A DNA stretch of 64,000 bases. It comes from Gammaproteobacteria bacterium (GTDB lineage Bacteria; Pseudomonadota; Gammaproteobacteria; Steroidobacterales; JABDLF01). Within the stretch, counting starts at the first letter, position 1, and each line of letters begins with the position of its first letter. The notes beneath the pieces are model-generated. The model did no database searches, was not told the origin of the DNA, and was given only the letters and a program-made list of their open reading frames with translations. Location: positions 9,911 through 73,910 of the forward strand of contig JBFIQI010000001.1 in the NCBI GenBank assembly GCA_041609715.1, written 5' to 3'. Of this stretch, positions 1 to 64,000 are shown in pieces. The position numbers and the translations under genes are program-made.

Positions 1-1527
1 GAAGGGGCGGAGGGCCTGATCACCTATATGCGCACCGACTCGGTGGCGCTGGCTGGTGAAGCTGTAGATGAACTGCGCGCAACCATCGCGCGGCAGTTCG
101 GCAAAGAGGCCGTGCCGGAGCAAGCCAATGTTTTTCGCACCAAGGCCAAGAATGCCCAGGAGGCCCATGAGGCCATCCGGCCGACCTCGGCAGCACGCAC
201 ACCCGAGTCCCTGAAAGGCCACCTGCAGGAAGATCAGCTGAAGCTGTACACGCTTATCTGGCAACGAACCATGGCCTGCCAGATGGTGCCGGCCCTGTAT
301 GACACCGTGACCCTGGATTTGCTGGCAGGCCCCGACGGCGAGCAGCGCAACCGCTTGCGCGCCAACGGCTCGGTGCTGGTCAAGCCGGGCTTTCTTGCGG
401 TTTACAAGGACAAGAACGATGGCGCCGAGGGTGACCGCATCCTGCCGCCCATGCAGGAAGGCGAAGAGATTGACCTGCTCAAGATCCGGCCCGAGCAGCA
501 CTTTACCGAGCCGCCGCCGCGTTATTCCGAAGCCAGCCTGGTCAAGGCCCTGGAAGAATACGGAATTGGCCGACCATCGACCTACGCCAATATCATCTCC
601 ACCCTGGTGAACCGCGAATATGTCGAACTGGAGAGCCGGCGTTTCCGGCCCACCGACGTGGGCAAGATCGTCAATAGTTTTCTTACCGATCATTTCGAGC
701 GCTATGTCGACTATGAATTCACCGCGCGCCTGGAAGACGACCTGGACGCGGTCTCGCGCGGCGAAAAGGACTGGATACCGCTGATGGAAACCTTCTGGTC
801 ACCGTTCCAGGAGCGCGTGGCCGACAAGGACCAGTCAGTGACCCGCGAGCAGGTCGCCAAGGCACGTCAGCTCGGCACCGACCCCAAGACCGGCAAGCCG
901 GTGAGCGTACGCATGGGTCGATTCGGACCCTTCGTGCAGCTGGGCGACAAGGATGACGAAGAAAAACCAAAATTTGCCGGCCTGCGTCCGGGCCAGAAAA
1001 TGGACGAGATCACCATGGAAGATGCCATGGAGTTGTTCAAACTGCCGCGCAAGCTGGGTGAAACGCCGGAGGGCGAACCGGTATCCGCCAGCATTGGCCG
1101 GTTCGGTCCCTATGTGAAGTACGGCAGCAAGTTTGCATCCATCAAGGAGGACGATCCGTACACCATCACGCTGCAGCGAGCGCTGGAGGTTATCGCCGAG
1201 AAAAAGGAGGCGGACGCCAATCGTTTGATTCAGGATTTCTCCGAAGACGGCATCCAGATACTGCGCGGGCGTTATGGCCCGTATATCACCGACAAGAAAA
1301 AGAATGCCCGGGTCCCGAAAGATCGCGAGCCCGAGTCGCTGAGCCTGGAGGAGTGCAAGCAGTTGCTGGCCGAAGCGCCTGAACGTGGGCGGCGCGGCAA
1401 GAAGAGCGCCGGCAAGAAAACCACCAGTAAGAAAGCAAAAAAGAAGACCGCCAAGAAAAAAGCCAGCAAAAAAACCACAAAAAAAACCACTCGCAAGACC
1501 TCCCCCAAGAAGGCGGCTGAAGGCTGA
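1..1527 (+). CDS. topA: DNA topoisomerase I, C-terminal part (5' end outside the window)
   Basis: Frame 1 is open from base 1 and reads EGAEGLITYMRTDS (type IA active-site Tyr motif) before the first Met of the listed ORF. Three Cys-less GRFGP[FY]/GRYGPY C-terminal repeats and a Lys-rich tail follow. Stop at 1525-1527. Confidence 0.92.
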   Translation, partial: EGAEGLITYMRTDSVALAGEAVDELRATIARQFGKEAVPEQANVFRTKAKNAQEAHEAIRPTSAARTPESLKGHLQEDQLKLYTLIWQRTMACQMVPALYDTVTLDLLAGPDGEQRNRLRANGSVLVKPGFLAVYKDKNDGAEGDRILPPMQEGEEIDLLKIRPEQHFTEPPPRYSEASLVKALEEYGIGRPSTYANIISTLVNREYVELESRRFRPTDVGKIVNSFLTDHFERYVDYEFTARLEDDLDAVSRGEKDWIPLMETFWSPFQERVADKDQSVTREQVAKARQLGTDPKTGKPVSVRMGRFGPFVQLGDKDDEEKPKFAGLRPGQKMDEITMEDAMELFKLPRKLGETPEGEPVSASIGRFGPYVKYGSKFASIKEDDPYTITLQRALEVIAEKKEADANRLIQDFSEDGIQILRGRYGPYITDKKKNARVPKDREPESLSLEECKQLLAEAPERGRRGKKSAGKKTTSKKAKKKTAKKKASKKTTKKTTRKTSPKKAAEG

Positions 1528-1532
1528 ATCCG

Positions 1533-2093
1533 GTGGCGGCGCGGCAGCTCGTGCGGCGGGCCGCGCAGGCCCTGCACCAGGGGGGCATCATTGCCTATCC
1601 TACTGAAGCCGTTTATGGACTGGGCTGCGACCCGCGCAACGCCAGGGCGGTCTACCGCCTGCTGGCCTTGAAGCAGCGCAGCCCGCGCCACGGCCTGATC
1701 CTGGTAGCGGCAGAGTACGAGCAGCTGCTGGAATACCTTGCGCCCGTTGCCGATACCGTGATCGCCCGCATACTCGCCTCGTGGCCCGGCCCGCAGACCT
1801 GGGTACTGCCGGCGGCGATGCAATGTCCACAGTGGTTGACCGGCGAGCACGACACCATCGCTGTTAGGGTCAGCGACCACCCCTTGGTTCGCGACTTGTG
1901 CGAAACTGCCGGCATGGCCATCGTTTCCACCAGCGCCAACCGGCGCGGCCATCCGCCAGCGCGCTCTGCCCTGGGCTGTCGCATGCGCTTCGGACCGCAG
2001 CTGGATCTGGTTGTGCCGGGTCCCACTGGTGGATTGGCCCGACCCACCGCTATCCGTGACGCCATCAGCGGCGAACTGATCCGCGGCGCCTAG
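1533..2093 (+). CDS. tsaC: L-threonylcarbamoyladenylate synthase (YrdC/Sua5 family)
   Basis: 186 aa with the [14 protein letters not shown] and STSANRRG motifs typical of YrdC/TsaC. GTG start 5 nt after the topA stop. Confidence 0.85.
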
Positions 2094-2100
2094 GGCGCTC

Positions 2101-3021
2101 ATGGTTGCCATGACCCATCCTGAACAGCAAGTCAGCGAATTTCTCCATACACTGCAGGCTCAGATCTGCTCGGGACTGGAAGACTTGGAAACCGAAGGCG
2201 CTTTCGGTCGCGATGCATGGCAGCGCCCTGAGGGCGGCGGCGGTATCAGCAGGATTCTTGAAGGCGGGGCGGTTTTTGAGCGCGCCGGGGTGGGGCTGTC
2301 GGACGTGCGGGGCAACAAGCTGCCGCCGTCGGCCAGTCAGCGGCGCCCGGATTTGGCGGGCCTGCCGTTTCGTGCCATGGGCGTTTCCGTGGTCATTCAT
2401 CCGCGTAATCCCTATGTGCCCACCTCCCACGCAAACCTCAGGTTCTTCTCCGCGGGCGGCGAAGATTCCGAGCCGCTTTGGTGGTTCGGCGGCGGCTTCG
2501 ACCTGACCCCCTATTACGGCTTCGCCGAGGATGCCCGCCACTGGCACCAGGAAGCCAAGGCCGCCTGCGACGTGCTCGGTGATGCAGCGTATCCGCGCTA
2601 CAAGCAGTGGTGCGACGAATACTTTTTCCTGCCGCACCGGAACGAGCCGCGCGGCATCGGTGGTTTGTTTTTCGATGATCTCAACGAGCCGGATTTCGAA
2701 AGCTGTTTCGAGTTTGTGCGTTCGGTTGGAGAACGTTACCTGTCCGCTTATCTACCCATCGTCGCCCGGCGCATGCAGATGTCGTACTCGGATCGTGAAC
2801 GCCAGTTTCAACTCTATCGGCGCGGCCGTTATGTGGAATTCAACCTGGTGTATGACCGCGGTACGCTATTCGGTCTGCAGTCGCGCGGCCGCACCGAATC
2901 AATACTGATGTCGATGCCGCCCGCCGTGAACTGGCGTTATGATTGGCAACCGGAACCGGGCACGCCCGAGAGCGCACTTTACGAAGAGTTTCTGCAACCC
3001 CATGACTGGCTGGAGCAATAA
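2101..3021 (+). CDS. hemF: Oxygen-dependent coproporphyrinogen III oxidase
   Basis: 306 aa with [13 protein letters not shown] and [20 protein letters not shown], both HemF hallmarks. Confidence 0.93.
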
Positions 3022-3025
3022 GCAA

Positions 3026-3445
3026 ATGCCACCGGGCGTGCCCTTTCACCTGGCGTTTCCTGTCACTGACCTGGAGGCGACCCGGCGTTTTTTTGTCGAA
3101 GCGCTGGGCTGCGCGGTTGGCCGTGAATCCTCGCGCTGGATCGATTTCGATTTTTTCGGGCACCAGATCACCGCGCATCTGAGCGACACGGGGCAAGCAA
3201 TTTCACACAACCTGGTGGATGGAGACCAGGTGCCCGTACGCCATTTTGGCGCGGTGCTGCCCTGGGCAGAGTGGCAGTCATTGGCCGAGCGACTGCGGCA
3301 AATCGGTATCGAGTTCATGATCGATCCGCGGGTGCGATTCGCCGGCGAAACCGGCGAACAGGGCACATTCTTTGTGCGCGATCCCAGCGGCAACGCGCTG
3401 GAATTCAAGTCTTTTAAAGATCCAGAGCAGCTGTTCGCGCGCTGA
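3026..3445 (+). CDS. VOC (glyoxalase/bleomycin-resistance/dioxygenase) family protein
   Basis: [18 protein letters not shown] and a GNALEFKSF-type C-terminus. I prefer the ATG at 3026, just after the hemF stop, over the listed start at 2939, which overlaps hemF. Confidence 0.7.
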
Positions 3446-3505
3446 AACCGGACTGGCCCGCCGCTATACTGCCAGCAACTTTTACGGCTTGGCACGAGTG
3501 ATTTT

Positions 3506-4069
3506 ATGGCCTGGATAGACGAGATCGAAGCACCGGATGCCAGCGGCGAACTGGCCGATCTGTACCAGGAGTTGCTGGAAAGACGCGGCAAAATTGCCAA
3601 TATTCTCAAGGTCCACAGCCTGAACCCGCAGGCCCTGAAAGCGCACCTCGACCTGTACATGACGCTGCTGTTTGGCCGCTCGGGCCTGTCGCGGGCCGAC
3701 CGTGAGAGCATCGCCGTGGTCACTTCCGCCAGCAATAAATGCGACTACTGCGTCAATCACCATGCGCAGTCCTTAGGTCGCTACCAGAAAGACCCGCAGT
3801 CCCTGGCCGAGATTCGGGCTGCTCAGGACTTCACGGTGCTGGACCCACGCACGCGGGCAATGCTGGCCCATGCCCGCAAGCTCACCAAGGAGCCCGATGC
3901 GGTGACCCAGGCCGACCTGGACACACTGCGCGCCACGGGGTTTAGCGATCGCGACATCCTGGACATCACGCTGGTCACCGCCTACTTCAATTTCGTCAAT
4001 CGCATTGCCCTGGGCCTGGGCGTGGACTACAACGAGCAGGAATTGCAGGGCTATAAAGAAGCTACCTAA
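3506..4069 (+). CDS. Carboxymuconolactone decarboxylase / AhpD-like peroxidase-related protein
   Basis: 187 aa with the CDYCVNHH (CxxC-H) AhpD-domain motif and a YFNFVNR C-terminal region. Confidence 0.75.
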   Translation: MAWIDEIEAPDASGELADLYQELLERRGKIANILKVHSLNPQALKAHLDLYMTLLFGRSGLSRADRESIAVVTSASNKCDYCVNHHAQSLGRYQKDPQSLAEIRAAQDFTVLDPRTRAMLAHARKLTKEPDAVTQADLDTLRATGFSDRDILDITLVTAYFNFVNRIALGLGVDYNEQELQGYKEAT

Positions 4070-4184
4070 AAGCAATTTTACATATGCCAAATGTTAATTT
4101 TTGCGTAGTGTGACGAGCCCCACAGAGATTTTCACCGCGCCCCGGTAGCGTTTGCACGGTCCCGGCCATGGCGTAGGTGAGCCG

Positions 4185-4742
4185 ATGAGCCAGCATCTGA
4201 TAGCAGGTCTTTTGTTTTGCGGGCTCGCAAGCGCGAGCTCCGCTGCCGACCCCGGCTGGTTTGTGGAGACCCCACATGAACGCGCCGAGCGGGGCTTCGA
4301 CACCGCTCTGCAGGACGCGGGATCGACGCTGTCGGGCCCCGACCTTGTCAATCTACGTGCCGGTTACCGCTTCAGCGAAAACTTCACGCTCAGTGCTGCG
4401 CTGGACGAATACCTGCTGGATGCGATGCGAATACAAAACTGCAATGCCATCGATTTTGTCTGCCTGGCCGCCCGGGAACGAGCTATCGATCACGGCACCA
4501 CCTATACCCTGGCCCTGGCGCCGGCCCTGCGCCTGGATGAAGACCTTTCGGTATACGGACAACTTGGCTTGCAAGGCTGGCATATCAAGACCGGGGGCGA
4601 CAGCCGCCCCCATCGCCGCGAGCTGATGTTCGGTGTAGGCCTGCGTTACGACCTGTCCAAACCATTTCGACTGAAGCTTGAATACCAGGCCCTGGACCTG
4701 GACATCAAGCTGACTTCCATCGGATTCAGCTGGCGTTTCTGA
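4185..4742 (+). CDS. Small outer-membrane beta-barrel protein (OmpW/OmpA-like porin family)
   Basis: Signal peptide MSQHLIAGLLFCGLASASSA, alternating beta-strand pattern, C-terminal ...GFSWRF. ATG at 4185 is preceded by aggtga; the listed TTG at 4152 is less likely. Confidence 0.6.
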   Translation: MSQHLIAGLLFCGLASASSAADPGWFVETPHERAERGFDTALQDAGSTLSGPDLVNLRAGYRFSENFTLSAALDEYLLDAMRIQNCNAIDFVCLAARERAIDHGTTYTLALAPALRLDEDLSVYGQLGLQGWHIKTGGDSRPHRRELMFGVGLRYDLSKPFRLKLEYQALDLDIKLTSIGFSWRF

Positions 4743-4781
4743 GGCGACCAGCCCCCGCGCCGGAACTTTGGCGCTGGCCTC

Positions 4782-5177
4782 TCAGGCCGCAAGAAAATTG
4801 AGCAGTAAAGCGCCAGCGGCAACCAGCAAGGCCGCCCAGGTCAGTGCCGTCCCGTAAAAGCGGCCGAAGGAGACGCCCGCATGTCTGGACAGCCCCCAGG
4901 CATGCAGCAGGCGACCGCCGAGCAGCAGCATGCCGACGGCATGCAGCATCCAGGGACTTCCCCCCGCCGCTTCCAGCAGTAACAGCAGCAACAGGGCCAG
5001 CGGAGCATGTTCGACCAGGTTGGCATGGGCGCGAATCGCCAGGGACAAGATTCGATTGCCACCATCACCGACGCCGACCCGAAGCTGCCTGCGCAAGATC
5101 ACGACCCGTGCCGCCAGCACGACTGCCAGCACGGCGATACATGCGCCGTACAGGCCGGTGATAGCAAAGCCCATCAC
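4782..5177 (-). CDS. MAPEG family membrane protein
   Basis: 131 aa with about 4 hydrophobic segments and an RVxxxRxxxxVxxGDGG...RAHANxxE pattern like YecN/MAPEG proteins. Confidence 0.65.
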   Translation of the reverse strand: MMGFAITGLYGACIAVLAVVLAARVVILRRQLRVGVGDGGNRILSLAIRAHANLVEHAPLALLLLLLLEAAGGSPWMLHAVGMLLLGGRLLHAWGLSRHAGVSFGRFYGTALTWAALLVAAGALLLNFLAA

Positions 5178-5189
5178 CGGTACCCGGCC

Positions 5190-5537
5190 TTAGAGCCTGA
5201 CGAAGACTTCGTCTTCGCGTACATCCACCGCAAAGGTCACGAGCTTTTTCTTCGCCCTTAAAACGTCCAGCAGCTGGATGCCGGGTGGAAAGTTTGCCCA
5301 CTCCTTCACTGCACCACTGGCGATATCGAAGCGGGCGCGGTGCAGCGGACACTGAACCATGCAGTCATCGATGATCTTGCCGCGCGCCAGGGGCGCAAAC
5401 ATATGGGTACAGTTGGCCTGACTGGCGTAATAGCCCGTGCCGATGTGGTAAATCACAAGCTGCTTGCCGTTCACACGAAAGGCGCGCATTTCGCCCAAGG
5501 GCACATCGTGCGTCTTGCAAGCCTGGTAAAATTTCAT
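5190..5537 (-). CDS. Rieske [2Fe-2S] domain protein
   Basis: CTH...CPLH Rieske ligand motifs (CTHMFAPL / CPLHRARF). The ATG at 5537 has a GGGGA-type SD. The listed GTG at 5564 abuts the upstream stop and remains an alternative. Confidence 0.75.
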   Translation of the reverse strand: MKFYQACKTHDVPLGEMRAFRVNGKQLVIYHIGTGYYASQANCTHMFAPLARGKIIDDCMVQCPLHRARFDIASGAVKEWANFPPGIQLLDVLRAKKKLVTFAVDVREDEVFVRL

Positions 5538-5564
5538 CTCAATCCCCGTATATCCTTGACGCAC

Positions 5565-5942
5565 TCAGTCACGCTTGACCACCACGACCTCGACACGGCC
5601 CCGCGGACCTATATACCACGATGCCACCCAGCTGGTGAGGCTGATAATTATTGAGCCACCCAATGCCGCCCAGAAACCGGAAATCGCAAAACCTTCCAGG
5701 AACCACGCGACCAGGCCCAGCATCATGGCATTGATGACAAACAGGAACAGGCCAAGCGTCAGCAGGGTGAACGGCAGCGTAAGGATGATCATGACGGGGC
5801 GGATAATGGCGTTAACCACGCCAAGCAAAATACCAGCCACCAGCAAGACGCCCGTGCCCTGCACGCTGATGCCGCTGATGATCAGCGATGCCAGCCACAG
5901 GCCCAGGGCGCTCACCACCGAGCGAATCAGGAAACCAGCCAT
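5565..5942 (-). CDS. Small 4-TM membrane protein (DUF360 / phage-holin-4_2-like)
   Basis: 125 aa and almost entirely hydrophobic helices. The layout and the GxxNAxIRPxxxxLTLP motif resemble YvlD/DUF360. Confidence 0.6.
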   Translation of the reverse strand: MAGFLIRSVVSALGLWLASLIISGISVQGTGVLLVAGILLGVVNAIIRPVMIILTLPFTLLTLGLFLFVINAMMLGLVAWFLEGFAISGFWAALGGSIIISLTSWVASWYIGPRGRVEVVVVKRD

Positions 5943-5991
5943 GGGCAGCCCTCCAGGCTCCAGTTAACCGGCCAACATCTTGCCATGCCGA

Positions 5992-6312
5992 TCACATGCC
6001 AGCCAGCCGATCGGATCGAACAGCGCTAAGCCGTAGTCCGGACGACCAGCCCATGCGCGCCTTGAGCTGGCTGACCAAATCCACGTATTGCTGCCGGGCA
6101 GTGTCCTGATCGGTGCCCTGCAATTCTTTCCAGGCTTCGTATTTGGCGCGACCGACGAAATCCATGAAGCCCGGCGCTTCGCCATGCACGTCACCTTCGG
6201 TGCCTTGCTTGTAGAAAGCGTAAAGCTTCAGCAAGGTGTCGTTGTCCGGCTTTTCCGGCAGGTTTTTGGCCCCGGCCGCGGCCTCTTTGAAAGCTTTTTC
6301 CAAATCGGACAT
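5992..6312 (-). CDS. Acyl-CoA-binding protein (ACBP)
   Basis: PxNDxLLKLYAFYKQGTEGD and AKYEAWKEL motifs characteristic of ACBP; 106 aa. Confidence 0.75.
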   Translation of the reverse strand: MSDLEKAFKEAAAGAKNLPEKPDNDTLLKLYAFYKQGTEGDVHGEAPGFMDFVGRAKYEAWKELQGTDQDTARQQYVDLVSQLKARMGWSSGLRLSAVRSDRLAGM

Positions 6313-6338
6313 TTGTCTTACTCCTGCCAGTTGCTTGG

Positions 6339-6572
6339 TCAGGCCTGCTCGCTGGCGACCAGGCCTGTGCTGTCATCCATGAAGGTATGCTCAGTGACCC
6401 GCACCTTCATGCCGGTCTCGAACTGCCACTGCTGGCCACCGGGATCGGCGTTGATGGATACAATTTCATAGACATCATCAGCAAGCTGCACCGCTTCCAC
6501 TGGCCGATAGACCGGCGGCTCCTCGCCTACTACTGCCACGTAAATGTTATGCCTGGTTTGCGCATCGCTCAT
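6339..6572 (-). CDS. Hypothetical small acidic protein (77 aa)
   Basis: ORF only. Composition is plausible and it sits tightly between the DJ-1 and ACBP genes on the same strand. No family recognised. Confidence 0.45.
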   Translation of the reverse strand: MSDAQTRHNIYVAVVGEEPPVYRPVEAVQLADDVYEIVSINADPGGQQWQFETGMKVRVTEHTFMDDSTGLVASEQA

Positions 6573-6586
6573 TGCTGATCTCCGAA

Positions 6587-7144
6587 TCAGGCGGACTGGC
6601 GCTGCAACCGCCCTGCCACTGCTTCTCGCTTGTCCTTGCCCGCCAGTGCACCAATCAGCACCAGGGCAAAATCCATGGCCGTGCCCGGACCACGTGAGGT
6701 GATTACTTTACCATCGCTAACCACCGCCGCCTCTTCGTAAGTGAGCCCCGCCAGCACCTCGTCAGCCAGGGCGCCCGGAAAGCTTGTGGCGCGGCGCCCT
6801 CGCAGCAGACCTGCTGCGGCCAGGGCCCGGGGCGCGGCGCATATCGCTGCCGTGAAGCGCCCGCTGGCAGCCATGTCCTGCAACAGCTTGCGCAAACGTG
6901 AATCAGCGGCCAGGTGGTCGGAACCCGGCAGACCCCCGGGCAATGCCACCATGTCGAACGCTTCCCCAAGGGCCGCTTCCAGGGTGGTGTCGGGGGTAAT
7001 GGTAATGTCGTGGGAACCGCGCACCGGTCCATCCTCGAGACCGGCAACCACGACCTCGATGCCGGCCCGGCGCAGCAGATCGATTATGGTAACGGCCTCT
7101 AGTTCTTCGAAGCCCGGGGCGAGTGGGACAAGGACGCGTGCCAT
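6587..7144 (-). CDS. DJ-1/PfpI (YajL/ThiJ-like) family protein
   Basis: N-terminal RVLVPLAPGFEELEAV and the nucleophile-elbow motif AAICAAP. Confidence 0.8.
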   Translation of the reverse strand: MARVLVPLAPGFEELEAVTIIDLLRRAGIEVVVAGLEDGPVRGSHDITITPDTTLEAALGEAFDMVALPGGLPGSDHLAADSRLRKLLQDMAASGRFTAAICAAPRALAAAGLLRGRRATSFPGALADEVLAGLTYEEAAVVSDGKVITSRGPGTAMDFALVLIGALAGKDKREAVAGRLQRQSA

Positions 7145-7902
7145 GCTGACGTCTCCGGATTCTTGTGCCGGATGAATTCTGCCACAGCAATTAACCGCAC
7201 GCCCCGCTCCCCCAGCAGCGGCAGTTCGCGCTCCAGCACCGCCAGCGTGCCGGGATAGGGGTGCCCGATTGCCACCGCCGCACCTCGCTGACGAGCCAGC
7301 GTCACCAGGTTTTCAAACTCGCGCTGGATGGCTGCTGGATCCGGATCCCGATCCAGAAACACGTCGCGAGCGACCGCGGGCACACGATGTTCCCTGGCCA
7401 CCTGCAGCGCCACGCTGTGAGGAGAGGTGATGCTGTCCACAAAAAACAGCCCGCGGGCATCCTCTTGCAAGCTGCGCATCAGCCAGGCCATATGCCCGGG
7501 ATGCCGGGTTAACAGGCTACCCATGTGGTTGTTGATGCCCGTTACATGGGGCACGACCGCGAGATTGGCTTCCAGCAAGCGCCTCAGGTCCTGTTCGCCG
7601 GTTTCCAGCAGCAGCGCACCGTGGCCCGGATCCTTGCCGTTCATGGGCTGCATGGGCAGGTGCAGCAGCACCTCTTTGCCGGCGCCATGGGCGGCCCTCG
7701 CCAGACGCTCCCCGTAGGGCGTATGGGGCAACACCGAGCAGGCAACCGGGCCCGGCAGCTCCACGACCCGCAGGCCGTCTTGGAACTGATACCCCAGGTC
7801 ATCAATGATGATGCTGATGACGGGCATCTCATCGTTTGCGTACGCCGGCGCGCCACCGAGCAGCAACGGTGACAGCAGGGCTGCCAGCCATGCCCTGGGC
7901 AT
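7099..7902 (-). CDS. Divergent polysaccharide deacetylase family protein (YibQ-like)
   Basis: Signal peptide MPRAWLAALLSPLLLGGAPAYA, then SIIIDDLGY and NNHMGS motifs. Start moved to the ATG at 7902, directly after the upstream stop. Confidence 0.75.
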   Translation of the reverse strand: MPRAWLAALLSPLLLGGAPAYANDEMPVISIIIDDLGYQFQDGLRVVELPGPVACSVLPHTPYGERLARAAHGAGKEVLLHLPMQPMNGKDPGHGALLLETGEQDLRRLLEANLAVVPHVTGINNHMGSLLTRHPGHMAWLMRSLQEDARGLFFVDSITSPHSVALQVAREHRVPAVARDVFLDRDPDPAAIQREFENLVTLARQRGAAVAIGHPYPGTLAVLERELPLLGERGVRLIAVAEFIRHKNPETSAWHASLSHSPRASKN

Positions 7903-7903
7903 G

Positions 7904-9145
7904 TTAGCGCAGGCCCTCGGCGCCCGAATCATCTGCGGGCGTCTTGCTGAGCGTAGTCTCGTAAGTGCCCTTCAGAACGGCCAGCGCTTCGACCAGGCCG
8001 ATTTCACGCAAGGCCGTGTTGTTTTGCAACGGATCGAGTTCGATGTCCACGCCGATGCCGGTCTCGTGAATAGACTCACCCGAAGGCGTGAAATACTTCG
8101 AGGTGGTCAGTTTCAGCGCACGACCATCCGACAGCGGCATCACCGTTTGCACCGATCCCTTGCCGAAGGTGGTGTTACCCACGATGGTGGCGCGCTTGTG
8201 ATCCCGCAACGCGCCGGCAACAATTTCCGATGCCGATGCCGAACCGGCATTCACCAACACCACGATAGCCGCGCCGTCAGACACATCGCCCGGCGTGGCG
8301 CGCATCGCAAAGCGGGCATCATCAATTCGGCCATCGCCGCTGACGATCAGGCCTTCATCCAGGAAAGCATCGGCAACTTCCACAGCAGCATCCAGCACGC
8401 CACCGGGATTGTTCCTCAGGTCAACCACCAGCCCCTGCAGGGGACCGTCGTTGGTGCGGCGCAAACGACGCACCGCGCGGTTGAGGTCTTTACCCGTGCT
8501 TTCACTGAAAACCGCGATCCGGATATAGGCGAACCCCGGCTCCAGCAGGCGCGAGCGCACGCTGCTGACGCGAATCCGTGCCCGCGTAATTTCGTAATCG
8601 ATTATTTCATCACTGTCGCTTCGACTGATGCCCAGCTTGACGACAGTGCCCGCGTCACCGCGCAGGCGCCCGGTCATTTCTGCCAGGTTGTCCTGGGTGA
8701 TGGCTTCATCGTTGATCATCACAATTACGTCGCCGGGAAGCAGGCCCGCTTCGGTTGCCGGTGTGTCGTCCATGGGCGCAATGATCTTCAGCACGCCGTC
8801 GCGGGTGGTCACTTCAATACCGACCCCGCTGTAACTGCCCCGCGTCGTGACCTGGATATCTTCGAACTGGGACGGGTCCAGAAACGTGGAATAGGGATCG
8901 AGGCTTGAAATCATGCCCCGGATTGCTCCCTCTATGAGCACCCCGTCGTCCACGTCCTCGACGTAATCGCGCTTGACCCGCTCCAGCACCTCGGCCAGCA
9001 GACGTGCGTCCTCCCAGGGCAGCGTATCGCTGGCCGCCGGGACAGGCTGATCGCGCTCGGCCAGCACCACGTGGCTGACGGTGAGGGCCAGACCAAGCAG
9101 GATTCCCACGCTTGCGGCGAGCAGGCTTCTGATTTGCAGGCTCAT
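7904..9145 (-). CDS. Carboxyl-terminal processing protease (peptidase S41A) with PDZ domain
   Basis: GSASASEI and TFGKGSVQ (Ser/Lys dyad region), with a PDZ-like GIEV...GLLPGDVI segment. Start at MSLQIRSLLAASVG (9145) gives an N-terminal anchor. Confidence 0.88.
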   Translation of the reverse strand: MSLQIRSLLAASVGILLGLALTVSHVVLAERDQPVPAASDTLPWEDARLLAEVLERVKRDYVEDVDDGVLIEGAIRGMISSLDPYSTFLDPSQFEDIQVTTRGSYSGVGIEVTTRDGVLKIIAPMDDTPATEAGLLPGDVIVMINDEAITQDNLAEMTGRLRGDAGTVVKLGISRSDSDEIIDYEITRARIRVSSVRSRLLEPGFAYIRIAVFSESTGKDLNRAVRRLRRTNDGPLQGLVVDLRNNPGGVLDAAVEVADAFLDEGLIVSGDGRIDDARFAMRATPGDVSDGAAIVVLVNAGSASASEIVAGALRDHKRATIVGNTTFGKGSVQTVMPLSDGRALKLTTSKYFTPSGESIHETGIGVDIELDPLQNNTALREIGLVEALAVLKGTYETTLSKTPADDSGAEGLR

Positions 9146-9222
9146 ATTGGTTTCAGGACCGGCTTTTGACGATCCGAAGATAGCACAGCCGGATGTGGTG
9201 GTTCTGCGAACCCGGCCACCAA

Positions 9223-10413
9223 TCATCGGTTTTTCAGGGGCTTGCCGAACCATCGATGGGGGTTCTCCGGCCGCGGGCCGTTGCGAATCTCAAAGTACAG
9301 GGCCGGCGAACGACGGCCGCCGCTTTCGCCCACCGTAGCGACCACGTCACCGGGGCGCACCCAGTCGCCCACTTCCCGGTTGATGGTGTCGTTATGCCCG
9401 TAGAGTGATAAGTAGCCATCGCCGTGATCGAGTATCACCAGCAGGCCGAGTCCCGGCAGCCAGTCGGCATAGGTAATGCGCCCTCTGGCCACTGCCCGCA
9501 CCGGGGCACCTCGGGGTGCCGCAACCACAACGCCGTTCCAGCGAATGCTGTTACCTGCCCGGGGCTGCCCATAATCGCTGGCAAGGCTGCCGTTGACCGG
9601 CCAGCTCAGCTTGCCGCGCAACGCCGTGAACGGCTGCTCGCCCTGTACGGGAAATTCCTGCATGAGGGCTTGGAGGTCGCGAACCAGGCGATCCAGCGCG
9701 GCTTCTTCCGATTCCAGTTGCGCGATTTCGCTGCCGCGGGCCTCGATGCGTTCGCGGATATCAGTGAGCACCTTGGATCGCGCCTGACGCGCCTCAGCGC
9801 GAGCCGCAAGCTCGGTCGCGGCCGCCGCCGCCAGTTGCGCGAGGCGTGCCGCCACCTCGGCCAGCTCCGCATCCAGACGGGCAATCTCTGCCAGTTTCTC
9901 CAGCACCGCCTGGATGCGTGCGTTGCGGGCGCGATTGAAGTAGTCGTAATAAACCATCTGCCGGCCCAGCCGGGCTGGCTCCTGTTCGTTGAGTAACAGT
10001 TTCAGGCGCTCGCCGCGACCGCTGACATAGGCGGCGCGCAGCTGCCGACCCAATGCTTCACGCTCCAGCGACAGTTCCTGCTCCCGCTGCCGGCGCTGCG
10101 TTTCCAGGCGCTGGCGCCGTGTTTCGTTATCTTCCTGTTCTCCGCGTATCGCTTGCAGCTGTGCGGCGGCAGCCGCTTCCTGTTTCTCGGCATCCCGCAG
10201 GCTTGCCGTCAGGCGGTCCCGCTTGCGGATATCGCTCTGCAAGTCATCGCGCAAGTCCTGCAGCTGCTCCCGCAGCTTTTCCAGTTCTGCGGTGCGGGCC
10301 CTGACCTCGGAAGCCTGGGCCGCGTCCAGACCCTGCGAGACACCTCCCAGGCAAATGGCCGCCACGGCCAGCATGGCCGGCAGCGCGGCCCGGCTTGGGT
10401 GGCGTCGCGACAA
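9223..10413 (-). CDS. envC: Murein hydrolase activator EnvC (coiled coil plus LytM/M23 domain)
   Basis: Signal peptide, a long Q/E/R/L-rich coiled coil, and a C-terminal LytM domain (DHGDGYLSLYGHN, LYFEIR). Conserved gpmI-envC-ctp-yibQ order. Confidence 0.8.
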   Translation of the reverse strand: MSRRHPSRAALPAMLAVAAICLGGVSQGLDAAQASEVRARTAELEKLREQLQDLRDDLQSDIRKRDRLTASLRDAEKQEAAAAAQLQAIRGEQEDNETRRQRLETQRRQREQELSLEREALGRQLRAAYVSGRGERLKLLLNEQEPARLGRQMVYYDYFNRARNARIQAVLEKLAEIARLDAELAEVAARLAQLAAAAATELAARAEARQARSKVLTDIRERIEARGSEIAQLESEEAALDRLVRDLQALMQEFPVQGEQPFTALRGKLSWPVNGSLASDYGQPRAGNSIRWNGVVVAAPRGAPVRAVARGRITYADWLPGLGLLVILDHGDGYLSLYGHNDTINREVGDWVRPGDVVATVGESGGRRSPALYFEIRNGPRPENPHRWFGKPLKNR

Positions 10414-10415
10414 AT

Positions 10416-11969
10416 TCAGCCCTCCAGGGTGATCAATGGACGTCCCGTCATCTCAGCCGGCTGCTCGATTTCCATCAGGGCCAACAGGGTTGGTGCGATA
10501 TCCGCCAGGGCACCGCCCTCGGCCACCCGGGCCGGGCGCCCGACATAAAGCAGGGGCACCGGGTTGGTGGTGTGCGCCGTGTGTGTCTGGCCGGTTTGCG
10601 GATCACTCATCATTTCGGCATTACCGTGATCCGATGTAATCAGCCACTCCCCGCCGGCAGCCACTATGGCGTCGGCGACGCGGCCCAGGCACTCATCCAG
10701 GGCCTCGATAGCTTTGACGGTAGCTGCAAAGTCACCACTATGACCGACCATGTCTGCGTTGGCGTAATTGCTGATAATCAAATCAAACTTGCCGCTCTCG
10801 ATGGCGGCTACCAGCTTGTCAGTCAATTCGGGCGCGCTCATCTCGGGCTGCAGGTCGTAGGTGGCAACTTTGGGAGACGGCACGAGGATGCGCTCCTCGC
10901 CCGGTGCGGCGGCCTCTTCACCACCGTTAAAGAAAAATGTCACATGTGCATATTTTTCGGTCTCGGCAATGCGCAGCTGGGTGAGTCCCAGGCCGGAGAC
11001 GTAGGCACCCAGGGTGTTTGCAAGCGCCACGGGCGGAAAGGCAACGCTGGTCTCCAGTCCCTTTTCATACTCGGTCAGGCTGACGAAATCCGCGAGCGCC
11101 GGCACCCGGCCGCGATCGAAACCAGCACAGCTTTTGTCGACGAAGGAATGACTCAGTTCACGAGCACGGTCGGCCCGGTAATTCATGAATATGACGACAT
11201 CGCCGTCCTGGACCCGAACCGGCTCGTCGTCGCCGGCGTTTATTCGGGTGGGTTTTACGAACTCGTCAGACTCATCCCGGGCATAGGCGTCCGCCAGGGC
11301 TGCTGCCGCCGTTGCTGCACTGTAGTCTGCGGTCCCGTGCACATACATGTCCCAGGCTCGCTTTACCCGGTCCCAGCGCTTGTCGCGGTCCATGGCGTAA
11401 TATCGCCCGCAGATGCTGGCGATGCGGCCCACGCCGGCTTCCTGACAAACCGCCTGCATGCGCTCCAGAGAGGGCCCGGCACTGCGTGGCGGCATGTCGC
11501 GGCCGTCCAGCATGGCGTGGATGAACACCGACGAAGCATCCTGGTGCGCCAGCATTTTCACCAGCGCATGCATATGATCCTCGTGACTGTGAACACCGCC
11601 CGGGGACAACAGGCCCATGACATGAATGGCGCCGCCGCTGGCGCGCGCGGCTTCGATGGCGTTTAGCAAGGCCGTATTGTTCTCAAAACTGCCATCCTCG
11701 ATGGCTTGGGTTACGCGGGTGTAGTCCTGGTAAACGACGCGCCCGGCACCCAGGTTGAGGTGGCCCACCTCGGAGTTGCCCATTTGCCCATGGGGCAGCC
11801 CCACCACGATGCCCGAAGTATCCACCAGGCCGTGAGCATACCGCTCCCACAGCCGATCCCAGTTGGGCGTGGCGGCGCTCAGGATGGCATTGTGCTCCGG
11901 CTGCTCGCTGTACCCCCAGCCATCCAGGACCGTCAGTAGCATGGGTTTCGGTCTGTCACTCATCAGCAT
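10416..11969 (-). CDS. gpmI: 2,3-bisphosphoglycerate-independent phosphoglycerate mutase
   Basis: [24 protein letters not shown] and TSDHGNAE motifs; 517 aa. Confidence 0.93.
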
Positions 11970-12087
11970 ATTCCTTGGTTCCGGCGGTTCCCCGGGGCCG
12001 TGGCAAAAGCCGCAAGTTTAGTGAGTTTCCCGGCACAAACAAAGGGCTCCCCGGGTTGCGAGCGCGCGTTGCCCCAGGTCGCTTTGC

Positions 12088-12093
12088 TATAAT
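12088..12093 (+). promoter_or_regulatory. Possible -10 hexamer for the rhodanese-grxC-secB-gpsA cluster
   Basis: Perfect TATAAT 34 nt upstream of the ATG at 12127. No convincing -35 at 17 nt spacing. Confidence 0.3.
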
Positions 12094-12126
12094 GGTTTGT
12101 TTTGGAAACGTTCGGGGGCGCTGTCC

Positions 12127-12540
12127 ATGCAGCAACTTATGGAGTTCGCGGGCAATCACCCGGTGCTGGTGGGTGCGGCACTGGTGCTGCTGGCCTTGAT
12201 TCTTTATACAGAGTTGCGTCGCAGCGGCGGCAATCAGCTGAGCGTGGCGGAGACCGTAAAATTGATGAATGCCGGCGGGCAGGTGCTTGATGTGCGCAGC
12301 CAGGACGCATTTCATGCGGGCCATATTCTGGGGGCAAAAAACATTCCCCTGGACGAGCTTGCCGACAAGGCCGGGCAGCTCAACAAAGAGCAGGCGCTGA
12401 TCGTGTGTTGCGATGCTGGCGTGTCCAGCCAGCGAGCGCTGTCGGTCTTGAGCAAGCGCGGCTTCGAGAAACTATTCAACCTGCGCGGTGGTATCCGCGC
12501 CTGGCAGCAGGATAACCTGCCGCTGAGCAAAAAAAAGTAG
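12127..12540 (+). CDS. Rhodanese-like domain protein with N-terminal membrane anchor
   Basis: N-terminal hydrophobic helix and a CCDAGVSSQRA active-site loop. The ATG at 12127 lies downstream of the TATAAT; the listed TTG at 12097 sits only 4 nt past it. Confidence 0.75.
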   Translation: MQQLMEFAGNHPVLVGAALVLLALILYTELRRSGGNQLSVAETVKLMNAGGQVLDVRSQDAFHAGHILGAKNIPLDELADKAGQLNKEQALIVCCDAGVSSQRALSVLSKRGFEKLFNLRGGIRAWQQDNLPLSKKK

Positions 12541-12554
12541 GAATCAACTTGCGT

Positions 12555-12836
12555 ATGACCCAACAAGAAATACAAATCTACACCGCCGGTTACTGCGGTT
12601 TCTGCCGGCGCGCCAAGGCGCTGCTGGAGAGCAAGGGCGTCAGCTTCACCGAAATTCATGTGGATCATGATCCGGCCAAACGCATGGAAATGGTGCAGCG
12701 CTGCGGCCGCCGTACCGTTCCCCAGATTTGGATCGGCGAGCAGCATATCGGTGGTTTCGATGATCTTTATGCGCTGGAACATGCCGGTGAACTCGACGAG
12801 TTGCTGGCGCCTCCCGGTGCCAGCAGTGCGGCTTGA
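12555..12836 (+). CDS. grxC: Glutaredoxin 3
   Basis: IQIYTAGYCGFCRRAKALL (CxxC), TVPQIWIG and GGFDDL motifs. The ATG at 12555 gives the usual short N-terminus. Confidence 0.85.
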   Translation: MTQQEIQIYTAGYCGFCRRAKALLESKGVSFTEIHVDHDPAKRMEMVQRCGRRTVPQIWIGEQHIGGFDDLYALEHAGELDELLAPPGASSAA

Positions 12837-12891
12837 AATGCAGCGCTCAGTTAACCTATACCTAACTAAAACTTACTGACAGGAAAGACCA

Positions 12892-13365
12892 ATGGCAGAC
12901 ACAGACCAGAACAATCAAAACAGCGCGGGGCGTAACGTCGTGGTACACCGTGTATATCTCAAGGACGCGTCCTTCGAGGCTCCCAACAGCCCGGAAGTTT
13001 TCAAGGGCAACTGGGAACCCAAGATGACGCTGAACATCAAGGCTGAGAACAAGCCGCTGGACAGCATCAGCCCGCAGCACTGGGAAGTGTCTCTGCACGC
13101 ATCGGTTGAAGCCGTGCACGATGACAAAACCGCCTTCCTGGTGGAGGTGGAACAAGCCGGCATATTTGAAATCAGCGGTTTTGAAGGCGCTGAATTCGAG
13201 CATCTTCTCGGCGCTTATTGCCCCACGGTGTTATATCCATATGCGCGCGAGGCTATCGGTAGCCTGGTCAGCAAGGGCGGCTTCCCGCAACTGGTAATTC
13301 AGCCTCTGAATTTCGAGGCCATGTACCAGGCACACCGGGAACAGGCTGCAGCAAAGCAGGCCTGA
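12892..13365 (+). CDS. secB: Protein-export chaperone SecB
   Basis: 157 aa with YLKDASFEAPNSP and CPTVLYPYAREAI motifs, in the conserved grxC-secB-gpsA order. Confidence 0.88.
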   Translation: MADTDQNNQNSAGRNVVVHRVYLKDASFEAPNSPEVFKGNWEPKMTLNIKAENKPLDSISPQHWEVSLHASVEAVHDDKTAFLVEVEQAGIFEISGFEGAEFEHLLGAYCPTVLYPYAREAIGSLVSKGGFPQLVIQPLNFEAMYQAHREQAAAKQA

Positions 13366-13393
13366 CCGGAAAGCACCGCGGCCCGAACGCCCG

Positions 13394-14407
13394 GTGAATA
13401 GCCACAAGCATCCGCCCATTGCGGTGATCGGGGCCGGCTCCTGGGGAACGGCCCTGGCCATCCAGTTTGCCCGCACGGGCCGTCGCACCCTGTTATGGGG
13501 TCGTGAGCCGGGCCAGCTGCAGCGCCTGTCGGCGGAGCGCCGTAATGCACGATATCTCCCCGACGCGCCATTCCCGGATACCCTGGAAGTAGAGCCCGAT
13601 CTGGCCCGGGCCGTGGCCAGCGCCCGCGACGTGCTCGTGTGCGTGCCCAGCCACGCTTTTCACGAGACCCTGGAAGCCATCAAGCCACACCTGTCCGAAG
13701 ATGCCCGCTTGTGCTGGGCCACCAAGGGTTTCGAGATGGATACCGGCCGCCTGCCCCACCAGGTCGCCGCCGATGTTCTGGGCGCCAGTCTGCCCACCGC
13801 GGTCCTGTCGGGCCCGACCTTCGCCAGGGAAGTGGGCGCCGGGTTGCCTACCGCGATGACGGTGGCGTCCCAGACCGAGTCCTTTGCCCGTGACCTGGCC
13901 GAAAGCATTTCGGATCATGGCTTTCGCGCCTACACTTCGTCGGACATCTCCGGTGTAGAGGTGGGTGGCGCAGTCAAGAACGTGCTGGCCATTGGCGCCG
14001 GACTTTCAGACGGCCTGGGTTTTGGCGCCAATACGCGCGTGGCGCTCATCACCCGCGGGCTCTCCGAGATGACCCGCCTGGGGTTGGCGCTGGGTGCGCG
14101 TCCGGAGACTTTTATGGGTCTCGCGGGCATGGGGGACCTGATCCTTACCTGCACAGATGACCAGTCACGCAATCGGCGCATGGGGCTGGCACTGGCAGCA
14201 GGCAAAACGGTGCGGGAAGCGGAGGCTGAAATCCAGCAGGTGGTCGAAGGTGTGCAGGCCGCCCGGGCGGTTTGGCAGCTTGCCGGCAGGCTGGGCGTGG
14301 AGATGCCCATCACCGAACAGGTTTACAAGGTGCTGTACGAGGAGCTGGCGCCGGAGCAGGCGGTGCGCAACCTCATGGGCCGCCAGTTGCGCGGCGAACA
14401 CGACTGA
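13394..14407 (+). CDS. gpsA: NAD(P)H-dependent glycerol-3-phosphate dehydrogenase
   Basis: IAVIGAGSWGTALA dinucleotide fold, GVEVGGAVKNVLAIGAG, SRNRRMG. Confidence 0.92.
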   Translation: MNSHKHPPIAVIGAGSWGTALAIQFARTGRRTLLWGREPGQLQRLSAERRNARYLPDAPFPDTLEVEPDLARAVASARDVLVCVPSHAFHETLEAIKPHLSEDARLCWATKGFEMDTGRLPHQVAADVLGASLPTAVLSGPTFAREVGAGLPTAMTVASQTESFARDLAESISDHGFRAYTSSDISGVEVGGAVKNVLAIGAGLSDGLGFGANTRVALITRGLSEMTRLGLALGARPETFMGLAGMGDLILTCTDDQSRNRRMGLALAAGKTVREAEAEIQQVVEGVQAARAVWQLAGRLGVEMPITEQVYKVLYEELAPEQAVRNLMGRQLRGEHD

Positions 14408-14418
14408 AAAAACGCCCG

Positions 14419-15111
14419 TCAGCTGTTGGCATCAAGAAAAGTGTTGACGGTCAGGCGTCCCGCGGCCGGATCCGCAGTGAAAGTCATGGACTCGGGAATA
14501 AAGCCCGAGTGCAGATTGAAGCCGCGATAGACAAGTGCCCTGTTAAAGCATGCCTGGTGAGCTGCAATCTGTTCGAACTGCCTCGTGTCACCGGCACAAT
14601 ACCTGGCCGGCGGCAGGCCAGCGTCGGCCGCTTCCCGGTGCAGCGCTTCACGGTAGCGGGCAAATCGCTCGCTGGTGACAGTTTCAAATCCGGTTTGCCG
14701 ATGCCGGTAGAACCGGGTGCCGCCGTGCTCGGCGCCGCAGAGGAAATGCAGCAAAGCGATGCGCCCGGGATCGGTGGTATCAAAATGCGGTAGCCGCTGG
14801 ATGGGCGCCAATTCATCCGGCGGCGTGGTGACCAGCGAGTAGTGGCACTCCACCAGACGTACGCCCCGGGTAATGCCAAACACCTCCCGCAGCACCGACT
14901 CCAGCAACTCACCCGCCGACGCCAGGTGATTGGGGTCTGCCGGTGAGCGCAGCCCCGGGTAGTAGGGCCCGATGGGCTTGAAGCTCCGGCTGCATGCATC
15001 TGTCACCAGGGCCTCGGGGTGCGGCAGAAAATGGTCGATCACCACCACTGGCTGCCGTTCAGCCCCATGTCGGTGCGTGGTCACTTTTGGCTGTAGTGAT
15101 TGCTCAGCCAA
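14419..15111 (-). CDS. Hypothetical protein, possibly a 2OG-Fe(II)-oxygenase-like fold (DUF6445-type)
   Basis: 230 aa with a candidate HxD...H triad (LPHFDT ... NLHSG). The family assignment is from memory only. Confidence 0.5.
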   Translation of the reverse strand: MAEQSLQPKVTTHRHGAERQPVVVIDHFLPHPEALVTDACSRSFKPIGPYYPGLRSPADPNHLASAGELLESVLREVFGITRGVRLVECHYSLVTTPPDELAPIQRLPHFDTTDPGRIALLHFLCGAEHGGTRFYRHRQTGFETVTSERFARYREALHREAADAGLPPARYCAGDTRQFEQIAAHQACFNRALVYRGFNLHSGFIPESMTFTADPAAGRLTVNTFLDANS

Positions 15112-15302
15112 GGGTTGCGTCCAGGAACATGATGGTCATCGGGCCCTCCGGTCATGACAGCGTGGCCATGGTCTCATAGCCCTGCAGCGGGTTTGCGGAA
15201 TGATCTCATCGCCGCCAGGGAACAGCATAGCCCCGCTGGCAGGCGCAGTCCGGCGAGTCTGGCGGGGCCTGCTCGCTTATACTGCATTTCTCAAGGAGGT
15301 CC

Positions 15303-16199
15303 GTGATGAAAAAAATTACCTGCCTGGTCTTACTGCTACTGGCCAAACCGGCCCTCGGTGCCGATGCAAAAATCAGCTATCAAGCCACGGAAATGGCCCC
15401 GGGCATCTTCATGCTCGAAGGCGTCGGCGGCTTCACCGGCGGCAACCTCGGCCTGTGGACCGGGGCAGATGGCGTGGTGCTGATCGACGATGGCATGCAG
15501 CCATACCTGGAGGTCATGCTGGCCACCATTGAAACCCACGCCGGCGCACCGGTTGATTTCGTCATCAACACCCATGTCCACGGCGATCACGTGGGCAACA
15601 ATCCTGCGCTCAGCGAGCGCGGCGCTACCATCATTGCCCATGACAATATCCGCGCCCGCATGCTTTCCGATGGTGTGGGCGGGGGCGCGAACAAACAGCC
15701 GGCGGGCCCGCATATGCTCCCGGAAATTACTTTCGCCGATGGCGTCACCCTGCATCTGAATGGTCACCGGGGGCGCGTCCTGCATGTGCACCATGCCCAC
15801 ACCGATGGCGATGCGCTGGTTCATTTCCCGGACGCCGATGTCATTCATACCGGGGATGTTTTCTTCAATGGTCTGTTTCCCTACATCGATATCGACTCCG
15901 GGGGCAGTGTCGATGGTTACCTGGCGGCCCAGGACAAGGTCCTGTCGCTGGCTGGCGCTGACACCCGCATCATCCCTGGTCACGGGCCGGCCGCCGGGAA
16001 AGCAGACCTCGAGGCGGCCCATCACATGCTCATGACGGCGCGGGATCGGGTGCGCGCCCTGGTGGCGGCGGGCAAGACCCAGGAACAGATCCTCGCCCTC
16101 AACCCGCTGGCTGATTATGACGCCGACTGGAGCTGGGGCTTTATTTCCACCGAGCGCATGACCCGGACACTGGTGCGGGACGCGGCCAAGAGTAACTGA
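15303..16199 (+). CDS. Secreted MBL-fold metallo-hydrolase
   Basis: Signal peptide MKKITCLVLLLLAKPALGA, the HVHGDH metal motif, and later HTDGD and PGHG. SD aaggagg lies upstream. Confidence 0.75.
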   Translation: MMKKITCLVLLLLAKPALGADAKISYQATEMAPGIFMLEGVGGFTGGNLGLWTGADGVVLIDDGMQPYLEVMLATIETHAGAPVDFVINTHVHGDHVGNNPALSERGATIIAHDNIRARMLSDGVGGGANKQPAGPHMLPEITFADGVTLHLNGHRGRVLHVHHAHTDGDALVHFPDADVIHTGDVFFNGLFPYIDIDSGGSVDGYLAAQDKVLSLAGADTRIIPGHGPAAGKADLEAAHHMLMTARDRVRALVAAGKTQEQILALNPLADYDADWSWGFISTERMTRTLVRDAAKSN

Positions 16200-16206
16200 C
16201 CAGGAG

Positions 16207-17535
16207 ATGCTGGCGGCTATGCGGCCGGAATCTCAAAGCCCGTTGGTGCCGGGACCGCTGGGCGGCGACGGGCGTATCGAGGCCATCGATACCTTACGTG
16301 GATTCGCCGTGCTCGGAATCCTGGTGATGAACATCAATGCCATGGCAACACCCATGGCCGCCTACTTCAGCCCCAATGTCATGGGCGACACCTCGCCCCT
16401 GAATTTCGCCACCTGGCTGTTCGCGCATCTGTTCTTCGACTACAAGATGATGAACATTTTTTCCATGTTGTTTGGAGCCGGCCTGGTGGTCATGTGGCAG
16501 CGGGCACAGGCGGCGGGTCGTGGATTTGCTGCCATTTTTTACCGGCGCATTGTCTGGTTGCTGGTCATCGGCCTGCTGCATGCCTATCTCGTCTGGCATG
16601 GTGACATCCTGGTCACCTATGCACTATGCGGTGTGTTCCTGTTTCTGTTCAGGCGCCGCTCACCGCGTTTTTTGCTTATCAGCGCTGCGCTTTTTCTGCT
16701 GGTGGGCGCGTTGCTGGCCGTGGGCGGCGGCTACGCCCAGGAACGCTTGCGAACCGTGGCAGCCGAAATCGAAACCAAGGTTGCAGCAGGCCAGGAGCTC
16801 ACGCCGCGCCGCCAGCAGTTGCTCGAGCAGTGGCAGGGTCTGCGCGCCACTTTCGATCCGGATCCCGGCGAACTGCAGCAGACCATCGAGAGCATGCGCG
16901 GGGATTTGCCAGAGGTGCTGGCGCAGAACGCCCATGAAGCCGTGATCATGCATACCCAGGCTCTGCCCTTCGAGTTGTTCTGGCGAGCCATGGGGCTGAT
17001 GCTGCTGGGCATGGCTCTCATGAAAACGGATGTGTTCAGCGCCACCCGCGCTCCGGAATTTTATCGGCGCTGGATCCTGGCGGGCCTCGGTCTGGGGTTG
17101 CCCATCGTCGCTTACGGCGCCTGGCGCATGACCCTACATGATTTTGATTTTATCGCCCGTTTTCGCGCTGACGGGATGTTCAATTATTTTGCCAGCATCC
17201 TCATCAGCATGGCCTATGTGGGCATGGTCATGCGCCTGTGTCAGCGCGATGCGCTGTCCGGGTTGCGCCGACGCCTGGCGGCCGTCGGACGCATGGCGCT
17301 CAGTAACTACCTGGCACAGTCGCTGATCGCGGTAAGCATTTTTTATGGGTATGGCTTCGGGCTCTTCGGCCAGGTCAGCCGCTTCAATCTCTGGTGGGTG
17401 ATACTGGGCATCTGGTTCGCACAGCTGTTGTGGAGTCCCTGGTGGCTGACGCGCTTTCGCTTCGGCCCCGCCGAGTGGCTGTGGCGCAGCCTTACCTACC
17501 TGCGCCGGCAACCCTTCCGGGTGGCTCGCCACTGA
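16207..17535 (+). CDS. Polytopic membrane protein (DUF418 / YeiB-like)
   Basis: 442 aa and multi-TM, with N-terminal RIEAIDTLRGFAVLGIL and C-terminal GPAEWLWRSLTY motifs as in YeiB-family proteins. Confidence 0.65.
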   Translation: MLAAMRPESQSPLVPGPLGGDGRIEAIDTLRGFAVLGILVMNINAMATPMAAYFSPNVMGDTSPLNFATWLFAHLFFDYKMMNIFSMLFGAGLVVMWQRAQAAGRGFAAIFYRRIVWLLVIGLLHAYLVWHGDILVTYALCGVFLFLFRRRSPRFLLISAALFLLVGALLAVGGGYAQERLRTVAAEIETKVAAGQELTPRRQQLLEQWQGLRATFDPDPGELQQTIESMRGDLPEVLAQNAHEAVIMHTQALPFELFWRAMGLMLLGMALMKTDVFSATRAPEFYRRWILAGLGLGLPIVAYGAWRMTLHDFDFIARFRADGMFNYFASILISMAYVGMVMRLCQRDALSGLRRRLAAVGRMALSNYLAQSLIAVSIFYGYGFGLFGQVSRFNLWWVILGIWFAQLLWSPWWLTRFRFGPAEWLWRSLTYLRRQPFRVARH

Positions 17536-17544
17536 ACTCAGGCC

Positions 17545-18588
17545 TCAGTTTTTGAGCTTGACGCCCAGGCTTTGCAACAGCGTTGCGCGAATCTGATTCA
17601 GTCGCTCATCGTTCATCGGCCCGTAAAGTCCGCGCGCCTGTTGGGGGAGGTGCGCCATGGGCTCGCCGTTCACCTTGAAAATGTAATGATCGAACAGGCT
17701 GCGCCAGGCCATTCGCTCACCCTCGGGCATATCACGAATGGAAAGCAGGGCGTGCAGCATGGTGAGTCTTGGGGTAAACATCCAGGGCTCGGCGTCGCGC
17801 CACCAGAAGTTCAGTAACCCGCCCAGCGGCTCCAGGGCCTCGACATGGTGAAACCACAGGCTGGGAATATAAATGGCGTCGCCCGGATGCAGCTCCACGG
17901 ACTGTGCGTGCTCAAGCGCTTTTCTGAAGCGCGGAAAACGCTCCAAGTCCGGGGCATGAAAATCCACCAGGCTGATGGGCTGGCCGGCCAGGGTGAATTC
18001 CAGCGGCCCCACGTAGAGGTTGGGAATCTGGTCGGTGGGAAACAAGGTGAAGCGGCGGCGTCCCGCCACCACCACCGCTATATTCTGTGGCAGGTCCCAG
18101 TGCGCACCCACCCGCCCGCGGTTGCCGATCCAGATGGAGACCAGCTGTCTGCGGTCCGCCGCGACCAGCGGCATGGGGTTGGCTTCCCGTATTCCTGCCA
18201 GGCCTTCCTGCAGCGGAATGGCACCCGCATAAATACAGGGCGGCTGCGGGTCGTCGAGGTGTGCCAGCAAGGTGTCGAGCAGCTCCCCCAGCGGCAGCTT
18301 GCGGCGCTGGAAGTTGAACCCGTCGAGGGTCTCGTTGTAAAAAAAGCGGCCCTTGATGGTGGCGGGCGCCACGAACGCCTCCACCGGGTGCTGCTCGCCA
18401 AACCCCCGCACATAATCACAAAACGATGGTGCGCCCGACTGGGCGGCGCCCACCAGCGGCCATGCGGAAGCGATGCCGCGCAAAACCGCCGGCTGGTTAC
18501 GCACCGCGATCTGGGCTGCGAACACCCCGGCATCCACGTCGGTCCACTCCCGCACGGCGCCGAGACCGCCCCAGTCGATTGCTTTCAC
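17545..18588 (-). CDS. Cupin-like / JmjC-domain protein (putative Fe(II)/2OG oxygenase)
   Basis: 347 aa with an HWD...H triad candidate (GAHWDLPQN ... LWFHHVEAL), typical of bacterial JmjC-cupin proteins. Confidence 0.7.
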   Translation of the reverse strand: MKAIDWGGLGAVREWTDVDAGVFAAQIAVRNQPAVLRGIASAWPLVGAAQSGAPSFCDYVRGFGEQHPVEAFVAPATIKGRFFYNETLDGFNFQRRKLPLGELLDTLLAHLDDPQPPCIYAGAIPLQEGLAGIREANPMPLVAADRRQLVSIWIGNRGRVGAHWDLPQNIAVVVAGRRRFTLFPTDQIPNLYVGPLEFTLAGQPISLVDFHAPDLERFPRFRKALEHAQSVELHPGDAIYIPSLWFHHVEALEPLGGLLNFWWRDAEPWMFTPRLTMLHALLSIRDMPEGERMAWRSLFDHYIFKVNGEPMAHLPQQARGLYGPMNDERLNQIRATLLQSLGVKLKN

Positions 18589-18671
18589 TCGCTGTCCCCC
18601 TGCACCAGGTGGCCAGATGATAACGCCAACCGACTCCGCTTACTGGCCCGCCGGAACTGCCGGGGCATGGC

Positions 18672-19127
18672 TCAGGCAAAGCCGGCCTGGCGCCAGGCCT
18701 CGAAGATCACCACAGCCACGGCGTTGGAAAGATTCAGGCTGCGATTGCCCTCGCGCATGGGGATGCGCAGGCGCTGGGCGGCGGGCAAGGCATCCAGGAC
18801 CGCCTGGGGCAAGCCCCTGGTCTCGGGCCCGAACAAGAAAATGTCGCCAGCCCGATAATCCGGTTCATCGTGGCGCGTGCTGCCGCGGGTGGACACCGCA
18901 AACACGCGCCCGCCGCCGGCGTTTCGTACCGCTTGTTCCAGGTTGGCACTGCTGGTGATGCTGGCATATTCGCGATAATCAAGTCCGGCGCGCCGCAGGC
19001 GTTTGTCATCCAGCTCGAACCCCAGCGGTTCCACCAGGTGCAGATCGCAGCCGGTGTTGGCGCACAGGCGTATCACGTTGCCGGTGTTTGGCGGAATCTC
19101 TGGCTCGTATAGAATGACGTGATACAT
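18672..19127 (-). CDS. trmL: tRNA (cytidine/uridine-2'-O-)-methyltransferase TrmL (SPOUT)
   Basis: MYHVILYEPEIPPNTGNVIRLCANTG and LNLSNAVAVV motifs; 151 aa. Confidence 0.88.
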   Translation of the reverse strand: MYHVILYEPEIPPNTGNVIRLCANTGCDLHLVEPLGFELDDKRLRRAGLDYREYASITSSANLEQAVRNAGGGRVFAVSTRGSTRHDEPDYRAGDIFLFGPETRGLPQAVLDALPAAQRLRIPMREGNRSLNLSNAVAVVIFEAWRQAGFA

Positions 19128-19167
19128 GCGGGATTAACGCCTGCTTCGCTCGCTTCCAGGAAAATCC

Positions 19168-20151
19168 ATGTCAGACACCGCTGCCAACGCCTCCGGAAAT
19201 CCGCTGGCCAGCACCTTCTGCGGCATGTCATTCGCTTCACCCATCGTGCTGCTTTCCGGCTGCGTGGGATTTGGCGAAGAGTACACACGGGTCGCCGGCT
19301 TTACCAACCGGGACGTGGGCGCGGTTTGCCTCAAGGGAACAACGGAGCAGGCGCGGTTGGGCAACCCGCCGCATCGTATTTATGAAACGCCCATGGGGAT
19401 GCTGAACGCCATCGGATTGCAGAACCCCGGGGCGCAGCATGTGGTTGAAAAAATTCTCCCGACGCTGGATTTCTCCGAAACCCGGTTCATTGCCAACGTC
19501 TGCGGTTCCACCATAGAAGAGTATGTGGCCGTGACGCGGCGTTTTGACGACTCACCCATTGATGCCATGGAAATCAACATTTCCTGCCCCAACGTGAAAG
19601 AGGGCGGTGTGGCCTTTGGCAATGACCCGGACATGTCGGCGCGGGTGGTGGCCGCCTGCCGCAAGGTCACCCAAAAACCCCTGATCACCAAGCTGTCCCC
19701 CAATCAAACGGATATTGCCGGCAACGCGCAGCGCTGCATCGATGCGGGCACCGATGCCTTTGCCGTAATCAACACGCTGATGGGCATGGCCATCGACGTG
19801 GAAAAGCGCGAGCCGGTGATCGGCAACATCCAGGGTGGGCTCTCGGGACCGGCCATCAAGCCCATTGCCCTGCTCAAGGTGCACCAGGTGCACGCGGTGG
19901 CCAGCAAACATGGTGTGCCCATAATCGGCCAGGGAGGCATCCACACCGCCGCCGATGCGCTGGAGTTCCTCATCGCCGGGGCCCACGCCGTGGGCATAGG
20001 AACCGCGCTGTTTTACGATCCCCTGATCTGCAAAAAAATCAACGACGGCATGCGCGATTACCTGGTTCGTCACCAGATGCAGAACATCAGCGAACTGATT
20101 GGCACGCTGCACCCCGGGCAGGTGGCGGTAGAAACCTGCGGCGCAGGCTAA
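19168..20151 (+). CDS. pyrD: Class 1 (1B-type catalytic subunit-like) dihydroorotate dehydrogenase
   Basis: Reads along its length like PyrD-1B: MLNAIGLQNPG, EINISCPNVKEGG (catalytic Cys), GGLSGPAIKP, IIGQGGI. No pyrK-like gene is adjacent. Confidence 0.75.
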   Translation: MSDTAANASGNPLASTFCGMSFASPIVLLSGCVGFGEEYTRVAGFTNRDVGAVCLKGTTEQARLGNPPHRIYETPMGMLNAIGLQNPGAQHVVEKILPTLDFSETRFIANVCGSTIEEYVAVTRRFDDSPIDAMEINISCPNVKEGGVAFGNDPDMSARVVAACRKVTQKPLITKLSPNQTDIAGNAQRCIDAGTDAFAVINTLMGMAIDVEKREPVIGNIQGGLSGPAIKPIALLKVHQVHAVASKHGVPIIGQGGIHTAADALEFLIAGAHAVGIGTALFYDPLICKKINDGMRDYLVRHQMQNISELIGTLHPGQVAVETCGAG

Positions 20152-20162
20152 AACAGGCGGTC

Positions 20163-21137
20163 TCAGTCGGCGTCGATTTCGAGGTCTTTGATTTTGCGCG
20201 TCAGCGTATTGCGGCCCCAGCCCAGGAGTCGCGCCGCTTCCTGGCGCTGGCCGCCGCTCTTGTCGAGGGCAGCCCGAATCATGACCCGCTCCAGCTCCGG
20301 CACCGCGATATCCAGGATACCCACCTGCCCCTCGTCCAGCGCCCGGCGCGCCCACTTGTCCAGGGCGCCCGACCAGCCGTCGCTGCGTTTTTGCGGTTTG
20401 CTCCACAGATCGTCGGGTAAATCATCGACATCAATGAGACGACCGTCGGTGAATGCCGTGGTGCGTCGGCACACGCTCTCCAGCTGTGGCAGGTTGCCGG
20501 GCCAGTCCAGTTCCACCAGCTTCTGAACCGCCGCTTCAGTCATGCTTTTTGCCATGATACTGAGTTCCTTGGCCTCCAGCGCCAGGTAATGTTTGATGAG
20601 GCCCGGGATATCGCTGCGACGGTGTCGCAGAGGTGGCAGGATCATCCGGTTGGCGGACAGCGCCTCCAGCAGGCGCTGATTGAAGAGCCCGGCGCTGGCG
20701 CGGGTTTTCAGGTCCTGGGTGGTGGCCGCCATGATGCGCGCGCCGGTCTTCACCGGCTTGTTGTGGCCGACGGGATAGAACTCGCCCTCTTGAAGCACGC
20801 GCAAAAGCTTGGCTTGTAAAGCCGGGATCAAGACGCCGATTTCGTCAAAATAAACGGTCCCGGCATTGGCGCGCATGAACGCTGCACTTTCGCCAAACAG
20901 CAGTCCCTCGATCTCGGCCGGCGCTGTCTCGCTCACATCCGCCACCACGAAAGCGCGCAGCGTCCCGCCAGCGTGCCGGTGCAGGGCCCGCGCAGTTTCT
21001 TCTTTGCCAGTGCCCTGCTCGCCCACCAGCAGGATGGGTGTGCGGCCGCCCGCCAGCTGTTCGAAAGACTCGCGGATTCTCACGACTGGCGGGCTGCTGC
21101 CCAGCAATTCAGGAATATTGACGGCGCGGCTCAGCAC
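20163..21137 (-). CDS. NtrC-derived sigma-54-activator-like protein lacking the receiver domain and the GAFTGA loop
   Basis: 324 aa. AAA+ core with Walker A GEQGTGKE and Walker B YFDEIG. The C-terminus QEAARLLGWGRNTLTRKIKDL is nearly identical to the NtrC HTH. No REC domain; GAFTGA region shortened to LFGESAAFMRANAG. GTG start. Confidence 0.75.
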   Translation of the reverse strand: MLSRAVNIPELLGSSPPVVRIRESFEQLAGGRTPILLVGEQGTGKEETARALHRHAGGTLRAFVVADVSETAPAEIEGLLFGESAAFMRANAGTVYFDEIGVLIPALQAKLLRVLQEGEFYPVGHNKPVKTGARIMAATTQDLKTRASAGLFNQRLLEALSANRMILPPLRHRRSDIPGLIKHYLALEAKELSIMAKSMTEAAVQKLVELDWPGNLPQLESVCRRTTAFTDGRLIDVDDLPDDLWSKPQKRSDGWSGALDKWARRALDEGQVGILDIAVPELERVMIRAALDKSGGQRQEAARLLGWGRNTLTRKIKDLEIDAD

Positions 21138-21167
21138 CAGATCGCACCATGCGCCGGGGTTCTGTGC

Positions 21168-21707
21168 CTAGTTGCGTACCCGGTTAAGAAGGTTGGTCTG
21201 GTGTACGAAAAACGTAACGGTTTCGCTGGCAGCCACCTGGCTGCCCTGTTCGTCCACCACTTCAGCTCGCAGATTGTGCTCACCGCGATATACATCCGTC
21301 AGGGTATGCCTGAGGCCCTGCGACGGCCAGCTGGAGATGAGCTGCCCGTCGTAATACACCCGAATGCTGTGGGTCCGCTGTAAACCCGGCACCAGGCTGA
21401 GGCTTACCGGCAGCTGGCCGCCGATGTTCCGGAAAGTTTCCTGCTCGGCGGGCCTCACTATGGTCAAACTCTGATAAATCCCCGCAGCTTCGGCTTCCCC
21501 CGGGGAGGCCGCCGCAGGTGCCCCGCTGCTCGGACGCACGCCTGGCCTCGCAGAATATGTTTGTGCGCCCCGAATCGTGATTTCCTCGGCATTTTCCCGA
21601 GGTCGATCGGAATAGTGCACGACACCGTTTTCGTCCACCCAGCGATAGGTTCCCGCCAAAGCCGGCAGGCACAGGCAAATTAACAATAATCCGCTGAGTA
21701 CTTTCAT
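21168..21707 (-). CDS. DUF4124 domain protein (secreted)
   Basis: Signal peptide MKVLSGLLLICLCLPALAG followed by YRWVDENGVVHYSDRP (DUF4124 signature). Confidence 0.65.
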   Translation of the reverse strand: MKVLSGLLLICLCLPALAGTYRWVDENGVVHYSDRPRENAEEITIRGAQTYSARPGVRPSSGAPAAASPGEAEAAGIYQSLTIVRPAEQETFRNIGGQLPVSLSLVPGLQRTHSIRVYYDGQLISSWPSQGLRHTLTDVYRGEHNLRAEVVDEQGSQVAASETVTFFVHQTNLLNRVRN

Positions 21708-21755
21708 GGCTACAGAATAAGGGCTGCATGGCCAACTCACCAAATATTGAGACCG

Positions 21756-21787
21756 GCGCGGCGCCGCACAATTCCGCGCGGCGCCGC
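21756..21787 (-). terminator. GC-rich hairpin downstream of glnA (possible terminator, weak U-tract)
   Basis: Two copies of GCGCGGCGCCGC (21756-21767 and 21776-21787), each containing the self-complementary core GCGGCGCCGC. They can pair across an 8-10 nt loop 15 nt after the glnA stop. The downstream U-run is poor. Confidence 0.4.
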
Positions 21788-21801
21788 CTGGCCCGGCTTT
21801 T

Positions 21802-23214
21802 TCAGAGGCTGTAGTACATGTCGAACTCCACCGGATGGGTGGTCATGCGCAACCGGGTGACATCTTCGCTTTTCAGGGCGATGAAGGCGTCAATGGCATC
21901 GTCGCTGAAGACTCCGCCGGCCTTGAGGAATTCGCGATCCGCGTCCAGGGCATCCAGCGCCTCCTCCAGCGAGTAACAAACTTCGGGAATATCGCTGGAT
22001 TCTTCCGGCGGCAGATCGTAAAGATCCTTGTCCATGGGATCGCCTGGATGAATTTTGTTGCGTATCCCGTCCAGTCCCGCCATCAACAGGGCTGTAAACG
22101 CGAAATACGGGTTGCAGGTCGAGTCCGGGAAGCGCACCTCGATCCGGCGTGCCTTGGGGTTGGCAATGAAAGGTATACGAATCGACGCCGAACGATTACG
22201 GGCCGAATAGGCAAGTTTCACCGGCGCCTCAAAGCCCGGCACCAGTCGCTTGTAACTGTTGGTGCGTGAATTGGTGTAGGCGTTCAGGGCGCGCGCATGT
22301 TTGATGATGCCGCCAATATAGAACAGCGCCGTTTCCGACAGGCCGCCGTAGCTGTCGCCGGTGAACAGGTTGTTACCATCTTTGGCCAGCGACTGATGCA
22401 CGTGCATGCCGTTGCCGTTATCGCCCACCAATGGTTTGGGCATGAAGGTGGCCGTTTTGCCATAGCCATGCGCAACATTCATAACCACGTATTTCAGAAT
22501 CTGCACTTCGTCCGCTTTGCGCACCAGCGAATTGAAGCCCACGCCGATTTCGCACTGTCCTGCTGTGGCCACCTCATGGTGATGCACCTCTGTTTTCAGG
22601 CCCATTTCTTCCAGCGCCACGCACATGGCGGAGCGAATGTCATGCAGGGAGTCAACCGGGGGCACCGGAAAGTATCCGCCCTTGACTCCGGGGCGATGCC
22701 CGAAGTTGCCGTCCTGATAGACCTTCTCGGAATTCCAGCCGGCTTCGGAGGAATCGATCTTGTAATGGGCGCCGCTCATCTCGCTGCCCCAGCGCACATC
22801 ATCAAACACGAAGAATTCGTTTTCCGGGCCAAAGAAAGCCTGGTCGGCGATGCCGGTGGACTTAAGGTATTCCTCGGCGCGCTTGGCAACAGAGCGGGGA
22901 TCGCGTTCATAGCCCTGCATGGTGGTGGGCTCAATGACATCGCAACGCAATACCAGGGTGCTGTCCTCGCTGAACACATCGATAACTGCGCTCTCGGGCT
23001 CCGGCATCAGGATCATGTCCGATTCGTTGATGCCCTTCCAGCCGGAGATCGAGGAACCGTCGAACATCTTGCCGTTCTCGAAAAAATCGTCGTCCACCAC
23101 GCTGCTGGGAATGGTCACGTGTTGTTCCTTACCGCGGGTATCGGTAAAGCGCAGGTCCACAAAGGACACCTCTTTTTCTTTCAGTAATTTGAAAACGTCT
23201 GACGAGCTCATCAA
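21802..23214 (-). CDS. glnA: Glutamine synthetase type I
   Basis: 470 aa with [24 protein letters not shown], and the adenylylation-site context [10 protein letters not shown]. Confidence 0.95.
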
Positions 23215-23287
23215 TGGTTCCTCCGGAGCATGGGTTAAATTGTCTTGTTGCGGCCGCCATGCGGGCCACGCGCTTGACCTCGACTAG

Positions 23288-23303
23288 TGCATGATTCGCC
23301 CCA
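23288..23303 (-). promoter_or_regulatory. Candidate sigma-54 (-24/-12) promoter of glnA
   Basis: The minus strand reads TGGGGC-GAATC-ATGCA, with GG and GC at the consensus spacing of TGGCAC-N5-TTGCA, about 75 nt upstream of the glnA ATG. Confidence 0.45.
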
Positions 23304-23376
23304 CTTAGGCAGAATGGCCGCCTGCCGATTCACCGGCGGCCCCTCTTTGGCCCCGGAAACGGTGGGAACGAACACG

Positions 23377-23393
23377 TGCACCACTATGGGGCG
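23377..23393. promoter_or_regulatory. Candidate NtrC-type enhancer site 1
   Basis: TGCACC-ACTAT-GGGGCG versus consensus TGCACC-N5-GGTGCA. The left half is perfect; the right half matches 3 of 6. Confidence 0.4.
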
Positions 23394-23406
23394 GCAAGGA
23401 TACCAC

Positions 23407-23423
23407 TGCCCCCAAATGGTGCA
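23407..23423. promoter_or_regulatory. Candidate NtrC-type enhancer site 2
   Basis: TGCCCC-CAAAT-GGTGCA versus TGCACC-N5-GGTGCA (11 of 12 specified positions), about 105-135 nt upstream of the candidate -24/-12 element. Confidence 0.5.
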
Positions 23424-23511
23424 AGCTTTTTTTTGGCGGCTTTTTGGCGCTGGCCAGAGGGTGGCGAGCCTGCTTGATCGGTGCTTTTATTCGTCAGATG
23501 GCAACACGTTC

Positions 23512-24435
23512 ATGACAAATACAGACAATTTCCCCGCTCCTCAGACCTTTCAGGACCTGATTCGCAGCCTGCAGGATTTCTGGGCCCGGCATGGCTGCGT
23601 GGTTCTCCAGCCCTACGATATGGAAATGGGCGCGGGCACATTTCACCCCGCAACGTTTCTGCGCGCCATCGGCCCTGAGCCCTGGAACGCCGCCTATGTG
23701 CAGCCCTGCAGGCGGCCGACCGATGGCCGTTACGGCGAGAACCCAAATCGTCTGCAGCATTACTACCAGTTTCAGGTGGTCCTCAAGCCGTCCCCGCCGG
23801 ACATACAGGCCGTCTATCTGGAATCCCTGGCGGCCCTCGGTGTAGATCCCCATGTTCACGACATTCGTTTCGTTGAAGATAACTGGGAGTCCCCCACCCT
23901 GGGCGCCTGGGGCCTGGGCTGGGAGGTGTGGCTCGATGGTATGGAGGTCACCCAATTTACCTATTTCCAGCAGGCCGGCGGGCTGGATTGCAAACCGGTC
24001 ACCGGCGAGATTACCTATGGCCTGGAGCGCATCGCCATGTACCTGCAGGATGTCGAGTCTGTTTATGACTTGCTGTGGACCGAGGGGCCCCAGGGCAGGG
24101 TGACCTACGGCGGAGTTTTTCATCAAAACGAAGTAGAGCAATCAAAGTACAATTTTGAGGTGGCTGATACCGCGGCGCTGTTTGCACGCTTTGAGCAGTG
24201 CGAGGCCGAAAGCCGCGCCCTGGTGGATCAGGACTTGCCCCTGCCTGCCTACGAGCGGGTTTTGCAGGCATCCCATGCCTTCAACATGCTGGATGCGCGG
24301 CACGCCATATCCGTTACCGAGCGCCAGCGCTACATTCTGCGCGTGCGTGAATTGGCGCGGGCCGTGGCCAGCGCTTACTACGCGAACCGCGAGGCGCTGG
24401 GCTTTCCTCTGCTGGCCTCGGCGTCTGATAATTAA
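23512..24435 (+). CDS. glyQ: Glycine--tRNA ligase alpha subunit
   Basis: [18 protein letters not shown]..., [26 protein letters not shown]. The true start is the ATG at 23512; the listed ORF is extended upstream by 75 codons. Confidence 0.93.
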
Positions 24436-24446
24436 AGGCCACAAGT

Positions 24447-26537
24447 ATGCCCGCCACCCATGAGTTCCTGGTCGAGATCGGCACCGAAGAGCTGCCGCCG
24501 AAAGCGCTGCGCCGATTGATGCTGGCCTTTGCTGCCGAGCTGGAGCGTGGACTGGACGATGCTGCACTCACATACACTGCGGTGCTGCCCTTCGCCAGTC
24601 CGCGCCGACTGGCGGCTCGCGTTCAGGGGCTGGCTGCCGGTCAGCCGGAACGGGCCGCGGAGCACCGCGGCCCGCCCGTTAAAATCGCCTTTGACGAGGC
24701 CGGCAATCCCACCCGTGCAGCCACCGGCTTTGCCGCCACCCATGGGGTCGAGGTGGACCAACTGGAGCGGGTCGAGACGCCCAAAGGTGCCTGGCTTTAC
24801 TTTCGCAGCATGGAACGCGGCGCGCCCAGCGCAGAGCTGTTGCCGGGTATCGTGCAGGCGGCGCTGGAGCGGCTGCCCATTCCCCGCCGAATGCGTTGGG
24901 GCGCGGGCGAGGCAGAATTTGTGCGGCCGGTACACTGGCTGGTCATGCTGCTGGACGAGACCCTGGTGCCGGCAAGGCTGTTTGGCGTGGAGTCCGCTAG
25001 CCTTACCTATGGTCATCGCGTCCATGGTCCCGGGCCCCTGCAGCTTGGCCAGGCCAGCGACTATCCGGCTTTGCTGGAAGCGCGCGGGTTCGTGCTGGCC
25101 GATTTTGATGCCCGCCGCGCCCGCATCGAAAAGCTGGTGAGGGAGGCGGCGGCAGCTTCAGGGGGCGAGGCGGTGACAGACGACGAACTGCTGGATGAGG
25201 TCACCGCACTGGTGGAGTGGCCGCAGCCCATAAGCGGCGCCATACCCGAAGAGTTTCTCAGCTTACCGGAAGAGGTCCTGATCGCCACCCTCCAGGACCA
25301 TCAGCGCTATTTTCCTGTGCGCGGCAACGACGGTGAACTGCTGCCGGCATTTATTGCCGTTTCCAATATCGAAAGCAAGCGGCCCGAGCAGGTTCGAGAA
25401 GGTAATGAACGGGTGGTTCGGCCGCGTCTCGCGGATGCTGCCTTTTTTTACCGGGAAGATCGTAAGCGGCCCCTTGCCGAGCGCTTTGAGCGCCTGGAGG
25501 GTGTGCTGTTCCAGGAGCGCCTGGGTTCGCTGGCGGATAAAACGCGCCGGGTCCGGGTGCTGGCCGCGAGCATAGCGGCCGACTGCGGTGCCCGTGGGGA
25601 AACAACCGAGCGCGCGGTCTTGCTGTCGCGCTGTGACCTGGTGACCAGCATGGTGGGGGAGTTTCCGGAGCTACAGGGCATCATGGGACGTTACTACGCC
25701 CTGGCCGACGGCGAAGAGGCGGAGGTGGCAACCGCCATAGAGGAACTCTACCTGCCCCGGCATGCCGGTGACCGACTGCCGGTGACCGCAACCGGGCGCG
25801 CCCTCGCCATCGCCGACAGGGTCGATACGCTGGCGGGCATTTTTTCCATCGGGCAGCCGCCCACCGGTACCCGTGATCCCTTCGGCCTGCGGCGCGCAGC
25901 ATTGGGTGTTTTGCGCATCATCATCGAGTGCGAACTGGAAATCGATTTGCGGCCATTGCTCACAGAGGCCGTGGCCCTGTGCCCGGACCGGGCCGCCGCG
26001 CCGGCGGACATTGAAAGCGCCGTTCTCGATTACATGCTGGAGCGACTCAGGGCCTATTACCTCGAGGCTGAGGACAGCCCGATCTCACCGGAAATGTTTG
26101 AGGCGGTGCTGGCCCGCCGCCCTACCCGTCCGCTGGACTTTCACCGGCGCATTCTGGCGGTGCAGGAATTTATGGGCCTCGATGCGGCCGCGGCGCTGGC
26201 CGCCGCCAACAAGCGCATTGCCAATATTCTCAGGAAGGCGCCGGGCCAGTGGCCTGGCGCCAGCGATCCGAGCTTGTTTGAAGAAGAGGCGGAACGCGGG
26301 CTTTACGAGCAGCTGCAGGCGGTTGCCCCACGGGTCGCAACTGCGGCTGAGCGCGGCAGCTATACGACAGCTTTGCAGGAGCTCGCGGAGTTGCGCGCGC
26401 CGGTGGATCGGTTTTTCGATGACGTGATGGTCATGTGCGACGACCCGCAGCTGCGCAACAATCGGTTGGCGCTGCTGGACAGTCTGCACGGGTTGTTTAC
26501 CGATACTGCCGACATCTCCCGGCTGTCGCCCGCGTGA
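24447..26537 (+). CDS. glyS: Glycine--tRNA ligase beta subunit
   Basis: 696 aa with N-terminal FLVEIGTEELPPK and later KDPFGLRRAALG-like RDPFGLRRAALGVLRI. Immediately follows glyQ. Confidence 0.93.
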   Translation: MPATHEFLVEIGTEELPPKALRRLMLAFAAELERGLDDAALTYTAVLPFASPRRLAARVQGLAAGQPERAAEHRGPPVKIAFDEAGNPTRAATGFAATHGVEVDQLERVETPKGAWLYFRSMERGAPSAELLPGIVQAALERLPIPRRMRWGAGEAEFVRPVHWLVMLLDETLVPARLFGVESASLTYGHRVHGPGPLQLGQASDYPALLEARGFVLADFDARRARIEKLVREAAAASGGEAVTDDELLDEVTALVEWPQPISGAIPEEFLSLPEEVLIATLQDHQRYFPVRGNDGELLPAFIAVSNIESKRPEQVREGNERVVRPRLADAAFFYREDRKRPLAERFERLEGVLFQERLGSLADKTRRVRVLAASIAADCGARGETTERAVLLSRCDLVTSMVGEFPELQGIMGRYYALADGEEAEVATAIEELYLPRHAGDRLPVTATGRALAIADRVDTLAGIFSIGQPPTGTRDPFGLRRAALGVLRIIIECELEIDLRPLLTEAVALCPDRAAAPADIESAVLDYMLERLRAYYLEAEDSPISPEMFEAVLARRPTRPLDFHRRILAVQEFMGLDAAAALAAANKRIANILRKAPGQWPGASDPSLFEEEAERGLYEQLQAVAPRVATAAERGSYTTALQELAELRAPVDRFFDDVMVMCDDPQLRNNRLALLDSLHGLFTDTADISRLSPA

Positions 26538-26538
26538 C

Positions 26539-27072
26539 ATGAGCGTGCTGGTGCTGGATCGCGACGGCGTGATCAACCACGAGTCGCCCGACTTCATCCG
26601 GGCCCCCGGCGACTGGAATCCGCTGCCCGGCAGCCTCGAGGCCATTGCGCGTCTGAGCGCCGGCGGCTGGCAAGTCGCCGTGGCCACCAACCAGTCCGGC
26701 GTGGGCCGCGGTTATCTGGACGTTGCGACACTGGATGCCATTCACGACAAGATGCGGCGTGCTGTCGCCGGCGTCGGCGGCGAGCTCGGTGAGATCGTCT
26801 ATTGCCCACACCTGCCCGATGCCGGCTGTCCGTGTCGCAAACCCCGCCCGGGTTTGTTAAATCAATTGGCGACCATTTACTCCGTGCCCGCCCGCGATCT
26901 GGTGATCGTGGGCGATTCTTTGCGGGATCTCCAGGCGGCCGCAGCCGTGGGGGCCCGCGCCTATCTGGTGCGCACCGGCAACGGGCGCACAAGCGAAAGT
27001 GCCGCTCCCAAAGACGTTACGGTGGCGGACGATCTTGCGGCCGTGGCCGAGCTCCTGTTGACGGGCCGCTGA
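26539..27072 (+). CDS. gmhB: D-glycero-beta-D-manno-heptose 1,7-bisphosphate 7-phosphatase (HAD)
   Basis: LVLDRDGVIN (HAD motif I), ATNQSGVGRG, the CPHxPxxxCxCRKP zinc site, and VGDSLRD. Confidence 0.85.
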   Translation: MSVLVLDRDGVINHESPDFIRAPGDWNPLPGSLEAIARLSAGGWQVAVATNQSGVGRGYLDVATLDAIHDKMRRAVAGVGGELGEIVYCPHLPDAGCPCRKPRPGLLNQLATIYSVPARDLVIVGDSLRDLQAAAAVGARAYLVRTGNGRTSESAAPKDVTVADDLAAVAELLLTGR

Positions 27073-27824
27073 TGCCCCCCACGAGCACCAACAGGCTCGT
27101 TGTCTTTCTGCGCTCGTCGCTGTTTATGCTGCTGGCGGTGGTGTCGGTCCTGGCCCATGCCAGCGCGCTGGTGTTGTTGTTCTGGCTGCCCCATGCCAGC
27201 GCCTACCGCATCGTGTTGTCATTCGGCAAACAGTTCCTGTGGCTGCTGAAACATGTGGTCGGGCTTGATTACGTGGTGCACGGGACCGAAAACATCCCCG
27301 CCGAAAACACCGTGGTCTATCTCAAGCATGAGTCGGTATGGGAGACGATTGCCGAACTCATGCTGTTTCCGCGCCAGTGCTGGGTATTGAAACATGAGCT
27401 TATGTGGGTGCCTTTTATCGGCTGGGCGCTGCTCAAGCTAAAACCCATTGCCATCGATCGCAAAGCCCGCGGCACGGCATTGGAGCAGGTGGTGCGCCAG
27501 GGCCGGGAACGGTTGCGCGAAGGCCTGTGGATAATGATATTTCCCGAGGGCACCCGGGTGGCGCCGGGAACCACCCGGCGTTACGGGCTGAGCGGTGCGG
27601 TGCTGGCTCGTGAGGCCGGGAAGAAAATTCTGCCGGTGGCCCACAACGCGGGCGATTTCTGGCCGCGCCGGAGTTTCATGAAGTATCCCGGTACCGTCCA
27701 GGTTTTTATTGGCCCCCCCATAGAAACATATGGTCGGTCGCCGGGGGCGATCAACCGCGAAGCCCAGGAGTGGATCGAGGGGCGCCTGGCCTTGTTGCAC
27801 AGCCGCCCCGGTGCGAGCGCCTGA
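27072..27824 (+). CDS. Lysophospholipid (1-acyl-sn-glycerol-3-phosphate) acyltransferase family protein
   Basis: N-terminal TM, an HESVWET (HX4E/D-type) box and an FPEGTR box. The ATG at 27072 overlaps the gmhB stop (TGATG). Same position as the acyltransferase next to gyrB in Pseudomonas. Confidence 0.75.
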   Translation: MPPTSTNRLVVFLRSSLFMLLAVVSVLAHASALVLLFWLPHASAYRIVLSFGKQFLWLLKHVVGLDYVVHGTENIPAENTVVYLKHESVWETIAELMLFPRQCWVLKHELMWVPFIGWALLKLKPIAIDRKARGTALEQVVRQGRERLREGLWIMIFPEGTRVAPGTTRRYGLSGAVLAREAGKKILPVAHNAGDFWPRRSFMKYPGTVQVFIGPPIETYGRSPGAINREAQEWIEGRLALLHSRPGASA

Positions 27825-27848
27825 TGCGTCGCCAGGTTGGCGCCCGCA

Positions 27849-30317
<2,469 letters not shown>

Positions 30318-31379
30318 TTATACCAGCTTGACCACCTTCCCCGCGCTCACCGCAAAGCTTCGAGCGCAGCCCGAAGGCGCCAGGCCGCGGCTGTCCAGAC
30401 CGGTGACCAGGCGCTGAGTGCCCATGACGGCAACGCGCTCCATGAGGCGCTCCAGGGCGCCAGCATCCAGCTCCGCCGCAGGATCATCCAGCAGCAGCAA
30501 GCCGCTTCTGCCGGTGGCGTCCTGCAGCACGTCGAGCTGGGCCAGAATCAGCGCCGCCGCCAGCAGTTTCTGTTGCCCGCGTGAAACCCGGTCTCGGGCC
30601 GGGCTGCCGTCCAGGCGTATCCTGAGGTCTGCCCGGTGAGGTCCGGCGTGGGTGATGCCCCGTTGGCGGTCGCGTTGGGCGTTGGCGGCGGTGGCGGCTG
30701 GCAGATCGAGGTCCGCGGGCCAGCCGGGGGTGTATTCCACGCTGGCATTCTGGCCCAGCAAATGCTGGGCCGCCGCGGTCAGCCCTGCTGCGAGTTTTTG
30801 AATGTATTCCCTGCGCATCTCGGTGATTTGCTGCGCTGCAGCAAAAAGGGCCGGGTTCCAGGTGTCCGGGTCTGCCCCCGGTTGGCGCAAGGCGGCGTTT
30901 CTTTGTTTCAGGGCCCGGCGAAATTGCCGCCAGGCGCCCAGAAACCGGGGTTTCACGTGAAACACCCCCCAGTCCACAAAACGCCGCCGGTGGCCCGGGC
31001 CCTCCTCCACCAGCTTGTGGCTTTCCGGGTCGATGATTTGCACCGGCAGGCGCTCCGCCAGGTCCGCCAGCCCGCCAGCCGGCTCCCCGCCGACCCGGGC
31101 CTCGATGCCCCCGGGGCCGCCGCGCACCCCAAGCACCACGTCGTGCTCCGCCCAGCGCACATGCCCCACCACCTCAAAACAGCCCGCCCCACCCCGCACC
31201 AGGCGCTGGGCGCGGTGGGTTCTAAAGGACCGGCCCCGCCCAAGGAAATAGGCGGCCTCCAGGATGCTTGTTTTGCCGGCCCCGTTGGGGCCGAACACAT
31301 AGTTGTCTTCCGGCCCCAGCTCCAGGCAGGCCGCCTCGATGCAGCGCAGATTGCTGATTCTGAGCTCCCTCAGCAGCAC
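30318..31379 (-). CDS. recF: DNA replication and repair protein RecF
   Basis: GPNGAGKTSILEA Walker A, SRGQQKLL signature, LLLDDPAAELD Walker B. GTG start. Confidence 0.92.
   Translation of the reverse strand: MLLRELRISNLRCIEAACLELGPEDNYVFGPNGAGKTSILEAAYFLGRGRSFRTHRAQRLVRGGAGCFEVVGHVRWAEHDVVLGVRGGPGGIEARVGGEPAGGLADLAERLPVQIIDPESHKLVEEGPGHRRRFVDWGVFHVKPRFLGAWRQFRRALKQRNAALRQPGADPDTWNPALFAAAQQITEMRREYIQKLAAGLTAAAQHLLGQNASVEYTPGWPADLDLPAATAANAQRDRQRGITHAGPHRADLRIRLDGSPARDRVSRGQQKLLAAALILAQLDVLQDATGRSGLLLLDDPAAELDAGALERLMERVAVMGTQRLVTGLDSRGLAPSGCARSFAVSAGKVVKLV
30950..30963. repeat. 14-bp perfect palindrome GTTTCACGTGAAAC (copy inside recF)
   Basis: Read directly: ggGTTTCACGTGAAACac. It encodes VFHVKP of RecF on the minus strand. 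Confidence 0.9.
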
Positions 31380-31415
31380 GGCGGGGTCGGTTGGGGGTTT
31401 GGGGGGTCGCTCGGC

Positions 31416-31431
31416 CGTTTCACGTGAAACG
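31416..31431. repeat. 16-bp perfect palindrome CGTTTCACGTGAAACG (dnaN-recF spacer)
   Basis: Read directly. The same 14-bp core as at 30950, located 30 nt after the dnaN stop and 37 nt before the recF GTG. Confidence 0.9.
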
Positions 31432-31460
31432 CGGCAGGGCCAGCGCCCGGGCGCAGCCCG

Positions 31461-32555
31461 TCACAGCCGCATCGGCATCACAACATATTCGCAGCTTTGA
31501 TCGCCGGGCGCTGCGATCAGGCAGCTGCTGTTGGAGTCCTTGAGCCAGATCTCCACTTCCTCGCTGTCCACCGCCGCCAGGGCATCCAGGAGGTAGTTCA
31601 CGTTGAACCCGATTTCCAGCGGGTCCCCGGTGTAGGTCACCTCCACCTCTTCCTCAGCCTCTTCCTGCTCCGGGTTGTGGGCCTGGATTACCAGCCGCTC
31701 AGTGCCCACCTCCAGGCGAATGCCCCGGTATTTTTCATTGGAAAGAATCGCCGCCCGTTGCAGCGCATGGCGCAGCACCTCCCGGTCCGCGTGAATTGCC
31801 GGGCCCTCCGCGGCCGGTATCACCCGGCTGTATTCCGGGAACCGGCCATCGATCAGCTTGGAAGTAAAGCGGATGTCGCCCAGCTCAGCCCGGATGTGGT
31901 TGGCGCCGATACCCAGGGTCAGCGACCCGCCGCCTCCGATGAGCCGCTGCAGCTCCAGCACCCCCTTGCGGGGAACAATCACCTGCTGTGCGCCCTGGCC
32001 CTTCTCCAGCGCCACTTCGCACAAACCCAATCGGTGCCCGTCCGTGGCCACGCCCCGCAGGGTTTTGCCGTCTACCTCCAGCAGCAGCCCATTCAGGTAG
32101 TACCGCACATCTTGTTGGGCCATGGAAAAGTGTGTCTTCTCAAACAACCGCCGCGCCGCTTCCTGCTCCAGGGTCAGCTCCGTTTCCACCCCGATATCGT
32201 CCACCGTCGGGAATTCCCCGGCGGGCAGGGTGGCCAGGCTGAACCGGCTCCGCGCCGACGTCACCGTCGCCCTTTCATCGCTGACTGACACGGCAATCTT
32301 TGCCTTGTCGGGCAGGGCCCGGCAAATATCCGCCAGCTTCCGTCCGGGCACCGTAATCTCTCCGTCCTCGGCGCCTTCCACTGAGGCAGCCGCCACCAGC
32401 TCCACCTCGAGATCCGTCGCGGTTACCGTCAGGCGGTCGCCCTTTACCACCAACAAAAGGTTGGCCAGAATCGGCATGGTCTGGCGCCGCTCCACTACGC
32501 CGATCACGGCCTGGAGCGGTTCAAGGAGGGTTTCTCTCTGGGCGCTGAACTTCAT
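31461..32555 (-). CDS. dnaN: DNA polymerase III beta sliding clamp
   Basis: 364 aa; MKFSAQRETLLEPLQAVIGVVERRQTMPILANLLL and the C-terminal MPMRL. Confidence 0.94.
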   Translation of the reverse strand: MKFSAQRETLLEPLQAVIGVVERRQTMPILANLLLVVKGDRLTVTATDLEVELVAAASVEGAEDGEITVPGRKLADICRALPDKAKIAVSVSDERATVTSARSRFSLATLPAGEFPTVDDIGVETELTLEQEAARRLFEKTHFSMAQQDVRYYLNGLLLEVDGKTLRGVATDGHRLGLCEVALEKGQGAQQVIVPRKGVLELQRLIGGGGSLTLGIGANHIRAELGDIRFTSKLIDGRFPEYSRVIPAAEGPAIHADREVLRHALQRAAILSNEKYRGIRLEVGTERLVIQAHNPEQEEAEEEVEVTYTGDPLEIGFNVNYLLDALAAVDSEEVEIWLKDSNSSCLIAAPGDQSCEYVVMPMRL

Positions 32556-32760
32556 GAACTCACCTGTTTATATATATTGGATATATATCTTTATTGTATT
32601 TAAAGAGGCCCCGGTTCAGTGTGGAAAACCAAAAAACCCCTATTAATTTCAACAAGTTATAAAACTCTTTCTCTGTACAGCCCTGTTGTCTTGGGCCCCG
32701 CAAACTGGTAACAGCCTGTGGATAACTATTCGTGATTGTTGCGAACACAGCTTATCCACA
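32556..32760. other. Candidate chromosomal replication origin (oriC) or DnaA-box cluster with AT-rich unwinding element
   Basis: 32566-32605 has 34 A/T in 40 nt (gtttatatatattggatatatatctttattgtatttaaag). Perfect DnaA boxes TGTGGATAA at 32717-32725 and TTATCCACA at 32752-32760. One-mismatch box TGTGGAAAA at 32620-32628. Confidence 0.55.
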
Positions 32761-34089
32761 TCAAGTGGTCAGCGTTCTCAACAGGTTGAGATAATCCTCT
32801 CGAATCCGCGTGTCCGAACCGCGCAGCTCCTTCACCTTCCTGCAGGCATGGAGCACCGTCGTGTGGTCCCGACCCCCAAAGGCGTCCCCGATCTCGGGCA
32901 GGCTGTGGTTGGTCAATTCTTTCGCCAGCGACATGGCAATCTGGCGCGGGCGGGTGATGGACCGGCTGCGGCGCTTGGACAGCAGGTCGGCGACACGAAT
33001 TTTAAAGTATTCCGCCACGGTTTTCTGAATATTGTCGATAGTCACCAGCCGCTCCTGGAGCGCCAGCAAATCTCGCAACGCCTCGCGGGCGAGATCGATG
33101 GTGATGGTCTTGGCGGTAAAGTGTGCACTGGCAATGACCCTGCGCAGGGCCCCCTCCAGTTCGCGAATGTTGGAGCGGATACGCTTGGCAATAAAAAACG
33201 CCACTTCTTCCGGCAGGGTGATGCCCGTCGCCGCGGCCTTGCTCATAAGAATGGCCACGCTCGTTTCAAGTTCCGGCGGCTCCACCGAAACCGTAAGCCC
33301 CCAGCCAAATCGCGACTTCAGCCGCTCTTCAAGCCCGCTGACTTCTTTTGGGTAGCGATCACAGGTCAGAATCACTTGCTGGTTGTCCTCCAGCAGCGCG
33401 TTAAACGTATGGAAGAACTCTTCCTGGGAGCGCTCCTTGCCCGCAAAGAACTGGATGTCGTCGATGAGCAGCGCGTCCAACGACCGGTAGGCGCGCTTGA
33501 AATCGTTGATGGTGTTGTGCTGCAGCGCCCGCACCATGTCGCCCACGAAGCGCTCGGAGTGCACATAGGCGACGCTCGCGCCGGGGCTTTGCTCCCTGAT
33601 GGCATTGCCCACCGCCTGCATCAGGTGGGTCTTGCCCAGCCCGACGCCGCCGTAAATGAACAGCGGGTTGTAGGCGGTGCCGGGGTTCTCCGCCACCTGC
33701 GTGGCGGCAGCGCGGGCCAGCTGGTTGCTCTTGCCCTCGACAAAGGTCGCAAAGGTATATTCAGCGTTCAAGCGCGCGCCCACAATGGGGCCCCGCGGCG
33801 CGCCGCTCGCGGCTGGCGGCTGCGCGGCCGGTGTCGGCGCCGGCCTGCTGTGGCCCATATCCAGCATGACCTGCTGGCTGTTGTCGCCGGCCGCGCGCAC
33901 CGCCACCTCTGAGATGCGAGCCAGGTAATGCTCCCGCACCCAATCCACCACAAAACGATTGGGGGCGAGCAGCCGCAATACGCCCGGCTCTTCAACCGCC
34001 TGCAGCGGCCGAATCCAGGTGTTGAACTGCTGCTCTGGCACCTCGCCCTGGAGCTGCCGTACGCACTGGTTCCAAAGGGTTGTCTGCAC
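32761..34089 (-). CDS. dnaA: Chromosomal replication initiator protein DnaA
   Basis: [19 protein letters not shown] Walker A, LLIDDIQF, and the C-terminal DNA-binding [11 protein letters not shown] region. Confidence 0.96.
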
Positions 34090-34163
34090 CCCTGCTCCCT
34101 TGTTTGAATGCTATTGTGGCGGAAGCCGCGGAAAGCGCTCCAGTGTATACGTGCTGATCGCGC

Positions 34164-34172
34164 TTATCCACA
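34164..34172. promoter_or_regulatory. Perfect DnaA box upstream of dnaA
   Basis: TTATCCACA read directly, 75 nt upstream of the dnaA ATG. It is the only perfect box in the rpmH-dnaA spacer. Confidence 0.6.
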
Positions 34173-34205
34173 GGCAAAAACGCTGCTCGCAGCGACGGCG
34201 CCCGG

Positions 34206-34234
34206 TTGACACCCCCGGGGCCGACCGGTACCCT
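34206..34234 (+). promoter_or_regulatory. Possible sigma-70 promoter of rpmH
   Basis: TTGACA (34206-34211), a 17-nt spacer, then TACCCT (34229-34234; T1, A2 and T6 conserved), about 70 nt upstream of rpmH. Confidence 0.4.
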
Positions 34235-34302
34235 TGCCGGCCGTTTCGGGGGGCCGAAAACCCCGCGACACCCCAATCAGAAATCAAGCGCCGGGCTGAA
34301 CC

Positions 34303-34437
34303 ATGAAACGCACCTTTCAACCAAGCAATTTGCGCCGCAAACGGACGCACGGCTTTCGGGCCCGGATGGCGTCGAAAAGCGGGCGCGCTATTCTTAATCG
34401 CCGCCGCCGCAAGGGCCGGGCGCGGCTCTGCCCGTAA
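34303..34437 (+). CDS. rpmH: 50S ribosomal protein L34
   Basis: Not in the ORF track (44 aa). Hand translation gives [44 protein letters not shown], with stop TAA at 34435-34437. Confidence 0.93.
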
Positions 34438-34823
34438 GCCCCGCCAACCCGGCGGTTCGGCGCAACAGGCTTCCCGGCAGCGGTCGACTCAGGCATGCCG
34501 CCGACTACCAGGCCGTATTCGACAAAGCCGTGCGAGCGGCCGACCAACGCTTCACGCTACTGGCGCGGCCCAACCACCACGGCCGTGCGCGACTGGGCCT
34601 GGTGGTGTCTGCACGCGCAGCCGGCAACGCGGTCAGGCGCAACCGCATAAAACGGGCGGCCAGGGAAAGTTTTCGGAACCTGCAGCATGAGCTTGGAGAT
34701 ATCGATGTCGTTGTTTTGGCGCGACCCGGGGCGGGAGAAGCGGCGCCGGGGGAACTCAACACCAGCCTTACAAAGCTCCTGCGGAGCCTGAGCCGAAAGT
34801 GCGCAGAGTCATCACCCGCCTAA
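34428..34823 (+). CDS. rnpA: Ribonuclease P protein component (start codon uncertain)
   Basis: [35 protein letters not shown]...[14 protein letters not shown] reads like RnpA from its N-terminal FP..RLL..F..VF region onward. That region lies upstream of the listed GTG at 34530. The only start-like codon in the open frame is CTG at 34428. Confidence 0.85.
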
Positions 34824-35026
34824 TCCGCATTTATCAGCGCCTGTTCAGCGGCCTGTTTGGGCCGCGCTGCCGCTTTTATCCCAGCTGCTCCGCATATGCG
34901 GCCGAAGCCGTGGCGCGCCACGGCGCCGCACGTGGCGGCTGGCTGTCAGTGCGGCGCATAGCCCGCTGCCACCCCTGGCACCCCGGCGGCGTCGACATGG
35001 TTCCCGGGGGCCGCCGGGATGGATAA
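34799..35026 (+). CDS. yidD: Membrane protein insertion efficiency factor YidD
   Basis: [26 protein letters not shown]...[15 protein letters not shown] start overlapping the rnpA 3' end. Confidence 0.88.
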
Positions 35027-36668
35027 TCAGCGCTTCCTGTTGTGGGCCTCATTCGCCCTGGTCTTGTTCCTGATCTACCAGGCCTGGATGCAGGACTACC
35101 ACGCGCCCGCCACCGGCCAGCAACCCCAGCCGCAAGCCGCGCAACCCGCGGGCCAGGCGCCGGCGGATGGCGAGCTGCCCGGCCTCGAAGACCTGGCGCC
35201 GCCGGCTGCGCCGGCCGTGACCGCTGTCAGCACCGAGACGCCTCCCGCAGAACTGGTGAGCGTGGTGACGGACGTGCTCGATTTGCGCATCGCCAACGAG
35301 GGTGGGGCGCTGGTGTATGCGGCCTTGCGGGGGTATCCGCTGGAAAAATCCCGACCCGAGGACCCCGTCGTGTTGCTGGATATCGACCAGGACTATTTCG
35401 TGGTGCAGGCCGGCCTGCGGGCCGCGAACGGCGGGGAGGAACCGAATCACCGCGCCCGCTGGGAAACCGAGCAAAAAGAGTACCGCCTGCAGCCGGGGCA
35501 GGAAGCGCTGAGCGTGGTGTTGCGCTGGCGAGGAGAGGGGCTGTCGGCCACCCGCACCTATCGCTTCAGCCGGGGCAGCTATCTGGTCAAAATCGAAACC
35601 CGCCTGGATAACGCCGGGCCGGCCCCCTGGCGGGGCGTCGACTATGTGCAGCTGATTCGGGCCAACCGCAACATAGAGCGCTCGTTTGCTTCGGTGGAGT
35701 CTTATTCCTATCGCGGCCCGGCCGTGTTCGACGGCGAACGTTATGAAAAGCTCGATGCGGGCGACCTCGAGGAGGGCCCGTGGCAGGTCACCACCCAAGA
35801 GGGCTGGCTGGCGCTCATCCAGCACCACTTCCTCGTGGCCACCATCCCGCCGCGGGACAGCCCGTATCGGCTGGAGGCCATGCTGCTGGAAAGCGATCGT
35901 TTCCTGCTGCGCGCCCTGGGCCCGGCGCGAGAAGTGCCGGCCGGTGGCAGCACGACGTTTGACGAGCGGGTTTTCATCGGGCCCAAGCTGCACAATCAGC
36001 TCGCCGCGGTTGGAAAAAAGCTGACCCTGACCGTGGACTATGGCTTCACGTCCATCATTGCACAGCCGCTGTTTTGGGTCTTGAACAAAATCCACGGCGT
36101 GGTGGGCAACTGGGGCTGGGCGATCATTCTCCTGACCCTGCTCATCAAGATTGTTTTTTACAAGCTGGCCGAGACGAGCGGGCGCTCGATGGCCAAGATG
36201 CGCAAGCTGCAGCCACGCATGAAGGCGTTACAGGAGCGCTACAAAGACGACCGGCAAAAACTCAGCCAGGCCATGATGGCGCTGTACAAAGAAGAGAAGG
36301 CCAATCCGGCGGCAGGCTGTCTGCCGCTGCTGGTGCAGATGCCGGTGTTCTTTGCGCTGTACTGGGTGCTGATCGAGAGCGTGGAGTTGCGCCAGGCGCC
36401 ATGGGTGCTGTGGATCAACGACCTGTCCTCCAGGGACCCGTTTTTTATACTGCCGGTGTTGATGGGCATCAGCATGTTTGCGATGCAAAAGCTCAATCCG
36501 CAACCCACCGACCCGGTGCAGGCCAAGGTCATGCTGGCCATGCCCCTGATGATGGGCGCCTTCATGGCGGTTTTCCCTTCGGGCCTGGTGCTTTACTGGC
36601 TGGTCAACAACCTCCTGTCCATTGCTCAGCAGTGGCACATCAACCGGGTCGTGGAGGCGGAGCGCTAA
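35019..36668 (+). CDS. yidC: Membrane protein insertase YidC
   Basis: 549 aa with an N-terminal TM, a large periplasmic domain, [18 protein letters not shown], and [16 protein letters not shown]. Confidence 0.93.
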
Positions 36669-36825
36669 CAGCACCCACCGGGTGGGGCGGCAGGGCCCCG
36701 CCAATGTTCCGTCCGAGACCGCCCCGGCAGCGGGGCCATCGGCCTCTGGTCCGACAACAGGCCGGGCACACCGCGCAGCGAGCGCTTCTGCTATCTTTGC
36801 CGACCACGCATCACAGGAGCCTGGC

Positions 36826-38190
36826 ATGACCGTGTCGGCCGACGCCGCCCCTGCAGAAACCATTGTTGCGGTCGCCACGCCCCCGGGGCGGGGCGGGGTC
36901 GGCATCGTGCGGGTTTCGGGCCCGCTGGCGCAGTCCGTCGCCACCCAGGTGCTGGGGGCGTGCCCGGCGCCGCGCCAGGCAACGCTAAGACGTTTCCGGG
37001 ACGAAAACGGCCAGATGCTGGACGAGGGCATCGCGCTGTTCTTCGCGGCCCCCAATTCATTTACCGGCGAAGACGTACTGGAGTTCCAGGGCCATGGTGG
37101 GCCGCAGGTCATGGATCTCCTGGTGTCCCGCGTTCTGGCCCTGGGCGCACGCATGGCCGGGCCGGGAGAATTTTCTTTGCGGGCCTTTCTTAATGACCGC
37201 CTGGACCTGGTGCAGGCGGAGGCCATCGCCGATCTCATCGACAGCGGCTCGGCGGAGGCGGCACGCGCGGCAGCGCGTTCGCTTCAGGGCGAGTTTTCCA
37301 GCCAGGTGCATGAGTTGGTGGAGGCGCTGACGGGGCTGCGCATGTACGTGGAGGCGGCCATCGATTTTCCCGAGGAGGAGGTGGACTTTCTTTCTGATAC
37401 TGCGCTGGAGTCGCGGCTGCAGGATGTGTTCGGGCGCTTTGATCGGCTCGCGGCGGGTGTGCGCCAGGGCCGTTTGTTGCGAGAAGGCATGACCGTGGTG
37501 CTGGCGGGAAGACCCAACGTGGGCAAGTCCAGCCTGTTGAACCAGCTAGCGGGCCGCGACGCGGCAATCGTCACGCACCTGCCGGGCACGACGCGAGATC
37601 TGCTGCGGGAAGAGATTCAGATCGACGGCATGCCCTTGCATGTGGTGGACACCGCCGGCCTGCGAACCGGAGCAGACGTGGTGGAGCAAGAGGGGGTGCG
37701 CCGGGCACGCTCGGCGGCGCGCTCGGCCGACCTGGTTCTGCTGGTGAGCGATGCCACCAGCGGGGAGCCGGCACAACGCGCGCGTCTGCGTGACGAGCTT
37801 CCGGGCGAGGTGCCCGTAACCTTGCTGAGAAACAAAATCGATCTGACCGGCGAGCCGCCCGGCACGGTTGCGGGCCGCGAAAACACCTTGAACGTTTCGG
37901 CGCGAACCGGTGCCGGAATGGAGTCCCTCAGGGCGCACCTCAAGGAGGTGATGGGCTACCGGGAACCGGAGGCTGGCGCCTTCAGTGCGCGCCGCCGCCA
38001 CCTGCAAGCGCTGGCCGCGGCCCGGGCCCATGCAGAAGCGGGCCGGCGACAATTGCAGGGGGGCAGGGCGGGCGAGCTGCTGGCAGAAGAGCTGCGCCTG
38101 GCCCAACAGGCGCTTGCCGAGATAACGGGTGAATTCACCAGCGACGACTTGCTGGGCAGGATTTTTCAGGATTTTTGCATCGGCAAGTGA
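36826..38190 (+). CDS. mnmE: tRNA modification GTPase MnmE
   Basis: [23 protein letters not shown]-domain [12 protein letters not shown] / DTAGLR / NKID, C-terminal FCIGK. The ATG at 36826 has an aggag SD; the listed ORF is over-extended. Confidence 0.93.
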
Positions 38191-38339
38191 GGCCGTGATA
38201 TTGCAAACCGGACCGCACCAGGCAGCGGGGCGCCCGGAGCAATAAGGGAAAATGCTTACCCCCATGCGCCGATTCCCATTGCCGCAGGCGCACCGCGCCC
38301 GGTAGACTTTTTGCCTTCGGTTATTGCCGCGAACCCCTT

Positions 38340-39731
38340 ATGTCCATGACCGCGCCGTTTGATAAAGACCTGATTCGACGTTACGAGGGCCCCGGGCCCC
38401 GCTATACGTCTTATCCCACAGCCGTCCAGTTCACCGAAGAATTTACCCGGGACGACTACCGCGCGCTGTGTGAGCGCAGCAATACCGCGGAACCGCGCAA
38501 GCCCCTGGCGGCTTACGTGCACGTGCCATTTTGTGCTTCGCTTTGTTACTACTGCGCCTGCAGCAAGATCGTGACCCGGCACCCGGAAAAAGTCAGAGCC
38601 TACCTGGAGCGTCTGCACCGGGAAATCGAAATGCAGTCCGGGCTGCTGGAGAGCGGTCGGCCGCTTCGACAGCTGCATTTTGGTGGCGGTACGCCAACCT
38701 ACCTGAGCGCGCAACAAATGGCCCAGTTGATGCGGGCGCTGGAAAGTAGTTTCGGTTTCGCCGCGCCCTCGGAGCGGGAATTTTCCATCGAGATCGATCC
38801 GCGCACCCTGGGCCCCAACTGTTTGCCGACCCTTCGGGAGCAGGGCTTCGATCGCGTGAGCTTTGGCGTGCAGGACCTGGACCCCAGGGTGCAAGCCGCG
38901 ATCAACCGGCTGCAGCCGGTTGAAATGACTCTGGCTGCCATAGAGGGTGCGCGATCTGCGGGCTTTGGCGCCCTGTCTCTGGACCTGATCTACGGGCTGC
39001 CGCACCAGAGTGTCGCCAGCTTCAGCCGGACGCTAGACCAGATCATAGCGGCCCGGCCCGAGCGACTCGCGGTTTACAACTATGCACATCTGCCCAACCT
39101 GTTCCGGGCGCAGCGCCTGATCGATGCGGCTGATTTGCCCGACGCAGAAGAGAAGCTGGAAATCTTCGCCGAGACGGTTCGCCGCCTGAGCGCTGCCGGT
39201 TATGTATATATCGGCCTGGACCACTTCGCGCTGCCGGATGACGCACTGGTGCTGGCGCAACGGGACCGCAGCCTGCAAAGAAACTTTCAGGGTTATTCCA
39301 CCCATGCGGAGTGTGATTTGCTGGGGCTGGGCCTTACGGCCATTGGCAAAATGGCAGATGGCTACAGCCAGAACGCCAAGGCCCTGGCGGATTACTACGC
39401 GGCCATCGACGCCGGTCATTTGCCCATAGCCCGGGGCTTGCGCCTCAGTCGCGACGATCGCATCCGGCGCGCCGTGATCCAGGCGCTGATGTGTCATGCC
39501 ACGCTGCCATATGCTGACATCGAGGCGCGCTTCGACATCGATTTTGCCGATTACTTCGCCCGCGAGCTGGCCGGTCTCGAGCCGCTGGCGGCGGACGGGC
39601 TGGTTGGCCTGGGCAACCAGGAAATCCGGGTCACCGACAGCGGGCGTTTTTTCTTGCGCCCCATTGCCATGGTGTTCGATACCTACCTGAAGGACGGCTC
39701 CACAGCCGGCCGGTTTTCCAAGGCCGTCTGA
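38340..39731 (+). CDS. hemN: Oxygen-independent coproporphyrinogen III oxidase (radical SAM)
   Basis: YVHVPFCASLCYYCAC (CxxxCxxC), HFGGGTP and RNFQGY motifs; 463 aa. Confidence 0.9.
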   Translation: MSMTAPFDKDLIRRYEGPGPRYTSYPTAVQFTEEFTRDDYRALCERSNTAEPRKPLAAYVHVPFCASLCYYCACSKIVTRHPEKVRAYLERLHREIEMQSGLLESGRPLRQLHFGGGTPTYLSAQQMAQLMRALESSFGFAAPSEREFSIEIDPRTLGPNCLPTLREQGFDRVSFGVQDLDPRVQAAINRLQPVEMTLAAIEGARSAGFGALSLDLIYGLPHQSVASFSRTLDQIIAARPERLAVYNYAHLPNLFRAQRLIDAADLPDAEEKLEIFAETVRRLSAAGYVYIGLDHFALPDDALVLAQRDRSLQRNFQGYSTHAECDLLGLGLTAIGKMADGYSQNAKALADYYAAIDAGHLPIARGLRLSRDDRIRRAVIQALMCHATLPYADIEARFDIDFADYFARELAGLEPLAADGLVGLGNQEIRVTDSGRFFLRPIAMVFDTYLKDGSTAGRFSKAV

Positions 39732-39791
39732 CCGGCAGACTCGCGGTTGGCCTCGGGCCGCGGCGGGCCCGCCGGGCAGCCGCCATGAAAC

Positions 39792-39807
39792 TGTGATGCG
39801 CGTCACA
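39792..39807. promoter_or_regulatory. CRP/Vfr/Clp-type site (TGTGA-N6-TCACA); alternatively a weak hairpin terminator
   Basis: aaacTGTGAtgcgcgTCACAttttttt read directly. Both half-sites are perfect and A/T flanks are present. 60 nt after the hemN stop and 146-161 nt before the HD-GYP GTG. Confidence 0.45.
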
Positions 39808-39873
39808 TTTTTTTCCAAAATCCCCAATGCCACGGCGATAAATTGCCCGACTGCCGGGTAATTATGTGAAAAC

Positions 39874-39887
39874 TTGATTTGTATCAC
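39874..39887. promoter_or_regulatory. FNR/Anr-like site
   Basis: TTGAT-TTGT-ATCAC matches 9 of 10 specified positions of TTGAT-N4-ATCAA, centred about 72 nt upstream of the HD-GYP start codon. Confidence 0.3.
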
Positions 39888-39952
39888 ACCGTTACGGCTC
39901 CGTTTGCACCACCATTGCGCTTAGTCGGGTAGCCTGCTTTGGAGCGACGCAC

Positions 39953-41179
39953 GTGGAATCGGAAAAGTTTGACCCCAGCACAACAGTTATCCTGAACCCT
40001 GAGGAGCTCAGGGTTGGCATGTATGTGTCTTATCTGGACCGCCCGTGGATCGAGACGGATTTTCCGTTTCGCGGCTTTCGCGTCGCCTCGGAAGAAGACC
40101 TCCAGCAATTGCGCGAGAGCTGCGAGTACGTTTTCGTCGACACGGAGCGCAGCGATGACCGAACAGGCTACCAGGAATATTTTGAAAAGAGAGCGCGGCA
40201 GACTGAGCAGGCGCCTGCCAGCGCCGAGCCCGGGGAAACCCAATACGAGGACGCGCACCCTACCGAGCAGGAGTTTCGCTCGGCGAAAACGGCCCATGCC
40301 GAGTTTCGCAGTGCGGTAATTCGTGCCTTCGAGCTGGCGCGCGCCGGCGACCTGAAAAACCTCTCTGATCTCAAGAAAGCCTCAGAGCCGCTGATCGCCA
40401 GCGTTGAGCGCATGCCGGATGCCTTGCTGTACCTGGTGCGCACCCAGGCGAGCGGCGACTACCTCTATCGCCATGCCGTGGCCTGCGCGGTTATGTGCGT
40501 TGCGCTGGGCCGTGAAATGGGGCTGCCCCGCGGGATGCTGGAAACGCTGGCCCTGGGCGGCGCCCTGCTGGATATCGGCAAAACCCGGACTCCCAGTGAT
40601 CTGCTGAATCGCACCAGCGCCCTGGCGCTGACTTCCGGAGAAATACACCAGCTGCGCCGCCACGTGGCTTACAGCCTGGAAATCATTTCCAAGGCCGACC
40701 CCGAAAACAGCCAGCTGCTGGAGCTGGTAGCGAATCACCACGAGCGCCACAACGGCTCGGGTTACCCCGGTGGACTGGCTGGCAACAGCATACCCTTGCT
40801 GGGGCGCGCGGCAGCGGTGGTAGACATGTTTGACGCTATGATCAGCGAGCGCAGTTATGGTCGTCGCGCCACGCCTTACGAGGCCATGCGTTATCTCAAG
40901 GGCCAGCGTGATGAAGATTTTGATGCCGGCATCATCAACAGCTTTGCCATGGCCTTTGGTTATTATCCCACGGGCTCCCTGGTGGAGCTGTCCGATGGCC
41001 GGGTGGGCTTTGTCATCCAGCAAAACCGCGAGGCACAGCTGCAACCGCGGGTTTATATCGTGATGGACGCCAAGGGCCAGCGGCCCCAGGAATTTCAGGT
41101 GGCAGACCTTGCCGATCGCTCCCTGAGCCTGATGGTCAAAAAATGCCTCAAGGCCGGTAGCTACGGCATCGAATTCTGA
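39953..41179 (+). CDS. HD-GYP domain c-di-GMP phosphodiesterase with an N-terminal DUF3391-like domain
   Basis: HHERHNGSGYPGGL (HD-GYP signature) and LLDIGK. GTG start with a ggag SD. Confidence 0.85.
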   Translation: MESEKFDPSTTVILNPEELRVGMYVSYLDRPWIETDFPFRGFRVASEEDLQQLRESCEYVFVDTERSDDRTGYQEYFEKRARQTEQAPASAEPGETQYEDAHPTEQEFRSAKTAHAEFRSAVIRAFELARAGDLKNLSDLKKASEPLIASVERMPDALLYLVRTQASGDYLYRHAVACAVMCVALGREMGLPRGMLETLALGGALLDIGKTRTPSDLLNRTSALALTSGEIHQLRRHVAYSLEIISKADPENSQLLELVANHHERHNGSGYPGGLAGNSIPLLGRAAAVVDMFDAMISERSYGRRATPYEAMRYLKGQRDEDFDAGIINSFAMAFGYYPTGSLVELSDGRVGFVIQQNREAQLQPRVYIVMDAKGQRPQEFQVADLADRSLSLMVKKCLKAGSYGIEF

Positions 41180-41197
41180 GCCGCATACCGCGGCCCC

Positions 41198-42379
41198 TTA
41201 GCCCAGGATGCTCTCACGCCCGTAAAGCCGGCCTGCCGTTATTGCCAGCAGGCCACCCAGCCCCAGGGTGCTGAGGGCGGAAATTGCGGCATGTGCCAGA
41301 TTCAATGCTTCGCCCTTCATGAGCTCGGTAATGAGCAGGTGCTGGCCCAGGCTGGGGACCAGCATCAGCACGGCGGTGGACTCCAGTGCGTACAAGCCGG
41401 CAAATACGATAGGCAGGGTTGGCACCAGCAGCACAAAAGACAAGTAGCTCTGGGCCTCCTTGTAACTGCGGGTAAAACTGGCGACCAGCGTCAGCAGGGA
41501 GGCGCCAAAAAACACAAATGGCAGCACCAGCAAAAAGGCCCGCAACACCACATCCCAGCCAAAATTTGCCGACATGTCGACTTGTTCCAGCGGAATGTAA
41601 GAAAGGCTGACCGCGAAGGCCAGCAGGGTCAGCAGCAACGACAGGGTCATAAAGGCACAGGTGGCCGCCAGTTTGCCGCCAAGCAAACTGGCCCGGGATA
41701 CCGGCAGCGTCAGCAGGGGCTCAAGGGATCCGCGCTCCCGCTCACCAGCCGTGGAGTCGATGGCAAGATAAAGCCCGCCCATGAGGGTGGCAAAGAACAA
41801 AAAGTAAGTCACCATGCCCAACACCAGCACCGACCGGGCGCTGGGCGTCGAAACATCAACCTCGCTGATCAGCACCGGCAGGGCCACCGACGGGTTGATG
41901 CCGCGGGCCTGCAGTCGCAACAGGGAAATGCGGGTCTGGTAGGACTCCAGTACCGAAGAAACCCGCAGCACGTCCTTGGCCGTATCGCGATCCGACTGGT
42001 CGGTCACAAGCTGCAGCAAGGCCGGCCGCCCCGCCTTGAACTGATCTGCGAAGCCGTCCGGGATGACCAGCACCATGGGCTGCTCGCCGCTGCTGACCAG
42101 TTGTCGCGCAGAAGCACCGGGCGAGAGCGGCTTCGGGTCCAGGTTGTTCTGGGCGAGAAAGCGCACCAGGTTGGGCGCGTTGTCGGCACCTGCAACGGGA
42201 ATCTCCAGGGCCTGCTCGGAATCAGAAATCGCCAGCTCCAGCGATATGCTCATGATGACGGCAAAGAATATGGGCCCAAACAGAGGGCCGAAAAAAAGCG
42301 CTGACAGCAGGGTGCGCCGATCTCGAAGGTTATCGTGGACCTCTTTGTTGAAGACCGTCATTAACCCGCCGCGCTTCAT
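41198..42379 (-). CDS. ABC-2 type transporter permease (NatB-like)
   Basis: 393 aa. TM1 is followed by a large extracytoplasmic loop and then about 5 TMs. The start overlaps the upstream ATPase stop (ATGA). Confidence 0.7.
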   Translation of the reverse strand: MKRGGLMTVFNKEVHDNLRDRRTLLSALFFGPLFGPIFFAVIMSISLELAISDSEQALEIPVAGADNAPNLVRFLAQNNLDPKPLSPGASARQLVSSGEQPMVLVIPDGFADQFKAGRPALLQLVTDQSDRDTAKDVLRVSSVLESYQTRISLLRLQARGINPSVALPVLISEVDVSTPSARSVLVLGMVTYFLFFATLMGGLYLAIDSTAGERERGSLEPLLTLPVSRASLLGGKLAATCAFMTLSLLLTLLAFAVSLSYIPLEQVDMSANFGWDVVLRAFLLVLPFVFFGASLLTLVASFTRSYKEAQSYLSFVLLVPTLPIVFAGLYALESTAVLMLVPSLGQHLLITELMKGEALNLAHAAISALSTLGLGGLLAITAGRLYGRESILG

Positions 42380-43107
42380 TCCAGGCCCTCACCGGTTCCG
42401 ATGGCCTGGACGAAAGCATCTTCAAGATTTTCCTCACCCGTTTCGGCGCGAATCTGGTCGGGGGTTCCGCTCGCCACCACCCGCCCGTTTGCGATGATCA
42501 CGATCTCGTCACACAGGGCGGCGACTTCCTGCATCACGTGGCTTGAAAAGAGCACGCAGCGGCCATCGTCGCGCAGCCTGCGGATCAGCGTGCGTAAGGA
42601 TCTTGTGGCCATCACGTCAAGACCATTGGTGGGCTCGTCAAGGAGAATATTGCGCGGCTCGTGCACCATGGCCCGGGCCAGGGCCACCTTGATGCGCTGC
42701 CCCTGGGAAAAGCCTTTGGCGCGGCGCCCTGCAAACTCGGAGATCTCCAGCATCTCTATGACCTGGTCGGTGCGGGCCGCCAGCGCCTTGCCGCTCAGAC
42801 CGTTCATGCGCCCGAAAAACTCGATGTTTTCCCGTGCCGAAAGGCGCGGATACAGGCCGGCATCATGGGGCAGCACGCCCATGCGCTTGCGCACGGCCAG
42901 CTCTTCATGAACCACATCATGGCCGTCGACGCGGGCGCTGCCACCGTCTGGCTTCATGAGCGTATAAAGGATTCGCAGCGTAGTGGATTTGCCGGCACCA
43001 TTGGGACCCAGCAGCCCGGTGATGCAGGCGTCCCGCGCCTCGAAAGAGACGCCCTTGAGGGCCTCAACCTTGCCGAAGGACTTGCGCAGGCCCTGTACTT
43101 CAATCAC
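42376..43107 (-). CDS. ABC transporter ATP-binding protein (NatA-like)
   Basis: Walker A GPNGAGKST, signature FSQGQRIK, Walker B ILLDEPTNGLD. Confidence 0.85.
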   Translation of the reverse strand: MIEVQGLRKSFGKVEALKGVSFEARDACITGLLGPNGAGKSTTLRILYTLMKPDGGSARVDGHDVVHEELAVRKRMGVLPHDAGLYPRLSARENIEFFGRMNGLSGKALAARTDQVIEMLEISEFAGRRAKGFSQGQRIKVALARAMVHEPRNILLDEPTNGLDVMATRSLRTLIRRLRDDGRCVLFSSHVMQEVAALCDEIVIIANGRVVASGTPDQIRAETGEENLEDAFVQAIGTGEGLE

Positions 43108-44585
43108 GGCTGGGGGCCAGCGAAAGAAGTAAAGAACGGCATGGGCTCGATGTTTTCCACGCAGGCTATGTCCAGGTCCCGAATTTCGGCCGCCTGCACA
43201 TATTCCGATATCAGCCGCGGCAGGCAGCCAACGGGCGCGAGTATATGGCCCATGTCCTTACCTACCAGGTGCAGATGGTTGGAGAGCGTGCGCGCGGCGC
43301 GCTCGGCATAATCCGGCGGCGTGACCGGATCAGCGCCCCCCGAGAGCAGCAGTACAGGCAACGCGGACACCACGGGGGACTTGAACCCCGGGTCTATTTT
43401 ACCTGCGGGCCAGACCGAGCAAATGTCCTGCAGCAAGCGCAGCTGGCTGGTGCCCAGGTAAGTATCCTGCAGCGTTCGGGGGTCGGTGTCGGCATCACTG
43501 TAAAACGGCACGTCCTCGGTGCAGACCACGGAATTATGCATGCCGAAGTTGAGGGCGCTGCTGAGGGCACTCTCGATCATCAGGGACTGGGCAGCCAGGG
43601 GTTCCAGGTGGGACCTGCTAATTGCTGCGTCGAGCAGCAGCGGCATGAGCGCAACGCTTTCCGGCGCGTAGCTCAGCAAGCGGATTGTGATGGCAAAGCG
43701 GTCATAGTCAAAGCTAAGGTCGCGCAATTGGCCCGAAAGGGGATCGGTGAGCCGCAGCTTGCGCTCTTCCCGCAGCAGTTCGGCCGCCAGCTCCTCAAAC
43801 TGCCCTTGCATGTCCGGAAAAGTCGACTGGCATGCCGCGTTGACGGCGCAGCGTTCGAACACTTTGTTCAGCGCTCTCTGGGCACTCAATGCGATGCCCG
43901 GCCCCAGGTTGATATCCGCAGGCACCACACCGTCGAGAATCAGGCTGCGCACCCGTTGCGGGTACTTGCGCAGGTAATGCAGTCCGACACGCGTGCCGTA
44001 GCTGCCGCCGTAAATGTTGAGCTGCTCGTAGCCCAGGGCGGCACGCACCCTGTCGAGATCATCGACGGCGATGCTGGTGGTATAGAGCCGGGGGTCAGTC
44101 TGCAGGCCATCCAGGCATTCCTGCACCGAGCGTAACACCGCGTCCCCGGCAGGTTTTCCGCCGATCAATGGCTCATCCTGAGGGCAGTCAAGGGCAGCGG
44201 ATTTGCCGGTGCCGCGCTGGTCCACCAACAAAATATCGCGGTCGCGTCGCACGCCCTCAAAGGCGTGCTGCAGGTCTACGAAAGCAGAGCTTGCTGCCTG
44301 CCCCGGACCGCCGGCCAGAAAAGTGAACGCATCGTCCGGCGGCTCTTCAGTCTGTGCCGGCACCAGGGCAACGAATAACTCGATGCTGCGACCATCGGTC
44401 GCGTCGGGGTTTTCCGGCACCCGGAAATAACCGCACCGGGCAGACATTGCGGAGTAACCTCCGGCGCCAATAATCTCGCAGTCGTCGAGTTGCAGCGTAT
44501 CGGCGCCGCTCGCAGGCGGGGACTGCAGCAGCAAGACCCACAGCAAAGCAAGCGACCACCAGCAATTGTGGGGATGGTCCGGCAT
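43104..44585 (-). CDS. Secreted alpha/beta hydrolase (S33/TAP-like C-terminal domain)
   Basis: Signal peptide ...LLWVLLLQSPPASGA, nucleophile elbow GGSYGT, and a proline-iminopeptidase/TAP-like layout. The stop overlaps the ATPase start (ATGA). Confidence 0.75.
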   Translation of the reverse strand: MPDHPHNCWWSLALLWVLLLQSPPASGADTLQLDDCEIIGAGGYSAMSARCGYFRVPENPDATDGRSIELFVALVPAQTEEPPDDAFTFLAGGPGQAASSAFVDLQHAFEGVRRDRDILLVDQRGTGKSAALDCPQDEPLIGGKPAGDAVLRSVQECLDGLQTDPRLYTTSIAVDDLDRVRAALGYEQLNIYGGSYGTRVGLHYLRKYPQRVRSLILDGVVPADINLGPGIALSAQRALNKVFERCAVNAACQSTFPDMQGQFEELAAELLREERKLRLTDPLSGQLRDLSFDYDRFAITIRLLSYAPESVALMPLLLDAAISRSHLEPLAAQSLMIESALSSALNFGMHNSVVCTEDVPFYSDADTDPRTLQDTYLGTSQLRLLQDICSVWPAGKIDPGFKSPVVSALPVLLLSGGADPVTPPDYAERAARTLSNHLHLVGKDMGHILAPVGCLPRLISEYVQAAEIRDLDIACVENIEPMPFFTSFAGPQP

Positions 44586-44625
44586 GGGTTAGCCATCATA
44601 GAGAGGGGCGCTGCCCCGGGCAATG

Positions 44626-44650
44626 AAAAAGGCCGCCCGGAGGCGGCCTT
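44626..44650 (-). terminator. Rho-independent terminator after the DUF4332 gene
   Basis: The minus strand reads AAGGCCGCC-TCCG-GGCGGCC-TTTTTCATT: a 7-9 bp GC stem, a 4-nt loop and a T5 run, 22 nt after the stop at 44672. Confidence 0.65.
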
Positions 44651-44671
44651 GTTTGATATTTCAGCCTGGTA

Positions 44672-45079
44672 TCAGTGTTTGACCATCGGTGCCAGGATCT
44701 TGGCCTGTGCGACCCAGCCGGCTACTACCTTTGCGCTTGGCACATTACGAACCAGGCGCTTGGCCTTGTTGATATCAGCCATGGCTGCAGCCAGGTTGTC
44801 GGCGTTACGGTTGCGCAGTTCCTTCACCGTGTCCACTCCGGCACATTCCAACAGCTCGGCGTACTGGCTTGCGACGCCTTTCACGCGAAACAGGTCGGCA
44901 TGATTTACCCACTTCAGAATGTTGCTTTCGCTGAGGCCGGTCTTCTCGGCAATCTTTTTGCGGCCCTGCTTGGTGCAGCCCATGTCCAGAAGGTGCCCCA
45001 CGCTACGGCATCCAGCCGCCCGCAACTTGGCCCCGTATGCCGGGCCCACACCCTCGATATCTTCAATTTTCTTCGCCAT
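44672..45079 (-). CDS. DUF4332 (helix-hairpin-helix-like) domain protein
   Basis: 135 aa; IEDIEGVGPAYGAKLRAAG and LFRVKGVASQYAELLECAGVDTVKEL repeats. The family name is from memory. Confidence 0.6.
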   Translation of the reverse strand: MAKKIEDIEGVGPAYGAKLRAAGCRSVGHLLDMGCTKQGRKKIAEKTGLSESNILKWVNHADLFRVKGVASQYAELLECAGVDTVKELRNRNADNLAAAMADINKAKRLVRNVPSAKVVAGWVAQAKILAPMVKH

Positions 45080-45286
45080 TATCTTGCTCCCGCTATCTTT
45101 GGTCTGTTGGAGTCAGTAAAAGACGGCCGGATTTTACGCATTAAATGCCCGAATTTCATGGTGGGGATTGCAAAACATTGTAGCTTGCGGGTTCCCACCA
45201 GGCGCACACAGGCACTGATCGTGCTGGTTATTGTTTCGCCAGCTGAATAAAATACCGCCACCTTTTTCCGGCAGTATTTACAGTGT

Positions 45287-47212
45287 ATGCGAGATTCAGC
45301 CCGATTTGACGTTATCGTCATCGGTGGCGGCCATGCCGGCACCGAGGCTGCGCTGGCGGCTGCCCGGCTGGGTGCCCGGACGCTATTGCTTACGCAAAAT
45401 ATCGAGACCATCGGGCAAATGAGCTGCAACCCTGCCATTGGCGGCATCGGCAAGGGCCACCTGGTACGCGAAATCGATGCGCTGGGCGGCATCATGGCCC
45501 GGGCGGCTGATGCCGCGGGCATCCAGTTTCGCACCCTCAACGCGCGCAAAGGCGCGGCCGTGCGCGCCACCCGGGCTCAGGCAGACCGCTCGCTTTATCG
45601 CAGCGCGGTGCGACGCCTGGTGGAAGCCCAGCCGGGACTCAGCCTGTTCCAGGGGGCGGCGGACGATCTCGTCATCGAGGGCACCAGGCTGCGGGGCGTC
45701 AAGACCTCCGGGGGCCTGGTATTCCAGGCGCCCGCCGTGGTCCTGACCGTGGGGACGTTCCTGGGCGGGCGCATCCATGTCGGCGAAGAAAATTCACCGG
45801 GAGGCCGCGCCGGCGACCCGCCTGCCAACCGGCTCGCACGCCGAATGCGGGAACTGCCGTTTCGCGTCCGTCGACTGAAAACCGGCACGCCGCCGCGCAT
45901 CGACGGCCGCAGCGTTAACTTCAGCAAACTGGCAGAGCAGCCAGGCGATGATCCGCGGCCGGTGTTTTCTTTCGTGGGGCATCCGGGACAACATCCGCGC
46001 CAGGTGCCTTGTCATATCACCCATACCAACGAGCAAACCCACGAAATCATCCGTGCGGCCCTGCATCGTTCTCCCATGTATTCAGGCGCCATCGACGGCG
46101 TCGGACCGCGTTACTGTCCTTCCGTCGAAGACAAAGTAGTCCGTTTTGCCGACAAGATCTCGCACCAGATTTTCGTGGAGCCGGAAGGTCTTCACAGCCG
46201 CGAACTTTATCCCAATGGCATCTCCACCAGCTTGCCATTTGAAGTGCAGCTTGAGTTTGTGCGCAGCATCAGGGGTTTTGAAACAGCCCACATTACCCGC
46301 CCCGGCTACGCCATCGAATACGATTTCTTCGATCCCCGCGACCTGCGCTATTCGCTGGAGACGCGAGCCATCAGCGGGCTGTATTTCGCCGGCCAGATCA
46401 ATGGCACCACGGGTTACGAAGAAGCCGCAGCCCAGGGCTTGCTGGCCGGTACCAACGCGGCCCTCGCGGTCCAGGACAAAGCGCCCTGGTGGCCGCGCCG
46501 CGACGAGGCGTACCTGGGCGTCCTGATAGACGACCTGATATCCCGGGGAACCAGCGAGCCTTACCGGATGTTCACCAGCCGCGCCGAATACCGCCTGAGT
46601 TTGCGAGAGGACAACGCGGACCTGCGGCTGACACCGGTGGGTCGCCAACTCGGCTTGGTAGACGAACACCGCTGGCGGATATTTGCGGCGCGTCGCGATG
46701 CCGTGTCGGCGGAAACGCAGCGCCTCGCCAGTCTTGTGGTGCGGCCCAAAGACGTGCCGGCGGACCTTGCCGGCGCCGTGTTTGGTGGCGGGCTTTCCCG
46801 GGAAAGCAGTGCCCTGGAGCTGCTCAAGCGCCCCGGTGTCGACTACGCGAGTGTTGCGAGTATTCCCCGGGTGGGGCCCTTGATCCCTCCCGAAGGCATC
46901 GAGGCGCCGCTGCTGGAAACGGTGTGTCGCTCCGTCGAACGCCAGGTGGAAATCGAAGCGCGTTACGCGGGTTATATAGATCGCCAGCGCGAAGAAATTG
47001 ATCGCAATCGTCGCAACGAAGACATGCTGCTCCCGCCCGACATCGATTACGAAACCGTGCGCGGCCTCTCCAGCGAGGTTTGCCAGAAACTGGATGAGCG
47101 TCGCCCGGAAACCCTGGGGCAGGCTGCGCGCATTCCCGGCATTACACCGGCGGCGATTTCCTTGCTGCTGGTGCACCTGAAAAAACGCCAGCCGCGACGC
47201 AGAGCATCCTGA
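45287..47212 (+). CDS. mnmG: tRNA uridine 5-carboxymethylaminomethyl modification enzyme MnmG (GidA)
   Basis: [63 protein letters not shown]. Confidence 0.95.
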
Positions 47213-47235
47213 ACATTCGTTCCTCAATTGTTTGC

Positions 47236-48843
47236 TTGCTTGTCTGCATGGTGCAGCTGGCCGCTTGCGGGAAGAACCCACAGCCGCCCGCCAGCGCAGG
47301 CCCGCAAGCCGGCACTGCCGGCGAGGGCAAGGTGTTTCGCCGCGGGAATGGTGGCGACCCTGACTCGCTGGATCCGCATCGCTCCGAGGGCACTGGCTCC
47401 GCAGAGATCCTGCGCGACCTGTTCGAGGGCCTGGTGGGCGAAACGGTAAGCGCCGAGCTGCGCCCCGCAGGCGCGCAGCGCTGGGACATCAGCAATGATG
47501 GGCTGACTTATACCTTCTACCTGCATCGCGACTCGCGCTGGTCCAACGGCGACCCGGTGGTGGCAGAGGACTTCGCGTTCGGTCTGCGCCGCAGCGTCAC
47601 GCCGGCCACGGCCTCGTCCTATTCCCAGCTCCTCAAGCCCATCGAAAACGCGGCTGCAGTCATTGCCGGCGAATTGCCGCCCAGCGCCCTGGGGGTTGCG
47701 GCCCTGGACGACCATACCCTGCGGATCCGGCTGGCCAGTCCGACGCCGTATTTTCTTGGGCTGCTCACGCACGCATCCGCCTATCCGGTGCACCGCGCCA
47801 GCCTGGAGGCGCATGGCGACAAGTTCACGCGCCCGGGCAATCTGGTAAGCAACGGGCCGTACAGGCTGGACGAGTTCGTCGCACAGTCCCACGTAAAGAT
47901 TGTCAAGAACCCCCACTATCGGGAGCGCCAGCACGTCGCCATCGATACCGTGTATTACTACAACACGGAAGATCGCAATGCCGAGCTCAAGCGTTATCGT
48001 GCAGACGAGCTGGACTACACCTTTGTCATTCCTACCACGCAGCTTGGCTGGATACGGGAAAACCTCGGGGATGAGCTGAAATCCGCCCCTTACCTAAGCG
48101 TCTATTACTACATTCTGAATCTCTCCAAACCGCCATTCGAAGACCAGCCGAAGCTGCGCCAGGCGCTCAGCATGGCCATCGACCGCAAGGTGCTGGTGGA
48201 AAAGGTGACCGGTACCCGCGAGGTTCCCGCTTATGGCTTCGTTCCGCCGGGCGTGGCGGGGCATGAATCGCAAAGCTACGCATGGTCCGGGCTGGAGGAT
48301 TCCCAGCGTATTGCCATGGCACAGGCGCTGTACACCGAGTCCGGGTACTCACGCGACCAGCCGCTCAGAACCGAGATTCGCTACAACACCTCAGAGAATC
48401 ACAAGAAGATTGCGGTGGCCATCGCCGCCATGTGGAAACAGGTGCTCGGGGTGGAGGCAACGCTGGTTAACGAAGAGTGGAAAGTGTTCCTGCAAACCCG
48501 CAAGAATCGCGAGGCCTGGGAGGTCTTTCGTTTCAGCTGGGTTGGTGATTACAACGACGCCAACACCTTTTTGGAAATCATGCATTCAGAGCATGGCCAG
48601 AATGACGCGGCCTACGCAAACCCCCGCTACGATCGGCTGCTGGACGCGGCGGCCGTGGAAACCGACATGCGGGCGCGCAGCGCCCTGCTGGGCGAAGCGG
48701 AGCGCGTCCTGCTGGGGGATTATCCCGTGATCCCGCTTTATTTCCCGGTCAGCAAACACCTGGTCAAACCCTGGGTAAAGGGTTACGTGCCCAATGTGAT
48801 GAACCGCGACCAGTCACGGTACTACCGCATAGAAAAGAACTGA
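47236..48843 (+). CDS. oppA: Peptide ABC transporter substrate-binding lipoprotein (OppA-like, SBP family 5)
   Basis: Lipobox LAAC; GGDPDSLDPHRSEGTGSAEILRDLFEGLV resembles OppA. The start is uncertain: the listed TTG leaves only 10 residues before the lipobox Cys. Confidence 0.8.
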   Translation: MLVCMVQLAACGKNPQPPASAGPQAGTAGEGKVFRRGNGGDPDSLDPHRSEGTGSAEILRDLFEGLVGETVSAELRPAGAQRWDISNDGLTYTFYLHRDSRWSNGDPVVAEDFAFGLRRSVTPATASSYSQLLKPIENAAAVIAGELPPSALGVAALDDHTLRIRLASPTPYFLGLLTHASAYPVHRASLEAHGDKFTRPGNLVSNGPYRLDEFVAQSHVKIVKNPHYRERQHVAIDTVYYYNTEDRNAELKRYRADELDYTFVIPTTQLGWIRENLGDELKSAPYLSVYYYILNLSKPPFEDQPKLRQALSMAIDRKVLVEKVTGTREVPAYGFVPPGVAGHESQSYAWSGLEDSQRIAMAQALYTESGYSRDQPLRTEIRYNTSENHKKIAVAIAAMWKQVLGVEATLVNEEWKVFLQTRKNREAWEVFRFSWVGDYNDANTFLEIMHSEHGQNDAAYANPRYDRLLDAAAVETDMRARSALLGEAERVLLGDYPVIPLYFPVSKHLVKPWVKGYVPNVMNRDQSRYYRIEKN

Positions 48844-48906
48844 CCCTTTCCGGGCGGGGTGCGGTGTTATGATCGCGCACGCCATGATTACTGGAAATAC
48901 GCGGCC

Positions 48907-49836
48907 GTGCTGAGCTATTCCTTGCGCAGGGCGCTGGGCGCAATTCCCACCTTGTTGCTGCTGTTGGCGCTGACCTTCGTACTGGTACGCGTTGCACCAG
49001 GCGGGCCCTTCGACACCGAACGCAACCTGCCGCCGGAAATCGAAGCCAACCTGGAGCGCGCCTATCATCTCCACGAATCGCTGCCGCGGCAGTTTTTGCG
49101 CTACCTCGGAAATCTGCTGCAGGGAGATTTCGGTCCGTCGTTTCAGTACCGGGATTACACGGTCGGCGAACTCATCGCTGCCGGTTTTCCCGTGTCACTT
49201 AGCCTGGGCGCCAGCGCCATGCTGCTGGCCCTGTTGCTGGGCGTCTTCATCGGTGTAATTGCCGCGCTTCGGCAAAACAGTCTGGCAGATCACGGGGCCA
49301 TGGCCCTGGCGATGACCGGCATATCGGTGCCCAACTTTGTCATGGCGCCGCTATTGATTCTGGTCTTCGGCGTGTACCTGGGATGGCTGCCTGCCGGCGG
49401 GCTTGGCGGCAGCAGCCTGCACCTGACCAACATGATATTGCCGGTTGTCACTCTGGCTTTGCCGCAAATTGCATATATCGCCCGCCTGACCCGCGGCAGC
49501 ATGATCGAAGTGCTGCACAGCGACTTCATACGGACGGCCCGCGCCAAGGGTCTGCCACTGCGTCAACTGGTATTGCGCCACGCCCTGAAGCCGGCACTGC
49601 TGCCGGTGGTTTCCTACCTCGGACCAGCGACGGCAGGCATCATCACCGGATCGGTGGTGATTGAGCAGATTTTCGGGTTGCCCGGCCTGGGCCGTTATTT
49701 TGTGCAGGGAGCGCTCAATCGCGACTACACACTCGTCATGGGCGTGGTGGTGTTTTTTGGTGTGCTGATCATTCTCTTCAACTTGCTGGTAGATCTCGTG
49801 TATGCGGTGCTGGATCCGCGGGTGCGGCACAAATGA
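48907..49836 (+). CDS. oppB: Peptide ABC transporter permease (OppB-like)
   Basis: LSYSLRRALGAIPTLLLLLALTFVLVRVAPGGPF is the typical N-terminus, followed by the FIRTARAKGL EAA loop. The GTG at 48907 is preferred to the listed 48859. Confidence 0.85.
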   Translation: MLSYSLRRALGAIPTLLLLLALTFVLVRVAPGGPFDTERNLPPEIEANLERAYHLHESLPRQFLRYLGNLLQGDFGPSFQYRDYTVGELIAAGFPVSLSLGASAMLLALLLGVFIGVIAALRQNSLADHGAMALAMTGISVPNFVMAPLLILVFGVYLGWLPAGGLGGSSLHLTNMILPVVTLALPQIAYIARLTRGSMIEVLHSDFIRTARAKGLPLRQLVLRHALKPALLPVVSYLGPATAGIITGSVVIEQIFGLPGLGRYFVQGALNRDYTLVMGVVVFFGVLIILFNLLVDLVYAVLDPRVRHK

Positions 49837-50723
49837 ACGCCGCCCCGGTGCTGGCAGCATCGTCTGAACCGCTTACGGGCCGCAGCCTGTGGCAGGATGC
49901 CCGGCGGCGCCTGCTGCAAAACCGGGCCGCCATGATCAGCATCACCCTGCTCGCGCTTATGAGTCTGGTGGTGGTGGTGGGTCCGCTATTGAGCCCGCAT
50001 GCCTACGATTATGCTGATTTTGGTCACATCTCCGCGCCGCCCTCGGTCTCGGACTGGCACTTGTTCGGCACCGATGCCGTGGGCCGCGATCTGTTCGTTC
50101 GTACCCTTTACGGCGGACGGGTGTCGCTGATGGTGGGTCTGGTGAGTACTCTGGTAAGCCTCCTGATCGGCGTGTCCTGGGGCGCAACGGCCGGCTATCT
50201 CGGGGGCCGCATCGACGGCCTGATGATGCGCGTCGTGGATATCCTGTACGCCCTGCCTTTCATGTTTTTCGTGATCCTGCTGATGGTGGTATTTGGTCGC
50301 AACCTGTTGCTCATTTTCGTTGCCATCGGCGCGATCACCTGGCTGGACATGGCGCGCATCGTCCGCGGGCAAACTCTGAGTCTCAAGCATCGCGAGTTTG
50401 TGGAGGCCGCGCAATCTTTCGGAGCGTCCAGCGCCAGCATCATCCGGCGACATATCGTGCCCAATCTCCTGGGCATTGTTATGGTGTACGTGACGCTCAC
50501 CATTCCCCGGGTAATCCTGGTGGAATCTTTTCTGAGCTTCCTGGGGCTTGGTGTGCAGGAGCCGCTCACCTCGTGGGGCGCACTGGTCAACGAGGGCACC
50601 CAGGAGCTCGAAAGCGCCCCTTGGATGCTCATTTTCCCGGCGGGCTTTCTGGCCACCACGCTGTTCTGCTTCAACTTTATCGGCGATGGTCTGCGAGATG
50701 CGCTGGATCCGCGCGACCGCTAG
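49833..50723 (+). CDS. oppC: Peptide ABC transporter permease (OppC-like)
   Basis: HLFGTDAVGRDLFVRTLYGGRVSL and the EFVEAAQSFGAS EAA loop. ATGA overlap with oppB. Confidence 0.85.
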   Translation: MNAAPVLAASSEPLTGRSLWQDARRRLLQNRAAMISITLLALMSLVVVVGPLLSPHAYDYADFGHISAPPSVSDWHLFGTDAVGRDLFVRTLYGGRVSLMVGLVSTLVSLLIGVSWGATAGYLGGRIDGLMMRVVDILYALPFMFFVILLMVVFGRNLLLIFVAIGAITWLDMARIVRGQTLSLKHREFVEAAQSFGASSASIIRRHIVPNLLGIVMVYVTLTIPRVILVESFLSFLGLGVQEPLTSWGALVNEGTQELESAPWMLIFPAGFLATTLFCFNFIGDGLRDALDPRDR

Positions 50724-50725
50724 CA

Positions 50726-51688
50726 ATGTTGCTTGAAGTAGAAAATCTGCAGGTTCGTTTTGACACGCCGGACGGCGCGGTGCATGCGGTCAACGGGCTG
50801 GATTTTAGTCTGGACAAAGGCCGCACTCTCGGCATCGTCGGCGAGTCCGGTTCGGGTAAAAGTCAAAGCGTGTTGGCCATGATGGGGCTGCTGGGGGCCA
50901 GCGGACGGGCGCAGGGCAGGGTGCGTTTCGATGGCGAGCAGATTCTGAATTTGCCGCCCGGGAGATTGAATCGCCTGCGCGGTCGACGCATTGCCATGGT
51001 TTTCCAGGACCCGATGACCAGCCTCAACCCCTATTTGACGGTCGAAACACAAATGTTGGAAGTCCTGCGGCTGCATCAAGGTATGGACCGGAACACGGCG
51101 CGGCGTCGCTGTGTGGAGATGCTGAGTGCGGTGCACATTGCCGATCCAAAGACGCGTCTCAGGCGCTATCCCCATGAGCTTTCCGGCGGCATGCGGCAGC
51201 GCGTGATGATTGCGATGGCGCTCCTGTGTGACCCGGATCTGCTGATCGCCGATGAGCCGACCACCGCGCTGGATGTGACCGTGCAAGCGCAGATCCTGGC
51301 TTTGTTACGGGACTTGCAGGCGCAATTCGGCACCGCGATTATCCTGATCACCCACGACCTGGGCGTCGTTGCGGGCAGCTGTGACGACGTGCTGGTGATG
51401 TACGGTGGCCAGGTCATGGAAAGCGGGGCCGCAGAGGACATTTTCTATGCTGCGCGGCATCCTTATACCCAGGCGCTGTTGCGCTCCATGCCAAGCCTGG
51501 AGCACGAGCCGGGCAAAACTTTGTCGGCCATACCCGGGAACCCGCCCGATTTACGCAAGCTGCCGGCAGGCTGCCCCTTTTATGCGCGCTGCCAACACCG
51601 CTTTGCAGTATGTGCAGACAAGCGGCCCGCAGTGCACCGGCTGGCCGGTCGGCATGCCAGCGCCTGCCACCTGGAAAGCGCATCATGA
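50726..51688 (+). CDS. oppD: Peptide ABC transporter ATP-binding protein (OppD-like)
   Basis: [28 protein letters not shown], and the C-terminal oligopeptide-ABC Cys motif. ATG at 50726, 3 nt after the oppC stop. Confidence 0.88.
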
Positions 51689-52674
51689 GCGCTCCCGTGC
51701 TCACGGCGCTGGACCTGAGCGTTGATTTCGAGGTGCCGGGGGTCGGCCTGATGAGTCGGCCGCGGCGCCTGCGCGCGGTTGACAGCGTCAGTTTCGAGCT
51801 GGCTGCGGGTGAGACCCTGGGGATTGTGGGTGAGTCGGGGTGCGGCAAGTCGACACTGGCTCGCGCTCTGCTGGGATTGGTGCCGGCCAGTGCCGGCGTC
51901 GTAAGTTTTCTGTCGCACCCGCTTAACCATGCTGACAGCCGGACCCTGCGCCGTCGTCGCCGGGAGTTGCAGTTGATGTTTCAGGATCCGCTCGCCTCGC
52001 TGAACCCCCGTATGAGCATCGGCAAAATCATCGCCGAGCCGTTGCAGGTGCATTTTCCGGATATGTTGCGCAAAGACCGCGAAACCCGCGTGCGCAAAGC
52101 CATGGAACAGGTCGGTTTATCCCGGGAGTTTCTGAACCGCTATCCCCATGAGTTTTCAGGCGGTCAATGCCAGCGTATCGGCATCGCCAGGGCCCTGGTT
52201 CTTGAGCCCCGCGTGATTATCTGCGACGAACCGGTCAGCGCGCTGGATGTTTCGGTGCGCGCGCAGATTATCAACTTGCTGTTACGTTTGCGGGAGGAAC
52301 TGGGCTTATCGCTGGTGTTCATCGCCCACGACCTCGGGGTTGTGCGACACATCAGCGATCGGGTACTGGTGATGTACCTCGGGCGGGTGGTGGAGGAGGC
52401 TCCGGCTGCTGCATTGTTTGCGCGGCCCGCGCATCCGTATACCCGTGCCCTGATTGCTGCAGTACCGATCGCCGACCCGCGGCGCCAGCGCCAGCGTCTG
52501 CCCGAAGCGCTGGCTGGCGAGATGCCCTCGCCCCTGCACCCCCCGTCCGGGTGCAGTTTCAGAACGCGCTGTCCCTGGGCGGCGGACAAGTGTGCCGCCA
52601 GTCGACCGGGTCTCAGGCCCTTCGATGACAGTGAGGCTGCCTGCCACCGACTGGAAGATATTCGCAACGCCTGA
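51685..52674 (+). CDS. oppF: Peptide ABC transporter ATP-binding protein (OppF-like)
   Basis: GESGCGKS, FSGGQCQRI, IICDEPVSALD. ATGA overlap with oppD. Confidence 0.88.
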   Translation: MSAPVLTALDLSVDFEVPGVGLMSRPRRLRAVDSVSFELAAGETLGIVGESGCGKSTLARALLGLVPASAGVVSFLSHPLNHADSRTLRRRRRELQLMFQDPLASLNPRMSIGKIIAEPLQVHFPDMLRKDRETRVRKAMEQVGLSREFLNRYPHEFSGGQCQRIGIARALVLEPRVIICDEPVSALDVSVRAQIINLLLRLREELGLSLVFIAHDLGVVRHISDRVLVMYLGRVVEEAPAAALFARPAHPYTRALIAAVPIADPRRQRQRLPEALAGEMPSPLHPPSGCSFRTRCPWAADKCAASRPGLRPFDDSEAACHRLEDIRNA

Positions 52675-52681
52675 GCGGTGT

Positions 52682-54016
52682 TCAGAAACTCATAGGCAGC
52701 GGCAGAGGCTGGCCGTTGATGGTGAGCAGTCCGCCCTTGAGCGCGGCATCCAGGCTGAGGTGGTCATCATTCAAAAGCAACAGCCCAGCGGCCTGCAAGC
52801 CTTGCAGCTGCGCATGGGCATCGGGATTGAGGGCGGCCAGTCTGTCCACCAGCGCTGTTGGCAGACGCAAGCTGGCGGTGGCGTCCAGACCCAGGATCAG
52901 CGCACCCAGCCCGTGGGGGTCTGATTCAGGAAAAACCACATGGGCCGTGAACAGCAGATCGCCGTCGGGCGTACCGAATCTAAGTTCCCGCAAATGCATG
53001 TCCGGTCCACTTGCCAGCAGCGCCTGTACGGCCGCCAGGATCTCGGCCTGTGCTTCCTCGCCCGGTTCCTGGTGCCCGGCTATTAACTGCAAGCTGTGCA
53101 GCAATTCGCCCAGCGCCGGGGCGTTGAGCCCGCCGATTCTTGCACTCAACACGAGCGGGCCACCCTGCCACCCTGCGATCTCCAGGCGCTCCATTTCGAA
53201 CACTACGTCTTCTTCGACCGCGGCTCCCGCGACGCTAATATGCCCATCCCATGTCATGGGCCCGAGAGCTATGCCGGCCCGGTCAGGGACATCGATGCGC
53301 AGACCCCCGAAATGCCCTGTCTGCCGGCCGCTCCAAAACCCGTATTCGGTAAGCTGCTGCTCGCCCTCGAAGTCCATTGCAGACATATCCAGCTGGAACT
53401 GCGGCATGTTCAGTTCGAATTTCCCGATCTTGCCGTCGAAGCGAAAATCATCCAGGGCGCTGTTGAAATGCGTCAGCATGCGCATACCGGCCCAGTCAGA
53501 CCTGCCGACCTTGCCATCTTCCTCAATGGGAATGGTAACTGGCTGGATGTCGATCAGGTTGCGGTGCCGGCCGGTCAAACCGAGCCGGGTGCTGACCGCC
53601 CCCGGCAGGACTGTCGCGGTGCCCGAGGCGTCAACGAATTCCAGGGAATCGATACTATGGGCCAGTGCCGGCGACAACGGCACCCGCTCGTTTAGCAGTG
53701 CCGCAGTGAAGAAGGGACCATGATAAATTGCCGCGGAATTTCGCAGGGTAAATGGCTGCCCGAATTCGTTTTCCTCTTCTGCCAGTAGCTGCGCCAGCGA
53801 CGCAGGGTCCACCCGAAGACGGTACTGGGCCCTCGATTTGAACCAGCCACGCTGGTAGTCGGTAACTTGCCAGGTGAGGCCCGGCAGAACCTCCTGGACA
53901 TTGCCGGATACTTTGCGAAACTGATTTTCGGCAACCACGCCGACGGCTCCCGGCAGCACCAGCAACACCAGGGCGATAATAACCAGCACGGCAACAAGGA
54001 TTTTTTTCACCGGCAC
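52682..54016 (-). CDS. DUF945 (YdgA-like) membrane-anchored protein
   Basis: 444 aa with an N-terminal anchor MPVKKILVAVLVIIALVLLVL and a YQRGWFKS motif reminiscent of YdgA. Assigned from memory. Confidence 0.55.
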   Translation of the reverse strand: MPVKKILVAVLVIIALVLLVLPGAVGVVAENQFRKVSGNVQEVLPGLTWQVTDYQRGWFKSRAQYRLRVDPASLAQLLAEEENEFGQPFTLRNSAAIYHGPFFTAALLNERVPLSPALAHSIDSLEFVDASGTATVLPGAVSTRLGLTGRHRNLIDIQPVTIPIEEDGKVGRSDWAGMRMLTHFNSALDDFRFDGKIGKFELNMPQFQLDMSAMDFEGEQQLTEYGFWSGRQTGHFGGLRIDVPDRAGIALGPMTWDGHISVAGAAVEEDVVFEMERLEIAGWQGGPLVLSARIGGLNAPALGELLHSLQLIAGHQEPGEEAQAEILAAVQALLASGPDMHLRELRFGTPDGDLLFTAHVVFPESDPHGLGALILGLDATASLRLPTALVDRLAALNPDAHAQLQGLQAAGLLLLNDDHLSLDAALKGGLLTINGQPLPLPMSF

Positions 54017-54084
54017 ACTCCGGAGTCAGGGCGATTGCAGAAGCAGAATGCTAGCATAGGGCCAGAGCGCAAAAGGGCACGGCT

Positions 54085-54588
54085 ATGACCAGCATCAATG
54101 ACTTCACGCTTCCCGGTATTCAGGGCGACGAGAATCTGCTGGAGGGGCTCGCGGGTCGGGCCATCCTGCTGGTCAATGTCGCCAGCCAATGTGGCTACAC
54201 GCCCCAGTATAGTGAGCTGGAGTCGTTGCACCGCGAGCTGAGCCAGCACGGGTTCAGCGTAGTGGGGGCGCCCTGTAATCAATTCGGCGCCCAGGAGCCT
54301 GGCAGTGCCGCCGAAATCGTGCAATTTTGCACTTCCCGCTTTAACGTCAGCTTTCCCCTGAGCGCGAAGCTCGAGGTCAATGGCCCGGGGCGTCACCCGC
54401 TTTACACCTGGTTAACCGCGCCTGAGCAGGGCTTCGCCGGCGATATCGCATGGAACTTCGAGAAATTCCTTATCGATGCTGCCGGCCAACCGGTGGGTCG
54501 TTATCCCTCCGCGGTATCGCCGCGTGATAATGGCCTGTTGCAGGATATCGCCGCGGCACTGCCCGTGGCGGGGGACGCCAGTCCTTAA
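54085..54588 (+). CDS. Glutathione peroxidase (Cys-type)
   Basis: LLVNVASQCGYTPQY (peroxidatic Cys), PCNQFGAQEPG, WNFEKFLI. Confidence 0.88.
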   Translation: MTSINDFTLPGIQGDENLLEGLAGRAILLVNVASQCGYTPQYSELESLHRELSQHGFSVVGAPCNQFGAQEPGSAAEIVQFCTSRFNVSFPLSAKLEVNGPGRHPLYTWLTAPEQGFAGDIAWNFEKFLIDAAGQPVGRYPSAVSPRDNGLLQDIAAALPVAGDASP

Positions 54589-55304
54589 GGGGCGATCAGC
54601 AAGTCGAATACCGCGTTGACCTGGGCCTGTATCCGGATCTCGCCCGGCTCGTAACTTTGCTCCGCATCGGCGCTTTCGGCGGCAACGCCCAGCATGGCCC
54701 GCGCCATCATCGGCGGGCGCGGCAGGTGCATAGCACCAGCCTGAATGTTGTGCACGGGGCCCAGTTTTGCGCCGAGAGTTTCGGCGAGCACCTGGGCATT
54801 CAGTCGGGCATCCTCCGCTGCGCGACGCAGTGCGGTGCGCTGCAATTCGTCCTCCCGACTTGATTTGAAAAACGGGCCGCTTACCTGGTTGATGCCAATG
54901 GCCGTGGCGCGCTCCAGCAACATACCCAGCTTTTCCAGGTCATCGAGTTCGACCTGCACCTGGCGGGCAACGTAGTAACCCGTGAGCTGGCGCTTGCGAG
55001 CCGCCGCAATCCAGTCGTACTCGGGACGGACGGTGAGCTGCGAAGTGTTGACCGATTTTTTTTCGATGCCCAGCTGTTTAACGAGAGTCAGAAATTCGCT
55101 GATGGTTTTGCCGACCTGGTCGCGCGCGCTCTGCAGCTCGCGGGCGCGCATTTCCACGCCCATGGACAGTTGGGCGCGGTCGGGTACTACGGTCACCTCG
55201 CCGCTGCCGCTAACCGCCACCTGTCGCATGTTTTCATCGGCGATCGCCGGCGTCGCCAGCAAAGTCATTGTCAGTAAAGCGATTGGGAAAATTCGATCAA
55301 GCAT
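54585..55304 (-). CDS. SIMPL / DUF541 (YggE-like) periplasmic protein
   Basis: Signal peptide, GSGEVTVVPDRAQLSMGVE, and a YEPGEIRIQAQVNAVF C-terminus, as in SIMPL-domain proteins. Confidence 0.7.
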   Translation of the reverse strand: MLDRIFPIALLTMTLLATPAIADENMRQVAVSGSGEVTVVPDRAQLSMGVEMRARELQSARDQVGKTISEFLTLVKQLGIEKKSVNTSQLTVRPEYDWIAAARKRQLTGYYVARQVQVELDDLEKLGMLLERATAIGINQVSGPFFKSSREDELQRTALRRAAEDARLNAQVLAETLGAKLGPVHNIQAGAMHLPRPPMMARAMLGVAAESADAEQSYEPGEIRIQAQVNAVFDLLIAP

Positions 55305-55413
55305 AGCGACTCTCCTTGATGGGACTTATCCTGAGACTGCGGGCGGGCATGCGGGTTCCGGGTCGCCGGTTGGCGTGCAACAATAAGCCTGCGCGCAGGA
55401 CGGGGAACAGCAG

Positions 55414-56382
55414 ATGGGCATCGCTAGTTTAATTCAAGACATGGGCGATCAGGTCTATGCCATCGACACGGGATACGTACGACCAGGGATGGCCGCGAGC
55501 CATCTTGTGGTGGACGCGGGGCGCGCAGCATTCATCGATACCGGCACCAGCAATTCCACCGAGCGCCTGCTGGGGGCTCTGGAGCATGTCGGCCTGACAC
55601 CGAAAGCCGTCGAGTACATATTGCTGACCCACATTCACCTGGATCACGCCGGTGGCGCCGGACGATTGCTGCAGTCCCTGCCCAACGCGACCATGGTGGT
55701 ACATCCACGTGGCGCGCCGCACATGATCGATCCGGCGCGGCTAATCAAGGGTACCAAGGCGGTTTACGGCGAGGCGGAATTCCGCCGGCTTTATGGCGAG
55801 ATTCCCCCGGTGCGTGCCGACCGGGTGCGCGCAGTGGAAGATGGCGAGCGCCTGGTGCTTGGAGAGCGCCAACTCGATTTTATTCATACCCGCGGCCATG
55901 CCAACCATCACTACTGCATCGTCGATGCAAAGGCCAACAGTATCTTTTCCGGCGATACCTTCGGGGTGTCCTACCGGGATACGGATACCCGCCTCGGCGC
56001 ATTCATTTTCCCAACCACCACCCCGGTGGACTTTGATCCCGAAGCGGCGCACGCCTCCATCGACCGCCTGATGAGCTTGCAGCCGCAAGCGATTTATTTA
56101 ACGCACTACAGCAAAGTCACCGAGCTGGAACGGCTGGCGGCTGATCTGCACCGGCACCTGGATGAATTCGTCAACATTGCGCGCTATTGTGTGGATATGC
56201 CGGATCGCATGCAGAACATCGCCGACCGGTTGCGAGATTATCTCTGGCGCGAACTCAACAAGCATGAGTTTGAGGGCAACGACCGGTTACGGGAAGACAT
56301 ACTGGGCGCCGACATCGAGTTGAACGCCATGGGGCTGGACGTGTGGCTGACGCGGTCGCGGAATACCCGGGGAGCAGCATAA
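55414..56382 (+). CDS. Cytoplasmic MBL-fold metallo-hydrolase
   Basis: THIHLDHAGG (HxHxDH), later HTRGH and GDTF. Its stop overlaps the acuI start (TAATG). Confidence 0.75.
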   Translation: MGIASLIQDMGDQVYAIDTGYVRPGMAASHLVVDAGRAAFIDTGTSNSTERLLGALEHVGLTPKAVEYILLTHIHLDHAGGAGRLLQSLPNATMVVHPRGAPHMIDPARLIKGTKAVYGEAEFRRLYGEIPPVRADRVRAVEDGERLVLGERQLDFIHTRGHANHHYCIVDAKANSIFSGDTFGVSYRDTDTRLGAFIFPTTTPVDFDPEAAHASIDRLMSLQPQAIYLTHYSKVTELERLAADLHRHLDEFVNIARYCVDMPDRMQNIADRLRDYLWRELNKHEFEGNDRLREDILGADIELNAMGLDVWLTRSRNTRGAA

Positions 56383-57374
56383 TGGAATCCTTTCGAGCTT
56401 ACAGAATTCATCAGGACGGCAAGTCGGTGCACGCCCGTTATGAGGAGCGACAGCAGAGCGACCTGGGCAATCGTCCGGTGCTTGTTCGTGTGCAGTACTC
56501 CGGCATTAATTATAAAGACGCACTGGCTGTCACCGGCGCCGGGAAGATTCTGCGCAGCTTTCCACTGACCGCCGGCATTGACCTGGCGGGAACCGTGGTC
56601 GCCAGCGGTGATACTCGCTACCACGAAGGCCAGGAGGTGCTGGTGACCGGTTGCGGACTCGGCGAGGAGGTCGATGGCGGTTATTCAGATTATGCGCGGG
56701 TCGATGGCGACTGGGTGATACCCCTGCCCGAGGGCATGGATGCCCGCGATGCCATGACTTTAGGCACGGCGGGTTTTACGGCGGCGCTGGCAATTCATCG
56801 CATGGAGCGCAATGGACAGAACCCGGAGCGTGGCCCCATCGTGGTCACCGGAGCCAGTGGCGGAGTGGGCAGCCTTGCCATAGACATGTTGGCAGGCGCT
56901 GGTTATGAAGTGGTTGCTATTAGCGGCAAGACGGACGCGAGCAGCTGGTTAAAGCGTCTCGGGGCCGAAAAAGTGCTGGATAGAAACCAGGTCGAGTTCG
57001 GCCAGCGTCCCCTGGAAGCGGCGCTTTGGGGCGGCGCGGTGGACAATGTTGGCGGCGATACCCTTGCCTGGCTCACTCGCACCCTAAACTGGTGGGGCAA
57101 TATTGCCAGCGTGGGGCTGGCCCACAGCGCGGAACTCCACACCACGGTGATGCCGTTTATCCTGCGCGGCGTCAGCCTACTCGGCATTAACTCTGTGAAA
57201 ACACCACGCCACGAACGCAAACAGGTGTGGGATCGCATTGCCGGAGATCTGCGGCCGCGACACCTGGGTGCCATTCGAACCCGGGAAATCGACTTCGAGG
57301 ACCTGTCGGGCGCCTTCGATGCTTATCTTCAAGGTTCGGTACGCGGGCGCACAGTGGTTCGCATCGCCGGCTGA
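56382..57374 (+). CDS. acuI: YhdH/AcuI-type NADPH-dependent acrylyl-CoA reductase (MDR family)
   Basis: Reads throughout like E. coli YhdH: INYKDALAVTGAGKILRSFP, GTAGFTAALA, VVTGASGGVGS, TTVMPFILRGVSLLGI. Confidence 0.75.
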   Translation: MESFRAYRIHQDGKSVHARYEERQQSDLGNRPVLVRVQYSGINYKDALAVTGAGKILRSFPLTAGIDLAGTVVASGDTRYHEGQEVLVTGCGLGEEVDGGYSDYARVDGDWVIPLPEGMDARDAMTLGTAGFTAALAIHRMERNGQNPERGPIVVTGASGGVGSLAIDMLAGAGYEVVAISGKTDASSWLKRLGAEKVLDRNQVEFGQRPLEAALWGGAVDNVGGDTLAWLTRTLNWWGNIASVGLAHSAELHTTVMPFILRGVSLLGINSVKTPRHERKQVWDRIAGDLRPRHLGAIRTREIDFEDLSGAFDAYLQGSVRGRTVVRIAG

Positions 57375-57419
57375 GTCTGGCGCAATTGGCCAGGGTCGCG
57401 GTGGGGCCGTCGGTGCTTG

Positions 57420-57773
57420 TCAGGCGCCGTCCTGCATGAGTCGGGATATCCTGAATTTCAGGGCCTTGATTTCCTGCTTGCTGGTTTCGGGATCTTTTTC
57501 CGCGTCGCGCAATTCCATCAGCTTGGCAGGCAGGGTCGATTCGCGCAGCAACTCGCGGGCAGCCTTCCAGGCCTGCTGTTCTTCATTGGGCAGGGCCAGA
57601 ATCGTATCGTCGCCGCGTACCACGGCTGCCTTATGTTTACAGAAGCGCCCCAGGGCGCCAGCCGGGCAATCACAAAACACGGAGACCTTGCTGCCCTGGC
57701 CCAGGACCTCGATGCGATAGGGTCGCTTGCGCGAACTCGCTTTTGCGCTGACTTCTACTGTTTGTTCCAGCAT
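57420..57773 (-). CDS. Small SWIM zinc-finger protein
   Basis: 117 aa with [19 protein letters not shown], matching the CxCx(n)CxH SWIM signature, and a helical, charged C-terminus. More protein-like than the overlapping plus-strand extension of prpB. Confidence 0.55.
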
Positions 57774-57902
57774 GCTTTCATTGTAGCCGCGCGGGCACGG
57801 CCAACAACAGGCGCCACCGAAAAAAAAGCGCCGGCTGGGTTAAAATGCCGCCCCCGATCCAACCGCAGTGTGGTGCAGCTGGCGGTATCCAGGAGTTCCT
57901 TA

Positions 57903-58787
57903 ATGACCAACAAGCAATCCGCCGGCCACGGCTTTCGCAGAGCCCTTGATGCCGAACGGCCCCTGCAGTTGATGGGCACGGTTAATGCCTACACCGCACT
58001 CATGGCCAGGCGAGTCGGCTATCGAGCAATCTATCTTTCCGGGGGTGGCGTTGCCGCCAATTCTCTGGGTATGCCGGATCTCGGCATCAGCACCATGGAG
58101 GATGTGCTCACCGACATCCGGCGCATTACCGATGCCTGCGATCTGCCGCTGCTGGTGGATGCCGATGTGGGCTGGGGCGGAGCATTTAATATAGCCCGGA
58201 CGGTGAATCGTTTTATCAAGGCGGGCGCCGCCGGGATGCACATTGAAGACCAGGTGGCCAACAAACGTTGTGGCCACCGTCCCGGCAAAGCGATCGTAAG
58301 TAAGTCGGAGATGGTGGACCGCATCAAAGCTGCCGTAGATGCGCGGGGTGACGACGGCTTCGTCATCATGGCGCGTACCGACGCGCTGGCGGTGGAAGGT
58401 ATGGACAGCGCCGTGGAGCGGGCGGTGGCCTGTGTGGAAGCGGGCGCTGACATGGTGTTTCCCGAGGCCATGCGCACTCTTGAGGATTACGCCACTTTCA
58501 AGCAGGCGGTAGGCGTGCCAGTCCTCGCCAACATAACGGAGTTTGGCCATACGCCGCTGTTTTCCCGTGACCAGCTCGCGGGTGCCGGCGTCGACATCAT
58601 CCTTTACTGCTGCAGCGCTTATCGAGCCATGAATAAAGCGGCACTGACGGTATATGAGGCGATACGGAAGCAGGGAACCCAGCAGGGCGTGCTGGATATG
58701 ATGCAAACGCGTGAAGAGCTTTATGATTTCCTCGGATACCACGATTACGAAGCCAAGCTCGATGAGTTGTATGCAAGTGATGACTGA
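57903..58787 (+). CDS. prpB: 2-methylisocitrate lyase
   Basis: [24 protein letters not shown] and KRCGHRPGK (the ICL/PEP-mutase signature). The true ATG is at 57903; the listed ORF is extended by 162 codons. Confidence 0.9.
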
Positions 58788-58804
58788 ACAATGGAGCCAC
58801 GGAG

Positions 58805-59929
58805 ATGAGTGACAAAAACAAGGCAGGCGGGTTGCGCGGCGTGGCGGCCGGCACCACCAGTATCTGTACGGTTGGTGCCAGCGGCGATGGGCTGCATTAT
58901 CGAGGCTACGACGTCGCCGACATGGCGGTGGACGCCGGATTCGAAGAAGTTGCCTACTTGCTGCTGTATGGTGACCTGCCCAGCCAGAAACAGCTGCTGG
59001 ATTACCGCCAACGGCTCATGGCATTCCGCGGCCTGCCGCACGAGCTGCGCGAGGTCCTCGAGCGCATTCCCGCCAGCGCACACCCCATGGAAGTGCTGCG
59101 TACCGGCTGCTCGATGCTGGGCAACCTGGAACCGGAAGGGGATTTTGCCAACCAGGACCGGGTGGCCGACCGGCTGTTGGCAGTTATGCCTTCCATCATG
59201 GCGTATTGGTACCGTTATGCGCACGACGGCAAGCGCATCGATACCGAAACCGACGACGACAGCATGGCCGGGCATATCCTGCGCATGATCACAGGCCGGG
59301 AGCCGCCGGCCGACCACCAGCGCTACATGGATGTTTCGCTGATTCTTTACGCCGAGCACGAATTCAACGCCTCCACGTTCACGGCACGGGTTATTGCCGC
59401 GACACTGTCCGATATGTATTCGGCGGTGACTGGCGCAATCGGCGCATTGCGCGGTCCCCTGCATGGTGGCGCCAACGAGGCCGCCATGGAGCTGGTGGAA
59501 AAATTCAGGACTCGCGAGGAAGCCGTCGAGGGCGTCACTGCCATGCTGGCCCGCAAGGAAAAAATCATGGGGTTCGGGCACGCGGTCTACAAGCAAAAGG
59601 ACCCGCGCAACGCCATCAACAAGCAGTGGTCCAGGCAGCTTTCCACTGGCGCCGGGGATGCTTATCTTTACGACGTGTCGGACGCCATCGAGCAAGTGAT
59701 GGCCGACGAAAAAGGGTTGTTTGCAAATGCCGACTTTTTCAGCGCCTCGGCGTATCACTTCATGGGCGTTCCCACACCGCTGTTCACACCGCTGTTCGTC
59801 TGTTCCCGCACCAGCGGCTGGTGCGCCCATATCAAAGAGCAGCGGGCTCACAACAAGCTGATTCGGCCGGGGGCGGAATATACCGGCCCGGCTCCGCGAC
59901 CCTTCGTCAAGCTCGCGGACCGCGGCTGA
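58805..59929 (+). CDS. prpC: 2-methylcitrate synthase
   Basis: Citrate-synthase motifs LYAEHEFNASTF, GPLHGGANEA, GFGHAVYK. Located between prpB and prpD. Confidence 0.9.
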   Translation: MSDKNKAGGLRGVAAGTTSICTVGASGDGLHYRGYDVADMAVDAGFEEVAYLLLYGDLPSQKQLLDYRQRLMAFRGLPHELREVLERIPASAHPMEVLRTGCSMLGNLEPEGDFANQDRVADRLLAVMPSIMAYWYRYAHDGKRIDTETDDDSMAGHILRMITGREPPADHQRYMDVSLILYAEHEFNASTFTARVIAATLSDMYSAVTGAIGALRGPLHGGANEAAMELVEKFRTREEAVEGVTAMLARKEKIMGFGHAVYKQKDPRNAINKQWSRQLSTGAGDAYLYDVSDAIEQVMADEKGLFANADFFSASAYHFMGVPTPLFTPLFVCSRTSGWCAHIKEQRAHNKLIRPGAEYTGPAPRPFVKLADRG

Positions 59930-59962
59930 GTTAACCACTGACAATCAAGCAAGGAGCTACCC

Positions 59963-61411
59963 ATGTCCGGTGCTGACATTCGTATTGCCAATCGTCCTGA
60001 TCCCGACCAGGAGCTTGCCGCCATTGCCGATTATGTTGGCGGCTTCGGTGCTGCCGACAAGCTTGCGCGCAGCACCGCCCGCTACTGCCTCATGGACTCC
60101 TTGGCCTGCATGTTCCAGGCGCTGGATTATCCGGCCTGCACCCGGTTGCTGGGGCCCGTCGTGCCGGGGGCGACCCTGCCCGGGGGGGCGCGCGTACCCG
60201 GCACATCCTTCGAGCTTGATCCGGTCAATGCGGCTTTCAATATTGGTGCGCTGGTGCGCTGGCTCGACTTCAATGACACCTGGCTGGCTGCCGAGTGGGG
60301 CCACCCCTCGGACAATCTGGGCGCAATCCTCGCGGTAGCCGACTACCTGAGTCGCAGCAATGTCGTTGCCGGCCAGGACTCCCTGACCATGGGCGAAGTA
60401 TTGACGGCGATGATCCAGGCTCACGAAATCCAGGGCGTCATCGCGCTTGAAAACAGCTTTAACCGCGTGGGCCTGGACCATGTGCTGCTGGTGCGTATCG
60501 CATCAACCGCAGTGGCAACCCGGATGCTGGGCGGTGATCGCGCTACCGTGATCAACGCGGTTTCAAATGCTTTCCTGGACGGCGGCGCATTGCGGACCTA
60601 TCGACATGCGCCAAACACCGGTTCGCGCAAGAGTTGGGCGGCAGGTGACGCCACCAGCCGCGCCGTGCGGCTGGCCCTCATGGCAATGACCGGCGAGATG
60701 GGCTATCCGTCGGCTCTGAGCGCAAAGACCTGGGGGTTTTCTGATGTGCTGTTCAAGGGCAGGCCGCTGGCATTCACCCAGGGTTATGGCAGCTACGTAA
60801 TGGAGAATGTGCTGTTCAAGATTTCCTACCCTGCCGAGTTTCATGCACAAACCGCAGTCGAGGCGGCCATGACCCTGCATGCAGAGGTCAAGCACCGCAT
60901 CGACGATATAGCAAAGGTTGTTATCGAAACCCAGGAGCCCGGGGTGCGCATTATTGACAAGATCGGGCCGCTGGATAATCCGGCCGATCGCGATCATTGC
61001 ATTCAATACATGGTTGCGGTGCCGTTGATTTTCGGCCGCCTCACGGCCGCCGACTATGAAGATGAGGTGGCCGGCGATCCGCGTATCGACGCGCTGCGGG
61101 AAAAAATGGAAGTCACGGAAAACAAGACGTTCACGGAAGAATATTTCGCCCCTGACAAGCGCTACATTGGCAACGCGATTGTGGTGCACTTCAAGGACGG
61201 CAGCAGTACCCGACGCGTACAGGTGGATTACCCCATTGGTCATCGCAAGCGTCGTGATGAGGGCATCCCGGTGCTGATCCGGAAGTTCCAGCGCAGCATC
61301 GCCGGTAAACTTTCTGACAGCCAGATCGAGTCCCTGGAGGAGTTGTTCCGGGACCAGCAGCGCCTGGAGCGTTTTCCGGTCACCGAGTTCATGTCTTTCC
61401 TGGTGCGCTGA
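59963..61411 (+). CDS. prpD: 2-methylcitrate dehydratase (MmgE/PrpD family)
   Basis: 482 aa; LMDSLACMFQAL, HPSDNLGAILAVADY, ISYPAEFHAQTAVEAA, DYPIGHRKRR. Confidence 0.9.
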   Translation: MSGADIRIANRPDPDQELAAIADYVGGFGAADKLARSTARYCLMDSLACMFQALDYPACTRLLGPVVPGATLPGGARVPGTSFELDPVNAAFNIGALVRWLDFNDTWLAAEWGHPSDNLGAILAVADYLSRSNVVAGQDSLTMGEVLTAMIQAHEIQGVIALENSFNRVGLDHVLLVRIASTAVATRMLGGDRATVINAVSNAFLDGGALRTYRHAPNTGSRKSWAAGDATSRAVRLALMAMTGEMGYPSALSAKTWGFSDVLFKGRPLAFTQGYGSYVMENVLFKISYPAEFHAQTAVEAAMTLHAEVKHRIDDIAKVVIETQEPGVRIIDKIGPLDNPADRDHCIQYMVAVPLIFGRLTAADYEDEVAGDPRIDALREKMEVTENKTFTEEYFAPDKRYIGNAIVVHFKDGSSTRRVQVDYPIGHRKRRDEGIPVLIRKFQRSIAGKLSDSQIESLEELFRDQQRLERFPVTEFMSFLVR

Positions 61412-61493
61412 GCCGGCCGGCCTGCGCGGGAACGCGCGGGAGCGGCTGCGGTCTCAACAGTTCTGAAGAGCAAACAGCCGGCGTACAAGAGCA

Positions 61494-63095
61494 TTGATGA
61501 AAAGTTATACATGGCGCCAATGGCGCATTCCGGTTGCAGCCGCGGCCTTCGTTGTGGCGGCGCTCGTTGCGGCACAGTTTTTTTCCGGGGTGCAGGAGTC
61601 AACTGCAGCACCGAAGGATCAGCCTTCTTATGCGGGCCAGCGGCCTGCACCCGAATTTCCTGCCGGCCTTGATTGGATCAATACCGGCGGCAAGGCTCTC
61701 TCGCTGGAACAGTTGCGCGGCAAGGTCGTGCTGTTGGATTTCTGGACCTTTGGCTGTATTAACTGCATCCACATCATTCCCGATCTGAAAAAGCTGGAAG
61801 CGGATTATGCCGATGAGCTCGTGGTTATCGGCGTGCACAGCCCCAAATTCGAGCACGAAAAAAAGACCTCGGCAGTGCGCAAAATCACCATGCGCTACGA
61901 TCTCGAGCATGCGGTGGTCAACGATCGGGATATGCAGATCTGGCGTAGCTTCGGTGCGCGTGGCTGGCCGCACCTGGCCTTGATCGACCCGGAGGGACGA
62001 CTGATAGGTTCGGTTTCCGGCGAAGGTCACTACGAGCTTCTGGACCGCGTTATCTCCGGCGCCATCCGCCAATTCGACAAGCAAGGCAAAATCAATCGTG
62101 AGCCGGTCAAACTGGTCCTTGAAAGAGACTCTCTGCAAGATTCCCAGCTGCTGTTTCCCGGGCGGGTGCTGGCAGATACTGGCGGCCAACGCCTGTTCAT
62201 AGCCGACACCAACCATGACCGGATCGTGGTGGCTACGCTGACCGGCGAAGTGCTGGATGTCATCGGCAGCGGGATTGCCGGTCTTGCCGATGGTCCCTTT
62301 GCAGAAGCGCAGTTTTTCCGGCCCCAGGGGATGGCGCTGGGTAGCGAGAACATGCTGTACGTGGCGGACACCGAAAACCACGTGATCCGCGCAGTCAATC
62401 TTGCCGCCAGGACCGTGGAGACTGTCGCCGGGGTGGGGCGGCAGGTATACCAGACCGAGTCCGCCGGCCCGGCGGCCACCACGGGAATGAATTCACCCTG
62501 GGGCTTGCTGTATCACGATGGTTTGCTCTATATCGCCATGGCGGGTCAGCATCAGCTGTGGATATACGATCCCGATAAAGAAGCAATCCGAGAGTACGCC
62601 GGCTCGCGTCGCGAAGAGCTCAAGGACGGGCCACTGTTGCGGGCCGGGCTCAATCAGCCCAGCGGCCTGGCCACCGACGGTCGCCATATATTCATTGCTG
62701 ACAGCGAGGCCAGCGCGGTGCGCATGGCGGACATCGATCCCGGCGGCAGGCTGGATACCATCGTGGGAACAGGGCTTTTCGATTTCGGCGATGTGGATGG
62801 CCGGGGCGCCAGGGTGCGTTTGCAGCACCCGCTGGACCTGGTGTATTGGGATGGCGCCTTGCTGGTGGCGGACACCTATAACAGCAAGATCAAGCGCGTC
62901 GTGCCCGAGCGTCTGGAAAGCCAGACTTTTATCGGACCCGGGGCCGGACTGGATGAGCCCGGTGGCTTGTCATTGGCCGGTAACACGCTGTTCATCGCGG
63001 ACACCAACAACCACCGCGTGATGGTGGCAGAACTTGACGGAGGCGACACGAGGCCCCTGGGACTCAAGGACCCAAAAAACATCTTGAAACGCTAA
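61494..63095 (+). CDS. Thioredoxin-like domain fused to an NHL-repeat beta-propeller (NHLRC2-like), membrane-anchored or secreted
   Basis: N-terminal hydrophobic segment, FWTFGCINCIH (CxxC redoxin), then repeated ...P.G.A...LY[IV]ADT.NH.I..-type NHL blades. Confidence 0.75.
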   Translation: MMKSYTWRQWRIPVAAAAFVVAALVAAQFFSGVQESTAAPKDQPSYAGQRPAPEFPAGLDWINTGGKALSLEQLRGKVVLLDFWTFGCINCIHIIPDLKKLEADYADELVVIGVHSPKFEHEKKTSAVRKITMRYDLEHAVVNDRDMQIWRSFGARGWPHLALIDPEGRLIGSVSGEGHYELLDRVISGAIRQFDKQGKINREPVKLVLERDSLQDSQLLFPGRVLADTGGQRLFIADTNHDRIVVATLTGEVLDVIGSGIAGLADGPFAEAQFFRPQGMALGSENMLYVADTENHVIRAVNLAARTVETVAGVGRQVYQTESAGPAATTGMNSPWGLLYHDGLLYIAMAGQHQLWIYDPDKEAIREYAGSRREELKDGPLLRAGLNQPSGLATDGRHIFIADSEASAVRMADIDPGGRLDTIVGTGLFDFGDVDGRGARVRLQHPLDLVYWDGALLVADTYNSKIKRVVPERLESQTFIGPGAGLDEPGGLSLAGNTLFIADTNNHRVMVAELDGGDTRPLGLKDPKNILKR

Positions 63096-63746
63096 CTTGC
63101 TACTAAAAGCGTCGAAAGCGGCGCTAAAATCCGTTAAATACAAATCTCCTTTCCTGGCAAAGCGCCGGCCATGAGCCAGCGCAGCGTCTCCCCGCAGGCG
63201 CTGTCGCCGAGGCGTCGGTACCCGTGCACGGCCTCGGTTTACCGCGCGCCGGGGCCGCTCACAACGGGCGCCTATTCGGGCCGCCTTGACAGGCTGATCA
63301 TAAAATCCTGAATATGCACGGGTCTTGCCAGGGTTTCGGCGGGGACGGCCGCGGAAAACTGACAAAAAATGTCACTTATGGTCGCCATGGGGAGGGACGG
63401 CCTGCCCAGTCGCCCGATGCGCATGACCTGCGACCCTGGTGCCATGCCCAAGCCGTTGATTTTAAATGTGATGCGGTTCGCAGCGAAACCGGGCATGATT
63501 CTTGCAAAATAAAGGCGGTTTTTCGGAAAAGGGTCCGAAAACGCCAGGCGGGAATGTGTCCCGCATGCACTCCAGCGGAATAGCGAAAGCCAAGAGGCGG
63601 ACCAGCTGAATGAACCAAGTGATCGGTTCAGCCACGTTGATTGCAGGGCAGAGTTTTCGATTCAACCGTCGATGCAGACGGGCAGGCGTGCAGATCCGCA
63701 AGCGTCGCAAGGGACTGGTTTGACAACACCATCCAGGCAGCATTTT

Positions 63747-64000
63747 TTGCGTTGGGTGACTGCAAGGGTCGCTATCTTCCTGCTGTGGTTCGCGGCGCCC
63801 GCCTTCGCTGATCCCGATCTGCCCAACCCCCCGCCCAACCTGGAGCTGATCCCCAGCGGGTCGTTGATCATTCCCATGGACAACGACAAGCACAACATCG
63901 GGGTTAATTTCAATACCGCCGCCTATGGGCTCGCTACCCATCTGTTGCACGCAGATATTCCCGTCAAATGGTCCATTGCTGCCGGCAAGGCGAAAGACGG
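63747..64000 (+). CDS. Secreted protein of unrecognised family (3' end outside the window)
   Basis: Not in the ORF track because it is open-ended. The frame is open from 63513 to the window end. A TTG at 63747 gives (M)RWVTARVAIFLLWFAAPAFA-DPDLPNPPPNLELIPSGSLIIPMDNDKHNIGVNFNTAAYGLATHLLHADIPVKWSIAAGKAKDG, a good signal peptide with G/C-rich third positions. The ATG at 63672 is an alternative start. Confidence 0.5.
   Translation, partial: MRWVTARVAIFLLWFAAPAFADPDLPNPPPNLELIPSGSLIIPMDNDKHNIGVNFNTAAYGLATHLLHADIPVKWSIAAGKAKD

Follow-up and report, generated by a model that had tools for sequence, protein, structure and literature searches.

The window analysed here (the whole stretch of DNA, 64 kb in length) contains on its minus strand a shortened ntrC-like gene, designated ntrC', which lies close to glnA. 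The genes and intergenic elements of this part of the locus are the following:

21802..23211 (-): glnA, encoding GS of type I, adenylylation motif kept
21741..21788 (-): GC-rich hairpin with a T-run after glnA, showing compensatory changes
21714..21742 (-): putative sigma-70-like promoter before DUF4124-ntrC', suggested by conservation
21168..21707 (-): DUF4124 gene, encoding a signal-peptide protein, immediately upstream of ntrC'; in intact relatives ntrB comes next
20163..21137 (-): ntrC' CDS, encoding an AAA+ core, a lid and an NtrC-type DNA-binding domain, without REC

The ntrC' reading frame begins with GTG and encodes 324 amino acids. Only 30 nt separate the stop codon of DUF4124 from its start, and a tblastn search of the 64 kb with the NtrB of an intact relative gave no NtrB-like sequence (best E 0.39), in agreement with an earlier note on this DNA, according to which no ntrB lies between glnA-DUF4124 and the reading frame. 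The same search with the REC domain of an intact relative's NtrC found no REC remnant in the window (best E 2.8). Six species-level contigs of the clade, a small group of uncultured Gammaproteobacteria, have identical synteny around ntrC', with the gene order glnA-DUF4124-ntrC'-pyrD. MAGs that carry the gene are GCA_041607335.1, GCA_041576095.1, GCA_041577495.1, GCA_013003115.1, GCA_041617835.1 and GCA_024643845.1, together with the assemblies to which JBFGOQ010000002.1 and CAVWXZ010000011.1 belong. Since the nearest outgroups (GlnA 84%, 83% and 76% identical) hold glnA-(DUF4124)-ntrB-ntrC at the same locus, ntrC' is the positional orthologue of ntrC, and the derivation from NtrC proposed in the earlier note is fully supported by this orthology. 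The genes flanking ntrC' also match those in the intact relatives L082, L087 and L088.

Motif scans and a Pfam search of about 45 ORFs detected no rpoN, second EBP, PII or other nitrogen gene in the 64 kb window; by motif scan, an RpoN box was absent from it and GAFTGA from every one of its frames. Sigma-54 consensus promoters, counted over the window as a proxy for rpoN use, were no commoner than chance predicts (47 where 45.9 were expected, and 2 where 3.9 were expected). P0129, a REC-less NtrC-like protein with an intact GAFTGA, was considered as an evolutionary intermediate and rejected, as it adjoins kdpC and an IS110 fragment and not glnA.

The hairpin between glnA and DUF4124 is, from its sequence, probably a terminator or attenuator. 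The putative promoter next to it is composed of a -35 element TTGTGA (here TGGTGA), 17 nt and a -10 element TATCCT (here TATTCT), and ends 6-7 nt ahead of the ATG.

Domain content and ATPase residues of NtrC'

The Pfam search assigned Sigma54_activat (PF00158) to residues 12-161 of NtrC' (E 4e-29), AAA_lid_14 to residues 171-251 and HTH_8 to residues 279-318 (E 1e-14), whereas no match to Response_reg (PF00072) was obtained. The top NCBIfam model was NtrC TIGR01818, matched only from position 132 to 463 of 463 and with a score below the equivalog threshold (258.1 bits versus a cutoff of 558.6); the score for PRK10923 was likewise below cutoff (248.8 versus 620). Homology to NtrC starts at about residue 131 of the latter, and identity amounts to 43-50% across residues ~131-468. 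The earlier description of an NtrC-like AAA+ core with a C-terminal HTH, whose quoted sequence is present, and without a REC domain is therefore borne out, and the roughly 10 residues that it placed before the AAA+ domain were measured as 11. The AF2 model (pLDDT 88) predicted the AAA+ fold confidently; its best structural neighbours were NtrX 5m7p and NtrC1 1ny6, the model superposing on NtrC1 with an rmsd of 1.3 A over 240 columns.

The segments relevant to the function of the protein are located as follows:

21000..21023 (-): Walker A GEQGTGKE, residues 39-46, supported by clade conservation
20883..20888 (-): junction of the L1/GAFTGA deletion, S84|A85, from alignments
20841..20846 (-): Walker B D98-E99, kept, from alignments
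20661..20681 (-): FNQRLLEAL in place of the arginine-finger segment; N153 aligns with PspF R162, A159 with PspF R168 / NtrC1 R299
20487..20489 (-): sensor-II position, Pro217 for Arg, invariant in the clade (WPGNLPQLE)
20181..20255 (-): HTH, residues 295-319; helix as in NtrC, match to 1ntc

Alignments to ZraR, NifA, CapR and full-length NtrCs showed a gap of exactly 12 residues (LLFGES|AAFMRANAGTVYFDEIG) which removes GAFTGA and is identical in 15 of 15 clade members; the earlier estimate was a shortening of about 12. Because the L1/GAFTGA loop is deleted, NtrC' is not expected to contact sigma-54. The replacement of FREDLxHRL by FNQRLLEAL, already noticed in the earlier note, was confirmed by alignment, and in the clade the residue equivalent to R162 is N, L, S or K, while that equivalent to R168 is A, E or L, with R in one of 15 members. 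R168 of PspF, the counterpart of R299 in NtrC1, has an arginine-finger role and acts in trans (PMC7175178). The sensor-II Arg, a position which the earlier note did not mention, is Pro217 in NtrC', and Pro in all 15 members. With both the arginine fingers and the sensor-II Arg gone, ATP hydrolysis has almost certainly been lost and, to judge from these substitutions, is almost certainly impossible for NtrC'.

Both Walker motifs, A (GEQGTGKE) and B (FDEIG), have survived intact, as had been claimed; across the clade K45 is found in 14/15 and E46 in 15/15 members, and the D and E of Walker B in 14/15 and 15/15, respectively. NtrC' would thus presumably still bind ATP. The recognition helix GWGRNTLTRK is the same as that of NtrC without differences, and the HTH matched 1ntc, the NtrC DNA-binding domain, with an E value of 7.6e-16. 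Mean pairwise identity within the clade is 96.5% for HTH residues 295-319, and 82-97% identity was found for the HTH, Walker A and sensor-II regions. The oligomerisation-competent AAA+ and lid regions are also conserved across the clade.

Conservation of ntrC' and of the glnA upstream region

At least 15 protein clusters, 56-72% identical, represent the truncated form and have these traits in common, and the ntrC' reading frame is intact in the clade, with a length of 323-329 aa and the same start. The dN/dS values were 0.12-0.27 with dS saturated, dN being well under dS throughout, and the non-synonymous rate was 3-4 times that of the neighbours glnA and pyrD. On the basis of the at least 15 clusters with all traits, the conserved gene order and the dN/dS values, ntrC' is not decaying and is kept by purifying selection. 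The earlier note had suggested looking for the truncated form in related genomes, where it is indeed present (at least 15 clusters, six species), and its reading of the gene as decaying or a strain-specific remnant is contradicted by an intact frame down to 56% identity, six syntenic contigs and dN far below dS. Two scans of JGI metagenomes, one with the invariant leader block described below and the other with the back-translated clade motif WPGNLPQLESVCR, gave zero matches; the clade is rare and missing from the JGI metagenome collection scanned.

The region upstream of glnA was compared with the NtrC-type operator consensus TGCACC-N5-GGTGCA, and the following elements were recognised:

23407..23423 (-): NtrC-type site 1, TGCACCATTTGGGGGCA, 1 mismatch; overlaps the putative -35, centre at about -25 of P1
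23397..23405 (-): extended -10 TGgTATCCT of a putative sigma-70 promoter, P1
23377..23393 (-): NtrC-type site 2, CGCCCCATAGTGGTGCA, 2 mismatches; exactly 30 bp from site 1, centre at about +6 of P1
23308..23323 (-): invariant AGGCGG-ccatt-CTGCC, a GG-N10-GC in sigma-54 register
23285..23303 (-): remnant of the ancestral sigma-54 promoter glnAp2, TGGGGC-gaatc-ATGCA; its -24 varies in the clade, its -12 part ATCATGCACTA is invariant

Paired NtrC-type sites exactly 30 bp apart were present in all six clade species. Sites 1 and 2 are the sole intergenic sites with at most two mismatches in the 64 kb, the other five being intragenic, and further copies of NtrC sites or of the invariant block did not exceed chance in the window. 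Relative to intact relatives, the inner half-sites have degenerated in the clade. The sequence TGnTAT(C/T)CT lies between the paired sites in 6/6 clade species versus 0/3 outgroups, and it is from this conserved motif that promoter function is suggested for P1; its -35 matches at most three of six positions, and nothing was reported by a sigma-70 scan of the glnA upstream region.

Downstream of the sites a 38-bp block (23323-23285) is almost invariant. It comprises the remnant of the ancestral promoter, the -24 box of which has kept its GG in three of the six clade species, and, upstream of this, the second GG-N10-GC, which is invariant and matches the sigma-54 consensus weakly. Comparison with the distant outgroup L082 assigns the sigma-54 remnant to the first half, comparison with the closer L087 to the second half. 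An RNA element in the glnA leader was considered and rejected: Rfam gave a chance match only, and the RNAalifold covariation term was positive with no supported helices.

In E. coli, NtrC sites upstream of glnA are located at -140 and -108 of glnAp2 (PMC5159524), and glnAp1, which is blocked by NtrC, lies 115 bp upstream of glnAp2 (PMC1865078); these sites are consequently at -25 and +7 of glnAp1. The predicted geometry around the putative P1 (about -25 and about +6) is the same. The operator pair at glnA is conserved, as is its spacing, and we infer that NtrC' may bind these candidate sites.

A second lineage, clade B, also has a REC-less, loop-less ntrC' adjoining glnA; its form arose independently with the same outcome. 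Here a perfect NtrC palindrome abuts a perfect TATAAT ahead of the lineage's own ntrC', overlapping the -10 of that gene, and such a single site on a predicted -10 has the geometry of a repressor.

Proposed function and comparison with known systems

Among the readings of the earlier note, that of a sigma-54-independent regulator or repressor is the best supported: the residues for coupling and hydrolysis are lost, operator specificity is kept, and conserved sites occupy repressor positions around a sigma-70-type element. The sign of the regulation, repression, is suggested by the position of the sites. NtrC' may well be a sigma-54- and phosphorylation-independent repressor of the glnA promoter, a proposal in which our confidence is about evenly balanced. 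According to it, the lineage would have lost ntrB together with ~130 codons at the start of ntrC, and the product would no longer be phosphorylatable. NtrC' retains the P-loop and Walker B, an AAA+ fold, the dimerisation/DNA-binding domain of NtrC and its recognition helix; with the fold, this domain and the helix still present, it most likely recognises NtrC operators, perhaps in the form of an ATP-bound dimer-of-dimers. On the paired sites it would occlude the clade-specific P1 and thereby repress glnA, so that the "repressor half" of NtrC alone would be preserved (compare E. coli NtrC at glnAp1 and glnLp). Since ntrC' is downstream of glnA, its product may feed back negatively on its own operon; this autoregulatory loop is weakened by the presumed terminator and the putative promoter that set DUF4124-ntrC' apart from glnA. 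GS would then respond to nitrogen mainly through post-translational adenylylation, and the adenylylation motif is retained in GlnA.

The repressor model leaves the almost invariant 38-bp block, with its GG-N10-GC in sigma-54 register, without explanation, and it is not obvious why a plain repressor should require an AAA+ domain of 240 aa in which the Walker motifs are conserved. It is tempting to speculate that NtrC', with its nucleotide pocket kept but catalysis and phosphorylation input gone, is a conserved pseudo-ATPase switch, in which ATP/ADP, or a metabolite or PII docked on the AAA+ domain, sets the occupancy of the glnA operators. This is rather unlikely; if true, direct energy or metabolite sensing would replace two-component nitrogen sensing, and the two gammaproteobacterial origins would show that an enhancer-binding motor can repeatedly become a plain repressor, by the route long postulated for Fis.

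Alternatively, NtrC' at both sites could activate a housekeeping-RNAP promoter within the conserved block ~70-115 bp downstream, with ATP binding and without hydrolysis, a mode reported for R. capsulatus NtrC and, in a somewhat different form, for that of Caulobacter. L1-deleted NtrCs at sigma-70 promoters are documented, that of R. capsulatus needing ATP binding and not hydrolysis (10.1101/2023.06.06.543975), Walker A and B are conserved in NtrC', the sites lie at an enhancer-like distance from the invariant block, and glnA must have some promoter. However, neither our own reading nor a scan could place an acceptable -35/-10 pair in this block, the outer half-sites overlap the much better extended -10 at repressor positions, and clade B has its only site directly on the -10; moreover, the characterised examples all keep REC and need phosphorylation or a ligand, whereas NtrC' has no input domain. 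Activation of this kind is consequently unlikely. A decoy or anti-activator, a reading also raised in the earlier note, would presuppose full-length NtrBC and rpoN elsewhere, NtrC' produced from the glnA operon competing for the enhancer sites and/or poisoning mixed AAA+ rings. The recognition helix identical to that of NtrC, the conserved enhancer-like pair of sites, the persistence of the invariant GG-N10-GC and -12 region downstream of them, and the oligomerisation-competent AAA+ and lid regions agree with this, and as arginine fingers act in trans (PMC7175178), a protein lacking them could disable adjacent subunits and so damp the sigma-54-dependent activation of glnA. It is nevertheless the canonical ntrBC locus itself that is truncated, neither a further EBP nor a GAFTGA motif or RpoN box is present in the 64 kb, and the inner half-sites are degenerate compared with intact relatives. 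The decay of the ancestral -24 box at glnA, with the GG lost in three of six clade species, weakens this explanation further, and we regard it as quite improbable.

A slowly decaying remnant which gene prediction still reports as an ORF would account for the raised non-synonymous rate relative to glnA and pyrD and for the loss of several catalytic residues. It is at odds with a frame of equal length and start in at least 15 clusters to 56% identity, dN/dS of 0.12-0.27 at saturated dS, 82-97% identity in the HTH, Walker A and sensor-II regions, conserved cognate DNA sites and the convergent evolution of the same form in a second lineage, and is effectively refuted.

NtrBC together with sigma-54 form the textbook nitrogen circuit of Proteobacteria. 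In the repressor reading this circuit has been cut naturally to its DNA-binding, repressing half, which would have been long kept, and this twice independently. It offers a natural experiment on which functions of NtrC outlast the loss of phosphorylation and of sigma-54, why a catalytically dead AAA+ domain is kept, and how the glnA promoter may be rewired from sigma-54 to sigma-70. The annotation "sigma-54 interacting transcriptional regulator" is almost certainly wrong for proteins of the NtrC' type, and in regulon predictions for these MAGs, NtrC-sigma-54 control of nitrogen assimilation should not be assumed.

NtrC/NR-I (GlnG) of Gammaproteobacteria shares with NtrC' the locus glnA-DUF4124-[ntrB]-ntrC-pyrD, the recognition helix and the palindromes upstream of glnA. 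NtrC' differs in lacking REC, NtrB, L1/GAFTGA, the sensor-II Arg and both arginine fingers, scores less than half the equivalog cutoff and cannot be expected to perform the defining sigma-54 activation. The NtrCs of R. capsulatus and Caulobacter crescentus have a deleted GAFTGA loop (8 residues in Caulobacter) and act at sigma-70 promoters of glnA/glnBA and other genes. Unlike NtrC', these alphaproteobacterial proteins keep REC, NtrB and phosphorylation dependence, and that of Caulobacter needs ATP binding and hydrolysis, in contrast to what is proposed for NtrC'; their deletions arose independently, in another class and with other boundaries. NtrX of Brucella abortus (PDB 5m7n/o/p), a GAFTGA-less dimer of the NtrC family, is the nearest structure to the NtrC' model, and NtrX has been reported as a repressor of its own promoter (PMC6158489); it has, however, REC and the kinase NtrY, is 27-29% identical to NtrC', is confined to Alphaproteobacteria and shows no linkage to glnA.

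VpsR, TyrR, PhhR, HupR and HsfA share the AAA+ fold of EBPs, lack a functional GAFTGA and carry altered ATPase residues; they activate or repress together with sigma-70 RNAP. In contrast to NtrC', they retain an N-terminal sensory or REC module, and none derives from a glnA-linked ntrC. PspF and HrpR/HrpS resemble NtrC' in consisting of an AAA+ core and a DNA-binding domain only, with no cis regulatory domain, but these are genuine sigma-54 activators in which both GAFTGA and the R-fingers are intact, and PspA or HrpV regulates them in trans; where such a trans-inhibitor gene might be sought, the neighbours of NtrC' are DUF4124 (secreted) and pyrD. PexR of Myxococcus was considered as an analogue and rejected, being a canonical sigma-54 activator. 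In our best reading of its sequence, NtrC' extends the known "atypical EBPs" with a REC-less, GAFTGA-less form.

Fis was reportedly proposed by Morett and Bork in 1998 to derive from the C-terminal domain of NtrC. Like NtrC', it has an NtrC-type HTH_8 module without sigma-54; the AAA+ domain has disappeared entirely from Fis, which acts globally as a nucleoid protein, whereas NtrC' keeps a conserved AAA+ domain and local operators. By this analogy NtrC' is possibly a halfway stage on the route from NtrC to Fis, and a plausible living intermediate in the evolution of small HTH_8 proteins of this kind from EBPs.

The NtrC' protein and its conservation

The features of the locus, all on the minus strand of the window, are:
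20163..21137, minus: ntrC', open reading frame of 324 aa
21168..21707, minus: DUF4124 gene, upstream of ntrC'
21802..23211, minus: glnA, upstream of the DUF4124 gene
21714-21788, minus: probable terminator and promoter-like element, between glnA and the DUF4124 gene

The predicted product, NtrC', was confirmed to be NtrC-like, with an AAA+ core and a helix-turn-helix (HTH). Pfam placed Sigma54_activat at residues 12-161, AAA_lid_14 at 171-251 and HTH_8 at 279-318, and found no receiver (REC) domain over the 324 aa. The best NCBIfam model was the NtrC equivalog TIGR01818, matched only at model positions 132-463 with 258 bits, below the cutoff of 558.6, and the recognition helix GWGRNTLTRK was the same as in NtrC proteins.

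Alignments to ZraR, NifA, CapR and full-length NtrCs all showed a clean gap of exactly 12 residues at the position of ...HEKGAFTGA... (LLFGES|AAFMRANAGTVYFDEIG across the gap), so that the loss of the GAFTGA loop (L1) described in the earlier note was reproduced. The same alignments upheld the reading FNQRLLEAL in the segment where NtrCs have FREDLxHRL; therefore N153 and A159 replace the equivalents of PspF R162 and R168, the latter being the counterpart of NtrC1 R299, which serves as the arginine finger in trans (PMC7175178). Two further substitutions were seen: sensor II, a point absent from the earlier note, has Pro (WPGNLPQL) in place of the Arg of WPGNVRQL, and Asp stands where the 'glutamate switch' has its Asn partner. 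Both Walker motifs, A (GEQGTGKE) and B (FDEIG), are unbroken, as had been stated. A confident AlphaFold2 model (pLDDT 88) retained the AAA+ fold, superposed on the NtrC1 AAA+ domain at 1.3 A and lacked the L1 hairpin; its closest PDB neighbour was Brucella NtrX, an NtrC relative without GAFTGA.

A search of 5.8 billion proteins returned 15 clusters (P0001-P0015, the window clade), 60-100% identical to NtrC', all of 323-329 aa and none with a REC domain, the next matches being full-length NtrC/GlnG at ~47% identity. All 15 begin with ML[ST]R... and have in common the 12-residue gap, the missing arginine fingers and the sensor-II Pro. When 1.84 billion representatives were searched exhaustively with a profile, one 50%-identity cluster of this type came up (572 bits, then 329 bits for the next match), and two scans of JGI metagenomes, one with the invariant leader block and one with a clade motif, gave no match; the clade is thus both narrow and rare. 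Every contig derives from uncultured 'Gammaproteobacteria bacterium' MAGs, and the gene order does not vary among the six species-level contigs: glnA, from which glyS-glyQ diverges, is followed by DUF4124 and by ntrC', convergent with pyrD, beyond which lies a SpoU methylase.

Selection within the clade (Nei-Gojobori; dS saturated, 1.2-2.1) and amino acid identity of the window to other members
ntrC': dN/dS 0.12-0.27; identity 61-72%
glnA: dN/dS 0.03-0.06; identity 87-92%
pyrD: dN/dS 0.03-0.09; identity 84-87%

Thus ntrC' evolves faster than its neighbours, yet is clearly constrained. Mean pairwise identity is 96.5% in the HTH, 90% in the sensor-II region and 82% in the Walker A region, and 56-60% in the former arginine-finger and L1 segments. 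A decaying gene or strain-only remnant, as once proposed, would fit the lost motifs and the faster change, but it is contradicted by the 15 clusters of intact length, the constant synteny and the dN/dS, and a pseudogene is considered extremely improbable.

Descent from ntrC and the surroundings of the locus

Relatives whose GlnA is 84%, 83% and 76% identical have the order glnA-(DUF4124)-ntrB-ntrC. Among outgroup loci with intact ntrB-ntrC, a divergent glyQS still lies upstream of glnA in L087 and L088, and L082 has the full window synteny in common, with pyrD-SpoU-gpsA-secB on the other side; ntrC' is the positional orthologue of ntrC. GlnA identity is 87-100% within the clade and then drops to 84%. 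From this gap and the intact ntrB-ntrC of the nearest relatives it follows that a deletion of ~1.5 kb, comprising ntrB and the REC-encoding 5' part of ntrC, was a single event on the clade stem. NtrC' shares 43-50% identity with the nearest intact NtrC, less than the 57-58% between two intact NtrCs that are themselves distant, which indicates accelerated change after the loss. The absence of ntrB beside the gene, and of REC, was corroborated: the DUF4124 stop and the ntrC' start codon are just 30 nt apart, and tblastn with queries from an intact relative found no trace of NtrB or REC across the whole window.

The GC hairpin and T-run 3' of glnA, with compensatory substitutions across species, are probably a terminator. 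Beyond the hairpin a conserved promoter-like TTGTGA-17 nt-TATCCT ends 6-7 nt ahead of the DUF4124 ATG, which suggests a leaderless DUF4124-ntrC' transcript, the element being placed as is E. coli glnLp. In the Microflora Danica MAG contig CAVWXZ010000011.1 (L011:3930-5252) glnA stops early (440 aa, altered C-terminus), probably an indel error of assembly rather than biology.

The window spans the chromosomal origin region (27849-38190; gyrB, recF, dnaN and dnaA on the minus strand, rnpA, yidC and mnmE on the plus strand; mnmG at 45287-47212). Perfect DnaA boxes are at 27526, 32717, 32752 and 34164, cumulative GC skew is lowest at 34-36 kb, and the glnA-ntrC' locus is ~10 kb away from dnaA. The window also carries a methylcitrate-cycle cluster (57417-61411), with a PrpB-like PEP mutase/ICL-family protein extended N-terminally by ~170 aa, a PrpC-like citrate synthase and PrpD, and an Opp/Dpp-type peptide ABC transporter operon (47236-52674).

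The glnA upstream region and the role of NtrC'

The glyQ-glnA spacer, aligned from five and then six clade species, consists of two frozen blocks amid otherwise scrambled DNA:
23423-23407, minus: predicted NtrC-type site 1 (block 1), TGCACCATTTGGGGGCA
23393-23377, minus: predicted NtrC-type site 2 (block 1), CGCCCCATAGTGGTGCA
23323-23285, minus: block 2, 38 bp, almost invariant in six species

The two palindromes of block 1 are spaced by exactly 30 bp in every clade species, and are the only intergenic matches with <=2 mismatches in 64 kb, the other five being intragenic. Between them lies an extended -10 motif, TGgTATCCT, with TTGCAC 16 nt upstream; TGnTAT(C/T)CT occurs in 6/6 clade species and 0/3 outgroups. 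A simple sigma-70 scan did not pick up this putative promoter, P1. If it is a promoter with its +1 near 23390, the site centres fall at -25 and +6. E. coli has the same geometry: its two strong NtrC sites have their centres at -140 and -108 relative to glnAp2 (PMC5159524), and NtrC blocks the sigma-70-dependent glnAp1, which precedes glnAp2 by 115 bp (PMC1865078), so that relative to glnAp1 the sites are at -25 and +7.

The second half of block 2 (TGGGGC-gaatc-ATGCA in the window) aligns to the canonical sigma-54 promoter aTGGCAC-ggatc-ATGCA of L087, the closest outgroup. The -24 box reads TGGGGC, TGCCGC, TGGCGC, AGATGC, TGACGC and TGGCGG in the six species, the essential GG being left in three, while its surroundings are all invariant; we read this as decay of the ancestral glnAp2 since the activator function went. 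The first half, AGGCGG-ccattCTGCC, is invariant, with GG-N10-GC in register, and the sigma-54 promoters of the more distant L082 and L088 align to it; an invariant ATCATGCACTA is also retained. No sigma-70 hexamer pair, RNA structure, covariation or Rfam family was found in block 2, nor a second copy of it in the window. Elsewhere, at 6603-6618 (minus), TGGCAGGGCGGTTGCA matches the sigma-54 consensus with one mismatch, 31 nt upstream of a 77-aa ORF (6572-6339) that is followed by an acyl-CoA-binding-protein-like ORF; it may be without meaning, since such matches are fewer in the window than by chance.

We put at even chances that NtrC' is a phosphorylation-independent, sigma-54-independent repressor of a sigma-70 glnA promoter. 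It would occupy the two predicted sites and repress a promoter that evolved in the interval, so that NtrC would survive in its repressor half only. ATP bound and unhydrolysed would perhaps stabilise a cooperative assembly, which would account for the conserved Walker motifs and lid. The adenylylation motif of GlnA is retained, so nitrogen could be controlled chiefly at the post-translational level. Of the functions offered in the earlier note, a sigma-54-independent regulator or repressor agrees best with the losses, the operator pair and the geometry of P1, all functional statements having a sequence and comparative basis. Loss of L1 is also compatible with a sigma-70 activator like the NtrC of R. 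capsulatus or Caulobacter, which we hold to be unlikely beside the repressor geometry of P1. Somewhat less likely again is a decoy or ring-poisoning anti-activator directed against a second, intact NtrC, to which the preserved HTH and AAA+ fold would lend themselves. The remaining probability belongs to functions not thought of, including a role of invariant block 2.

A second origin and relation to known systems

The representative search also returned P0171, which with P0270 and P0271 forms a clade of 310-327 aa proteins (clade B), sister to Arenicella NtrC (45-51% identity) and sharing just 32-35% identity with the window clade:
L085:10001-10933 and L084:2806-3738: clade B ntrC' (P0171, P0270, P0271)
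L085:9940-9956 and L084:2765-2781: clade B predicted operator, NtrC palindrome

These proteins likewise start at the AAA+ domain, but lack 15 residues around GAFTGA with deletion boundaries unlike those of the window clade, have Leu at sensor II and keep both arginine fingers; the gene is directly 3' of glnA, without ntrB or DUF4124. The origin of clade B is independent. Its glnA terminator is followed by a perfect TATAAT, whose last base opens a perfect NtrC palindrome, TATAATGCACCAATTTGGTGCA, ~45 bp ahead of the ntrC' start in both available contigs, predicting a textbook autorepression geometry, akin to that of NtrC at E. coli glnLp. That two lineages converged argues for the functional stability of a REC-less, sigma-54-blind NtrC as a putative operator-binding repressor. 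A further REC-less NtrC-like protein, P0129 (L086:1026-2087, 353 aa), has GAFTGA and arginine fingers intact; its gene adjoins kdpC and an IS110 fragment on an unrelated metagenome contig and is possibly a copy that was rearranged or truncated.

REC-less enhancer-binding proteins (EBPs) such as PspF and HrpRS are already known. Atypical EBPs without GAFTGA are established in TyrR, PhhR, HupR, HsfA, NtrX and VpsR (PMC6158489), and L1-deleted NtrCs at sigma-70 promoters in Rhodobacterales and Caulobacter (10.1101/2023.06.06.543975). No description of an NtrC combining these losses was found in the literature. What is new is the combination, a gammaproteobacterial glnA-linked ntrC orthologue without NtrB, REC, L1, arginine fingers and sensor II, and that such an NtrC is under selection together with its predicted operators and evolved twice.
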